A stretch of 58,239 bases of DNA, the filler included, from Jimgerdemannia flammicorona (lineage: Eukaryota): NCBI GenBank assembly GCA_003990765.1. It is 3 parts of 3 records of this genome, joined end to end, with 100 filler letters (N's around TTAATTAATTAA, not from the genome) between each part and the next. Parts side by side here need not be neighbours in the genome. Positions count along the whole stretch, not along the records: positions 1 to 19,348 come from RBNJ01001960.1; 2 more parts are not named here. The stretch is one strand, 5' to 3'. The position numbers were made by a program, and so were the translations under genes. The notes below the pieces were generated by a model. The model was not told where the DNA came from, made no database searches, and saw only the letters and a list, made by a program, of their open reading frames with translations. Below, one piece after another: positions 1-58,239 of this stretch (its first letter is position 1; every line of letters begins with the position of its first letter).

Positions 1-1465
1 TGGTAATATTTGAAATATTAGTAGTAACTATAAAGAGTCCTATAGAGTCAGAGCTGATCAGGATTAGTATATTAATTAGTAATTTCTTGAGAGTATTTAT
101 AGCTATAGTATATTCTTCTGTCTATTCTTGAATAATTTTTCAATAGTATCTAGCTAGTCTATTAAATTTTTATAGAGACTTAAGAATTTTTGAAATAGAC
201 TAATTTTAGATTATATCTTTTTTGAATTAATAGTAATACTATTTATTAATACTCTGAATGAGTCAATTTAATCCAGATTGGATTTGAATTGAATTCAGAT
301 TGAATTCTATCTGGATTGATTCAAATTAATCATTGTTTTGATTTCCAAATTAGATAATTAAATATTTATATTAATAACTTAATGAATAATTATCTAATTT
401 TGATAATCTTAGTATTATTTAAAAGTCTTTAATATGGCCTTTCTAATGATATCAAGAACATTAAAATCAGATTACATATTGCTGAGCTATTAAGAAAAAT
501 GTTCATTTGAAGAAATTTTCAAAATTAGTAAGTCAAATAATTTCCAAAAATAGCAAGTCAGATATTTTCCTTAATAACTCAGTAATATATGATCTAATTT
601 CAATATTCTTAATATCATTAGAAAGGCCTTATTAAGGGCTTTCAAATGATACCATAATTATTAAAATTGGATGATTATTTATTAAGTTATTAATGTAAAT
701 ATTTAATTGTCTAATTTGGAAATTAAAACAATGGTTGGTTTGAATCAATCCAGATGGGATCTGTATCAGCTCATTTAGAGTACCACTATTTACTGATATA
801 ATATATCTCCAATATTTAATTTTCTTCTTGAAGAAATAATATTTCTTTTTCTTTACTGAGAGTTTGTATATATTTACAGAATATATCAAAGATTATCTGA
901 AGGAATTATCAGTGATTAGAGTTACTTATATTGTATACTAAGATGTTATCCAGATATATTAGAACAAATACTCTAAGATATTCTTGAAAAATATTATTTA
1001 TTAATATCTGAAAAGTTACTAATATATTAGTGAGACCAAAAGATATTATATAAAATTCATAGTATTCAAAATACTGTCTTTAAGATATCTTCTTCTTTAA
1101 TAAAAATTTGATAGTATTTAGATACTAGATTAATGAGTAAAGATATTTTGGTATTATATATTTAGTTGAGTAGCTTATTAATTTATAAAAGTGGATATTA
1201 GTTCTTAATAGAGATCTTGTTAAGTATTTAGTAATTAATATATATATAGAGACTTCTATCTTTCTTGTAGATAAAAAGGATTAGTATACCCTATAGTAAC
1301 TTTAAAGAATATATAAGATCTTTATTTAATAGATCTGTTAGCTATTCCTTAAGGGTTTCTATCTTAGACTGAGCTAGATAGTAAATTCTACAGTAGAGAG
1401 AATTTATATCAAGAGTGATCTCAATACTATATTTTACTATTCATATAGATAATAGTTTTTGGGGT
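1..1465 (-). pseudogene. Heavily mutated Ty3/gypsy reverse transcriptase relic, interrupted by a hAT MITE
   Basis: The reverse complement reads as decayed RT motifs (ILFIYKKDRSL..INY..LNKISIKN.YPL, IKEEDILKT, FGLTN...TFQ, YLDNILVY), with many stops and extreme AT richness. Confidence 0.7.
247..785. mobile_element. Non-autonomous hAT-family foldback MITE
   Basis: The ends TAATACTCTGAATGAGTCAATT and revcomp TGGTACTCTAAATGAGCTGA are transition-decayed versions of the hAT terminus at 18139 (TAGTGCTCCGAACGAGTCAATT). The 8-bp TSD is ctatttat (239-246) / ctatttac (786-793). Internal inverted arms lie at about 309-503 and 561-755. Confidence 0.85.
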
Positions 1466-2995
1466 TGTTAAAAAAAAATTTATTTAATATAACAGTGACC
1501 CCAGAATGATGACATCAGTACAGGAGACAGTCTTTCCTTATAAGCTACCAGATCAGAGTACAAAAAGATTATACAGCATATGAGATAAGCAATAATGACC
1601 AACTGTGAGTCATTGTGACCACAGTACAAGTATCCTGAGAAATATAAAAGAAGGATCAAGGAACTGTAGTAGCAGCAACCAACAAGACCCACCAATTCCA
1701 AAATAGCTCAAAGACTTACTATAAATGAAATACCTGCTGCTCACTAAACCTCAAGATCAAGGAACTACCAAGGTATCTCAGTTGAAGAAAGGATGTTCCA
1801 AGACATCAGAAGAGCCATGAGGACCTGCTCAAGAAGGACTCCTAGTATCAACCTAGATATTAGTAACTCTTATCACTATATTCTCTACTACCATGAAATG
1901 GAAATAAGAATCACCATTGCTATCGAATACCTCCAAATATAGCAGGAGTATGAAATATGAAATCTCCTCTGCCAGAAGTTCCCACAGACCAGTTCTCAAG
2001 AGCTACAAGATACCACTTCCATGGATATATGTGAGATAAGAATGGCTAAGAAGATCCATCAGATCTTCAGGCATGCATCATGGTTGATCCCTAACTTGGA
2101 GTATGTTAGAGTCTCAGATTTCAGAGACCTGTCATCCCACTATATCAATATACTAGAAGCCAGAGTGGCTACAGAAGCCCAGTCTACTATCACTCTCAAT
2201 AGTGATGAAGTAGAAAACTTCTAGCATCCCATCCTTCAGGACAACCCAGACCAATTTCTGTAAGAATTGATCTCAGTATTCTAAGGCCCAAGCATCCAGA
2301 TTAGACCTCCCCAAGACCCCATATTTATTCACTATTTTGTAGAAGAGAACCTCATAGACTAGAGAGCTCCAGACCTCCTTCTTACTGCTGAATGTGATGA
2401 TGTCATCAGCAATGACATCATCCCACATGACATATATAAAATATATGATAAAGTATATGAAGTATACAAAACATATGATGATGACAAATTCACAGATCTC
2501 ATCTCCTTTGAAGATATCCTGACCTCTGATGATGAAGTCCTCATAGTCCTGAATATTCTGCTCTAAGTCTCTTGGTTACACTGAATAATACCAGTACTAG
2601 CATTCTGATGTGATATTAAATTATACCAGTATCCTGAACCTATACAACCATCAGTACTGACCCTGGAACTTAGTAGTTTTTCCTGTCCTGGTATTTTATT
2701 TTAGTTATTGGAATTTATATTTAGCTTTATATCTTAGCAACCATTGAATTATATTTTGTATAAATATCTCTCTTATTTTCTCTGAAATAAAGTCAGTTCT
2801 GGTTTACTTATATATACTTCCTTGTAAGCAATCTAAGAGATAACAAGATAGTTAAAGATAAGAAGTTTGAGGACTATAAGACCTTGGGAAGGCACTCTAA
2901 TAAGAACTTACTTATAACAAACTTGAGTTAGTTTAAGAGATATATCTTGAAGAGAATCCGATATATTTGAAGGACTCAGTGACCACTTTGTGACA
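1466..2995 (+). repeat. Putative 5' LTR of element A (right end firm, left end uncertain)
   Basis: Ends ...TGTGACA, followed by a PBS-like TGGTGCCC. The last ~185 bp match the inverted copy at 38609-38794. TATA (about 2759) and AATAAA (about 2786) are present. The start at tgtta (1466) is inferred. Confidence 0.6.
1506..2566 (+). pseudogene. Decayed accessory ORF of unknown function upstream of the TATA in the element A LTR
   Basis: Includes ORF 2021-2224 (IRMAKKIHQIFRHASWLIPNLEYVRVSDFRDLSSHYINIL) and an acidic tail. Resembles the LTR ORF of element B. Confidence 0.55.
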
Positions 2996-2998
2996 ACT

Positions 2999-3015
2999 TG
3001 GTGCCCATTGGCTGG
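2999..3015 (+). promoter_or_regulatory. Putative tRNA primer-binding site of element A
   Basis: TGGTGCCCATTGGCTGG lies 3 nt after the LTR end. The tRNA species is not identified. Confidence 0.6.
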
Positions 3016-5209
3016 TGATTCAAGATGAATCCCCCACTTTCAAGCTGAAAAATGAACAACCCCCACAATAACTACTCTGACTACAAGAGTCACCCCTGCA
3101 AGAATTCAAGATAAGATGGAAATGTGCCCCCCCATATTCTATAGATATACTACTGAAGAGTCAATCCTGACCTTCATTGAAGACTTTAAACAATTCACCA
3201 CTATATGAGCCCTTGGTGTAGATGCACAATTGGCCCTTCTACCAGTCAGCCTCAGAGGACCTGCCAGAGACAAGTTCAATATAGCCACTATTGCCAATAA
3301 TGATATAGCCAAACTTGCCAATATGAAGGCCTTCTTCAGAACAACATACTATACTGAAGAAATCAAGCAAGCTCTCAAGGATCAACTCAATACTATCTGC
3401 CAGAGACTTAGTGAAGATCCCAACTCATTCTATACCCAAACCTACTATCAGATTGTCTTGGCTGACTATGATGATGCCCTCAAGGAACAAATAGTGAATT
3501 TAACCTTCTTCAAAGGAGTTCACTCTGAAATTGCCCTAGCAATCTGGTCTACCCCAGCTGCACTGACCCTTGATCAGAAAGTAGTCTTTGCATAGAGATA
3601 TTAGACTTCCAGACACCCTGCTGAATACTCAATGGAGAAAATAACTAGCATCAAGATGGAGCCATTAAAGCCAACCAGTATTATACCTGCTACAGTTATA
3701 AACAGACAACCAACCCCACCTACCCCCAAGGCAGCCAAAGCTGACCCAGTGGAAGAACTCACCAAGTAGTTTACTGAGATGACTACATACCTTAGTGATG
3801 TTGTTAGAGAAGTCCAAAGTACCAACAGGAGACCAGTGCAGAGATTTGCAGCTACTATAAAAGAATATAATATCACATGATTCAGATGTGAAGAAGAAGG
3901 CCACTATGCAAAGAATTGCATAACTGAAATGAGATGCAAGGCCCAACCAAGTAATGCTAGCAGAACTAGAGAACAAACCAATGCAGTAGTCATCGAGGAG
4001 ATTGGTGACACTGATAATAAAGAATACTATGAGGAGCTTGAATTCTACTCTACTACTAAAGGTACCAGAACCCAGTTCAAGCCCTATGACAAGAAGAGCA
4101 ACAGCAAGCCAGTTGGAAGACCAAAAAAGATTCTAGCTATTACTATTCAAAGCAAGACTCAATCTGAGGAGATTGATCAAGACATAGAGTTAGATGAAGT
4201 TGTTTGCCAAATCATTAAAGGCACTACTCCAGTTTCAGGAGAAAGTGAAAGCAAGAAGAAACAGAAGCTGTACAAGACCAAGATCCACCAGTATGATATC
4301 TACAAGGACCTCAAAGAATAGAAGATCAATGCTACTTTTGGACAACTAGCTGAAGTCCCTGCCTTCAGACAGCAGTTGAGAGTAGGACTTGCAACTACTG
4401 CCAAGAATCAAGAGTACAAGATTATAGAAGCTCATAATGCACAGAAAAAATCTGAAAACTCAGATGAAGAATCTGAAGACTAGTGCAAGACATCAGCCTA
4501 TACTCTATGTTAGATTGAAGACTATATCTTTGATACCATCATTGATACCAGTGCTGGAGGATGCCTCATGCGCAAGAAGACAATTGACCACCTAGGTTGG
4601 GATATTGAAGAGTCCACCAAGATGATCTATATTACAGCAGATAGTATATGAGCTATTCTCCTTGACAAAATCCAAGAAGTCCCCATCAAGATAGGAGGAG
4701 CTATGATCTCAGTAGATGTGATTGTTATAAGTGCCACCAACTATGACATCCTTATTGGCAACTAATGGCTTCACAAGGCTAAGGCCATCATTGACCTCAA
4801 TGCCCAGAAGATGCAGATCAACTATAGAGGAAGAAAGGTACAAGTCTCTATCAATATCCACAAAGGAGTTCTACCAGACATAGAGAAAGGAGATGAAGAG
4901 AATACAGAGGTCTTTATGCACTCAATGAATAAGAATAAGAATAAGAACAAGACACCAAAGCTCACAGATAAGTAGTGGTACAACAAGATTATTGATAACT
5001 ATGTCCCTCAAGGAAGATGCCCCCATAGTACTAGGATGTACTGCTCTGAACACCTGAATGACTGCTGGTCCTGTATCAGTGAAGTTAGGAAAATCTACCA
5101 ACAGAAACATGAGCAAGAAGCTACTAAAGCAAAAAGAAAAGCTGAAGAAGATGACCAGCCCTCAGAGCTTCAAGCTAACAGTAATGATGAGGAGGAATAA
5201 GAATCAGAC

Positions 5210-5630
5210 ATCACCCTCAAGGTCAAGAAGTTTTACCCTGAAGCCAAGATCCCAGAATATAAGACTGAAGGAGCCATAGGAATGGACCTTGCCAGTATTC
5301 AAGATGCTACTCTCGAACCACAGACCACCACCCTACTTAGTACTGGAATTGGAGTCAAGCTGCCAGAAAACCATACTAGAATTATCAAAACCAGGAGCAG
5401 TCTGGCCAAAAGTGAAATCTCAGTTAAAGGAAGAGTAATTGACCCTGATTACACTGGTGAGATCTTCCTTATAGTCAGAAATCACAACCCCACCACCCTA
5501 TTCAAAGTTAAGAAGCATAACAGGATTGGCCAGATGCTGATCTATGAAATCAAGAAACCCAAGATCACTGAAACCATTGAACTCATCAAGACCAAGAGAG
5601 GAGAACAAGACTTTGGATCTACTGGAAGAG
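5210..5630 (+). pseudogene. dUTPase domain of element A, between protease and RT
   Basis: Motifs GAIGMDL, TRSSLA, GRVIDPDYTGEI, RIGQML, RGEQDFGSTG. Confidence 0.92.
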
Positions 5631-7576
5631 GAGCCAATATCACTACTAAGATTACTGAACTTAAGCATAAGAAAGACAAGGACCAGAACAAGCACACATA
5701 TACTATTGGAGAAAACTTTCCCCTGGAGGAACAACTTCTCAAGATCCTGCACCAGAATGAAGGGGTACTTGCTACAGACTTTAGAGATATCCACAATCAA
5801 GAACCCAAGTACTACCATGAAGTTGACACTAGTGATACCAAGCCCATCTACCAGAAAGCTAGACCCATATCACCTGCCTACAGAGAATGGCTGCAAGCAG
5901 AACTCAAGGAAATAGAAGAAGCTGAAATCATCAAGCAAGCTATCAGTCCCTGGGCTTTACCCATTGTCCTTACTCTGAAGAAAGAAAGCAAGTCTGGAGA
6001 GTTTGTATGAAGACTCTACATTGACTATAGAAAGCTCAATGCCATCACTAAGAAGGATAAACAGCTCTTGCCAAATATTCAAGAAATCCTTACCACTCTT
6101 GGAAGTGAAGCCAAATACTACACTACCCTGGATCTATTCTCAGGCTTCTATCAGATTGATCTCACTCAAGATGCTAGTGAGAAATCAGCCTTCATCACAC
6201 CTGATGCCATCTATATCTACCTGCAAATGCCATTTGGAATGTGCAATGCCCAAGTAAGTTTCCAGTAAATGATGAACAGAGTCTTCAGCAATGAGATTGG
6301 AAAATGGCTCTTTGTCTATATTGATGATATGATCATCTTCAGCAATACTGCATGGGAATATGTCAATCACATATAGCTAGTCCTCAAGAAGCTCAAGGAG
6401 CATGGCCTCTATATTAAGCCCAAGAAATACAAGTTTGCAGCTCAATAAATTGCCTATCTAGGACACCTCATCAATCAGACCAGAATCCACACAGACCCTA
6501 TGAAGATCAAGGCTGTTGCAGCCTACCCAAGATCCAGAACAACTACAGAAGTCCACACCTTCCTTGGACTGGCCAGCTACTACAGAAGATTCATCAAAGG
6601 ATACTCTAACATTGCAGTACCTATCTACAAGCTACTGAAGAAAGAAATCAAATTTGAATAGACCAAGGAGTACCAAGAAATCTTCAATGAACTCAAGACC
6701 AGGTTGACCTAAGTATCTATCCTCAGAAGACCAGATTGGAACCTAGAATTCATCCTGCAGACAGATACAAGTGCTATAGGACTTGAAGCAGTCCTAGCTC
6801 AGAAGAAAGATGGACATGAATATGTCATCTCCTATGTAAGCTGAGGTACCCATGGAGCAAAACAGAACTATGAGTCATATAAGCTTGAATGCTTAGCAGT
6901 AGTCTGGGCAGTAGATAAGTTCTACTACTACCTAGCTAGGAAATACTTTACTATTCAAACAGACTATTCTGCTCTTGCCTGGCTATTCCACACTCTGAAC
7001 TCCAAAGGAATATATGCCAGATGGATCTACAGGCTGCAAGAGTATAACTGTACTGTCAAGTACTGCTCAGAAAGAACCAATACCAATGTTAATGCACTCT
7101 CAAGAACACTCTGAAACACCCCCATCAAGATTACTCAACATGAATAAGGAGCTATACTATGGATTAATCAGCTACCTTGGGCAGCGGAAGATGCTCAACT
7201 ATCTTGAACCCTGGACAATTACCATTATCAACCAGACTTAGAAACAGTTTGAACTAGACAATACTATACTCAGAAAAGGTAGAAAGCTAGTAATACTTAA
7301 ATACAAGAAGTATCAAGTAATGAAGGAAGTATATGAGCAAGGATACCTAGGAGAAACTAACATATATGACAAGGTAAGAAAAACCATATGATGGCCCAAG
7401 ATAGAAGAAGACCTGCATCAATTTATCAAAGAGTATGACAAGTATCAAAAACAGAAATAAGATCAGTAAGACCAGGTACCCAGATCATTAATAATTGAGC
7501 CTATCCCCTTCCACCACATTGTAATGGATATCATTGAGCCACTATCAGTAATACTATCAGGAAACTACTATATTAT

Positions 7577-9587
7577 TATAAGAGGGTTGCTTTTTAGAAT
7601 AACCATTATGTAGTTCTGGAAGAGTTTTCTGGAAGTTCTGGATGTTCTGGAAGACCATTTTCTTATAGTCAAGATCAATTTCATATGGAGTACATTCTCT
7701 ATACTTATTGATTTTAAGTTTGGGTTGACATCTCAACCAAAGTCCTTTTTCAGACTAGTTCTAGATGTTTAGGATTTTCCATATTTCAGGAAGTTCAAGA
7801 AACTAAGACCAGCTTAGTTGAATTGGTGTATCGCTGCAGACAATACCCAATTAGGAAATTTTGTGATAGGGTTAGAAGTGGGACCTAATAGAGAGCAGAT
7901 TTACTTAAGAGTGGTTTGTGAGTTATTAAATAAGTTTATTTACTATTCATGATATTACTATACTAGGAGTAGTTGTATAAAGAGATATTGTGGGAAAGTG
8001 CTTAGGAGTTGTGTTCAGATTGTTTAAGTCTTTCAAGTCTGAGATTCTGAGGTCTGAGAGAGGGGGTATTTATACTAGTGAGGGGCTATCTAGACTATAC
8101 TAGATATGGATATAGCACTAAGTACCTTGCTGAGTCGAAATACAGTCACATCATACAAGGCTAATCTAACTATACTATGACTGCTAAGCTAATTATAGGT
8201 TTAGATACTATCTGGGTAGTCTTCAATGACATCACCATCAATGAAATCATCTCTGATGAAGTAGTTGTCTAGGAAGAGTGGTTTGCAGATTACTTCTTCT
8301 TGTTCGCTGAGATAATAATACATTGGAACTTCATCACTATCTTACAAGATAGCATCATCTGTCTTGTATGCTGGATAAGGTGTTGGGGGGTAAAGGAGTG
8401 GTGCATTATCTTTGCTTTCATCAGATTCACTGTCTGCATACCTTCTGTAGGTTACAGTACTATGAGTCATGGGGTTGTAGTATACTGGTAGCTGTGGTTC
8501 ATGTTGCTTGTACTTGGGTGGTGGAGTGGTTGGTTTGATCTCAAGAGTTGTCTGGAGGTACAGATTATGTTCTCCAGTCTCTTCATTATAGTTGAAAGTA
8601 ATCAGGGGTAAATATAAGTTAGTATTCATACTAGTGATTATTGTCCCAATAAGTCTCATATGTGGTTATAAACTATTGTAAGTTCATCAGCAAGATTGGT
8701 GGTATAATTAGTATTGGCAGAGATCCTTAGCTTGAGGTCATGTCAGTGTCAGAGGGATCATTATCTTCTGCTTCATCTTCATTGAACTAGATTATATCAT
8801 AGATATCCTTTATAGTGTATCTAATTTGGGACATTTGCAGGATGTGGTCATCGGGGTACAAGAAGGTTCTGTCTATAGTCTGGATGTACTCGAGGTACTT
8901 GTGGTTGAGTTCTTGTATCATATCATCAATTTGGCCATAGGACAGAGTAGCAACCATTTTACTGGTAGTAACTCAGAGGTAGGAATAAAGGTGCTATACT
9001 CATAAAAGAGTTCTCTATGTTTGTGGGCAATGAGCTTCTGGTGTTGAGACATCTGGATAATGTTCATATCATGGTGGTGTTCAACTATGTCTTCTAGGAG
9101 GTGGCCAATCTAGTAGTAGCTTGAGATTTGTCTGATTTAGTGGGCCTCATTAAGCATGTTTAGAGCATTCCATCAGGCTTTCATGAAGTAGAGGGGTGCT
9201 AGGCTATGAATATTCATGAGAGACAGAGGGGGTGTGGCTTGATTGACAATGGCATTCCAAATGTCAGTATAGATGTGATTGTATATCTCAGTGGTCATGT
9301 TTATATATGTTCAGAAGTTATGGTTGCTGTTTGTTTTGGTTTTCTGTTTGACATGTCTTAGTGCTCAGTATATATGCATTTGGTCCTAATTGGTAAGATT
9401 CTGTTTATATAAATCTTGTATTCTGTGACTTCATATTGACTCAGCTTTGTGTGCTGTGACTTTGGTTTGACTCAGCTTCATGATCGAGCAGATGATTTCC
9501 AGATTTATTTAGAGATCACATGTGATTTCAGTGGCTTGTTCGGAGGGTGATGTGTGATTTCTGTGGCTTAGAGGTTGTATGCTTACA
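7577..9587 (-). repeat. 3' LTR of element B (~2.0 kb)
   Basis: Direct repeat of 16106-18094, differing almost only by transitions, and preceded on the minus strand by a polypurine tract. Confidence 0.95.
8201..9298 (-). pseudogene. Accessory ORF (~365 codons, decayed) in U3 of the element B 3' LTR
   Basis: MTTEIYNHIYTDIWNAIVNQATPPLSL...RQISSYY.IG.LLED...KLIAHK..ELF...LSYGQIDDMIQEL..., then an acidic tail. Some stops are not shared with the 5' LTR copy (e.g. TAA at 8727 vs CAA). Confidence 0.7.
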
Positions 9588-10034
9588 ACTCTCCCCTTCT
9601 TAGCTTTCAACATCCTTATCAGGGCCTTCTAATTTGTTCTAGCATTGTTATACCATTTGAAAGGTCAAAAGTCCAGTAAAGTCCATTTTTCTCAGAAAGT
9701 GGCATGCTCATAATATAGTTGCCTAACATATTGGATTTATATGTTAAAGGGTCATGTGTTCAATGCTATATGCCAGAAGTGATTCTGACATCATTCACTA
9801 CTGGAGAATTTCCTTTAAGGAATCTTCTTAAATGTCTATGCCTAGTTTCCCACCAGTGGTATGGGGAGAATAGGCTGGCTTTCAGTTTTGCTATTTTTCT
9901 AGAGGATCAGTATTCTTTTGTCTTAGTTTGCTGAGTTCTTAATTTTGTTCATGATAATTATAATATTTGGAAGATAATATATAGTATGTATGGTGTCAGA
10001 GTATTCAGATTTTAATTGTTCAAGGAATCATGTT

Positions 10035-10185
10035 CCTGAACTAAGTCAGTAGCATTCTGGAGATTGGTCTTGGGTTTCCATGTTACATCATGGATCAGGT
10101 ATCCTTTCCATTTGACAAGGTACTCAGGGTGGTTCTTGTTGCCACATTTGTTGAGGATTTGTTCAACTTTGTATTCTTCTTGGTC
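10035..10185 (-). pseudogene. Integrase C-terminal chromodomain of element B
   Basis: EEYKVEQILNK...PEYLVKWKGYLIHDVTWKPKTNLQNA. Confidence 0.9.
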
Positions 10186-13100
10186 ATTAATAATGACAGG
10201 TGCAGGGGGTTCTGTGGCTTGGTTTGGAAATAGTTCATCATCATTGTCATTGTATCGCTTGAGACATTAGACATTAAAGACTAGATAAATCTTAATGGTG
10301 TCTGGTAGTACCAATTTGTAAGAAGTGGGAGAGACTTGTGTGATGACTTTGAATGGTCCAATGAACTTGCTGTTTAGCTTCGTAGATGGTCTGTGCTTCA
10401 GGTTGTCTACTCGATACCCTTGGATGTCTAGTAGAACTTTTTCTCCAATGTCAAAGGTTTCTTCTCAGCAGTGTTGGTTAACATACTGTGACTGTTGTTC
10501 TTAAGCTTACAATAAATTCTCAATTGCAATCTGGCTCAGATTACACATTTGGAGTAGGAATTCTTCAACAGCTTCGACTGTGGAGAGTTCTTCAGTGGTT
10601 CAGATAAGTGTCAAAGAGGTGTTTGGGTTTTGTCCAGTATTGGTGAAAAATGAGGTCATTCCTAGAGAGGCTTGCTTGCTGTTGTTATAGATAAACTTGA
10701 CTGTGGTCAAGTGTTCATACCAATCATCTTATCTGTAGGAAACATAGTTCCTTAGCATTTATTCTAGAGTTCAGTTCATTCTTTCAGTTTGGCCATCAGT
10801 TTCTGAGTGAAAGGCTGTGGATAGTGCAAGTTTTGTTCCAAGGTATGCATGGAGGGCTTTCCAAAAATGGCTGGTGAATTTCAGGTCTCGGTTGCTAATA
10901 ATGATCTTAGGAAGACCATGATAGCAGAAGATGTTGTCAAATAAGAGTATGCTATGTCTGGTGCTATTGCAGTAGTAGTAGTAGGTACAAAGTGGGCTTA
11001 TTTGCTGAGATAATCTACAAAGACAATAATTGTATCTTTTCCATTCTTGGTTCAGGGTAGTTGTACAATAAAGTCCATAGAGATTTGTTCCCAATTCATG
11101 GATGGTACTGGGATAGGGTGGAGTAAGCCAGGTTTTGCTAGTGTTGAGGACTTGTTTCATTGGTAGGCATCACAGGAAGTGATGTAGGTTTTGAGCTGAT
11201 CTGCTATGTAGGGCCAATAGAAGTTTCAGAAGATAACTTTATAGCATTTGTCAAATCCTAAATGTCCAGCTGTAGGGGCATTGTGACATTCGAATAGGAT
11301 AGTCCTTTGGAGGTCTTGGTTGTTTAGGATATATAGTCTGTCCTTGTAGTAGATGGCATTGTTCTTGAGTTGGTATTGATGGTACTGGGTATGCTTATCA
11401 GTATCATCACTATTCAGAATTTCTTGGAGTGCTTGAGCTTCCTTATCATCAGCATATGCTGCAATAATTTGTTCCATAATAGTGTTGGTAATCAAGGTGA
11501 GGGTTTGGATAACTTCTTCAATTAGTAGTCTGGATATTGTATCAGCAACAATGTTTTCTTTGCTAGGGCAATACTGGATTTCATAGTTAAAGTTAGTGAG
11601 GACTTTCATCCATCTGGCTTGCTTTCAAGAAAGGGTAGCCTGTGTCTTGATGTTGACTAATGACTTGTGGTCAGTCAATACAGTGAAGTGTGCTCCTTCT
11701 AGGTAAGGTTGTTATTTGATCAGAGTATCTACAATGGCTAGCATTTCCTTCTCATGGGTTGCATAGTTGATTTCAGCATCATTGAACTTGCAGAAATGAT
11801 AGGTGACTGGGTGTCTTTCTTGCATGAGTACTGCTCCAAGAGCTAGATCAGAGGCATCAGTTGTGACTTCATATGGTAGGGCAGAATTTGCTGCTTGAAG
11901 TACTGGAGTGGTTATCAAGGCATCCTTCAGTGCTTGAAAGGCTGTATCTTGTTCAGGTCTCCAATTTGCAAGATTGTTGAAGTCTTTCTCTTGTTTCATA
12001 GTCCAGGGCTGTTCTTCTTTCTTGCTGTGCTTGGTCATTTGGGTGAGAGCAGTGGTGATTTTGGCAAAGTTAGCAACAAATCATCTATAATAGTTTGCTA
12101 ATCTCAGGAATAACTGGAGGTCTTTCAGCTTTCATGGTCTGGGCCAATCCTTGATTGCAGAAATTTTGCAGGGGTCTACTTTGATTCTATTTGGTGTGAC
12201 AATGTATCTAAGGAATTGAATTTCCTTCAGTAGGAATTCACACTTGCTAAGTTTTACAAAGAGTTAGTTTTTTTGGAGTTTCAGTAGTACTAGTTCAAGG
12301 TACTCAAGATGTTTCTCCAGGGTTTTGCTAAAGACTAGGATGTCGTCAATATAGATAACAACAAATTTGTCCAAGTATGGGTGCAGGATAGTATTCATCA
12401 GTATCTGGAAGGTTGTAGGAGCATTAGTTAAGCCAAAAGGTATAACCAGGAATTCGAAATGTCCATAGTAGGTTCAGAAGGCTGTCTTGTAGATATCTTC
12501 TTCTTTCATAGTGATTTGCCAGTAACCATTTCGCAGATCAAAAGAGCTCATGAATTGTGGGTTGGTAAGCTTATCAAATATTTCATCAATTCTTGATAGT
12601 GGGTAACAGTTCTTGATGGTCTGTTCATTGAGGTCATGGTAATCAATACACATTCGTAAGTCTCCTCCTTTCTTGATAATAAAGAGTACCAGTGCACTAT
12701 AGGGTGACACACTGGATCTGATGAATCCTTGTTCTAGGAGTTTATCAATTTCTTTCTTAAGTACATCAATTTCTCTTAGAGACATATGGTAGATTGACTT
12801 GAATGCTGGTTTGGCATCAGGGATAGTTTTGATGGCATAGTCTACTGCTTGTTTAGGTGGTAGGCCTTTCGGAAGTTTCTTCAGAAATATGTCTCAGAAT
12901 TTCTGAAGTAGTGGTCTGACATAGCTGTCAACTTTGGAAAAATCTTCTTCAGAGTTCTTGGGTTCTTCTTTGGATGGATGGATGGAGATAGCAAAGAGAG
13001 GGCATTTCTTGGCCAATTTCTTAAGTTAGAGCTTGTTGATGTGGGTGATCTTTGGTCCAGAGTTATTAGAACTGAGTGGGTCCTTTTCACCTTACAGTTT

Positions 13101-13669
13101 GAAGTTGTGGCATCCTTTCTTGATAGTCAGAGAATGGTTTACCCAATCGATCATGGGGTTCTCTTGTTTCAGCCATGGGGTTCTAAGAATGATTTCATTA
13201 TCAGGAAGTGGTACAATTCAGTGGGTAACATATACTCAATAGTCACCAATTCAGAAGGGTAGATTGCAGACTTCTTTGCTAATAACATGTGAGGTTCCAT
13301 CAGCTGTGGCAACTGCTTGAGTTTGTTATACCAGAGAGGTGAAGACCTTAAGTCTGTTGGCTGTTTCTTTATTGATGAAGTTGCCTAAGGCACCACTGTC
13401 TATCATAATCTTGACAGGTGCTCAGTTGACAAAAGCTTTAAGTGTAAGCAGTTTGTCTGATCCAATAGTAGTGATTTCAGTTGTAGGAGCTTTCCTTCTG
13501 TTGGTTCTTCTTTGAGCCAGTTCATTGACACAAGAGAAGCAATCATCAATCATTCGAGAAGAGTACATTTCAATGCCATGGGGGCATCAGCCACTTGGTA
13601 CATATCTATCTTTGATTTTCTTATAGAATTGTTCTTCTTTATTCATAGTAGATTGGGCTGGGGCCTTGT

Positions 13670-14080
13670 TTGATGAACCAAATCCTTTGGATCCTCAGAT
13701 AGTGGGCAGTAGTTCAGGGACTTCCTTGACTATCAGAGTTGATTCAATTTTTTTGAATAGAATCTGGGTAATGCAGAACCCAATAGGAATCTTGAAGGGT
13801 GTCCAACTGTGGTTTTGGATGAGGACAATAATTTCACCTGTATAATCTTCATCAATGACTCCTCCTTCTACTGAGAGTCCTTTCAATGCTAGGCTGCTGT
13901 GACAGTATATTCTTCCAACATGTCCTTCAGGGATTTGGATACTGATTCCTGTATAGACTTGTTTGACTTCTCGGTTGGAAACTATAGCTTCTTCAGCTGC
14001 ATACAGATCATATCCAGCTGCTTTTTGACTTCCTTTGGTTGGGGCCTTAGCAGTTTGTCTTAACTTGACAAAGTCCAGTA
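13670..14080 (-). pseudogene. dUTPase domain of element B, between gag and protease
   Basis: KAPTKGSQKAAGYDLYA, HSSLALKGLSVEGGVIDEDYTGEI, ITQIL, GSKGFGSS. The protease (MIDSGALGNFI, about 13380-13410) lies downstream. Confidence 0.92.
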
Positions 14081-16087
14081 TTCTAGTGGTCAGGTTATTG
14101 AGGTGGTGCAGAGTGGTAACAGTTGCTCATATTACTGTTTGGGGTTTTCAGTTGGAGCAGGCACTGGCTATATGTCCTGTCTTTCAGTAATAGAAGCATG
14201 CTCTGCTTCTTCAAAGTTCATTTCTTTCACCTTCGGTGAGTTTCTTGAAGGTACTCAGCTGGGTGGGTTTATAATTTCTGGGTGTCCATGAGGTGGATGT
14301 GAAGGGAGCTTGGGATGCCTCATACTTGGGCTCTTCTTTCTTGATCCAAGTCTTTTTCTTGTTGTTAAATTGTCTTTGAGGCAGAATTGGTCCAGCTGTT
14401 AGGATTCACTTGACCATAGTCTTGATTCTTACTAGGCACCATTATTGGTAATCACAACTGACTGGGTGGCCTTGTTCACAGATTTTTCTCATAAGTCATT
14501 CAGGCAGTATATCAAATAAATGGTCTGCTCTTGTACCATTTTATGCTTCATCATTGGCAATATATCCTAAGCCAACAGTGTTCAGGAGTGACTTGAGTTT
14601 TATACAGAAGGTTTCAAATTCTTCTTTGCCATGTATATCAAATTTGAAGTTGCAGAGTTTTACTTGAGATTCAGCAATTATGGTTTCACTGCAGTATTGA
14701 GCAATCATGAGTTGTTTGAGTACAGGGGCTGCAGGTTGGGCTCCATATCCTGGGGCATTGTTTGCTATATTCTGAGTAACTACTGCAGGTTGGGTATCCC
14801 ATGTGAGGGTTTTTTCAGGAAGGGTTTGCTACCATTCTTCAGCAGGTCCTTAGAAGAATGTAACAACTTTGCAGACATAGGCTGTAGTGGTAGCAAAGAG
14901 TTGTTCCAGAGTATGGTCTTGATTGTTTGTCAGAATGTGATCAGCCACTCACTCATTGGTCCATTGATTGGCTTCGAAATTGGTGTCAACTACACTAATA
15001 AAGCTTTGGACTTCTTGTGCAGTACCATTGAAGGTAGGTAGGCTCAGATTTTTGGTAGGTTGGGTCTGTTCGGCTAAGGCAGTAATGGTTGCTGCTATTA
15101 TGGCTACTTGGACTATGAGGTCTAGAATCTGTTGGTTTGCTATATTGTTTACTGGAGATAGTTGAACTACTGGTAGTAGTGTTACTAGTACTACTTGAGG
15201 TACTGGTACAGAGTGTGAGGGTATTCTTTGAGTCTGTGTAAGTTGCTGGAGTAGTAGTTGTGGGTCTGGAGTAAGGGCTTAATAGATAGCTATCTGTTGC
15301 TATGTAGGTGTGTTCTGTCCTGATGGAAGTGCATCTCCTTTGGTGGTGTATCTGGGATTGAATTCACTGAGATACTCCTCCTCTTCTTTGGTTTGGTCTC
15401 CATGTAATTGGGTTTGCTCAGCATCAAAGTAGACAGAATCAGTGGTATATCTGATTTCAGATGGGCTTAATTAAAAGTCAAGTTCAGGTTCAGTATTGGT
15501 TTCAGATTCAGGTAGGGCTGTAGCAGGGCCTGCTTCTGGTTCAGAGTCAGATAGTTGATGAAGGGTTTCTCTTGCTTCTTTTTTAAGAATATGGCAGGCC
15601 TTGCTGTTCTGGAATTGGTAGTATAATGCGGTCTTGGTCCTGGTGTGGTAAAAGTTGGTAGAGTTGAGCCACTTAGCTACAGAGACTTGGGCTTTGTAAG
15701 GAACTAAGGCTAGAAAGACTGCTGCTGGTTATCCTAGGTCACTCAGATTTGTGGAGCTGACAAAACTCTTGTTGAGAAGAGTAAAGAAGGCTTCTATAAG
15801 ACCTTCTTCATCTTGACTTGCTGGGTGTAGAGCAAGGAGTTTGGTAAATAGGGTTTTGCCTATTTGCTGATTTAACTGGAGTATTTCTTTCTTCGAATGA
15901 AGTTTGTCCCACTTGTTGTAGATATAGAGGTCAAATTGTCCTTGTATATCAGGTTCAATTCTCTTCAGATTGTCAGATGGTTCAGGATAAATTCTAGTTC
16001 AGAGGTTGGGCTTTATACCAACTTGTAGGAATTCGTAGAGGGGTTTGTAGTGGGGTGAGAAAGTGTCTTGAAGTGGAATTGGATTGT

Positions 16088-16102
16088 AAACCACTGCTAC
16101 TA
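16088..16102 (-). promoter_or_regulatory. Putative initiator tRNA-Met PBS of element B
   Basis: TAGTAGCAGTGGTTT 3 nt after the 5' LTR, consistent with a G-to-A decayed TGGTAGCAG. Confidence 0.6.
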
Positions 16103-16105
16103 AGT

Positions 16106-18094
16106 TATAAGAGAGTTGCTTTTTAGAGTAACTGTTACATAGTTCTAGAAGGGTTTTCTGGAAGTTCTGGATGTTCTGGAAGACCATTTTCTTATGGTCA
16201 AGATCAATTTCATATGGAGTATATCCTCTATACTTATTGATTTCAAGTTTGAGTTAACATCTCAACCAAAGTCCTTTTTTGGACTAGTTCTGAATATTCA
16301 GGATTTTCCATATTTCAGAAAGTTCAAGAAACTAAGACCAGCTTAGTTGAATTGGCATATCACTGCAGACAATATTCAATTAGGAAATTTCGTAACAGGG
16401 AACCTAACAGGGAGCAGATTTACTTAAGAGTAGTTTGTAGATTATTAAATAGATTTATTCACTATTCATGATATTGCTATACTAGGAGTAGTTGTGTAAA
16501 GGGATATTGTAGGGAAGTGCTCAGGAGTTGTGTTCAGATTGTTCAAGTCTTTCAAGTCTGAGATTCTGAGGTCTGAGAGAGGGGGTATTTATACTAGTGA
16601 GGGGCTATCTGGACTTTGCTAGATATGGATATAGTACTAAGTGCCTTGCTGAGTTGGAATGCAGTCACATCGTATAAGGCTAATCTAACTATACTATGAC
16701 TGCTAAGCTAATTATAGGTTTAGACACTATCTGGGTAGTCTTTGATGACATCACTATCAATGACATCATCTCTGATGAAGTAGTCATCTAGAAAGAGTGG
16801 TTCGTAGATTACTTCTCCTTGTTCACTGAGATAATAATATATTGGAACTTCATCACTATCCCACAAGATAGCATTATATGTCTCATATGCTGAATAAGAT
16901 ATTGGGGGGCAAAGGAGTGGTGCATCATCTTTGCTTTCATCAGATTTGCTGTCTGCATACCTTCTGTAGATTACAGTACTATGAGTTATGGGGTTGTAGT
17001 ATGCTGGTGGCTGTGGTTCATATCACTCATACTCAGGTGGTGGAGTGGTTGGTTTGATCTCGAGGGTTGTCTGGAGGTACAGGTTGTGTTCTCCAGTCTC
17101 TTCATTATAGTTGAAGTAATCGAGAGTGAATATAGATTAGTATTCATACCAGTGGTCATTGTCCCAATAAGTCTCATATATGGTTATGAACTGTTGTAAG
17201 TTCATTGGCAAGGTTGGCAGTGTGATTAGTGTTGGCAGGGATCCTTGGCTTGAGGTCATGTCAGTGTCAGAGGGATCATTATCTTCTGCTTCAACTGGAT
17301 TATATTGTAGATATCCTTCATAGTATATCCAATTTGGAGCATTTGTAGGATGTGGTCATTGGAGTGCAGGAAGGTTCTGTCTGTGGTCTGGACATACTCA
17401 AGGTACTTGTGGTTGAGTTCTTGTATCATATTGTTGATTTGGCCATAGGACAGAATAGTAACCATTTCACTGGTAGTAACTTGGAGGTAGGAAATAAAGG
17501 TGCTGTACTTGTAAAAGAGTTTTCTGTATTTGTGAGCAATGAGCTTCTAGTGTTGAGACATCTAGGTAATATCCATGTCATGGTGGTATTTGATCATGTC
17601 TTCTAGGAGGCAGCCAATCTGGTAGTAGCTTGAGATTTGTCTAATTTGGTGGGCCTTGTTAAGCATATTCAGGGCATTCCATCAGGCTTCCACGAAGTAG
17701 AGGGGTGCTAGGCTATAGATATTCATGAGAGGCAGAGGGGGTGTGGCTCGATTGACAATAGCATTCCAAATGTCAGCATAAATATAGTTATAGATCTCAG
17801 TGGTCATGTTTGTATATATTCAGAAGTTGTAGTTACTGTTTGTTTTGGTTTTCTGTTCGACATATCTTAGTGCTCAGTATATATATATTTGGTCCTGATT
17901 GGTAAGATTCCATTTATATAAATCTTGTATTCCATGACTTTGTATTGACTCAGCTTTGTGCACTGTGACTTTGGTTTGACTCAGCTTTGTGATTGAGCAG
18001 GTGATTTCCAGATTTGTTTGGAGGTTGTGTGATTTCAGTAGCTTGTTTAGAGGGTGACATGTGATTTCTGTGGCTTGGAGGTTGTGCACTTACA
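16106..18094 (-). repeat. 5' LTR of element B (~2.0 kb)
   Basis: Direct repeat of 7577-9587, flanked by the TSD ATTAT. Confidence 0.95.
16720..17807 (-). pseudogene. Second copy of the U3 accessory ORF (5' LTR of element B)
   Basis: Same reading frame as 8201-9298; includes ORF fragments 17256-17465 and 16986-17177. Confidence 0.7.
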
Positions 18095-18138
18095 ATTATA
18101 GTTATTGTAGACCTCTTTACCAAATGGATAGAGGGAGG
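18095..18138 (+). mobile_element. Continuation of element A integrase after element B
   Basis: GNYYI|IVIVDLFTKWIEG is restored when element B and one TSD are removed. Confidence 0.85.
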
Positions 18139-18242
18139 TAGTGCTCCGAACGAGTCAATTCGAATCAAATCCGGATTCGATTCGTCACATGACGGTTTGA
18201 TTCGAATCTCAAATCCGAAGCCATCCGGATCCACTCGGATTT

Positions 18243-18586
18243 AATCCGAATCGCCCCATCCGAATCGCCCCATCCGAATCACCCATCCGAACCACCCCAA
18301 TCCGAATCACTCAATCTGAATCACTCAATCCGAATCGCCCCATCCGAATCGCCCCATCCGAATCACCCATCCGAATCACCCATCCGAATCACCCATCCGA
18401 ACCACTCCAATCCGAACCACTCAATCCAAACCACTCAATCCGAATCACTTAATCCGAATCACTCAATCCGAATCACTCAATTCGAATCCTCCAATTCGAA
18501 TCCACCAATTCAAATCCTCCAATTCGAATCCTTCAATCCGAATCCTCATCCGAATCCTTCAACCGAATCCTCCAATCCAAATCCTC
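18243..18586 (+). repeat. Subterminal tandem 13-14 bp repeats (core ATCCGAATC) of the hAT
   Basis: More than 20 units such as ccgaatcgccccat, ccgaatcacccat and ccgaatcactcaat; typical of hAT transposase-binding arrays. Confidence 0.85.
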
Positions 18587-18681
18587 CACATGACTCATAT
18601 GCCGGATGCGTCCACAACACAACACACACACACGCATACACACACATGCATACACATGCACACGCAAACATGCAAACACAC

Positions 18682-19328
18682 ATGTCGACAGATCAGTCTT
18701 CAACAGTTCACAGTACTGATGATGCTTCAAGTCAAACATCCCTGATAGTTCCACACCTTCCATGCAATCCTCGCTCCAAAATCTGGCAACATTGTACTAA
18801 GATAGGAGATGATGTTGTTTGTAATTATTGCAGGTAAAAAATTAAGACATACCTATTGACACTTTGTCTGACACACACATGATATTGTTTGACACACCCA
18901 TGATATTGTTTCATCCACCCCCATGAACTGCACCAGCCAGAAGTTCAAAATGCTTGGGGGTACGACTTCGAACATGAATCGACACATAAAAGACAAGCAC
19001 TCTGACAAAATCAAAAAGAACACGGAGACAAATAAAATCGACATCCAAGCTGTGGTGGGTACGTTTATCTGATTGCCTGACCATTTCTGTACCAACAATG
19101 CCATTTAATCAAAAATTTTAGCCATACTCTTTGGCAGAATTTCGAAATTGGCTCGTTCGCTGGATTGTGTGCACAGACCAGCCATTCACAACCATCGAGA
19201 GTGATCAATTGCACAGCATCTTTGGCCTCCTCAAGCATGATTTATATTTGCCAAGTGCCGATACTATTCGCAAAGATGTCCTGGAGGCCTATAGGAAGGA
19301 GCACGACAATCTCCGCCAGATACTTCAG
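18682..19328 (+). CDS. hAT transposase N-terminus (3 exons, partial): BED zinc finger plus start of the following domain
   Basis: RSKIWQHCTK...VVCNYC | GTTSNMNRHIKDKH | LVRWIVCTDQPFTTIES...LPSADTIRKDV, with GT-AG introns at about 18833-18937 and 19055-19121. Confidence 0.8.
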
Positions 19329-19348
19329 GTAAAATAAGGGCAGCACCA

Positions 19349-19448
19349 NNNNNNNNNNNNNNNNNNNNNNNNNNNNNNNNNNNNNNNNNNNNTTAATTAA
19401 TTAANNNNNNNNNNNNNNNNNNNNNNNNNNNNNNNNNNNNNNNNNNNN
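19349..19448. other. Assembly gap with artificial six-frame-stop linker
   Basis: N44-TTAATTAATTAA-N44. Confidence 0.97.
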
Positions 19449-19455
19449 AAAAAAA

Positions 19456-19458
<3 letters not shown>

Positions 19459-19492
<34 letters not shown>

Positions 19493-22400
19493 GTCATGTG
19501 GACTTTCCTTTATTACTGCAATCTATATTAACAATACAATATTACTCCCAACCCTTCACCCAATACTCCTTGGATCCCCCTCACTCTCTTCTACCTCTTT
19601 CTATTGGAAGACAACCCAGTCACCAACTACACAGATCTGCTCTCCACTTTTCTAGTACATACACTTCACCAATTCCTGTCATCTACTCCCACCAGGCCCT
19701 CACCCCCACCACCAGCTATTCAAAATATCCAATAGCAGCCATTCTCACTATGCCACTCTATCTTTAATCCCTATCTGCCAACCCTCCTCAAATACATATA
19801 CATAACCAGTGCCTGGCTAGCCTAACCCAAATTGCCAAAGCCCAGCCCAGGGTCAGCCATTTGTCCCCCACCCTCCCCACCAACCTGCAATAGAGCTCTC
19901 CCCATCTCCCCCCTTCCCCTCCCACCAGGGCCTGTAGCCCCAACCTATCTACAATATAATATCAAAAAACCCCTATAATATCATACTTACCAAGCCAATG
20001 TTCAGGCATTTGAATCACTCCCCCTTCCTGTCCAACATCTAAGCATTCCTCATACTCAAACCAGCCATCTGCTACCAAGTATCTAGACTGAAAGTTCAAC
20101 ATCACATTCCACCTTAGAAACCACCACCACACTACCTAGAACTTGGGGGGGGAGCCACTATATCACTTGCTTGCTCTAAGGCCAAAGCCCATTCCAGTTC
20201 CACCCCTCACTGATCCCCACTCTCTGCCATGCAGTAGACCACAGGTCTCCCCCTAGGCCCTGCAAGCACTCCATACTATCGCCAAGCCAAAAGTTCTCTA
20301 TCAAAGTACTGCCCAATAGAAGCCTGTCCTATCTCTACATCTGTGGTCCCCAATCACTCTTGCCTTCATCACTCTGCCATCGAAGACCAATCCTCCAAGC
20401 ACCATCCACCACCCCCTACCAAAAGCTCTTATATTGTATCCTCTCACTCCTATCCAGGGTCACCATTACAAGCAGATTGCCAGATGCACTATGGGGGGAA
20501 TACTGGGCCTCCCACACCCTTTGTATGAGTGGTACCCACTCCTGTCTCCTTAACTCACTCACTCTCTTCAGCCACTATGCTTATAGGAAATGAAGGTATT
20601 TGGAGAAGTCCACCAAGCCCAGTCCTCCACCATCCATCAGTAGAGTTAGTACCTCCTATCTTATCTGACTTTGCCACTCAGCCCAGATCCATGCCCTCAC
20701 TATCTTCAGAAGGTACCTGACCACCCATGCTGGGAAATCCAGATGGTACTCCACATATCACAGCTTTAGCAGCCAATATATATTCAGCACCATCACCCTT
20801 CCTACCAAGGAAATGTGTCAACTGCCCCACCATAAAAGTATATTCTCCATACTAGAAGTTGCTATTTCTACCAAGTGCAAGAAAGGAGGGATCCATATAC
20901 AGAGAAGTAGATCTCCAGATAGTGAACAGGATCTCTTATCAGCACTATCTTCCCAATTACTTTGCCACCAACTATTCTGCTATCTAACACTATAGTCTCA
21001 TATTTATGCCAATTGAGTCTAGCACCAGAACCTCTCTCATACCATTCCACAGTTCACTGTAATTTCTCCACATCTGCCAATAAACCCAATCCAACTACCA
21101 TATCATCTGCAAAGGCCCCCACCTTCCAATTAATCCTCAGAATATCTAAACCCCTAATTTGACACCTGATCCTATCTACTAGGGGCTCTAAGGAAAGGGC
21201 ATATAAGATGGGTGACAAAGGATCCCTCTGTAGTACCTCATGACTCAGAAAGAAAGTGGTACCTCTGTGTCTATTGACCACCAAGGCTGCTTGACTGTCC
21301 TCCAAAAGACTGATTAATAATCTCCAGAACTCTGGCGAAACACCCACCTGCTTCAGCACTCCTTCCAGCCAGATCCTCCACACTCTATCATATGTATGCC
21401 TTCTTCTGATCTAGAAACACCAGTTGTCCATCAACCCTGGTAGTCCAAGTCCCTTCAATCACTCCATGGACCCAGGCCATCCCATCTTGAATCAACTGAC
21501 CACTTACAAAACCTCATTGTTCAACTCCCAGCACTTGCTGAGTGACCCCCTGCAGCCTAGCTACTAAAACCTTCATAACCAGCTTGCAGTCCATATCAAG
21601 GAGCATGATTGGATGCCAGTTCTTCCAATCTTCCCTTCTTCCCTTATCTTTAAAGAGCAAAGAAACCAGCTCTAGCCACTGGCCCCCAATCTAAGTTCCA
21701 GACTAAAGAACCTCATCATACATCCCTGTCAACTCCTCCAACACTATCTCCACCCTGGCCATCTTTTTCCAAAAATCCCAGGGAAGCCCATCCTCTCCCA
21801 ATGCCATCTCCTTACTTGTCAAAGCTAGGACCTTGCAAACCTCCTCCCCTCTCACTCAGTCCCTCAGAGCCCCTAGACCCATTGCTGGGTTTGGATGCCA
21901 ACCCTCTAACTGCTGTTCAATATCCAAGGCATCATCACCCCCTTCTTCCTCACTCCATAGGCCCTCTCAGCAGGACCTAAGCAATCTCAGAATTGCTGGA
22001 GTCTCCACCACTATCTCCCCATCTTCATCCAAGACACCATCCTACTACTGCTTAGTTCTTTACACTTGTAGTATCTGCAATAAAAACTGAGTGGGTTGCT
22101 CCCCTTTCTCCAATCCTTGCCACCTCAACCTTGTCACTATCTCCTTCAATTTAGCCTCCTCCTCCAGTCATAGCACCTCCTTAAATTCCCTGACTTCTAT
22201 CTGAATTCTTGCAATGTACCAGTCTACCACCTCTCTGTCTTTCAGCTCTCCTGCCCATCTCTCCAGGAGTATCACCAGCCTCTGTGAGGCCCAGTGTACT
22301 CTCTGCCGCTGCTGAGTACTCCTCTCTTTCCCTGTCTCTCTCCAATATCTCTGAGCACTTAATTTCAGCCTTTTTTAATGATCTCCTATTGTCAGACCCC

Positions 22401-25400
22401 ACTTCTGCCATTGACTGATTTTTCCAATAACCTCCATCTCTCAGTCTGTCTATAAATTGCCATCCTCCAACAAAGAGAAATTGAGCTGCCAATGTCCAGG
22501 TTCATCCCTACTTCCCCTGAACCTCCCCCCCCCAAGCAGACCCCAGTGATCAGATCATGGGCACCAAACCACCTCCAGCATGGCCCAGACACCTACTTCC
22601 TAGCATTCTGCTGTCAGAATCCAGTCGATCCTAGAACCCAGCCCAGCTGCCCAGTAAGTATAAATTCAACAATCCTCCCAGAACTGCCTCCCGGAGTCCA
22701 CCAGAGAGCTTAGCCTCTCCATCTCTATCCAACTATCCAACCTGCCACTTCAGCCCTTCATCCCTCTCCCACCATTAGTCTGGTCCACTACATTATCTCT
22801 GACCATGTTGAAATTCCCCCCCAGGCATTCAATTTCAGCCTCAACCATGATACCAGTCTCTTGCAAATCTCTGATCCAGTCCACTTGCTCCCCCCTCTCT
22901 GCCAGGCAATAATATGACCCAACCATCAAAGGGCTCCAACTAAGCCTTTTCCACACTCTCCATACCAACTTACTCTCCCAATGTTCTATATCACCAATGT
23001 CCCCCATCCCCTTCCATATAAGGATACTCATCTGCTCAAACCAAACTACCACTCCCCCCCATTCCCTAGTCCAATCCTAAAAGTCCACATCTGCCTTGTA
23101 ACATACATCCTATAGTAAGAAGAGATCTGCATCCAGCCCCTTGAGCCAACCAAATATGAACCTTCACTGAGCTGCCCCCCTTAGCCTATTCATATTTAAA
23201 GAGAATATTCTAGTTATACTGTTCATATTGAAAAATGTTTGAATGTGATAACTTAGTCTAGTATTCTATACTCATCTCATCCCCAGCCAGATTCAATTAC
23301 CTCCACTTCCAAGTTCCCCTCTACTACAGTCTGAGCATCCAATGCCTCTAAGATTTTCTGACATTCTACTCCATCCACTACTTCCATCTCTGCCCAATAG
23401 TCTGCATAGACTACTCTCCACTTTTTCAGTCCCTTTCTTGATCTCCACAAGTAAGCCACCCTATCATTTAATCCTTCGAAGTTCCTCCTCTCTCTGATCA
23501 TTGATCTGATATTCAACTGATTTTAATAGTACTGCCAGTATCTCATTCCTAACTTTCTTTGACATCTTCTCTTCATGAAGAATTTCTTCCCAATACCATT
23601 CTTCTATAACTCAGAAGTCCTCTCCCCCCAGCTTCTCTGCTGTTACCTCTTTCAAAGTCTTCCACAGCTACTTCTCCTTATCTACCACCTCTGCCATACT
23701 CTGAGCAACCTGACCATCCCCCACCCCTGGGTCCACCAAAGTGCTCCTTCTTACTGACTCATCCCACTCCTCATCCAGGATATCCAGTAACTTCTCCTCA
23801 CCCTCTGCCCTCCCTGGAACACTATACTGAGGTTAGACTCCTTTGCTTATCTTTGTATCTACCTCTATATTGCCCTGCTTCTCTTTTCTCAGCCCAACCT
23901 AGGCCCTACCTCAGGCCATCCCACTTCCCCCCACCCAGTCACTTGTATGCAATTCTACTATCCCATCTCCTATACTACCACTAGCTCCACCACCACCCAA
24001 CTTCACCAGCAACTCCTTCTGGATTCTCCTTCCTTGCATCTTCTCCCAGGTCACCTTGTCTACTCTGGTCCTCTTCTTCTCGACAACTTCCACAACTGTC
24101 TTTGCTTCATACTCCTGCCAAGCCAATCTTCTCCTCTTGACTGCCCCCTCCAGGTCCTCAAGAGCCTCAAGCAAATCTTCCTCCTCCTTCAGAGTCCTCT
24201 TTACTTATATGACCTTGCACTCTACTGGACCCCACTTCAGAGTCACTGACCAATCTCTCATCTTTCCTATTGTCTTCTTTCCAGCCAGCCTCACCTGGAC
24301 ATCAATGTCACCAGTTCTAAGCTCTGTTCCTTCTCAGACCTTGAATCCAATGTCCACAATCTTCCTATACTCCTTGACCACCCCCACAATCAACTCTCTG
24401 GCCCTCTCTCTCAACACCATAGGAAGATCCAATATTATCAACTATACCACTCAGAGGTCCCAGTATATATACCTGGCCATAGAAACCATAACTCTGCCTA
24501 CTGTTACCCCCTTCTCCATGGCAGCCAATAATGCTTTCTCTTCCTCAAACCCCACCTCGATCCCTTCTTTCTCCTTCAAAAACTTCACCAATGCTGCCCC
24601 CTTCATCTTCTGTACCACCAGCCTCAGAATCATCCTCACAGTTACTGCTAAGCCCCAGAAGCACATCATGATGGCAAATTCTGACCTCAATTTCTTGAGT
24701 AACAGTACTGACACCATACCCATCACCCTATCTGCCAGGTCCCTGGGCCTCATGTCCATCTTCTGTCCTAATCTATCAACTACTGTCACATCCAGATTTT
24801 TTTTCAGATCCCCAGTCACAGCTCTATCAGCAGTCACATCACAAGCCCCTACTCCCTCCCCTCCCCTACCTCTGGACACTCTCCTGGACACTCCTCCCTG
24901 ACCCCCAGTAGTAGCTATCAATGTCTTCCCCAGGTCCAGCTATCTATCCAGACCTAAGGCCATCTTCCACATCTTGATCTTATCAGCAAAGGTCAACCTC
25001 TCCCCTCCTCACTGCCTCAAGCTGCCTCTCCCTCTACTACCAGTGCCTCAGCCCACCATTAAGGCCCCTGGCATCTCCAAACTATCTCTCCTCCTCCCCA
25101 TCTGTTGCCAGCTAAAGGCACTACTACTCTCCTAGCTAGTATGCTCACCAGTTCGATTGTTGCTATCTATATCAATAGTCATCTGTCACTAAAAACATTG
25201 GAAAAAATATTGTCAAAGTCTTGTGTCACCTGAATGGTACTGGTGAAAGGTGTTGCAAATTGTATACTCCCTAGTAGTAGGAAGAGCATGGTGTACAGAA
25301 TAAAATACAAACTACTAAATAATAACTAACCTAGATTTAATGGGGATATAGTATTTGATAGATGGTGAGGGAAGGTTTTGGCCTATATAGTCTAGATTCC

Positions 25401-25501
25401 CTTCCAATAAAAATCCGTGGGACTTTGAGTCCATTAAAAAAATAAAAAAAAGAAACCCCACAAAAGAGGCTGAGCAAAAAGACGAGTCACGTGCTGATCA
25501 T
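19459..25501 (-). mobile_element. Near full-length degenerate L1/Tx1-like LINE (ORF1 + APE-RT ORF2)
   Basis: Poly(A) tail (T-run from 19459). ORF2 starts at 23226 (MNSITRIFSLNMN...GGNFNMV endonuclease; VLQRDPLSPILY, AFADD RT). ORF1 spans about 23280-25190. The 5' boundary is approximate. Confidence 0.9.
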
Positions 25502-25702
25502 TTTTGGACCAGGGACTGTCAACTGTCAGGCTGTCAGGCTGTCAGGTTGAACGTTCAACGTAGAGCCTGCCACTTCATCATGATCCATTAAGACAAATTC
25601 CATATCGAATCACCCATCCAAACTCGACCAAGAACGGCAATGCTTTAATTTGCCCGTTTTTATTTCCAAAGAACTACCTCTACCCACAAAGAAAAGCACT
25701 GT

Positions 25703-26597
25703 TTAGATGGCGGCCAAGTACAGGGAGCCAAGAACCGTTCCAGCCAGGACAGCATAGCCAGAGGCGTAGACTCCTTTGAGAGTGAGAGCATATCCGCTAT
25801 CCCAAACCTAAACATAAACGCGAAAACACAGTACGCGTTAGAAACCTCAGGCATCACGCCAAACTTCTTCACTACCATCAAGGTATAGAAGCATAAAGAA
25901 TTATACCAAGTGCCTAATGCCGCCCAACGAGTGGTACACGAACGGGAATGCCAACGTGGCCTTGGCACCGACCTTGGCGGCGACGGGCAGCGCAGCGACG
26001 GCGGAGACGAGGGAGGCAGAGTCGAGTTGGATGCCAACGAGGGGACCAAGGAGGTAGGCGAAGACGCCAGCGTACAGACCTGAAAAGGATGCGATAACAA
26101 AATCCATTTTGAATTGGGTATTGACCGTACAGAAAGGAGACGCCTTGTCTCGATGCCATCGACGATCCGTGTATATTATTATTCCATCACATGCAATTAG
26201 ATTGAACACCGGGATACGGTTAATCCTATCGATGGAAGGTTCGATTGACAGTACATACCTCCGGCTAAGGTGGAACCAGTAATCCTCACAGCGCCTGACA
26301 TATACCAGGTCAACTGTGGTTGATAGATTTTGAGGTCTGGGGAGACGGGACGGACAGCACGCTGCTTGACCAAGATATCCGAATCATGCTGGTTCCGGGC
26401 TGGGGAGGCAGAGATAGTTCTAATACAAAAGAAGGGGTGAGGTTAAGCAATTCACGTGCGTGTGGGACGGGAATTCAAGTTGAGATGCTGTACCTCACAC
26501 CGGTGGGCAGAGCAGCGAGATTCTTTGCAACAACGGCCTTGGCGATGGGGTTCTGGGCAACTGCCCTCCAGGCGGTGAATGAGCGTGTTGCAAGCAT
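25703..26597 (-). CDS. SDH3: Succinate dehydrogenase cytochrome b560 subunit (SDHC), 4 exons: 26597-26494, 26419-26259, 26079-25907, 25807-25703
   Basis: Mitochondrial presequence MLATRSF...; QRAVRPVSPDLKIYQPQLTWYMSGAVRITG; FVYHSLGGIRHL|VWDSG. GT-AG introns keep the frame. Confidence 0.95.
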
Positions 26598-26734
26598 ATT
26601 GTGGTGGGATCGGAGGAAAGCGTGTCGACCGGGACCTGGTATGGTGCCTGGTTCCTGGGTCAATTGTGACGTCATCGTCCAATTTCCCAATAAAAAAATC
26701 AAGCCACAGATCATCGAATAACTTCCACGTCTCG
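26598..26734. promoter_or_regulatory. 137-bp bidirectional promoter with CRE (TGACGTCA, 26667-26674) and two CCAAT boxes (26679, 26687)
   Basis: Divergent ATGs at 26597 and 26735; motifs read directly. Confidence 0.6.
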
Positions 26735-28376
26735 ATGGCTTTCCTACCACGCCGCCTTCTCACACAGCTTCACGACATTCGCACCACCGCAAAGGCCATC
26801 GTAGATGTTGCCCGACACCAGTTCATAAATTACCCAGTGCCACCGTCCTTCGTGCCCTTTGCAAGGGTTACGCCTCAAAGAGGCTTTACGGGTGAGCAGT
26901 TCGGACCGTTTCCATGATACGACTTGAAATTTCCTTTTATTCTGATTCTGAGGTTTGCTATTATGTGCAGAGAAAGTGAATCAGCCAGGTAGCTTGTCAT
27001 TCCCAACAAAGCCTTGCTCTCGCCTGCGCCTGGGCTCATCTGACTATTGCAGCGTTACCGATCCCAAAAGAACAGCCCAACCCTGTTCCGCTTACTGATG
27101 ACAACTCTGATGAGGTGCGAGCTGTGATGCGTAATGTCCCACAACCTGGTAAAACAGCGCCGTGATCTTCATGTAATCATGGATTATCAAATACGCAACT
27201 CAATTATCTTCCTTTCTCCTGTATCTCAGTCGTTGTCGTCACTACTTGCTCCCCAACTGATCCCACCAACCGGCGCGGTATCACTGTCAGCTCCTTTACT
27301 TCGGTCAGCTTGCATCCACAACCTCTGGTTTCCTTCTGCATCCGCAAACCCTCGCGCGCTTCGACCCTCCTACACGCCTCGTCCCTCTTTGTCGTCCACA
27401 TCCTCTCCTCCCTCCAAGTTGCTCAAGCCATGGCTTTCTCCTCCCCCGCCGACTCCCAATTTGACAACATATCATTCTACGTAGATCCGGCCACGAAGTT
27501 GCCCGTGCTAATGGGCGCCGTAGGCGCGATGCACTGCAGGAGGGAGAGGGTGATCGAGGTTGGCGATCACGAGCTGTGGATCGCAGGGGTGTACAAGGTC
27601 GAGCATGGCGTCGGTGGCGTGATGGGGGTTAAGGAGGAAGCACAGCCATTGTTGTACCACGACCGAAAGTACAGGAGTGTGGGCGATCAGGTGTTCATGC
27701 GCGCTTTCGAGGACCAGACTTTGAACTTTGGGGAGTGGAGTCATCGGGCGCACGTTAGAATGGCGTGGAACTATATGAGAGAACTGGGAAAGGAGAAGGC
27801 CGTACCGTTGATCAAGTAAGCATACATTTCCTTTCCATTGTATTCTTAAATATTTCTACATCTATATCGTGTCTTATCCTCTGCCTGTTCTTCCCTATAT
27901 ACAATAAGGCACGGTATCCAGAAATACAACGCCGCCAATTCTCAAAAGATCCGCACGGATTTCAACGAAACCATCACGAGCTTCTACATTGAGATGATTG
28001 ATAAAGCCATACGTGCGGACCAGGATCACAGGATAGAACACCAATCCCCTGCGCAAGACGGCGACGATTTTTTTGCCTTTCTGCAGCGGTTCCCGTCGCT
28101 CGCGGATAGGAAGCTAATTTATCGGTACTACTCGAAAGAAACCATAAAGAGCGAGAAAGCGAAGATGGAGTGAGTATTATTGTTGATCCGGTTTTTTTCT
28201 GCAGCTTCACGTTTCTGCATAATGGTCGTGGGACTCATTTTGTTTATCAACCAAGGTTTGTCGAACCCGACCTGCAGTCCCTTCCGGATTACGTGGAGCC
28301 CGTTGTACAGCATGCTGTGGGGGATGGTGGCCGGGAAGGAATTGAAATGACGGGAGGAGTTAATAAGGAGCGGTGA
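26735..28376 (+). CDS. Flavin reductase-like (FMN-binding split barrel) protein fused to a C-terminal uncharacterised WxHxxHxR domain; multi-exon, probably mitochondrial
   Basis: VRAVMRNVPQP|VVVVTT...GITVSSFTSVSL.P.PLVSFCI, GDHELWIA, PLLYHDRKY; then FMRAFED..L.FGEWSHRAHVRMAW...FNETIT.F...LIYRYYS.E...FVEPDL. The 5' exons are less certain. Confidence 0.85.
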
Positions 28377-29001
28377 TGAAGTATACTGTAGATGGTTTTA
28401 TGCCCATTAAGATTTTTATGTAATTATGTGTTTCAGCTTTGCATAAATGCGAAACTTGCTACTCTGGCTGAGCCTTGAGCGAAATACCAGCAGCATTCGT
28501 GTGAAGGTACGAGCCGAAGTCGTTTTGTCGACGAGGCCACCTAAAACCAAACCAATGTCATTCACAAGCCTTCTCGAAAGCGCTGAATTGATCCCAAATT
28601 GCGGTCCTCTATCACGAGACAAGAATTTGTTAATAGCACTGGACTGGCAGTTTGTCTAATGTGATTGGCATCGAGGGTAAAGCATCCCCGAAAAGAGTGA
28701 TGTGTACTTTTACAGAAATTTGTTGCGAGCATTTTACGGGGGTTTATGCAATGAGCCAAGATTTCGGAAGGTTTCTTTAAAATGGGATTTCTTGTAGATC
28801 TTCCGGAAGGGCTCAATTCATGGATTTGGAGCATGATAGCATGTCCAAGTGGGGAGGCCTGTGACCATGGACGATCGCGATAGGCTCGAGATTCGCCCGA
28901 AATGGGGCTGTCATGTGATCCCGCCGAACTCTAATCACGTCGAATTGAGGACACATTTGTTCCTTCCACTCCCTCCCCTACTACATTTCACGTCCGGCAT
29001 C

Positions 29002-32000
29002 ATGAGCGGCGACACTCCTGCACCAAGGCATTCGCAAAGAATAATCTCAGTTCCATCTTTGCCTGTGAGTGTGCTGGAGTTCACAGGCTATACGGACATC
29101 ACCCCAGTCACCACCGTCTCAGATGCACCCACCTACCGAGCCTTCAGTACCGCTCGCCAGCAGCCCGTCTTCATCAAGACGTGTCCCACGAAGCTCGAAG
29201 ACGTCGCGAAGCTCCGTCACGAGTGGAAGATCTTACAGGGTCTTCCCGACAACGTACGCGGCGTCCTCAAGCCCCTAGCCCTCGAGACTTCATCTCACGG
29301 CATGGGCCTCGTGTTCCCTGGAGATCGCTTGTTTCGCCCGCTGAACCACGTGTTTCTAACACCTGCCACAACGACGGCCCTGATTCCCAGGCGCCAAATC
29401 GACTTGAACACTTTCCTTGATATAGCTTTACAGGCGGCGACCATATTGATAGACCTTCACGCTGCGAAGGTGATACACAAGAACATCAATTCAAGCAACC
29501 TCGTGCTTGCTCCGAACGATGACGTGTATATACAGGACTTCATGATTGCGAGCTGCTTGGAGAGAGAGGAAACGGCGATGATGGCCAAGACGTATAACGC
29601 CAAGATTTTGGAGGGAACGTTGGCGTACTTGGCGCCTGAAAACACCGGCAGAATGGTATGACCAACTTCAGATGCATTCGGTTTCATTTCGTCATGGTGA
29701 TATAAGTCGCAATTCGCGTAAAGGTTGATGCGCAACTACTGAAACTTTTATCTTCACCTTTCATATACTAGAACCGTTCCATCGACAAACGGTGCGACTA
29801 CTACGCCCTCGGCTGCACTTTTTATGAGCTCCTGACTAAACGTCTCCCTTTCCTGGCAACCGACCCTCTCGAACTCATGTATCAGCATATCGCGCAACCC
29901 GTCGTTCCGCCGCATGAGATCAACCCATCGATCCCACGCGCCATCTCTGATATGATTGTAAAATTGATGGCCAAGACCCCTGAGGAGCGATACCAGGGCG
30001 CTGAAGGGCTGAAGGCCGATCTGGAGGAGATGCTGAGTCGGTGTTGCGGCGCGGTAGGAGAGGAGGAAATAGCAAGGAAATTGGAAGGGTTCAACATAGG
30101 GGACATGGATAAAAGCTCCCAGTTTTTACTACCGCAGAAATTGTTTGGGAGGGAGGCAGAGGTTGGGAAATTGATGGAGGCATTCGAGAGGGTGAGAAGT
30201 ATGGGAAGCACGGAGATGGTGATTGTGAGAGGATATTCGGGAGGCAAGTTTGAATCTTTTGGCATTTGGTCGTTCCACGCGGCTGGCTTTGCTGGCTGCG
30301 AATTTAGCTTTTTGACACTGAAATCCATTGTTCTCATTTAACTCTAACACGATTTATGCAACTGCAGTCGGTAAAACATCCCTGGTCAACGAAGTTCAGC
30401 GCCCCGTCGTATCCTCAAGAGGCTACTTTACCAACTCCAAATTTGACTTATTTCAGCGCGACATCCCATTTGTCTCGCTGATCCAGGCGTTCCGAGAGCT
30501 GATCCGTCAGCTTCTCACGGAGTCGTCGCAATCGCTGGCGCTCTGGAGGAAAAACATCCAGGATGCCGTCGGCGCGGACGGGAGGGTTATCGCGGACGTG
30601 ATTCCGGACGTGGAGAAGATTATCGGACCGCAGCCGCCCATACCACAGCTTGGACCGAGCGAGACGGAGGGTAGATTTACCAGGGTATTTCAGAGGTTCA
30701 TTCGAGTATTTGGGCAGAAGGATCATCCGTTGGTGTTATTCTTGGGTTGGTATTGTGGATCTCCTTCTCGTTCTCAGGGTTCCATGCCTGGCTGTGTGAA
30801 AACTGAAAACGACCCAACTGCCGTACAAAACCAGTCACGAGATCTTTGTTTCGAATTTACTCGTCTATAAATTTTACTCCCATTCTCATACACCATCGCA
30901 CGTATTTATATCAAATCAAATACGTAGATGATCTACAATGGTCTTCCCAGACCGAGCTCCAGATGATCAAAAAGATCCTATACAATCCTGATTCACAATG
31001 CCTTCTCGTCATCGGCGCCTACCGTTCGAACGAGGTCCAATCGGGTCATTTGCTTTCTTTAATTCTGAATGACATTATTGCCGACAAGAAGGCAAAACTG
31101 CATATCATCGATCTAGAACCGCTCAAAGAGGTTAGCGTGAGGCAGATCGTTTGCGCGACGTTGCATTGCGATGACACGCTCTCACCGGAGACCGCGGTGG
31201 ATATAATGGATGAAGATGTCAGAAACGAAGAGAGGAGTGTGGTAAAATTGAGTCGGTTGATTTTCGATAAGACAGATGGGAACCCGTTCTTCCTGTTACA
31301 GGTGAGCGTAAAAAATTACGGGATAGATTTCACCGGGCTGTAGGGGGACATTGGTTAGGTCACACGATTCTCATTTTGCACCTGTTCTGTTGTAATAGTT
31401 GCTCAAGTCGCTATACCAAGAACAGCTCCTCATCTTCAGCTTCGTTACGAGATCGTGGGAATGGGATATGAACACCCTGTCTCTGAAAGAGATCTCTCCC
31501 AATGTCGTCGATCTCCTAGTCGGTCAATTACAAAAACTGTCACCTCGTGCACAGAACATCATCTGTCTTGCGTCTTGCATCGGCAACCGGTTCACGTCAG
31601 ACATATTATCGATTGTCAACGATAAAGATCTGGTCAACACGATGAGTGAGCTTTGGGACGCGCTATCACAACAATTTATCGTTCCGCTGGATAGCAAATA
31701 CAAGATGCCATTAGCCTACGCGGAAGATCCCGACGACGTGCTGCAGAGGGACGTCTGGAATGCACTCGTGGCAGCAACGGCGGGCTCGACAGCCCCTCAG
31801 AATGGATTATCTCCAATGGTGTCGGAACCGCAGCGCACAGATTCACCCTTCGACCAGAAAACACTCGCGCGACATATCCTATTCTTTTTCGATCCGGAGA
31901 CGAATACGCACCGAATCTCGCAGGAGCCCGTCATAATCACTTTTCGGTTTCTTCACGATCGCGTTCAGCAGGCTGCATACACCTTGATTCCGGAAGAGCG

Positions 32001-35000
32001 GCGGCAGGCGACGCATTTGCGGATCGGACAGTTGCTGTTGAAGTTTGCTGATGAGGAAGCTGCGAAAGTTCGTGAAGAGGGCAACGCATTCGAGCATTGC
32101 GGTGGGCTAGATGCAACTTCTGACATGCCCTCTCAACAGGAGGGTTCGTTTCTTGAAAAGAACATCTTCGACATTGTCAATCAGCTGAACGCTGGTCTAG
32201 ACTTATTGATTAGCTCTCACTCGGCGGAGGACAAGAACCGGCTCGCGAGACTGAACCTCGCCGCTGGCAGAAAGGCCAAAGATTCGACGGCTTTCGAGGC
32301 GGCCATGAAATATCTTCGAACGGGATTGAGGTTATTGGACGATCAATGTTGGGAGAAGCAATACGATCTGACGATCACTCTATACATCGAATTGGCTGAC
32401 GCAGAATATGCAGCCTGCTTGTTTAAAGACGCACGTGCACATTTCCAATTCGCGTTGGACAAAAGTAAGAGCTTGGTGGACCAAGGGAAGATATATAACC
32501 GGCTGCTGAAATGTTACACGGGGGAGGGTACGCCAGATCAGGCTGTTGTATGCGGGCTTGAGGGTCTACGACACCTTGGGCATGCGATACCAGAGGAGGC
32601 GGCCGAGATTGATAGGTACTGCGCGGAGGAGAGCAGGCAGCTTGTCTGCATAGAGAACTCGAATATTATGGAACTTGCGCAACGGCCGCCTATGAATGAT
32701 TTAATCGAGCGCGAGGTGATTCGTATCCTTGTTAATCTCATCCCACCCGTGTACTTTGCGCGCCCGGAGCTTCTTCCTCCGATTGTCGTCTCCGCCGCCG
32801 CTATGTCGGTCCGCTCTGGTGATTCTCCAGAGGGTTCCTACGCGTACTGTCTCTACGGCCTTCTCTTGTCAGGGCAGGCTGGCGATGCCAAGAACCGGCA
32901 TCGTACTGTCAAGGATATTGAAACGAGTTACGAATGGGGCAAACTTGCGATTCAAATTGCAAATTCGTTGGAACGGAGCGCAATAAAATGTCCTGTTTTC
33001 AAAGTATACGCGAGTCATATTCAATGTTGGAATGAGCCTTTGAGGTATAATTCTTTTTTATGTTTATTTGGTTACCACCGGATTCTGTAACTATAGGATA
33101 TCGATTTGACAGTTTTCTTTCATCCGCCTCCTTTTCGTCCTTCCGATCAGGAACACATTCAGCACCTTCGAAGTAGCGATACAAGAAGGCGTTTCTACCC
33201 ATAATGGAGAATACACTGGTTATGGGTGGTAAGTTTACTATTGGTTCTTTATTCTAAATCAGTTGGCAGCACAAAACAGCTACGAAACAATTCCTCCCCC
33301 CCTCCCCCTTTTTTTATATCACAATCTAGCACCGAATTGTGCATGTATTTATTTTTCTCTGGTGAATCCCTTGAGACAATATCTCAAAGATACGTCGCAT
33401 ACTTCGACATCGTGACGAAATTCAAACAAGATATTGGCAACTTTTACATCAAGATTGGTTACCAAGTTGTCCTCAATCTCTTGGGCAAATCCTCGAAGAA
33501 CACCATTACCATAACAGGAGATGTCTTCGACGAGGACAAGGATTATTCGATTATAGTCGAGCGCAACTATTTGCTCCACATCATGTGCTTCTTCATGTAT
33601 AAGCTAATTCTCTTCGTCATGTTTCGAAACAAAGAGGAGGCGATTAAGTATTCGAAAAAGGCTGCAGATATGGCCCATGGCGGTCTGGGAACCCTCTTTG
33701 TTGCCGAAATCTGGTTCTGGCGATCCTTGGCGTTGATAGAGAACTTCGACACCCTCACTGACGACGAGCGGAACGAGATTCAACAGCGAATCGAACAAAT
33801 CCGAAATTGGTCGGTGCTTACCCCCAGCTGTTTCCAGCACAAGTTGGATCTACTGTGCGCCATGCATGCCAGGATTGTTCAGAAAGACTTCTTAACGGCG
33901 CTAGACCTATTCGATAAGTCGATTGCAGGTGCGAAGGAGCACGGATACGTTCAAGAAGCGGCGCTCGCGAACGAATTGGCGGCTGAGTTTTGTCTGGAGA
34001 GAAAGAGGGATCGGCTCGCCGCCGATTATCTGTACGATGCATACTATTGTTATATTCGCTGGGGAGCGGTGGCAAAGCTGGACCATATGATGGAGATCTA
34101 CGCTGGTGTCTTGAAGAAAATGTCTTTCGCCCGTGCGCTTTTGGAGTCAGAGCTCATGCTCATACAAGCACGGCCCACGGTTACGAGTTCTGATGACGCA
34201 GAAAGCGACAATTCGCTTTGTAAGGGTGACGGGGAGAATGCGCCTGGTTCAGCACAATGGTCAGATTTTCGCACCGATCCGCTCCCGACTCAAACGGCAC
34301 CCGTGGAGACTGGTTCACCCCCCAGGAAACCTCTTGTGTCTCGTGGGTATGAATCAAAACTAAACACGGTAACGGAATTGGATCTGGCAACGGTCATGAG
34401 CGCATCGTTGGTTATTTCGGAAGAGATCGTTTTGGAGAATTTGTTGGAGAAGTTGATGAATATTTTGCTCAAGACAGCAGGTACGTCTTTGAGCTGTTTG
34501 TCGTTTATATGTAGAATATGTTCAGTGTTAACTCATCATCCACGTTCATTAATCAGGTGCAGAGAGGGCAGTTCTCATCCTTGAGAAGGACGATCACTTA
34601 TTCATTGAGGCTTCCGCCTCGGGATCCGCCCAATTTCCTGAAATCTTGATCCACCATTCGGAACCAATCGAGAACAACGCGGCTTCGCTTCCCATTGCGA
34701 TTGTGAACTACGTTGCTCGCACCAAAGAATCGATCATCAACGACCTCAGCCTAACACTACCGTTGCTGACAAACGACGCCTACATCCTTACCATCAACCC
34801 TAAATCACTTTTGTGCATTGCCATCATGCACCAAGGCACCCTCACGGGCGTCCTCTACATGGAAAACAGGCACGTGTCAAAGGCCTTCACCCAAGAACGG
34901 ATTGACATTCTCCAGTTACTGTCGTCACAGGCGGCCATTTCAATCAAAAAGGCACAGTTGTATCAAGATTTGAACGCTGTCAACGAACGGTTGAAGAAAT

Positions 35001-37758
35001 CGAACGAGCAGATCGAGGAACAAAACCGCACATTGGAACAGAAAGTTAATGAGCGGACGAAGCAATTGCAAAAGGCTAAGGAGATGGCGGAATTTGCAAC
35101 ACAAATGAAGAGCACCTTTTTGGCCAACATGAGCCATGGTGGGATTAACATCGTTTATTTATCATCATTGGTTATTATCTTCATCAACCATGGGAGACTG
35201 AATGTTCATATTGCATCATGTTTCCTTGGCTAATCAATAATTCGCAAATGCCCTATTTCAGAGATTCGCACGCCGTTTAATTCGGTGCTCAATGTCGGCA
35301 GGCTGTTGCTCGAAACTGATCTGGACCCGACTCAGAGAGACTATGTTGAGACGATAAGGACGAGCAGTGACGAACTATTACATATCATCAATGACATCCT
35401 TGGTAAGCTCTACCTATGCCCTCTGCTCTCTTGGAAGTCGGAAGTGTTTCTGGGTATATTAATAGGAAATTTCATATAATTGTATTCGCCCCCTCAGATT
35501 TTTCGAAAATTGAGGCTGGGAAACTCGACCTGGAATGCCACCGCTTTTCCCTACGAAACTGTATCGAAAGTGCGTTGGATGGTTCTGGACCCAAAGCTTC
35601 CGAAAAAGGGTTAGAATTGGCTTATTGGAACAAGGACGGCGATGACAAGCTGGACTGGATTATGGGAGATTCTTTTCGACTCAAACAGATTATCATCAAC
35701 CGTGAGTAAAATGGTTATTTCCGGTATGACTTCCTCCGAAATTTTTGTGCCAAATTGCGGGCTTGTCTTGATTCATGAAGATTTTTCGTATTCATCCCAT
35801 TAATTTAGTCGTCAGTAATGCTGTCAAGTAAGTTTATGTATTGAGCGCGACCGCGTTGGAATTGCAATTCGCATTGAAATTTTAACTCGATTTGACATTT
35901 CTTTGATTGGTTTTCAATAGATTTACTGCACGAGGACAAGTCACCATCACGGCACAATGTCATCCGTTCGACGGTGTGCACGATGCCGACGTTGATGCCG
36001 TCGTTCGCGATTGGTTTGGGTCAAGAACGCCGACATCGGTGCCTTTCGACTTCGACTCCCCACCCACGCATCTAGCTCATATATTGGTCTCAGACACTGG
36101 AATAGGCATTCCATCGGCCAGATTCGATAAGGTGAATGCTGATATCTGCTTTAATTCGAATCTTGGAAATTGGCTCATTGATACAGGTCGTTGATGAATT
36201 ATCATACTTTAAAATGTTGCAGCTTTTCAAGCTGTTCGGACAGATCGACAGCGCTACTACCAGAAATTATGGTGGTACAGGGCTGGGTCTGAATATATCG
36301 GTACGTTTATGTATTCAAGTCCAACTTTGTGCTAACGTCAAAAGCTGGAACAGGAGTTCACTGAAATATTTCGTTTGTAAAATTGCAGGAAAGACTCTCA
36401 AAGCTTATGGGAGGCATGATGTGGGTTGAAAGTGAAGAAGGCAAAGGTTCTACCTTCCACTTTACTTTCCAGACTTCTCTCGTGGAAGACCCAAGCATCG
36501 CCAACCATGGGCCCGCGAAAGGCGAGAAGTATTGGAAATCGAAAACGTGTCTTATTGTTGACGACAATGCGACAATTCGCAAGATCCTGAGACAAGAATT
36601 CATGGGATGGGGTTTCCTACCGACTCTCTGCTCAAGTGCGAATGAGACATTGGCATTGTTGAATGCAGGAAATCGTTATGACTTGACGATAGTGGACTCT
36701 ATTTTGGACAGCGATCAACACTATGCATGCGACGGAGAACCGGATGGCATTGAGTTGGTGCGACAAATCCGGAAACTGGAAAGTAGGTTACGGCTCGACG
36801 ATACGTCTCCTAATGCTACCGAAGTTGTTGTTTTGACACCAGTCGGTAAGCAAATATCAAGTGAGTTGGATGGTCTCAATATCCGTTCGGTGCATCCCAA
36901 GCCATTGAAACGGGCGCGGTTGTGGAATACACTCTGCGAGGTGTTTCCCAATAGCAATATCCGCCCTCCCGGCAAGCGTACTGGTACCTCTCGCAACACT
37001 TCATCGGATGCCAATACTCCGATTCCCACCGGGCTTGCGCAAAAAACTGGTCCATTGTCAATCCTCATCGCCGAAGATAATACGGTGAACCAGAAAGTTG
37101 CGATGCAGCTATTGAAGAAGATGGGTTATCATACCGCAGATATTGCGAATGACGGACTGGAGGCGATCGATGCTATTGAGAAGAAGAAGTATGATTTGGT
37201 ATTCATGGATGTCAACATGCCGAATATGGACGGGTTAGCGGCTACGAGAGCCATTCACAAGAAGTTCAAAGACCGACCTAGAATTATAGCTATGACCGCT
37301 AATGGTGAGTATGGCTATTTTTTTTTTTTTTTTTTTTCTGATAGAGTGACAGCTTCCTCTTCAAACGCTGACACTTGCGATCTATCTTTCGCATTTCTCA
37401 CCTAAAAGCCATGCGAGGTGACAAAGACATGTGTCTTGAAGCAGGGTGTGACGACTACATCGCTAAACCAATCCTGATCGAAGAGCTTGTGAACGCGCTC
37501 ACCAAAACCGGCATCCTGAAACACGTGGCGAACGGAGGCTTTGCGGACGACGCTAGTGGTTCCTCGTCGTCAGTTTCGTCTTCCTTCCCGTTATCGGCCT
37601 CGCTTCCTAGTTCCGCAGTGGACCCACCCATTTCGGTTGTTGCTGGCACTAAACGGACAGGTGTCGAAGCGAGGGATGAGGACAGTGAGACCGATCATTC
37701 AGGGAGGAGTGAAGGTCGCACAACGCCACCGAGAGCCGTCAAAAGATTGAAAAAATAG
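29002..37758 (+). CDS. Group X hybrid histidine kinase (STK-like, AAA ATPase, helical repeats, GAF, HisKA, HATPase, two receivers); Candida Chk1 / S. pombe Mak2-3 type, many introns
   Basis: [124 protein letters not shown]. Confidence 0.95.
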
Positions 37759-37835
37759 CGTTGTGCTTTGGTTAGCTATAGAATAAGATTTATATTTCGT
37801 TCTAGGGGTTAATCACACTTTGTAAATAATACACC

Positions 37836-37836
<1 letters not shown>

Positions 37837-37896
<60 letters not shown>
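37837..37896. repeat. Poly(T) tract of about 60 nt downstream of the kinase
   Basis: Direct reading; no TSD seen. Confidence 0.8.
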
Positions 37897-37898
<2 letters not shown>

Positions 37899-38608
37899 AT
37901 TTCAGTTTCGTTATTATTATTTATTTATTTCTTTTTATTTCTACGTTTCTTAAATCCCTAGCGTAGTTATTGAAATAAAATGTTATCTCCTGACAATTCA
38001 CCGTTCCCTAGTGACTTTTGAACTCGACTTATAGAGTGACATCTGGGAAAATCATCATGACATGACGAAATTTATCATGTGATGCTTGTTACGCGTCTTT
38101 TTTTTTTTCTAAGTGAAGCGCCATCTCCTTCCCTCCTTTCCTCTACCACTTGTACTAGGTATACTTGTCTACTAACTCTACTGTTGCTTACCTTGCAGAA
38201 AGATGATAGCATGATAAATTATCATTGCATGAGATTCATGTTCCTTTTCTCATCACGTGTTATGTCGAACTTCCTGCCATAACAATTTATTTAGGTGTTC
38301 ATGTGCAGGCAAAGTAAGCTACCCATTACAACAATCTTCTCTAAACTTAATGCAGGAAGTAAAATTCATTTTATTTCTTTCCTTTCATAGGGACCCTTTT
38401 TCAATGGTGAACAATTTACATATGCTATCTTTTCAAGAGGTTACAATTCGCACTTGTACCCTGTCACAGGTAGGCCCTATGTATGGAAGCCCACCACCCA
38501 TCCCCCTACTCTCACAATCAAAGATATAGTGATGACTATTTCTGGCTTAGATAGAGGGTGGGTCTGTGTATACCTGGAGACTCAAAAAGTGTTATGAAAT
38601 ATATCTGT

Positions 38609-38794
38609 TGTCATGTAGTGGTCACTGAGTCCTTCAAATACACCAGATTCTCTTTAAGGTATATCTCTTAGACTAACTCAAGTTATTATAAGCAAGTTCT
38701 TATTGGAGTGCCTTCCCAAGGTCTTATAGTCCTCAAACTTCTTATCTTTAACTGTCTTGTTATCTCTTAGATTGCTTGCAAGGAAGTGTGTATA
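38609..38794 (-). mobile_element. LTR end of an element-A-family copy in inverse orientation, truncated by the gap
   Basis: The reverse complement matches about 2810-2995, with transition differences. Confidence 0.9.
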
Positions 38795-38894
38795 NNNNNN
38801 NNNNNNNNNNNNNNNNNNNNNNNNNNNNNNNNNNNNNNTTAATTAATTAANNNNNNNNNNNNNNNNNNNNNNNNNNNNNNNNNNNNNNNNNNNN
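38795..38894. other. Assembly gap with artificial six-frame-stop linker
   Basis: N44-TTAATTAATTAA-N44. Confidence 0.97.
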
Positions 38895-39220
38895 TGGAGG
38901 CAAATTACAAGATTGGGAGGTTGTGTTAGTTTGGCTTGAGCCCTCAGTTACTTTGTTAAAAACAATAAAATATTCTTAGTATTTAGTGGTATAATAGTCA
39001 AAGCTGGATATCTGTGGTTGATTTATACATCAATTTCCTAATTGGGATAGTTCTCTGAGTATAGCAGTATTTTGTATATAACAGGTGATTTAGCAGTCTT
39101 CCTTCTTGCATGATAGTTTCCAAAAGTATGTGATTTCGTGATGATTCCTATGTAGCATGATAATCTCTGTATGTGACAGTCTAGCAATTTAGTAGTTCTC
39201 CTTCTTGAGTGACAGGTAAT

Positions 39221-39271
<51 letters not shown>

Positions 39272-40247
39272 GATGACAGGCAATCTCTATATAGTACAAT
39301 AATCTCCTTATATGTGGTAGTCTGGTAATTTGGCAGTTGACTCAATTTGGATATAGATTCTTCTAAAGCAGACTCACTGGGAATAGAGAATAGTATAGAT
39401 TCTTCCTAAATCAGCTCTCTGGAAATTGTACTGATAGTAGATCCTTCTTACTGAGAATAGATGAATAACTTGGATAATTCAGATAACTCAGATGTCACAG
39501 ATTCCTCCTGAATTGGCAGGCTCTCTGGGAATAATACTTGGGTGGCATAGATAACTCAATAACTTGGGTTCTTGACAAGTTACATCAAAGGCTGGCTTCA
39601 TTTGTATGAAGTTATATTGTTAGACTGGCTCTACTGTGAAGTTGTATCAATAGACTAGCTTGTGGCAAGAAAGGCAGGCTCTCTAGGAATGTGGTGAATA
39701 ACTCAAAAATGGAAAACAGCAGATTACTGAAATGGTAGCAAAGTTCTTCCTTAAACTTTGGTAGCAAATTCAGATTCTTCAGATTTATCTGGCAAGCAAA
39801 CAAAAAATATAACAAACTCTTTTTTGTATCAGAAAGTGGACCAGAGTGGAAAGAAATGCTTTGCTTATAATCTCCTAGCAGTGGCTATAGAGTTTCTCTT
39901 GAAGTGTGGTAGGCAGACTTGACTTTTGCTTTGGATTCAATTCAGACTGAGGTTTATTCACTCTTATCTCTGGGGTATTTTATATAATTGAGATTGCTAC
40001 TGGTTACTATATTGCTAACTATAGATTGCTAACTATAGCAAGTATTTCTTGAGAGTACAGTATACCTGAAGGATATAGTATATCTTGAGGGTATGGTATA
40101 CTTAGAGGGTATAGGTAAACATACTGTTTCTGATATCTCTGGCTAAATATATAGATTGGTGTAGTAAAGTAGTCTTGGTTACCTAGTGCACTAGATAGTA
40201 TATGACTAATTTATGATTTCAGTGGTGCAATTCTGTTGCTCATTACA
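38895..40247 (-). repeat. 3' LTR of element C (outer end lost in the gap)
   Basis: Direct repeat of about 55381-56673; starts TGTAATGAGC on the minus strand. Confidence 0.92.
39224..39273 (-). mobile_element. Abortive retroposed poly(A) insertion with TSD inside the 3' LTR of C
   Basis: T-run plus atgga, flanked by tgacaggtaatctc / tgacaggcaatctc; absent from the 5' LTR (about 55700). Confidence 0.8.
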
Positions 40248-40289
40248 TTAGCCCCTACTAAAGAGTGATCTGTCCTCAGACAATCCTTT

Positions 40290-40810
40290 AGTCATCATTC
40301 CAATGTACATAAGTATCTTCAGTATCAATACCTGAACTGGTATCTTCATTTGGATCAGAGTCACTCCACTCAACAGATTCTTCTTCTTTCTCTGGAAACA
40401 GGATTTTGATGTGGTTGATGATGCTCTAGTAGGTGACAGAATTTATGTTTTGGATGTCATTTAGGAGAAATTGTACTTGCATCAATGCCAGGATATTCTA
40501 TTTGTAGATTGTATACAATCTGTCTACAGCAGTGGTATTTTTCTAAATGAGGCCAGTAGAGTTTCTGATGTAGGTTAGGTCTGCTGCTGAGAGGTTCTGC
40601 AACTGTTCTCTAATTGCATAGTAGGCCTGCAGCTGGTGGACTTACAGTAAATATCTGGCCAAGGTGAGGTTCTCTTAATAGGTCTGGATTCGTTGAAGGG
40701 GGTTTCCATTAGCTTGTTGAAATTGTGGAAGAGAAACTGAAAGTGATTGAAATGAACTCAGAATAAGGGTCTGGAGGCACTGGTCAATTATCTGATTTAT
40801 GATGGAAAAG
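40290..40810 (-). pseudogene. Accessory ORF between integrase and PPT of element C, similar to the LTR ORFs of A and B
   Basis: NQIIDQCLQTLIL...PLQRIQTY...VHQLQAYYAIREQLQ...TAVDRLYTIY, then an acidic tail. Confidence 0.55.
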
Positions 40811-43628
40811 GTATATCTTGAGACAGTTGATATATACTGGTATCCTGAGGGTCCACTCATCTATGCTTCTTAAATAGATGCTAGTTCCTCTGATATTGTG
40901 TATAAGATAAGATTCTTCCTATTTGGGCTCCAGTTTGGCAGCAAAATTTATTTCAATTATACTTCTCTAAACTAGTACTTGATCTCCAATCTTGATCTTC
41001 TGATCCTTTTGTTTCTGATCATAGTACTTCTTTTGTCTTTCTTGGGCTTTGATAATCTGAGCTCAGGCTTAATTATGTAACTGTTCTGCATTCTTGAGGA
41101 GGTCTCTGAGATTCTTATAGTCAGCTGTTCTAGTTTCCTTGGCAAACATGATTTTAAATAGCTTTTGTTTGATAGAGGCAGTAGGGGTGTTCTAAATTTC
41201 CAATAGGATCTCAAGTAAGCAAAGGTCCCAATTGGTAGGATTGACTCAGGCAAGTCCTTTCTTGATGGTCTGATTCATTCTTTCTGTTATATTATTGGTC
41301 TGAGGGTGGTATGATGTAGTCTATTTGAGGTGGATCTTGTGAATTTAGATATAACTTATGATTATGTTATTGATGAATTCTGTGTCTCATTCAGAGATGA
41401 GTTCTTCTGGGGGTCTGTATCTGAGTGTGAGTCCATGGAGAAGACCTACAATGGTTAAGACATCTGCAATTTTTATTGGGAAAGCCTTGGGCCACTTGAT
41501 CAGATGTTCTATAAATATAAGAATATACTTATTTCTTCTTGGTATAACTGGTAGGTGTCCAATTACATCTGCTCTCCATCTCTGAAAGATGTTGTCTGGT
41601 AGTGCTATTGATAGCAGTGGTGCTTGGTAGTTCTTCTTTCCTTGGTACTTCTGGTAGGTGTCATATTTCTTGAGTATATTCTGGACTTATGTTCTGAGAT
41701 TGAACCAATGTTGGTATATTGTTCACAACTTTTCTTCTATGTTTACTTATCTTTGGTGGGCTTTCTGGTATTCTTTTCAGATGAGATCTTCTTGTATCTT
41801 GATGATCTGAGGAGCTTCCTTTAGGGTGCAGTTCCTTGGGACACCCTTCTTCTGGTTCATTGAGGCTAGTGAGAAAGTACATCAATATTGTGATGAGCTT
41901 TCTCTGCTTTGTGGATGATGGTAATTTTGTAATCATAAAGGATAAGGATCTAGTGGGTTAGGATTCCAGTGAGTTCTCTGTAATTGAATAACCATTTGAG
42001 AGCTATATGGTCTGTGATCAGGGTGAACCTTTTTCTAATTAGGTAATGCTTGAACAGAGTGACTGCCTATATGACTGCAAGGTACTCTAGTTTGATACTA
42101 CCATAGTTCATTTACTGCTGATTGGTAGCTCAGCTTGTATAAGCTGTCATATGATATTATTGATCAGATCCTTCTTGGGCTAGAACTGCTCCTAGGCCAT
42201 CTTTGGAAGTATCTATATATAAGATGAATAGCTTCTTTAGATTGGGGTACACAAGGATTAGTACTGTAGTCATGTGGTTTTGGAGTTCTTTGAAGGCTTT
42301 CTCTTATGATTCTGTCTATTTATAAGAGACTTCTTTCTTGAGAAGGATTTAGATTGGGGCAGCAATTTGGGTGAAGTCCTTGATAAATCTTCTGTAGTAG
42401 GATACTAGTATCAGAAATGATAGTGTTTCTTTTGGGGTCTTGGGTACTGACCAATTGTTGATCTTCTCAGTTTTCTTTAGGTCTATATGAGTTTCTTCTT
42501 TCAAAACTACAAATCCAAGAAATTCAAGTTTCTGTTTTCTGAAGTAGTATTTCTTTGTATTGAGTCTCAGGTGGTTCTTATAGGTGAGCTTAAAAAATTC
42601 CTCTAGATAGTGTAGATATTCTTGGAAATTTGCTGAATAGATATTAGAATCATCTATGTATACAATTAGACAGTGGTGGATCAAGGGGGTATAGACTGAA
42701 TTCATCATCCTCTAAAAGGTAGAGGGTATATTGTAAAGTCCAAAGAGTATTTGGAAGTATTCAAACAGTTTTCCTAGAGCAAGAAAGGCTGTCTTTTGAA
42801 TGTCTTTGGGGTCCATAGAGATCTCATAGAATCTTGCAAAAAGGTCCATACTGCTGAAGTATCTGGTATCTTATAACTGATCCAAAAGGTCATTGATTCT
42901 GGGCAAAGAATAGATATTCTTTTTGATAACTGAATTGAGTTTCCTGTAATCTACACAGAGTCTCTATTCTCCTTTCTTTAGTATAATAAGTATAGGGCTA
43001 GCCCAGGGGCTGGTAGATAGTCAGATGACTCCATTGTCTAAGAGTTCCTATATGTGCTCCTTTTTGAATGTTTTTAAGTAATGGGGTATTCTATAGGATT
43101 TCTGTCAGATAGGTGTTGCATTTTCTGTATTTATGCTGTAGTAATATGGTAGATTGTATGGCAGATTGCCATAATTGGTAGTGAAGATATCTTGATATTT
43201 ATTGAGGAGTTCTACTAGTTGTCACTGTTGCTGGGGTATCAATTCTTCTCCAATATTGGTGGAAGACTTCACTATCTTCTGGGTCACAGAGGGGCCTTTT
43301 CTTTCTTCTGGAACCTTTTGCTATTTCCTGATAAGTTTAGTTCATAAACTTCTCTATGAGTTCAGTTGAGAAAAGGTACCAGATGCCCTATGATGGTTCC
43401 TTTTGACAAGATGATGGTTTCTTAACTTTAGTTGGTTGCTTGGAAATGTACTGAGTTCATCTTGTTAGAGAATGTGTGTCCTTCTATGTATGTCCGGATA
43501 TGGGATATCTTCATTGAGTTCAAAGAAAAGGTTTCTGGGGTCAGGTGGTGCAAAGATTTCAAAGGTGGTTTGTTCTCCAGACTCCAGGATGAGATTCTTG
43601 TGCAGTTTGACTGGTTGGTGGTATACTT

Positions 43629-45219
43629 TTTTTTTATTTTTTTTTTTTATAGTCACTCAGACTTCTTCCTTTATTAAAACACTGTCTATCTTCTAAATAA
43701 TACACAATGCCCAACCCTATCTGATCCCCCTAGAGGGGGCCCCTCCTCTCACCCCCACTCAATAAAAGACCACTTTGTCTAACACTATCTCCACCCACCC
43801 ACCACTCTGTTCACAGATTCCTTCTATCAGACAATGACATTTACTACTCTGGAGACCCCAACCCACCCACCACCCAGTCAGCAGATCTCCCATCAACCCC
43901 TCCCACCTTAACAACTTCTCCTATAAACCCATCTGCCACTCCTTCTTGAAATCAAAGAGCCAATGTCCAGCCAGCCCTACCCCACACTGCCAAAACCCAC
44001 TATATAGTGAGCCAACTATTGCCACACCACCCACTAGCTAAGATTTCAAATTCTCCCAGTGATCTCTCTCTCCATCTGGTCTCCTCTCTATATCTAGCCG
44101 ATTCCCTACTGCTATCCAAAAGTCCCCCAGAACCTCACACTCCCCCAGCCAATGTTTAGGTGTTTGCACAAATTCACCAACTTGCCCTACATTATAACAC
44201 TCCTCACAATCTAATTGGCCACCCTCCACTAGATGCCCAGCATGGAAATTCAACATGACATTCCTCCTTAGTATCTGCCACCATACCACCCAGAACTTAG
44301 AAGAAAGCTACTGCCACATCTCAGCACTCCATGACCAGACTCCTGCCCAGTCCCACTCCTTACTAATCCCCACAGCCTGCCAACTACTTGACCAAAGATC
44401 CTGGCCAAGACCCCACTGACACTCCACTCCATCACCAATATCAAACTCAGCAAGCAGAACACCCCCCAGAAGGAGTCTGTCCCATCGCCACATAGCTGGA
44501 CCCCACAGTACCTCTCACTCATTGTCTTGCCAGCGCAGTCCTATCCGGTGTGCTCCATCTACCACCCCCCACCAGAAGCCCTTATACCATAGCTGTCAGC
44601 TTTCAGTCAGGCCCACCAGCGAGAGCAAATCTCCTGAGGACCCCCAAGGGGAGAACCTCATCTCCTACACCTTCTGCAGCAGTGGTACTCAACCTCCTCC
44701 CTGCAGTTCAACAGTCCTTTTCAACCACCAAGCTTGCAAGCAGTGCAGCTGCTTAGGGAAATCCACAAGGCCTAGTCCTCCCCTAACCACCAGTGTTGCA
44801 AGAGCATCCCAACTGATCTGGAACCTCCTCTCTGCCCAAATCCAATCTCTAGTCAGTTTCATCAGTCTCTTCACCATCCAAGCCAGGAAGTCTAAGTGAT
44901 AGGCCACATACCATAGCTTGGGAAACCAGTAGACATTCAGAATCGACACCCACCCTGCCAGGGAGATGTGGCAACCCCCCCAACCTCTAAGAGCCTCCCC
45001 CCAAATAGCCACTCTCCTCTCTCACCACACTCATGGCAAGACAGATCCATAAACAGAAAGGAAGATGCCCAAATACTGCACCACCTCTCCTGTGGAGACA
45101 ATTGTTCCAATGACGTCCCCTCCCACTAGCCCATTCCCTAACACCATTGTCTCACACTTATGCCAGTTGAGTTTCGCCCCAGAGTGTGCCTCATACCATT
45201 CCACTGTCTCCTTGAGTGC
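43629..45219 (-). mobile_element. 5'-truncated L1/Tx1-like LINE inserted in element C pol
   Basis: Poly(A) tail; RT C-terminal sequence (SGAKLNWHKCE, WFPKLWY, GGLGL); TSD ctggttggtggtatactt (43611-43628 / 45220-45237). Confidence 0.92.
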
Positions 45220-45294
45220 CTGGTTGGTGGTATACTTGCTGGGGAACATTCCTCTTGAGGTGGTTGACTTGAAGGAGATGTACTTCCTTCTTGT

Positions 45295-45707
45295 CTGAAC
45301 TTCCAAATCCTTTGGCTTGTCTTGTTCCTTCAGTCAGTTCAGAGACTTCTTGCAATTGTGGGGTCTCGATCTTCATAAAGACTGCTTGGGCAATCTTCTG
45401 TCCTCTAATGATTCAGTACCATTCTATACTACTATTGTATAGAATAACCTTGATTTCACCTGTATATCCTGGGTCAATAGTTACTCCTTCAATGGTTATT
45501 CCATGTCAGTCAAGTCCAGATCTTGAGGTTAGTTGGATATAAGTTCCTTGAGGTGGCTGCATGACTAGTCCAGTTCTGATTATGAATGTTTTTTCAGACT
45601 TAATGGATTTATCTTCCAGACTGTGAAGATCATATCCTACATCTTCTGGATGGGCTTTGGTCAGGGGTTTGGCCTTGGGATGTAGCAGGGCATACTGGGT
45701 AACATTC
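45295..45707 (-). pseudogene. dUTPase domain of element C, upstream of RT
   Basis: AKPLTKAHPEDVGYDL, SRSGL, EGVTIDPGYTGEIKV, KIAQAV, RQAKGFGSS. Confidence 0.9.
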
Positions 45708-46781
45708 TTGCTAAGTTTGGCCTGTTCTTAGACTGAGGCTCTACTAGCAGAGAGCCTCTAGACTCTGAAGTTGAGGTGTGATCATCTGGCTTCAGTAGAA
45801 GGGTCTTAGAGATAGTTGATACCTCTTCTTTCTGTAGAGTCTAGGGCTTCCATGAAGTTGGTAGCATCCTCTACCCATTCTTGGTAGGTTGCATGTCTGA
45901 TAAGAACTAGGATGTCTTTTCCTAAATCATAGATCTTGAGGGTCCTTCTTCTTGGCTTCTTGGTCTGGCTTTTTTGGATCTGGTCTCTGTTATCTCCTCT
46001 CTTCAAAGTGTGGATTGCAACATCATGACTGAGGTGAATCTTCTGATGTCTACAGTCTTGGCAGTCTAAGTATCTTCCATAATTATAATATTCCATTGCT
46101 TGAAAATGCTGTTTCTAGTTGTTGATCTCTTGTTGTATTGGAAATCAGTACCCATCTTGGTTATAAGTTGGGGGAAGGGTGAACAATGGATATACTTCTG
46201 TTCAGGTGAAGAGACCTTATCCTCTAAATTGGCTTTACAATCTAGTGGTAACTTCTTGAAAGGTAGTTGACTATACAACTATAGTTGGGGGTTCTGGTCT
46301 TTGGGGTCCCTGTCTTTCTTACTGGTCTAGTAAATGACATTGATAGTAGTAGTCTCAGGGAGAGTGGAAGACCATTTGGTGTTGATATCTTCCTAGCCAA
46401 AAAGCTCTTTCTTGGTAAGTTTCTTTCTTGAGAATAATGGAGATTGTGCTGGATTCTTCTTCTATATTCCAAGGGTCATATCTTCAGGTAGTATCTAGTG
46501 ATGGTCATCCTAGAGAATGAGTTCAGGGACTTCTTCTTCTTCAGATATTTCTTGTTCAGAAATCTTCTGTTCAGAGGTTTCTTCTTTCTCAGATAATTCC
46601 TGACCCCAAATTGCTTATAGTTCTGCAGCTTTGGCTGCAGGTGTTTCTAGAACATATTTGCATTTCTTCTTCTTCCTTCTGCACTCAGAGCAGGCTGTGC
46701 TGGATGAATTCCTTGTCCCAATGATCTTGGAGGAGTGCTTGGAGCACTTGTGTCTCTTGAGACAGGTGGGGCATCCTTTGA

Positions 46782-46787
<6 letters not shown>

Positions 46788-46822
<35 letters not shown>

Positions 46823-49800
46823 CTTTTTTTTTTTATAGTTACTTGGACTTCAACTTTATTACTGCAGCTCATCTATTCATTATATAATACACTGTGCCCA
46901 CCCCTAACTGATCCCTCTAGGGGTCCCTCTCCCCTCCCCCACCCTCTCTCAATAAAAGACCACTTTGTCATTCACCATCTCCACCTGTCCACTACTCTAT
47001 ACACATATCCCTTCCACTAGATAGTGATGTCACCCACCCTGGGGACCCCAACCAACCCACCACCTGGTCAGCAAATCTCCCATCAACCTCTCCCATCTAG
47101 ACAACTTCTCCTACAAACCCATCTGATGTCTCTCCTCAAAAACAAAGAGCCAATGTCCAGCCAGCCCTACTCATATTGCTAAAATCCACCCTACTGTGAG
47201 TCACCGATTGCCCACACCACCCACTAACCTAGCCTTCAAATCCTCCCAGCAACCTCTCTCTCTATTCAGCCTCCTTTCTATACCTAGCTGATCTCCTACT
47301 GCCATCTAAAAGTCTACACTCTCCCAGCCAATGTTCTGGCATCTACATATAACCCCCAACTTGTCTGATATTATAGTACTCCTCACAATCATATTGGCCA
47401 CCATCCACCAGATGGCCAGCATGGAAATTTAACATGACATTCCTCTACAGCATCTACCACCAGACCACCCAGAACTTGAGAGGAAGCTATCTCTGCACCT
47501 CAGCACTCCATGACCAGACCCTTGCCCAGTCCCACTCCTTGCCAATCCTCACTGCCTGCCAGCCACTTAGTCAAAGATCCTGACCCAGTCCCTGCTGACA
47601 CTCTACCCTATCATCAATATCAAACTCAGCAAGCAGAACACTCCCCAGAAGCAGTCTGTCCCACTTCTACATAGCTGGACCCCATAGTATCTCCCCATCA
47701 TTACTATGCCAGCACAGGTCTATTTGGTGTGCTCTATCTACCACCTCCCACTAGAAGCCCTTCTACTGTAGCCGGCAGCTTTCATCCAGATCCACCAGAG
47801 ATAGCAAATCTCCCAAGGACCCCTGTGGGGAGAATCTCATCTCCCACACCTTCTGCATTAGTGGCACCCAACACCTTCTCTTCAAATCAACAGCCCTTTT
47901 CAATCACCATACTTGCAGGTAGTGCAGCCTCTTAGGAAGGTCCACTAGACCCAGTCCTCCTCAAATCACTGGTGTTGCCAGAGTGTTCCAACTGATCTGG
48001 GCCCACCTCCTAGCCCAAATCCAGTCACTAGCTAACTTCATCAGCCTCTTCACCACCCAAGCTGGAAAATCCAAATGATAAGCAATATACCATAGCTTAG
48101 GGAACCAGTAGACATTCAGAATCGATACCCAGCCAGCTAAAGAGATGTGGTGACCTCCCCAACCTCGAAGTGCCTCCCCCCAAATGGCCACCCTCCTTTC
48201 CCACCACACCCATGGCAGGACAGAACCATATACAGAAAGGAAGATGTCCAAATACCTCACCACCTCTCCTATAGAGACAATTGTTCCAATGATGTCTCCA
48301 CCCACTAGCCCTTTCCCTAGCACTATTGTCTCACACTTATATCAGTTAAGTTTTGCTCCAGAATGCATCTCATACCATTCCACCATCTACTGAAGTACCT
48401 CAACATCTGCCACTGAGCAAAGGCTAACTATCATATCATCTGCAAAGGCCCCCACCTTCCACACCACACCATATACAGAGAGCCCTACCACATTCTGCCA
48501 TATCCTATCTATCAAAGGTTCTAATGAAAGGGCATAAAGGATAGGAGACAGTGGATCTCCTTGAGGAACTCCTCTTCCCAAGGGAAATGCCAGACCCTAG
48601 TACCTATTACACATTAGTGCTGCCCTACTGCCCTCTAACAAACTCAATATAGAAGTCTGAAAACATGGTGGAATATCAATTCTATCTAGCACCTTGCCCA
48701 GCCACACCCACCAAACCTGGTTGTAGGCCTTCTCCTAGTTCATAAAGACCAGTCTACCATCCAATCCACAAGCTCATGCTCCTTCAATAATACCATAGAC
48801 CCAGGCTGTCCCATCTCGAATAAGCCAGCCTCCAACAAAGCCTCACTACTCCTCACCCAGCACCTGCTGGGCAACCTTCTGTAACCTCACCACAATCATC
48901 TTGGTCACTATCTTCCTATCTATATCCAGAAGCATAATCAGTCTCCAATTCTTTCAGTCCTCTCTCCTCCCCTTGTCTTTATACAACAAGGCCACCAATC
49001 TCAAGTCCTGCTCACCAACCCACTCACCACTCAGAAGAATATGGTTACAGAGGGCTCCCATCTCTCCTAAAACTCTAGGAATCTTTGCCATCTTCTTTCA
49101 AAAGTCCCAAGGCAACTCATCCTCTCCTGGTACTGTCCCAAGCTTAGTTGTAGCAAGGACTCTTTGAATCTCCTCCTCTTGAATCAGTAGGATCAAATCA
49201 CCCAGGCCCTCTACTTGTAGTGGTTTCTAATCCTCAAGCATATCTCCAATCGCCTCCTCATCTACACCCCCTTCCTCCTCACTCAACAGACCCCTCCACC
49301 TCTCCTTCAGCACTCCCAAGATCTGTTGTGTGCCATATACTATTTCCCCATCTGTATCCAGGACCCCTTCCCATCAATGCCGCACCTCCTGGCCTAGAGG
49401 AGCCATGACAAGTACCTAGTAGGCTACTCCCCCTCCTCAAGTCCCTGCTATTTCAGCCTAGCTGCCATTCCTTTCATATGTATCTCCTTCTCCTCTCTCA
49501 ATACTTGTTGTAGCTCCATTAGCTCCAATTTCACACATGCCAACCTCCAATCATTGACCTCACCAGAATTTAACAAATCTGCCCATTCCATTTGCAATCT
49601 AACCAGCCAGTTGGAAGCACACCACACCCTTTTCCTTCTCTACTTCCCTGCCTCTCTACCAGCCCCACCCCAGTAAACCTGTATAGCCTTTTTCAACTTT
49701 AACCATCAGACACCCAGTGGCAAACCCTTGCATATTTAGCCAGTAGTCTTCACCTAGATGTCCTCCACTCAAGGGTCCCACAAATCCTTCTCTGCCAGCA

Positions 49801-52699
49801 GGGAGGAGTTAAGGTGCCAATTTCCAGGTCCATCTCCACTTCCCCCAAACTGCCCCTGCCCTAATAGGCCCCAGTGATCAGACCATGGGCACTACTCCAC
49901 CTCCAGTGACTTCCAAATATCCAGGCCCCAGTATTCGGATGTCAGGATCCAGTCAATCCTTATACCCAGTCCATTTACCCAGTCTATATAGATCCTCTTT
50001 TCTCCCCACTGTGCTCTGCCCATATCTCCTAAGGAGCTGAGGGTCTCTACCTCCTCCCATTTATCCAGGCCACCACTCCTTCCACCCACATTCCTCCCTT
50101 CATCAGTTTGATCTAATTGAGAATTCTGCACCATATTGAAGTCCCCATCCAGAACATCTACCCCTTTCTCTAAGAGTGTGCCCTCTTCTAACAGACTCTT
50201 AATCTATGCAATCCTCTCACCTCTAGCTACCAGGCAGTAGTAAGAGCCAACTCTCACTGGCTCCCATCTAGGTCAACGCTATTCCCCCCATACCAAACAG
50301 TCTCCCCAGTTCCTGATTCCACCTAAATCCCCTTTACCACCCCATACCAAAATTGCCACCTTGCTAATCCAAGCTATAGCCCCTCCCCATTCTCTAGTCC
50401 ACTCCACTTGATCCTCCTCATCCTCACAACATATATCCTGTAGCAGAAAGAGATCAGCCTCCAATCCCTTAAGCTAAGTAAAAATGTTCTTTCGCTGCCC
50501 AGAGCCCCTTAACCCATTCATATTTAGAGAAAAAATGTTAGTTGTACTATTCATTAGGAATAATGTTTAGAAGTAAGATCCAGCATATGCTCTACAAATC
50601 CACATTTCTCTCCTCCTGCATCTAGTCAAAGACATGTTCTGCAGTCAATTCCTCCTCTTCAGCCTCCTTTGCCTCCAAGCTCACCAGAAGTTCAGCCATT
50701 GCTCCATCCTCCTTCTCCTCGAATTCTTCATGATATTCCAGATAGGCCTCCTGCCAGAGTTTCAGACCATAATGCTCTGCCCAACAGTAGGCAGCCTGCT
50801 CACCAGTAACCACAGCCAGCTCGGCCTCCCTTTTCTTGTCAACCTCATACCCCTTCTCTTCCAGAAGAATTGCAAGCACCTCCCCTTCAGAGCTGCCACT
50901 ACTCTATCACCATGCAGGATCTGTGCCCAATGCTCCTTACTCATCATGCTCAGGTCCACTTCTCCCAACTCCTTAGCCACAAAGTCATTCATCATTTGGT
51001 GCATCCACAGTAGGTTCCCCACCTCCTTCCCTTCTGGTATTGCCAGTCTTCTAGTATCCAGCATTGTGGTATCAGCCCCAGCACTTACTGACTCATCCCA
51101 CTCCTCCTCTGAGACATCCACTAGCTCATCCTTGCCAACTGCCACCACCTGTCCCCCTTTTGCCACATCGGAGACACCAAAGTGTACTTGCTGGGCACCC
51201 CATATCTGTACATTCTCTGCCACACAGCTGGACCCCTCCTGATAAGAGGGAGAGTGTTAACTAAATCTTGCTCCCAGACTTCAAATATACCATCTGTATA
51301 AGGGTTCTTGCTCAGCATCTTCCCAGCCCCCTCCTGGCCCTCCTCCATCTCGCCTCCTCCATTACTTACCCAGACACTAGCTTTGGCACCCCCAGTCTCC
51401 TCAGCCCTACCCACATTCTTCTTTGCCCCTTCTTTCATACTTACCAACAGCTCCCTCTGCCTCATACACCCCTGGGCCCTCTCCCACTGCCTCTTGTCAG
51501 TGTGGATATGTTTTCTCTCTATAATCTCCAAATGCATTAACTCAACATACATTCTCTAAGCCTTCGCCCTCTGCTCCACTGCTTCACTCATCTCCTCCAG
51601 AGCCTCCAACAGATCCTCCTCCTCCTCCTCACTCCCTTTCACTCTTGACACCTTGCAAATGAAGGCTCCCCACATCATCACCAATGGCCAGTCACTTGTC
51701 TTCTCTGTGGCCTCCCTCCCAGCCAGTCTAATTCTGATATCAATATCACCAGTCCTGAAAGTAGTCTTCTCCTACATCTGGAACCTGATATCGACCACAT
51801 CACCATACTCTGTCATCACCTCCTCTACCCTCCTCCTAGTCTCCACCATCATCACCATAAGCACCCCCTTCACCAGCAACTGTACCACTCTGAGGTCTCA
51901 CCTCAAACACTACACCATAGGGACCACCACCTCCCCTACTGCCACTCCAGTCTTTAATGCTTCCTCCAGCAGGCCTGCCTTCTCAAAGCCCACCTCAACC
52001 CCCTCCAGATCCTTCAGGAACTTCACTGAGATAGCCCCAGCCACCTGCTTCGAGATAATTCCCAGGACCATCCTTGCCATCACTGCCAAGCCCCAGAAGC
52101 ACAGGGTTGCTGCAAACTCCAAGATCAACTTCTTTAGTAATGGTGCCACTACCAGCCCCATCACACCATCGGCCAGGTCCCCCTTCTGCTTTGGGAACCC
52201 CTGTCTCACTCCACCATCAACTGTCACATCTCCTTTTTTTTCCTGATTCTCCATCACATTCTCATCAACAGTTACTCCCCCAGCCACAACACCTCCAGCC
52301 CCTATACTCACAACCCCAGCCTGAGTACCACTCCCCCTCCCAAAGCTTGCCTTGTCCTTCCCCTCAGCAGCACCAGCCCTAGCTCCAGCTGGCCATCTAC
52401 TCTCCTTCACCTTATCCACAAAGCTTGGGGGGTCAGGCCTTCCCTCATTTCCACCTGACTCTGGTCTCACTCCAGAGCCCTCACCACCCTTTGACCCACC
52501 AAAGGCCCCCATACCCAGTCCATAACCCCTCCCCACACTCTGCCAGCTGAATGCCTCAGGTCCACCTGACCCAGCATGCCTGTCAGAACTCTTACTGGAT
52601 GATATTTTTGTAGTATCTTTTCTCTGAGTTGTGTTGAAAACTATTGCTTGAAGTTGGTGTAATGTGAATTGTACTGGAGAAAGGTGAGCAAATTTATTA
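46788..52699 (-). mobile_element. Near full-length degenerate L1/Tx1-like LINE inserted in element C
   Basis: Poly(A) tail; ORF2 from 50554 (MNSTTNIFSLNMNGLRG, DGDFNMV, GVPQGDPLSP, AFADD); ORF1 similar to that of the 19.5-25.5 kb LINE; 16-bp TSD catcctttgatttctc (46772-46787 / 52700-52715). Confidence 0.93.
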
Positions 52700-55341
52700 C
52701 ATCCTTTGATTTCTCCTACAATGGCTCCAATAGTAATGGGGACAGTGTTCTTGGCCCATACATTGTCTTCTGGTCTATCATCCACTAGCTTAATTCAGAG
52801 ATTGAGTCTGGGATCATTTCCATCTTCAGATTCTTCTTCTTCCTCTATAGTAGACTCTTTACTGCTGGCATATTCTTCTTGGATGGTGACCTTCTTCTTC
52901 TTCTTTGATTACTCATAGCTGGTCACCTTGACTCTGTACTTCTTGCCTCAGTAGTCAAACTTGAGTACTTGTTGACTGATATCAACAACTGCATTCATTT
53001 TCTTCATCCAGTTGATACCAAGAATCATATTATAGGTGATAGCTTCAGTGACAACAGCTTTCGGGATAGAGAACTAAATATATATATCCAAGAGAGATAG
53101 TGATGTTTCATACTTCTCCAAGGAGTTGAGTTCGGGCTCCATCTGCTATTATGATACTGAGGTTGGATGGTCCATCAATGGGCCATTGGAGGGTATCCAG
53201 GAACTATTTGGTAATGACACAGATAACTGTTACTGTATCTATAAGAATTTTCACCTTTTGTCCTCCAATATCTTTATGTAGATAAGTGCTGACATGTCTT
53301 TCTGCAGCTTGAATAGGAATAGAGACTGGCTCTTATTGTGGGATTGGAACTTGGCTAGTGCTAGACCTGGTGGTCCTTAGTAATTTATTTCAGACTCTAG
53401 CTGATGTTAGTTACAGGAACTACAGAAGGGGAACCTCTATCTTGGCTTCTTGAATCTTCTGCCAGGCTTTGTTGTAGATATCTCTGGGCATGGTCTTTAG
53501 GGTGTACTTCTTCTTAGACTTTGGAGCAGCAGGCTTCTATTCTTCTTGTTCTATTTCTTCATCTTCTGGTAGTAGCTCATTTGTCTTAAAGACAAAAGGT
53601 GAGGGGGTCTAGAGAGATGTTTCTACCTACTCCTCCTCATATTCTTTATCTTCTTCTTGGATGATTCTTCTGCTGATATTCCTGGATGGTCTTTCTATTG
53701 ATCTCTTCCTTTTTTCTGCTGGGTAGACTGTTTTCTGAGTAGTAACCTTGGTAGGGTATAAGTCTAGGTCACTGTAGTCTTTACTATTGCTTGCTTCTTC
53801 AAAATATTCAACAGGATGGAATCCAGTCTTCTTGTACTGAGTGTCATTCCTTCAGTTTAGTGGTTCTGAGTCCCTTCAGTTACTTCTTTTATTATCACAT
53901 TCAGTGACATAGTGTCCAAATTGTCTACAGTGGAAGCATTGGACTTGGGCTCTATCTTGGACAGAGTATCTTCTTTCTTCTTACTGATAGCTCCTGTTAT
54001 CTCTAGATAGATAACCCTGGTTCCTTTGTAGGGGGTATTCTCTATTATCTTGATAACTCTGATTTTTGTATGGGGTAAGTTTTTCAATCTGTTCCACCAA
54101 TCAGTCCAACTTGGAGCTGAGGTCTTGAATTTCACTTCTGTTCTTCTTTCCTTCTTTAGTTGGCCTTCTTTCTTCAGATCTCTCTTGTCCTTGAAGGAGT
54201 CCTTGTAGGGCTTTGATCAGGATGTCTTCTTTATCTTCTTTCTTATCATGATCACTCCAAATAGTTTCTTGTCTGATATCAAAGAATTCTTGGGCTGCAT
54301 CTACTTGCTCTTTAGACATTCTGATGTCTAGAGTGCAGACATACTGGGCAATGTTTGGGGGAATCCCATTCATGAAGGTCATTGGTCCTATGATATCTTG
54401 ATTGGTGGCATTGAATCTGGCAGCATGCATTCTCTTCTGAATTCTTGTGAAGAAGACTCTGGGTAATTTTCCAAGATTCATCTTCATCTCTATGATAGAT
54501 TCTTGGGCTTTGTGGTGGATTTCATTTTCTGTATATTTTTCAATGAGCCAGTAGACCATGGCTATATATTCCAGCTCATAGGATGTTGCTGCTTATATTT
54601 GTACTACCAGTTCTGAGTGGGGGTCATTTGTTGTTCAATGAAAAATTCCTCTGGCTGGTTCTCTGAGCTGGGCCTTGTAGATAGTGATTTTTCTTTCATC
54701 TGAGAGATTTCTCAGGGCTGCAATTTCTTCAATTCCATCGAAGAATTCTCTAGGGTCTTCTTCTGGATATCCTGCAAAGATTGGTAATGAGGTGGTCATT
54801 ATATCATCACTTTCTTCTGATTCTGGTTCTGGTCTGAATTCTGATTCAAATTCTGACTCTGATTCACTTTCTAAACTGTTACTGAAAATGGGAGTGCTCA
54901 GGTATCTTGAGAATAGAGTTCTGGGCCTTGAGTAAAGTGGAATAAACCTAGGTATTCTTAAAGAAGCAGTTTCCAGTTCTGTAAGGACTGGTGGTAAGGG
55001 TTCTATGGGTGAGGTTGGTGGGACTACTGTGGGGTATCTGGCTGCATAATTTCAAGCTTGTGTGATAAGATCTTCTAGTTCTTGGGCAAGTTCTCCAAAG
55101 TCTCTAACAGGGCTACCTATATTGTCTAGTTGATCCGATTGAGAATTTTGGGCTATACTGACTTCTGGTTGGAATCTTTCTAATGCTGGGTAGTTGGTGA
55201 GTCTTGAGGTAATTACTTCTCTTCCTGTCTAATAACTAGTTCTCTTGTAGTGGCAGAGATTAGTATTGTATCAAATGTATCCAGTTTGACTGTAGGTTCT
55301 TATGAGCTAAAAAGTCATATTGATTTTTTTTTTTAGAAATC

Positions 55342-55359
55342 TTCCCAGTTGAGCCCCCA
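55342..55359 (-). promoter_or_regulatory. tRNA-Pro primer-binding site of element C
   Basis: TGGGGGCTCAACTGGGAA next to the 5' LTR, resembling the canonical Pro PBS TGGGGGCTCGTCCGGGA. Confidence 0.8.
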
Positions 55360-55361
55360 AA

Positions 55362-56673
55362 TATAATATGTCTGGCTCAATAGAGGCAAATTATAAGGTT
55401 GGGGTATTGTGCTAGTTTGGCTTGAGTCTCCAGTTACTTTGTTAAAAGTAACAAAATGTTCTTGGTGTTTAGTGGTATAATAGTCAAAGCTAGATATCTT
55501 CAGTTGATTTATATGTCAATTTTCTAATTGAGATGGTTCTCTGGATGTAGTTGTGTTTTGTATATAATGGGTGATTTAGCAGTCTTTTTTTTTAGGTGAT
55601 GGTCTCCAAAAGTATGTGATTTTTGTATGACAATTCCTATATAGTATAACAATTTCTGTGTGTGACAGTCTGGCAATTAAGCAGTTCTCCTTCTTGAGTA
55701 ATAGGTAATCTCTGTATAGTGTGATAATCTCCTTATATATGGCAGTCTGGTAATTCAGCAGTTGACTCAATTTGGATGCAGATTCTCCTGAAGCAGACTT
55801 ACTGGGAATAGAGGATAGTGTGGATTCTTTCTAAATTAGCTCTCTGGGAATTATACTGGTGGCAGATCCTTCTTACTGAGAATGGGTGAATAACTCAGAT
55901 AATTCAGATAACTTGGATGTTGCAGATTTCTTCTAAATTGGCAGGCTCTTTGGAAATAATACTTAGATGGCATGGATAACTCAATAACTTGGGTTCTTGG
56001 CAAGTTATGTCAAAGACTGACTTCATTTGTACAGAGTTATGTTATTAGACTGGCTCTACTGCGAAGTTGTATCAATAGACTGACTTGTAGTAAGAAAGGT
56101 GGGCTCTCTGGAAATATAGCAAATAACTTGAAAATGACAAATGGTGTATTACTCAAATGGTAGTGAAGTTCTTCCTTGAACTTTAGTGGCAAACTTGAAT
56201 TCTTCAGGCTTATCTGACAAGTAAACCAAAAATATAACAAACTCTTTGTTGTATTGGAAAGTAGACTAGAGTGGAAAGGAATGCTTTGCTCATAATCTCT
56301 TAGTAGTAGTTATAGAGTTCCTCTCAAAGTATGGTAGACAGACTTGACTTTTGCTTTAGATTCAATTTAGACTGAGGTTTATTCACTCTTATCTCTGGGG
56401 TATTTTATATAGTTGGAGTTACTACTGGTTACTATATTACTAACTATAGATTGCTAACTATGGTAAGTATTTCTTGAGGATACAGTATATCTAGAGGGAC
56501 AGTAAATCTTGAGGGTATAGTATATCTGGAGAGTATAGGTAAACATACTGTTTCTGGTATCTCTGGCTAAATATATAGATTGGCATAGTAAAGCAGTCTT
56601 AGTTGCCTAGTATACTAGATATAGTATATAGCTAATTTATGATTTCAGTGGTGCAATTCTATTGCTCATTACA
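55362..56673 (-). repeat. 5' LTR of element C (~1.3 kb)
   Basis: Direct repeat of 38895-40247; termini TGTAAT...ATTATA (decayed ATTACA). Confidence 0.92.
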
Positions 56674-57201
56674 ATATATTAATATATATTCAAAATTGAA
56701 CTACGAAGTATTTTGAACTTCTGGCTATATAGTATAAGAGGTTGGTAGAAATAATATCATATGTATATGTATTAAATAAAAGTATCAGTTATATCATAAA
56801 TATGTCTTTTTTTAATTTTTTATCTGCAATAATTACAAATAATATCATCTTTAGTCTCAGTACAATGTTGCTAGATTTCAGAATGAGAATTGTATAAAAA
56901 GTATAGAACTATTGAGAATTTTTGACTTAAAGTATCATTGATACTATAAACTGTTGAAGACTGATCTGTTGATATATATTTATATATTTATATATATATA
57001 TTTATATATATATATTTATATATATATATTTGTATATATATATATTGTATATATAGATATATCTAATATATAAGTCATATAGAGGATTCAGATTAATCTG
57101 AGTTAATTCAGATTGTTTTAGATTTGAGATTTGGGTCAAACTATTATATATATAATAAATTGAATCTGGATTTAATTTGAATTAACTCATTTAGAGTATT
57201 A
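56674..57201 (-). mobile_element. Old hypermutated copy of the hAT 5' end, into which element C inserted
   Basis: The reverse complement aligns to 18139-18250 and about 18600-18987 (TIR, BED exon, intron), with C-to-T and G-to-A changes. Confidence 0.85.
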
Positions 57202-58208
57202 TTGCTAAAGATACTATATATATTTAAATCCTTACAATCATTAAAATCTTCTAAAGATATCAAAAAGATTCAACACTTGTGAAAAGTGACTCACAGAAAA
57301 CATAGTTATAACTTAGCTATCTTATAGCTAGCAAACTTATATAAATATCTCCAGTATCTAGAGTAAATAAACCTTAGGTCAAAATAGTTCAAAAGTAAAG
57401 AGAAAGCAAGAGAACTAGTAAGTCTGCAGATAGATATACTTTAAACTCATCCATCTTTATATCTTGAAAACTCTGTAGAGTTAAAGAAGATTAAGTTTTT
57501 AAGATACAGAACTCTGAGATACTTATATATATAATTATATATCTGCTACATTACAACAATCTCTTATATAATCTATATATGAGCTTACCATTTTCATATT
57601 CTTGTAGTTAATAGATATAGTTCAGTATCTATATCACTATAGGAATATTGTCTTTATATTTATTTTGATAAATTTTGAGATCATACACTATACTGATTAT
57701 AAGAAGTATTCTAAGTAAAGTAAGCTTGAATATGAGCAAAAATATCTCATTATAGTCTATATCATAAACCTGTAAGTAACTCTTAGTAACAAAATAAGGT
57801 TTATACTACTCTATACTTCTGTTACTCCTATGTTTGATTTTATAGACCCACTTTAATTTAATTATTTAGTAATTTAATAGAAGAGATACTAAATCTCATA
57901 TACTATTCTAGATAAGTGAATCATATTTTTCATCTATAGCTTACTTTTATCTTTCTCAATCCAGACTGATTATAGTCTCATTATAGATACTTAACTTATC
58001 AGAAGATGTTATAATATATATATATTCATATATTTTAGTATAGCTTATATGGTTCTGATATTACTCTATAGAGCTTACTGATATATCCCAATAATTTCCT
58101 AAATTGGAGTATGTTTATCAGAAAATATTAAAGTGCTTTTTATTTATTATTTATAGAGAATCTCTTATTACTGGAGAGTTTACCATTATCTTCATCTTTG
58201 ATCTCTAT
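57202..58208 (-). pseudogene. Heavily mutated Ty1/copia reverse transcriptase relic
   Basis: The reverse complement of about 57700-57870 reads LKWVYKIKHRSN.SIE.YK...V.K.Y.Q.Y.IDYNEIF, the copia RT N-terminal signature. Confidence 0.75.

Positions 58209-58239
<31 letters not shown>

What the first reader, a model, noticed from the sequence alone, without database searches (positions are those of the whole stretch)
8201..9298. Uncharacterised accessory gene family carried by three distinct gypsy elements, embedded in the LTR U3 like retroviral nef/sag
Seen: both ~2 kb LTRs of chromovirus B hold a sense-strand ORF of about 365 codons (8201-9298 and 16720-17807) upstream of the TATA box (about 8062-8075), with some stops private to one copy. 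Element A has a similar ORF upstream of its LTR TATA (about 1506-2566), and element C has one between IN and the PPT (about 40290-40810). Alignment by eye: B RQISSYYxIGxLL vs C HQLQAYYAIREQL; B KLIAHKxxxLFYxYSTFIxYLxVTTSxMVxxLSYGQIDDMIQ vs A RMAKKIHQIFRHASWLIPNLEYVRVSDFRDLSSHYINILE. All three end in an acidic tail. Known: extra ORFs in fungal Ty3/gypsy elements are uncommon, and U3 ORFs are a retroviral feature. Inference: a shared accessory protein, possibly a transactivator or anti-silencing factor. From memory, the YY...AxKIxxLF...LSxxQI pattern resembles hypothetical helical proteins expanded in Glomeromycota/Mucoromycota; this is unverified.
Basis: partly seen in the sequence, partly recalled or inferred. 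Interest (0 to 1): 0.85.

Follow-up and report, generated by a model that had tools for sequence, protein, structure and literature searches.

The report
Protein gene inside a fungal retrotransposon's LTR
The 2-kb terminal repeats of a fungal gypsy-type retrotransposon carry a real but here mutation-wrecked gene of about 360 codons for an unknown acidic protein, and a second, distantly related element has a different orphan gene in the same place.

Summary
Partly confirmed. Element B (minus strand) has LTRs at 7577-9587 and 16106-18094, a 5-bp ATAAT target duplication and a polypurine tract. Each LTR holds an ORF of about 363 codons, starting 290 nt into the LTR and ending 127 nt before TATAAATA. 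Both window copies are dead. Read in the corrected frames they carry 9 stops and 2 frameshifts (3' LTR) and 5 stops and 1 frameshift (5' LTR). 223 of 230 differences between the LTRs are transitions. Two database fragments are open: P0003 (128 aa, 80% identical) and P0004 (247 aa, 61%, running to the same C-terminus).

Element A also has a real ORF, but at 1730-2566 rather than from 1506. Five open relatives match it at 56-70% identity. It has the same layout: TGAGTCA, TATA, ORF, TATAAATA, AATAAA, LTR end, PBS.

A-B homology is only suggestive (hhalign P=0.03, 19% identity over 113 columns). Element C's frame (40291-40860, 5 stops) is internal, unverified and not significantly similar.

Neither protein matches Pfam or PDB sequences. 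B has a helical N-half and a strongly acidic, Pro/Tyr-rich tail. Function and expression are untested. A regulatory protein with an acidic activation-like tail is my best guess.

The parts
7577..9587 (-). Element B 3' LTR (2011 bp), TGTAAG...CTTATA
   Evidence: Self-BLAST; ends, PPT and TSD. Contigs of other copies carry different flanks at 9538+ (table 7).
16106..18094 (-). Element B 5' LTR (1989 bp)
   Evidence: It is 88.5% identical to the 3' LTR, and 223 of 230 substitutions are transitions.
8201..9298 (-). B accessory ORF, 3' LTR copy. ATG at 9298-9296, TAA at 8203-8201. 9 stops; a 1-nt deletion near 8986 and a 1-nt insertion near 8597.
   Evidence: tblastn of P0003 and P0004; alignments A1 and A2; LTR alignment.
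16720..17807 (-). B accessory ORF, 5' LTR copy. ATG at 17807-17805, TAA at 16722-16720. 5 stops; a 10-nt deletion near 17294.
8067..8074 (-). TATAAATA, the presumed promoter of the genomic RNA (also at 16586-16593). It lies 127 nt after the ORF stop.
   Evidence: Position only; the transcription start is not mapped.
7935..7940 (-). AATAAA polyadenylation-like signal (also at 16454-16459)
9404..9474 (-). Promoter-like block upstream of the ORF: two TGAGTCA sites (9474-9468 and 9443-9437) inside a 31-nt direct repeat, then TATATAAA (9411-9404). All are kept in the 5' LTR (17983-17946, about 17920).
   Evidence: TGASTCA occurs 17 times in the 58-kb window. Function is inferred.
9588..9601 (-). 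Polypurine tract AAGAAGGGGAGAG(T) abutting the 3' LTR
7572..7576 (.). Target-site duplication ATAAT (the other copy is at 18095-18099)
   Evidence: An empty-site joint 7571|18095 with 5 ambiguous letters appears in contigs of 3 of 4 runs (table 5).
9588..16105 (-). B internal region: gag, dUTPase, PR, RT, RNase H, IN (H2C2, SH3-like), chromodomain. Degenerate.
   Evidence: Pfam on read-through frames.
1730..2566 (+). Element A accessory ORF (278 codons plus stop; the start codon reads ATA here; 10-12 stops). A different orphan protein in the same position.
2759..3011 (+). Element A: TATAAATA (2759-2766), AATAAA (2786-2791), LTR end about 2996, PBS-like TGGTGCCCATTGG (2999-3011).
   Evidence: A second A-type LTR end at 38607-38794 stops at the same point.
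1606..1649 (+). Element A: TGAGTCA (1606-1612) and TATAAAA (1643-1649) upstream of its ORF, the same order as in B.
40291..40860 (-). Element C candidate frame (190 codons, 5 stops) between the IN C-terminus and the 3' LTR. Unverified.

Best explanation
Element B is a dUTPase-bearing Ty3/gypsy chromovirus of a fungus. Each of its 2-kb LTRs contains a complete accessory protein gene of about 363 codons. The gene sits between a short upstream block (two TGAGTCA sites plus TATATAAA) and the LTR's TATAAATA/AATAAA pair, which on the usual reading places it in U3.

The window copies were intact, or nearly so, at insertion. They were then destroyed by C>T/G>A hypermutation (CpG and CpA contexts) and three indels.

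The protein has a helical N-terminal half of about 170 aa and a C-terminal half of about 190 aa that is strongly acidic, Pro/Tyr-rich and probably disordered. It ends in a hydrophobic-acidic motif.

Element A is a distant dUTPase-gypsy lineage (RT-RH 31.5% identical to B). It has a different orphan ORF of 278 codons in the same LTR position with the same flanking layout.

Inferred, not shown:
- The gene is transcribed either from its own promoter in the first 290 nt of every LTR, ending at the LTR's poly(A) signal, which would make each LTR a self-contained gene. Or it is read from a subgenomic RNA that reaches the 3' LTR.
- The protein acts as a regulator of the element, for example an activator whose acidic tail recruits the transcription machinery, or a factor that counters host silencing.
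For: LTR anatomy. The repeat pair, TSD, PPT and TG..TA ends are. An empty-site joint and foreign flanks appear in other copies.

The ORF is real in the family.
- P0003 (128 aa, open) is 80% identical to codons 1-128.
- P0004 (247 aa, open) is 61% identical and runs from codon 115 to the same C-terminus...YPDSI.
- 43 of 46 mismatches to P0003, and 6 of 6 stops, are explained by C>T/G>A changes alone.
- In a neutral-drift simulation, 3 of 1000 ORFs of 247 codons stayed open at 61% identity.
- The two indels between P0004 and B are in frame.
- An in-frame TGA 5 codons before the ATG stops the ORF from extending upstream, and there is an A at -3.

Element A.
- Five open relatives match at 56-70% identity and are 73-80% identical to each other.
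- 35 of 45 mismatches to P0007 fit C>T/G>A only, against 3 for the reverse-direction control.
- The motif order is the same as in B.

Protein features. AF2 predicts 8 helices in residues 1-177 at pLDDT 48, and pLDDT 32 for the C-half. The C-terminal 190 aa have net charge -32, 20 Pro and 18 Tyr, with no transmembrane-grade hydrophobic stretch.
Against: No transcript, transcription start or protein evidence exists. No listed run is on record as RNA, and contigs cannot show starts or expression levels.

The database relatives are short-contig fragments of unknown context: 2 for B and 5 for A. A protein database holds only frames that happened to be open, so their openness is partly ascertainment. 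No DNA of relatives could be fetched, so no dN/dS was computed.

The two shared stops may already have been present at insertion.

The AF2 models are low-confidence, and nothing ties the protein to any function. There are no matches in Pfam, PDB sequences or the Atlas.

The upstream 'promoter' is a motif reading in AT-rich, mutated DNA.
Confidence: 0.6

Rival explanations
1. The ORF lies in a very long R/5' leader, not in U3. On this reading the TGAGTCA/TATATAAA block at LTR positions 113-185 is the promoter of the genomic RNA. The ORF would then be the first cistron of the full-length transcript (an 'ORF0' upstream of gag), present at both RNA ends.
For: The TATA-like box and two AP-1/Gcn4-type sites lie 110-180 nt upstream of the ATG and are conserved in both LTRs and in element A. 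No transcription start is mapped.
Against: A second, perfect TATAAATA followed 127 nt later by AATAAA lies downstream of the ORF in B. In A the two are 20 nt apart. That is the usual U3/R arrangement. An R of about 1.4 kb would be far longer than any I recall; this is recalled, not searched.
Confidence: 0.15
2. It is a chance open frame. The sense strand is A/C-rich and T-poor, so long stop-poor frames arise without coding, and gene callers turned less-mutated LTR copies into 'hypothetical proteins'.
For: Whole-LTR stop counts are not dramatic: 26-33 in the best sense frame against 35-38 in the best antisense frame. DeRIP of the two copies also opens antisense frames of 112-135 codons. Only open frames enter a protein database. 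AF2 confidence is low.
Against: P0004 keeps the frame, the in-frame indels and the same stop at 61% identity. Only 3 of 1000 neutral simulations do so. Conservation is blocky, with motifs such as DYFNYNE.TGEHNLYLQTT, FITTYETYW and NYFIRDD beside variable linkers. The A-type ORF is open in 5 relatives that differ by 20-27%. No antisense frame found a database relative in the searches run; the antisense frames themselves were never queried.
Confidence: 0.1
3. A, B and C carry one homologous accessory gene family. The gene is older than the split of these gypsy lineages and has diverged almost beyond recognition.
For: A and B share position, flanking motif order and architecture (helical N-part, acidic hydrophobic tail). 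hhalign aligns A 20-137 with B 7-122 collinearly, at P=0.03. Smith-Waterman of P0003 vs P0007 is reached by 8 of 2000 shuffles, and the A-HMM ranks P0003 18th of 3003. RT-RH is itself only 31.5% identical between A and B, so an accessory gene at 19% is not absurd. The best non-self hit of the B-HMM in the window falls in C's frame.
Against: hhalign probability is 1.65%. The B-HMM gives no signal on P0007-P0009 (ranks 479 to 1088 of 3003). tblastn finds nothing at E<=10. C's hit has E=1.5. C is not similar to the intact P0003, P0004, P0007 or P0008. C's frame is internal and its LTR has no ORF. The dUTPase sits in different places in A and B, so these lineages do acquire genes independently.
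Confidence: 0.3
4. It is a transduced fragment of a lineage-specific host gene that rides in the LTR as a passenger and does nothing for the element.
For: dUTPase shows that these elements capture cellular genes (PMC2864245 passages). Orphan status fits a young, lineage-restricted host gene.
Against: No non-TE homologue turned up in 1.84 billion representatives or in the word-indexed search of 5.8 billion proteins. The frame is maintained at 61% divergence. A second lineage has a different ORF at the same spot with the same signals.
Confidence: 0.1

Closest known systems
MMTV sag ('LTR ORF') of mouse mammary tumour virus
   Same: A complete ORF of about 320 codons lies inside the U3 of the LTR, so every provirus carries it twice. 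This is recalled; the search listing shows the 'LTR ORF' usage for MMTV.
   Different: Sag is a type II membrane glycoprotein superantigen of a vertebrate betaretrovirus. The B and A proteins have no transmembrane-grade segment and no Pfam match. The host here is a fungus and the element is a Ty3/gypsy chromovirus.
Foamy-virus Tas (Bel1), and HIV/SIV Nef, as 3'-end accessory genes that overlap U3
   Same: An accessory gene at the 3' end reaches into U3. Tas is about 300 aa, with a C-terminal acidic activation domain that switches on its own LTR. All of this is recalled. That architecture is the model for my functional guess.
   Different: Those genes only partly overlap U3 and are read from spliced or internal-promoter RNAs. 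No sequence similarity was found. DNA binding and transactivation are untested here.
Extra ORFs of LTR retrotransposons: the 'add. ORF' of fungal elements in Novikova et al. 2010, brtn of Botrytis BcGypsy1, and plant Ogre/Tat-type extra ORFs
   Same: These are orphan ORFs of unknown function added to gag-pol. See PMC2864245, Figure 3 legend (passage), and bioRxiv 10.1101/2021.04.13.439636 (methods passage). The plant cases are recalled.
   Different: As far as I recall, those ORFs lie in the internal region, between LTR and gag or between pol and LTR. Here the whole ORF is inside the repeat. Figure 3 and the .DOC supplement of PMC2864245 could not be seen and may show something closer.
dUTPase-bearing chromoviruses of Basidiomycota (PosPlaTy3 of Postia placenta; Phanerochaete elements)
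   Same: They are Ty3/gypsy elements with a chromodomain and a dUTPase whose position varies between families: the N-terminus of Pol, or between PR and RT (PMC2864245 passage). B has dUTPase-PR-RT and A has PR-dUTPase-RT.
   Different: The passages I read mention no ORF inside the LTR. Membership of A or B in those named families was not tested.

Membership tests
Ty3/gypsy chromovirus (element B) | LTR pair with target-site duplication and polypurine tract | tested here: met
   The TSD is ATAAT, and an empty-site joint appears in other copies.
Ty3/gypsy chromovirus (element B) | Pol order PR-RT-RNase H-IN with a C-terminal chromodomain | tested here: met
   RVP_2, RVT_1, RT_RNaseH, Integrase_H2C2, SH3_Tf2-1 and Chromo (E=4e-11), plus dUTPase before PR.
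Retroviral U3 ORF (MMTV Sag type) | Whole ORF inside the U3 of the LTR | tested here: inconclusive
   The ORF is inside the repeat and upstream of TATAAATA/AATAAA. The U3/R border is not mapped by any RNA.
Retroviral U3 ORF (MMTV Sag type) | Type II membrane glycoprotein; sequence family | tested here: not met
   The maximum 19-residue Kyte-Doolittle mean is 0.57 / 0.97. No Pfam family matches P0003 or P0004 at E<=1.
Tas-like LTR transactivator | C-terminal acidic activation domain | tested here: inconclusive
   Composition fits: net charge -32 over 190 aa, with hydrophobic-acidic ends ...LFIDNYFIRDDVIDDDLIAEYPDSI in B and ...ADLISFEDI...ILNFLL in A. Activity is not testable here.
Tas-like LTR transactivator | Binds and activates its own LTR | not testable with these tools
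   Needs reporter assays.
   A vs B: hhalign P=0.03, probability 1.65%; shuffle tests from 8/2000 to 504/2000. This verdict applies to A-B only.
   B-HMM E=1.5; A-HMM finds no hit; Smith-Waterman to intact relatives is not significant. No database search was left to test whether C's frame is real.
   4 hits at E<=1e-3 among 1.84 billion representatives, 2 of them spurious repeat proteins. Searches gave 1 hit each.

The most novel reading that the evidence does not exclude
In a group of dUTPase-bearing fungal chromoviruses, every LTR is a self-contained protein-coding gene. An AP-1/Gcn4-type enhancer plus a TATA box drives an orphan ORF, which ends at the LTR's own poly(A) signal. Solo LTRs would therefore stay coding after the element is lost. 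The encoded acidic-tailed protein would be a Tas-like factor that activates the neighbouring genomic promoter or blunts host silencing (methylation or RIP-like hypermutation). The gene would have been replaced or diverged beyond recognition between lineages A and B while keeping its slot.
Probability: 0.2. Interest if true: 0.8.

Novelty: new variant of a known kind. Interest (0 to 1): 0.6.

Why it matters
Accessory genes mark the step from simple retrotransposons to complex retroviruses. An ORF housed wholly in the LTR is known to me only from MMTV (recalled).

I found no description of one in a fungal element in four full-text searches of the held library. That library lacks most subscription journals. 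One figure and a .DOC supplement of PMC2864245, which show an 'add. ORF', could not be seen.

If the gene is expressed, three things follow:
- It explains why these LTRs are 1.5-2 kb long.
- Solo LTRs become potential protein genes.
- It offers a handle on how fungal elements deal with transcription and genome defence.

Two unrelated-looking orphan proteins in the same slot in two lineages would also show that this LTR position is a recurrent landing place for new genes.

Tried and rejected
- Whole genome: none is held. Copy census, consensus building and dN/dS were therefore impossible.
- Rfam and tRNA scans of the window: nothing found.
- DNA of relatives: two scans of metagenome contigs and one of viral contigs confirmed no locus.
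- Sequencing runs: no RNA holder is listed. In one search all four laid runs were Logan contigs, which cannot show starts, strand or level. The higher depth over R-U5 than over the ORF in the two 'RNA?' runs is not usable, because mapping at 80% likeness favours the less mutated part.
- Structure: both AF2 models were low-confidence (pLDDT 48 and 32), so I ran no fold search. The Atlas models of P0004 and P0008 are also poor (pLDDT 0.39 and 0.35), with no feature hit reaching 0.9.
- PDB sequence profiles: best E values were 0.17-0.2. Rejected.
- Pfam DUF5338 on the 5' LTR read-through (E=1e-5, 25.4-26 bits against a cut-off of 25.9). Rejected: it overlaps out-of-frame residues and is absent from the intact P0004.
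- P0005 and P0006. Rejected: both are internally repetitive, and P0006 also hits 17 unrelated Pfam families.
- ATG5_HBR on 2 of 6 A-type members at E=0.028. Rejected.
- Late-domain, PPxY and AIM motif readings of the tail. Considered by eye and dropped as non-canonical.
Rejected in favour of the +1 frame.
- Earlier notes of this scan: none.
Full report
**The window.** The window is not one locus. It is three pieces of about 19.35 kb joined by N44-TTAATTAATTAA-N44 spacers at 19349-19448 and 38795-38894. Elements A and B lie in piece 1 and element C in piece 3, so they need not be neighbours.

Host genes in piece 2 point to a fungus. They are a flavin reductase and a long kinase/AAA_16/GAF/receiver gene broken by short gaps between ORFs. 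The dUTPase-bearing chromoviruses point the same way (PMC2864245 passages). No whole genome is held.

**Element B anatomy.**
- Self-BLAST finds a 2-kb direct repeat, 7576-9588 vs 16105-18095.
- The ends refine to 7577-9587 and 16106-18094, TGTAAG...CTTATA. The flanks are ATAAT on both sides, and AAGAAGGGGAGAG abuts the 3' LTR.
- The interior encodes dUTPase, PR, RT, RNase H, IN and a chromodomain on the minus strand.
- Contigs from three of four public runs join 7571 directly to 18095 with five ambiguous letters. That is an empty site. Other contigs carry the LTR end with foreign flanks. B is therefore a discrete, multi-copy mobile element nested in another repeat.

**Damage to the LTRs.** The two LTRs are 88.5% identical, and 223 of 230 substitutions are transitions. 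The changes fall in CpG-type (76) and CpA/TpG-type (93) contexts, and only 7-8 CpG remain per LTR. This is hypermutation of the methylation or RIP-like kind, which makes stops from CAA, CAG, CGA and TGG codons.

**Is the ORF there?**
- As a single frame, no. 9298->8201 has 13 internal stops and 17807->16720 has 11. Whole-LTR stop counts alone are unremarkable.
- The decisive evidence is external. A word-indexed search with the X-read-through of the 5' copy found P0003. It is 128 aa, open, 80% identical, and starts with the same MTTEIYN.
- HMMER over 1.84 billion representatives added P0004. It is 247 aa, open and 61% identical. It begins at codon 115 and ends ...NYFIRDDVIDDDLIAEYPDSI, the same C-terminus as the window ORF.
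- The other two hits of that search are repeat proteins, and I reject them.
- The 5' copy has one frameshift (a 10-nt deletion) and 5 stops. The 3' copy has two 1-nt indels and 9 stops.
- Only two stop positions are shared. Both are C>T-mutable: R42 CGA>TGA, and a Q codon.
- 43 of 46 residue differences from P0003, and all 6 stops in that part, can be made by C>T/G>A changes alone. So the element was intact or nearly so when it inserted.
- P0004 shows that the frame persists at 61% identity, with in-frame indels. In a neutral simulation only 3 of 1000 such ORFs stayed open.
- Caveats: a protein database holds only open frames, both relatives come from contigs of about 1 kb with unknown context, and I could fetch no DNA.

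**Position inside the LTR** (sense orientation, 3' LTR; positions counted as, one higher than from the refined LTR start at 9587).
- Two TGAGTCA sites sit in a 31-nt repeat (positions 115 and 146), followed by TATATAAA (178).
- The ATG is at 291, with an A at -3 and an in-frame TGA five codons upstream. The stop is at 1388.
- TATAAATA is at 1515, AATAAA at 1649, and the LTR ends at about 2012.
- On the usual reading the second TATA is the genomic promoter and the ORF is in U3. No RNA maps the start, so a long-R/leader reading remains a rival.

**The protein.** There is no Pfam family, no PDB sequence relative and no Atlas lead. AF2 gives eight helices in residues 1-177 at pLDDT 48, and an essentially unmodelled C-half at pLDDT 32. 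I therefore ran no fold search. The last 190 residues have net charge -32, 20 Pro and 18 Tyr, and there is no membrane-grade hydrophobic stretch.

**Element A.**
That is not much better than one antisense frame, which has 14.
- My last database search gave five open relatives: P0007-P0011, 161-271 aa, 56-70% identical to the window copy and 73-80% identical to each other.
- 35 of 45 differences from P0007 fit C>T/G>A only, against 3 for the reverse-direction control.
- The ORF runs 1730-2566. Its first codon is ATA here and M in P0008.
- Downstream come TATAAATA (2759), AATAAA (2786), the LTR end at about 2996 and a PBS-like TGGTGCCCATTGG (2999). Upstream are TGAGTCA (1606) and TATAAAA (1643).
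- A second A-type LTR fragment ends at the same base.
- A's LTR start is not defined, because there is no 3' LTR in the piece. A jump in G+C at about 1490 is my only hint.
- A-type proteins are also orphans.

**One family?** A and B are distant: RT-RH is 31.5% identical, and the dUTPase sits on opposite sides of PR.
- hhalign of the two alignments finds one collinear match, A 20-137 with B 7-122. It covers 113 columns at 19% identity, with E=P=0.03 and probability 1.65%.
- Shuffle tests range from 8/2000 to 504/2000. The A-HMM ranks P0003 18th of 3003, and the B-HMM sees nothing in A proteins.
- tblastn and HMM scans of the six-frame window find no cross-hit.
- I call this suggestive, about 30-40% likely.

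**Element C.** Its frame (40860->40291, 5 stops against 9-14 in the other frames) lies between IN and the 3' LTR. C's LTR has no ORF over 90 codons. Its similarity to intact A or B proteins is not significant. Its reality is untested.

**Function.** Nothing here tests it. The layout is a folded helical part followed by a long acidic tail that ends in hydrophobic-acidic motifs. As I recall, that is the layout of acidic transcriptional activators such as foamy-virus Tas. Because the gene sits next to the element's promoter, a self-regulatory role is the most economical guess. I hold it at about 25%.

**Literature.** Four full-text searches and passages of PMC2864245, PMC3248453 and bioRxiv 10.1101/2021.04.13.439636 gave no LTR-embedded ORF in a fungal element. 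'LTR ORF' returned MMTV papers. PMC2864245 reports dUTPase in variable positions in Postia placenta elements, and an 'add. ORF' in a figure that I could not see.

Noticed in passing
19349-19448 and 38795-38894: N44-TTAATTAATTAA-N44 spacers split the window into three pieces of 19348, 19346 and 19345 bases. Adjacency across them is artificial.
   Followed up: yes
5201-6007 (+) and 13698-14126 (-): Both elements carry a dUTPase, but in different places: PR-dUTPase-RT in A and dUTPase-PR-RT in B. The two domains are 38% identical. This matches the variability reported for Postia placenta elements (PMC2864245).
   Followed up: partly
7577-9587 vs 16106-18094; also 38897-40250 vs 55383-56676: The LTR pairs differ almost only by transitions (B: 223 of 230; C: 194 of 215) in CpG and CpA contexts, with 7-8 CpG left per 2 kb. 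This is heavy C>T hypermutation of repeats.
   Followed up: partly
7571 | 18095: Contigs in 3 of 4 public runs join the two flanks of B directly, an empty site. So B's host sequence is itself a repeat present without B elsewhere. Soil-metagenome runs hold thousands of fragments 80-99% like this element.
   Followed up: partly
18096-19348: Right of B, where element A's integrase core should continue, there is instead C-rich sequence with a 14-nt tandem array (18241-18549) and no Pfam hit. A seems to be disrupted a second time.
   Followed up: no
19963-25000; 43627-45221 and 46813-48400; 49795-52293: There is a strongly C-rich (GC skew -0.3 to -0.5) repeat family with 1.6-kb direct repeats, nested inside element C. 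A relative about 64% identical lies in piece 2. It has weak RT hits only and is uncharacterised.
   Followed up: no
27166-27816 and 28840-37402 (+): Host genes: a flavin reductase-like ORF, and a long multi-exon gene with a protein-kinase-like domain, AAA_16, GAF and a response-regulator receiver. The second looks like a fungal hybrid histidine-kinase-type gene.
   Followed up: no
38607-38794 (-) vs 2809-2997 (+): A second A-type LTR end, 91% identical, sits at the very edge of piece 2 and is cut by the piece boundary.
   Followed up: partly
9437-9474, 17946-17983 and 1606-1612: TGAGTCA (AP-1/Gcn4-type) sites followed 32-63 nt later by a TATA-like box lie upstream of both the B and the A ORFs.
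   Followed up: partly
16080-16105 (-): B has no obvious tRNA-type PBS directly after the 5' LTR. The first TGG lies 12 nt in (ACTTAGTAGCAGTGGTTTAC). A has a clean TGGTGCCCATTGG 3 nt after its LTR.
   Followed up: no

What the first reader, a model, noticed from the sequence alone, without database searches (positions are those of the whole stretch)
13670..14080. Three different LTR retrotransposons all encode dUTPase, in two different positions
Seen: A has PR-dUTPase-RT (5210-5630), C has PR-extra domain-dUTPase-RT (45295-45707), and chromovirus B has gag-dUTPase-PR (13670-14080). Known: dUTPase is rare in fungal Ty3/gypsy elements (Tuber Tmt1 has it between PR and RT), and placement before the protease mirrors betaretroviruses. 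The elements have different PBSs and only B shows a chromodomain, so they are separate lineages. Inference: repeated capture or exchange under selection against uracil in cDNA in this host.
Basis: partly seen in the sequence, partly recalled or inferred. Interest (0 to 1): 0.75.

Follow-up and report, generated by a model that had tools for sequence, protein, structure and literature searches.

The report
Known dUTPase-carrying fungal Gypsy retrotransposons
Three dead Gypsy-type jumping genes in this fungal window each carry a dUTP-destroying enzyme, before the protease in one and after it in two, but this variable placement was already described for fungal elements in 2010.

Summary
The core observation is real. 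Three decayed Ty3/gypsy elements each hold an in-frame trimeric-type dUTPase (Pfam PF00692, E 1e-23 to 1e-29) at the stated coordinates. The layouts are A gag-PR-dUT-RT (+ strand), C PR-dUT-RT (- strand) and B gag/Zn-knuckle-dUT-PR-RT-RH-INT-chromodomain (- strand).

Corrections:
- C's "extra domain" is not shown. Of the 7.3 kb between its PR and dUTPase, 5.9 kb is a nested LINE with a 16-bp target duplication. A second, truncated LINE separates its dUTPase from RT.
- A and C are not separate lineages. Their RT-RNaseH group in one clade with two other dUTPase elements (SH-aLRT 98). B sits in the chromovirus clade among 48 dUTPase-less elements.

The phenomenon is in print. Novikova et al. 2010 (PMC2864245) report dUTPase at the N-terminus of Pol, at its C-terminus, or between PR and RT in Postia placenta elements, and propose independent acquisition. 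All these layouts also occur in public proteins.

The dUTPase and RT trees disagree (AU p 0.0045), which favours exchange or repeated gain. The source is unresolved.

A side result is a ~45-residue Cys/His motif that always lies between dUTPase and PR, in either order.

Verdict: ordinary, a new member of a known kind.

The parts
2809..7576 (+). Element A remnant (Ty3/gypsy; no LTR pair in the window; cut inside its integrase by B's insertion)
   Evidence: P0003 aligns to 3116-4903 (gag-PR) and 5267-7105 (dUT-RT-RH, 44% identity). Pfam domains. Segment 2809-2997 recurs inverted at 38794-38607.
4499..4820 (+). A protease
   Evidence: RVP_2 E 5.3e-6, 26.7 bits, cut-off 20.3
4955..5113 (+). A Cys/His motif 'Z' (CPH...C...CxxC) between PR and dUTPase
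   Evidence: Z profile E 7.6e-27. 48.7% identical to B's copy, E 3.6e-9.
5240..5626 (+). A dUTPase
   Evidence: PF00692 E 1.3e-23, 83.6 bits. 89% identical to P0162.
6011..7460 (+). A RT, RNaseH and integrase zinc finger (the last after a frame change)
   Evidence: RVT_1 2.5e-26, RT_RNaseH 5.4e-28, Integrase_H2C2 3.7e-6
7577..18094 (-). Element B, complete chromovirus with 2-kb LTRs (7577-9588 and 16105-18094), inserted into A
   Evidence: LTR pair 87.7% identical over 2014 nt. TG...TA ends, polypurine tract and 5-bp flank repeat ATAAT read.
13671..14051 (-). B dUTPase, directly after the gag CCHC knuckle and before PR (the finding's coordinates)
   Evidence: PF00692 E 1.4e-29, 102.9 bits. Same frame as the knuckle, PR and RT.
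13491..13649 (-). B Cys/His motif 'Z' between dUTPase and PR
   Evidence: Z profile E 2e-28
13113..13460 (-). B protease
   Evidence: RVP_2 E 6.4e-8, 32.9 bits
10033..12677 (-). B RT, RNaseH, integrase, SH3 and chromodomain
   Evidence: RVT_1 4.7e-31, RT_RNaseH 3.5e-28, Integrase_H2C2 4.8e-14, SH3_Tf2-1 9.2e-14, Chromo 1.5e-10
38895..56676 (-). Element C (LTRs 38897-40250 and 55383-56676) with two nested LINEs
   Evidence: LTR pair 82-86% identical. Its 3' end abuts a run of N, so the TSD cannot be read.
52978..53305 (-). C protease (weak, decayed)
   Evidence: tblastn with the PR parts of P0003 and P0030. No Pfam PR hit at E<0.01.
46788..52699 (-). Nested full-length LINE in C, between PR and dUTPase
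   Evidence: RVT_1 9.5e-19; Exo_endo_phos 0.0053, below cut-off. Poly-A and 16-bp TSD.
45668..46771 (-).
   Evidence: No Pfam hit, no tblastn hit from 165 fetched proteins, no Z motif even with the LINEs left out in silico.
45296..45667 (-). C dUTPase
   Evidence: PF00692 E 2.1e-23, 82.9 bits
43627..45219 (-). Nested 5'-truncated LINE in C, between dUTPase and RT
   Evidence: Poly-A and 16-bp TSD. Leaving out its 1593 nt plus one 16-nt TSD copy (1609 nt, which is 1 mod 3) puts dUTPase and RT in one frame (arithmetic).
41929..42978 (-). C RT and RNaseH
   Evidence: RVT_1 4.3e-20, RT_RNaseH 3.4e-23

Best explanation
The window holds three dead Ty3/gypsy LTR retrotransposons of two RT lineages. 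B is a chromovirus, and A and C belong to a second clade. Each ancestor encoded a homotrimer-type dUTPase as a domain of the Gag-Pol polyprotein. The domain lies between PR and RT in A and C, and between the nucleocapsid knuckle and PR in B.

Shown here: the domains, their order and frames, the nested insertions, the two RT lineages, and the presence of the same layouts in many other public retroelement proteins.

Inferred from what is established for non-primate lentiviruses and betaretroviruses: the enzyme is released or active in the particle, hydrolyses dUTP to dUMP and pyrophosphate where reverse transcription takes place, and so keeps uracil out of the cDNA when the cell's own dUTPase is low.

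The layouts are family traits acquired before these copies inserted. They were most likely spread among Gypsy lineages by more than one gain or by exchange of a dUTPase(+Cys/His motif) segment between elements. The pattern was described for fungal elements in 2008-2010, so the locus is a further example and not a new kind.
For: Domains and order.

Element boundaries and nesting.

Literature:
- PMC2864245 (passages) reports three positions of dUTPase in Postia placenta PosPlaTy3-3, -4 and -5, and earlier reports for Phanerochaete chrysosporium and Tuber Tmt1.
- PMC5408684 and PMC6431247 (passages) report PR-dUT-RT in rotifer, planarian and fungal elements.

Public proteins, among 156 examined (6 plus the best 150), by layout:
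- 13 PR-dUT
- 10 dUT-PR
- 2 dUT-Z-PR
- 5 dUT-Z
- 1 Z-dUT
- 102 dUTPase only
- 23 tandem dUTPases
Pfam on 31 of them shows gag-knuckle-dUT-PR (P0116), SH3-chromo-dUT (P0119) and copia-type elements (P0072, P0141).

RT-RNaseH tree of 58 rows: A+P0162 99*, with C and P0003 98*; B+P0161 100*, inside a 97* clade with 48 dUTPase-less rows. At least 4 changes of dUTPase state are needed.

None of the 120 listed closest RT relatives of B carries PF00692.

AU tests on the 41-row careful dUTPase tree: dUTPases of the A/C/P0003 RT clade as one clade, p 0.0045; A lineage plus C, p 0.05; all Z-linked dUTPases, p 0.031.

Enzyme type: the best solved matches are cellular or large-DNA-virus trimeric dUTPases (75.8 and 84.9 bits). 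Retroviral chains score 44-58 bits.
Against: - The dUTPase trees are weak. In the quick 132-row tree 11 of 128 inner branches are starred, and in the careful 41-row tree 10 of 38. B's dUTPase is unplaced in both.
- The AU groups were named after I had seen a dUTPase tree. Two of the three tests are borderline.
- Sampling is biased. All dUTPase-bearing rows came from searches seeded with B's dUT-Z-PR segment or with Z. All dUTPase-less rows came from a search seeded with B's RT. No dUTPase-less relatives of A or C were sought, so 'the A/C clade is all dUTPase' may be an artefact.
- In one search only the 8000 candidates sharing most words were scored, and only the best 120 were listed.
- The public hits carry no organism names, and no cellular dUTPase of this fungus was available because no genome is held. 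Host capture could therefore not be tested.
- Between intact relatives of A and B (P0162 and P0161), identity is 42% in dUTPase and in Z against 37.5% in the start of RT. This does not show a recent exchange.
- No function was assayed, and the copies here are dead.
Confidence: 0.82

Rival explanations
1. Exchange between elements. A dUTPase, in A and B together with the adjacent Cys/His motif Z, moved between unrelated Gypsy lineages by template switching or recombination of co-packaged RNAs. The same module therefore sits in different RT backgrounds and on either side of PR.
For: - Z is shared by A and B (E 3.6e-9), although their RTs lie in different clades.
- Z is absent from C and P0003, the RT sisters of A.
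- All 15 of 15 Z-bearing proteins carry PF00692, in both orders.
- dUTPase and RT trees disagree, AU p 0.0045.
- A starred dUTPase group holds both orders: P0002 PR-dUT-RT, P0030 dUT-PR and P0035 PR-dUT (95*).
Against: - Holding all Z-linked dUTPases as one clade is weakly rejected (p 0.031).
- Z and dUTPase are only about 42% identical between the A type and the B type, close to the 37.5% of RT.
- A mirror order (PR-Z-dUT against dUT-Z-PR) cannot arise by one simple recombination.
- 8 of the 15 Z proteins were the seed of that search.
Confidence: 0.4
2. Repeated independent capture of cellular (or DNA-virus) dUTPase mRNA by different Gypsy lineages. This is what the first reader and Novikova et al. 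2010 proposed.
For: - The dUTPases of A and B score best against eukaryotic cellular and large-DNA-virus enzymes, not retroviral ones.
- dUTPase-bearing rows are scattered in the RT tree, needing at least 4 changes.
- 0 of 120 listed close RT relatives of B have the domain.
- PMC2864245 states independent acquisition from different sources. Its supporting tree, Additional file 2, is a .DOC file that could not be read.
Against: - No named cellular dUTPase of fungi could be placed in my trees, so no donor is shown.
- The shared Z motif next to the dUTPase in two lineages is hard to explain by separate captures of a cellular gene.
Confidence: 0.35
3. One ancient acquisition in an ancestor of these Gypsy lineages, followed by domain shuffling and many losses.
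For: - Comparable divergence of RT, dUTPase and Z between the A type and the B type.
- The backbone of the dUTPase tree is unresolved.
Against: - It needs loss in nearly all chromoviruses sampled (48 of 52 rows of that clade; 0 of 120).
- AU rejects vertical descent within the A/C/P0003 clade.
Confidence: 0.15

Closest known systems
dUTPase-containing fungal Gypsy elements PosPlaTy3-3, -4 and -5 of Postia placenta (Novikova et al. 2010, PMC2864245), and those of Phanerochaete chrysosporium (Novikova and Blinov 2008, cited there; not read)
   Same: Several Gypsy families in one fungal genome carry a dUTPase in different places. The N-terminus of Pol matches B's layout, and between PR and RT matches A and C. 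The authors propose independent acquisition.
   Different: No sequence of those elements was available here, so kinship is untested. A C-terminal dUTPase was not seen in this window, although P0119 shows that layout in public data. The Z motif is not mentioned in the passages I read.
Tmt1 of Tuber melanosporum (Riccioni et al. 2008; known to me only through citations in PMC2864245, PMC5408684, PMC6431247)
   Same: A fungal Gypsy element with its dUTPase between PR and RT, as in A and C.
   Different: Tmt1 is said to have a chromodomain (PMC12581995). None is detectable in C, and A is truncated. The Tmt1 sequence was not compared.
Betaretrovirus pro-encoded dUTPase (e.g. MPMV; solved chain 2d4l)
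   Same: The dUTPase lies between the nucleocapsid and the protease, as in B.
   Different: B's PR matches the Ty3-type RVP_2 family. 2d4l scores 45.8 bits with A against 75.8 for the best cellular-type chain, and is not among the 60 chains shown of the 61 that B matched. The likeness is in position only.
Rotifer Juno/Vesta/TelKA and planarian giant Gypsy elements (PMC5408684, PMC6431247)
   Same: The dUTPase lies between PR and RT. In Juno an extra Zn knuckle follows it, a parallel to the Z motif here.
   Different: These have animal hosts. No sequence was compared. By that paper's wording, Juno's knuckle follows the dUTPase.

Membership tests
Ty3/gypsy (Metaviridae) LTR retrotransposon | Pol order PR-RT-RNaseH-INT | tested here: met
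   A, B and C. A lacks the integrase core (cut by B). C's integrase is only a weak tblastn hit (E 0.004).
Ty3/gypsy (Metaviridae) LTR retrotransposon | Pair of LTRs with a short target duplication | tested here: inconclusive
   B: 2-kb LTR pair and 5-bp ATAAT repeat. C: LTR pair, but the flank is N. A: no LTR pair found.
Chromovirus | Chromodomain at the integrase C-terminus | tested here: inconclusive
   B met: Chromo E 1.5e-10 after SH3_Tf2-1, with its RT inside a 97* clade of chromodomain elements. C: none at E<0.01. A: not testable because it is truncated.
Homotrimeric dUTPase (PF00692) | Profile match above the curated cut-off | tested here: met
   83.6, 102.9 and 82.9 bits against a cut-off of 22. 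75 and 61 solved dUTPase sequences matched.
Homotrimeric dUTPase (PF00692) | Five conserved motifs, including the motif III Asp and the C-terminal Gly-rich motif V (motif definitions recalled) | tested here: met
   All five are recognisable in the translations printed. B has Arg-to-His (motif II), Arg-to-Cys (motif IV) and a stop in motif V. C has two stops. The copies are therefore inactive now.
Homotrimeric dUTPase (PF00692) | dUTP hydrolysis | not testable with these tools
   No assay.
PosPlaTy3-3-like layout (dUTPase at the N-terminus of Pol) | dUTPase between gag and PR in a Gypsy polyprotein | tested here: met
   B. Also P0116, P0031, P0019, P0024, P0161 and P0014.
PosPlaTy3-3-like layout (dUTPase at the N-terminus of Pol) | Phylogenetic kinship with the Postia element | not tested
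   No sequence of it was at hand. Additional files 1 and 2 of PMC2864245 are .DOC files and unreadable.
Betaretrovirus-type dUTPase-PR unit | Retroviral PR and dUTPase kinship | tested here: not met
   PR matches RVP_2, a Ty3-type family. Retroviral dUTPase chains score well below cellular-type ones.

The most novel reading that the evidence does not exclude
The dUTPase of these fungal Gypsy elements travels with an undescribed ~45-residue zinc-finger-like motif (consensus about EExWYxxIxDGYxPxGxCPHGIxMYCSEHxxDCWSC). The motif always lies between dUTPase and protease, whichever comes first. The pair would be an exchangeable cassette that has moved between unrelated Gypsy lineages. The motif may tether the enzyme to nucleic acid or to the particle, much as the nucleocapsid fusion is thought to do for the betaretroviral dUTPase (recalled) and the extra knuckle after the dUTPase might in rotifer Juno (the knuckle is reported in PMC5408684; its role is my guess).
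Probability: 0.3. Interest if true: 0.5.

Novelty: new member of a known kind. Interest (0 to 1): 0.25.

Why it matters
The locus adds another fungal genome in which several Gypsy families carry dUTPase in different places. It also gives cleanly dated nesting: B inside A, and two LINEs inside C.

It does not open a new question. The variable placement and the idea of independent gain have been in print since 2010.

What could still be worth a specialist's time:
- The Cys/His motif is tied to the dUTPase. All 17 proteins that carry it also have the enzyme, and it is not found in 120 dUTPase-less relatives.
- RT and dUTPase histories disagree, which bears on how retroelements trade accessory domains.

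Tried and rejected
- Whole-genome census of dUTPase families: not possible, because no genome is held.
- Notes of this scan by place and by sequence gave nothing. A search by words gave eight notes on other pieces of the same genome.
- Naming the organisms of the relatives: the ten clusters looked up carry no organism names.
- First homolog search with B's dUT-Z-PR part: only 6 proteins. The exhaustive HMMER search was therefore used.
- Z motif in C: not found in the six frames of the window. It was also not found after leaving out both LINEs and one TSD copy each in silico (best E 0.14). A by-eye likeness (CP.C...CSKH...CSEC at the LINE site) was rejected.
- A's missing LTR and 3' half: no match in 18096-27000, 37400-38900 or 56677-58239, apart from a 189-nt inverted piece at 38607-38794. 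No integrase core follows B.
- Careful 69-row dUTPase tree: it did not finish in two runs, because the row order changed and the search restarted. It was replaced by a fixed 41-row set, from which 9 TE-linked or fused rows and most 'solo' rows were dropped to save time.
- Structure of a dUT-Z-PR protein (P0014 with 12 relatives): mean pLDDT 54.5, with PR under 50 and Z at about 70-80 as helix-knuckle-helix. This was too weak for a fold search, so none was run.
- Age from LTR divergence: rejected. The differences are almost all transitions (220 against 4, and 180 against 12), so they reflect hypermutation and not time.

Full report
**What is in the window.**
The window is fungal DNA with a gene island. 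A flavin reductase lies at 27166-27816, and a large hybrid histidine kinase with kinase, AAA_16, TPR, GAF and receiver parts lies at 28840-37405. The island is flanked by decayed retroelements. A tblastn of the first dUTPase against the window finds three places and no more: 5210-5629 on the + strand, and 14051-13665 and 45685-45290 on the - strand. Reading the stops as X, Pfam gives PF00692 at 83.6, 102.9 and 82.9 bits against a cut-off of 22.

**Anatomy of A and B.**
- A (+ strand) reads, in one frame: gag with a CCHC knuckle, PR 4499-4820, a Cys/His motif 4955-5113, dUTPase 5240-5626, RT 6011-6466 and RNaseH. After a frame change comes the integrase zinc finger, up to 7460.
- A ends at 7576, where B is inserted. 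No LTR pair of A and no integrase core were found anywhere in the window.
- B (- strand, 7577-18094) is complete. It has two 2-kb LTRs 87.7% identical, TG...TA ends, a polypurine tract and a 5-bp flank repeat.
- B reads, in one frame: gag, CCHC knuckle, dUTPase 14051-13671, the same Cys/His motif 13649-13491, PR 13460-13113, RT, RNaseH, integrase, SH3 and chromodomain 10173-10033.

**Anatomy of C.**
- C (- strand, 38895-56676) has LTRs about 85% identical, PR at about 53305-52978, dUTPase at 45667-45296 and RT-RNaseH at 42978-41929.
- Two non-LTR elements are nested in it. A full-length LINE at 52699-46788 and a 5'-truncated one at 45219-43627 each have a poly-A tail and a 16-bp target duplication.
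- Taking out the second LINE and one duplication copy (1609 nt) puts dUTPase and RT in the same frame, which supports these borders.
The remaining 1.1 kb before the dUTPase has no Pfam hit and no likeness to any fetched protein.

**Is the dUTPase a real enzyme domain?**
All five motifs of trimeric dUTPases can be read in the three translations (motif names recalled). B has Arg-to-His, Arg-to-Cys and Arg-to-stop changes at motif positions, and C has two stops. The best solved matches of A and B are cellular-type and large-DNA-virus dUTPases (75.8 and 84.9 bits). Retroviral chains score 44-58 bits, and the betaretroviral chain 2d4l is not among the 60 chains shown for B. The likeness of B's layout to betaretroviruses is therefore one of position, not of descent. 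B's PR is also of the Ty3 type (RVP_2).

**What is already known.**
Novikova et al. 2010 (PMC2864245; passages read) found a dUTPase in several Gypsy families of Postia placenta. [quoted passage not shown] They cite earlier cases in Phanerochaete chrysosporium and Tuber melanosporum, and say the elements seem to have acquired the domain independently. Their supporting tree is in a .DOC file that could not be read. Later papers note PR-dUT-RT in rotifer and planarian Gypsy elements, and in Juno an extra Zn knuckle follows the dUTPase (PMC5408684, PMC6431247; passages). Both layouts seen here, and their coexistence in one fungal genome, are in print.

**Public relatives.**
An exhaustive HMMER search with B's knuckle-dUT-Z-PR segment found 21,579 proteins at E up to 0.001, of which 13 at E up to 1e-30. 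Among the best 150 plus the 6 proteins of an earlier search (156 in all), my domain mapping gave these layouts:

| Layout | Proteins |
|---|---|
| dUTPase only | 102 |
| Tandem dUTPases | 23 |
| PR-dUT | 13 |
| dUT-PR | 10 |
| dUT-Z | 5 |
| dUT-Z-PR | 2 |
| Z-dUT | 1 |

Pfam on 31 of them shows gag-knuckle-dUT-PR (P0116), knuckle-dUT-PR (P0031), SH3-chromodomain-dUT (P0119) and copia-type polyproteins with a dUTPase (P0072, P0141). P0162 (PR-Z-dUT-RT) is 85-89% identical to A, and P0161 (dUT-Z-PR-RT) is 88% identical to B. None of the ten clusters looked up carries an organism name.

**Lineages.**
In an RT-RNaseH tree of 58 rows (quick search, SH-aLRT), A pairs with P0162 (99). These two join C and P0003 in a clade of four dUTPase elements (98). 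B pairs with P0161 (100) inside a clade (97) that holds 48 dUTPase-less chromoviruses and also the PR-dUT-RT proteins P0002 and P0029 at other places. At least four changes of dUTPase state are needed. None of the 120 listed closest RT relatives of B has PF00692. B is therefore a separate lineage, and A and C are not separate from each other. The caveat is sampling: every dUTPase-less row was chosen as a relative of B, and none was sought for A or C.

**dUTPase history.**
The dUTPase trees are poorly resolved.
- A's dUTPase groups firmly with P0162, P0105 and P0039.
- C's lies weakly with B-type dUT-Z proteins.
- B's is unplaced.
- Holding the dUTPases of the A/C/P0003 RT clade together costs 52.6 log-likelihood units (AU p 0.0045).
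- A lineage plus C alone gives p 0.05, and all Z-linked dUTPases together give p 0.031.

The groups were named after I had seen a tree, so these values are indicative only. They favour exchange or repeated gain over simple descent, but they name no donor. Between P0162 and P0161 the identity is 42% in dUTPase, 43% in Z and 37.5% at the start of RT, which gives no sign of a recent transfer.

**The Cys/His motif.**
A and B share a motif of about 45 residues (48.7% identity, E 3.6e-9). Its invariant or nearly invariant residues are C, P, H, M, Y, C and C.
- A profile of it finds only these two places in the six frames of the window.
- It finds no place in C, even with the LINEs left out.
- A search of longer proteins found 15, all with PF00692. 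Eight of them were in the seed.
- With cluster members, 17 of the 165 dUTPase proteins fetched by then carry it. None of 120 dUTPase-less RT relatives does, although only 20 of those reach 350 residues upstream of RT.
- It always lies between dUTPase and PR: dUT-Z-PR in the B type and PR-Z-dUT in the A type.
- A model of P0014 gives helix-knuckle-helix at pLDDT 70-80 for this part, but the model as a whole is poor.

Notes of other agents of this scan on other pieces of the same genome report the same module. These are not independent evidence.

**How it most likely works.**
Shown here: a polyprotein-embedded, once intact, trimeric-type dUTPase in two Gypsy lineages. Inferred from retrovirus work cited in the papers above: the enzyme lowers dUTP where the element's RT copies RNA. 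This limits uracil in the cDNA and its attack by uracil-DNA glycosylase, an advantage in cells with little dUTPase of their own. Nothing here tests this, and nothing ties it to 'this host'.

**Verdict.**
The phenomenon is already described. It is a new member of a known kind and of low interest. A modest open thread is the dUTPase-linked Cys/His motif.

Noticed in passing
window 4955-5113 (+) and 13491-13649 (-): A ~45-residue Cys/His motif (CPH...C...CxxC) is shared by A and B. It always lies between dUTPase and PR, in either order. 17 public proteins carry it, all with a dUTPase. No Pfam family matched it at E<0.01.
   Followed up: partly
window 7577-9588 vs 16105-18094; 38897-40250 vs 55383-56676: Differences between the LTR pairs are almost only transitions (220 against 4, and 180 against 12), mostly at CpA/TpG. 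All repeats have CpG observed/expected of 0.02-0.19, against 1.08 in the gene island. This is a RIP-like or methylation-driven hypermutation aimed at repeats, so LTR divergence cannot date the insertions.
   Followed up: partly
window 46788-52699, 43627-45219 and about 19460-24855 (all - strand): Three copies of G-rich LINE-like elements with poly-A tails. Two are nested in C with 16-bp target duplications. The third is about 64% identical to the first.
   Followed up: partly
window 846-1464 (-): A fourth Gypsy RT fragment lies in the 26% G+C flank. It is 30-45% identical to the RTs of B, P0002 and P0029. Whether it had a dUTPase cannot be seen.
   Followed up: no
window 19349-19392, 19405-19448, 38795-38838, 38851-38894: Four runs of exactly 44 N, in two pairs 12 nt apart. 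One pair abuts C's 3' LTR and hides its target duplication. The other lies just before the third LINE's poly-A.
   Followed up: no
window 2809-2997 and 38607-38794: A 189-nt piece upstream of A's gag recurs inverted (91% identity) next to C's end. It may be the remnant of another copy or an LTR of the A family.
   Followed up: no
window 18241-18549: Two arrays of a 14-nt tandem repeat lie right after B's 5' LTR.
   Followed up: no
window 28840-37405 (+): The hybrid histidine kinase gene (kinase, AAA_16, CHK1-like TPR, GAF, HATPase, receiver) is read as at least eight separate open frames. These may be introns or frame breaks, and this was not examined.
   Followed up: no
other pieces of the same genome (notes e1-7557680, e1-7557067, e1-7553134, e1-7557531): Earlier notes of this scan report a small helical accessory ORF after pol in dUTPase-bearing Gypsy families. 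I did not look for it in B (9589-10032, or inside its 2-kb LTR) or in C.
   Followed up: no
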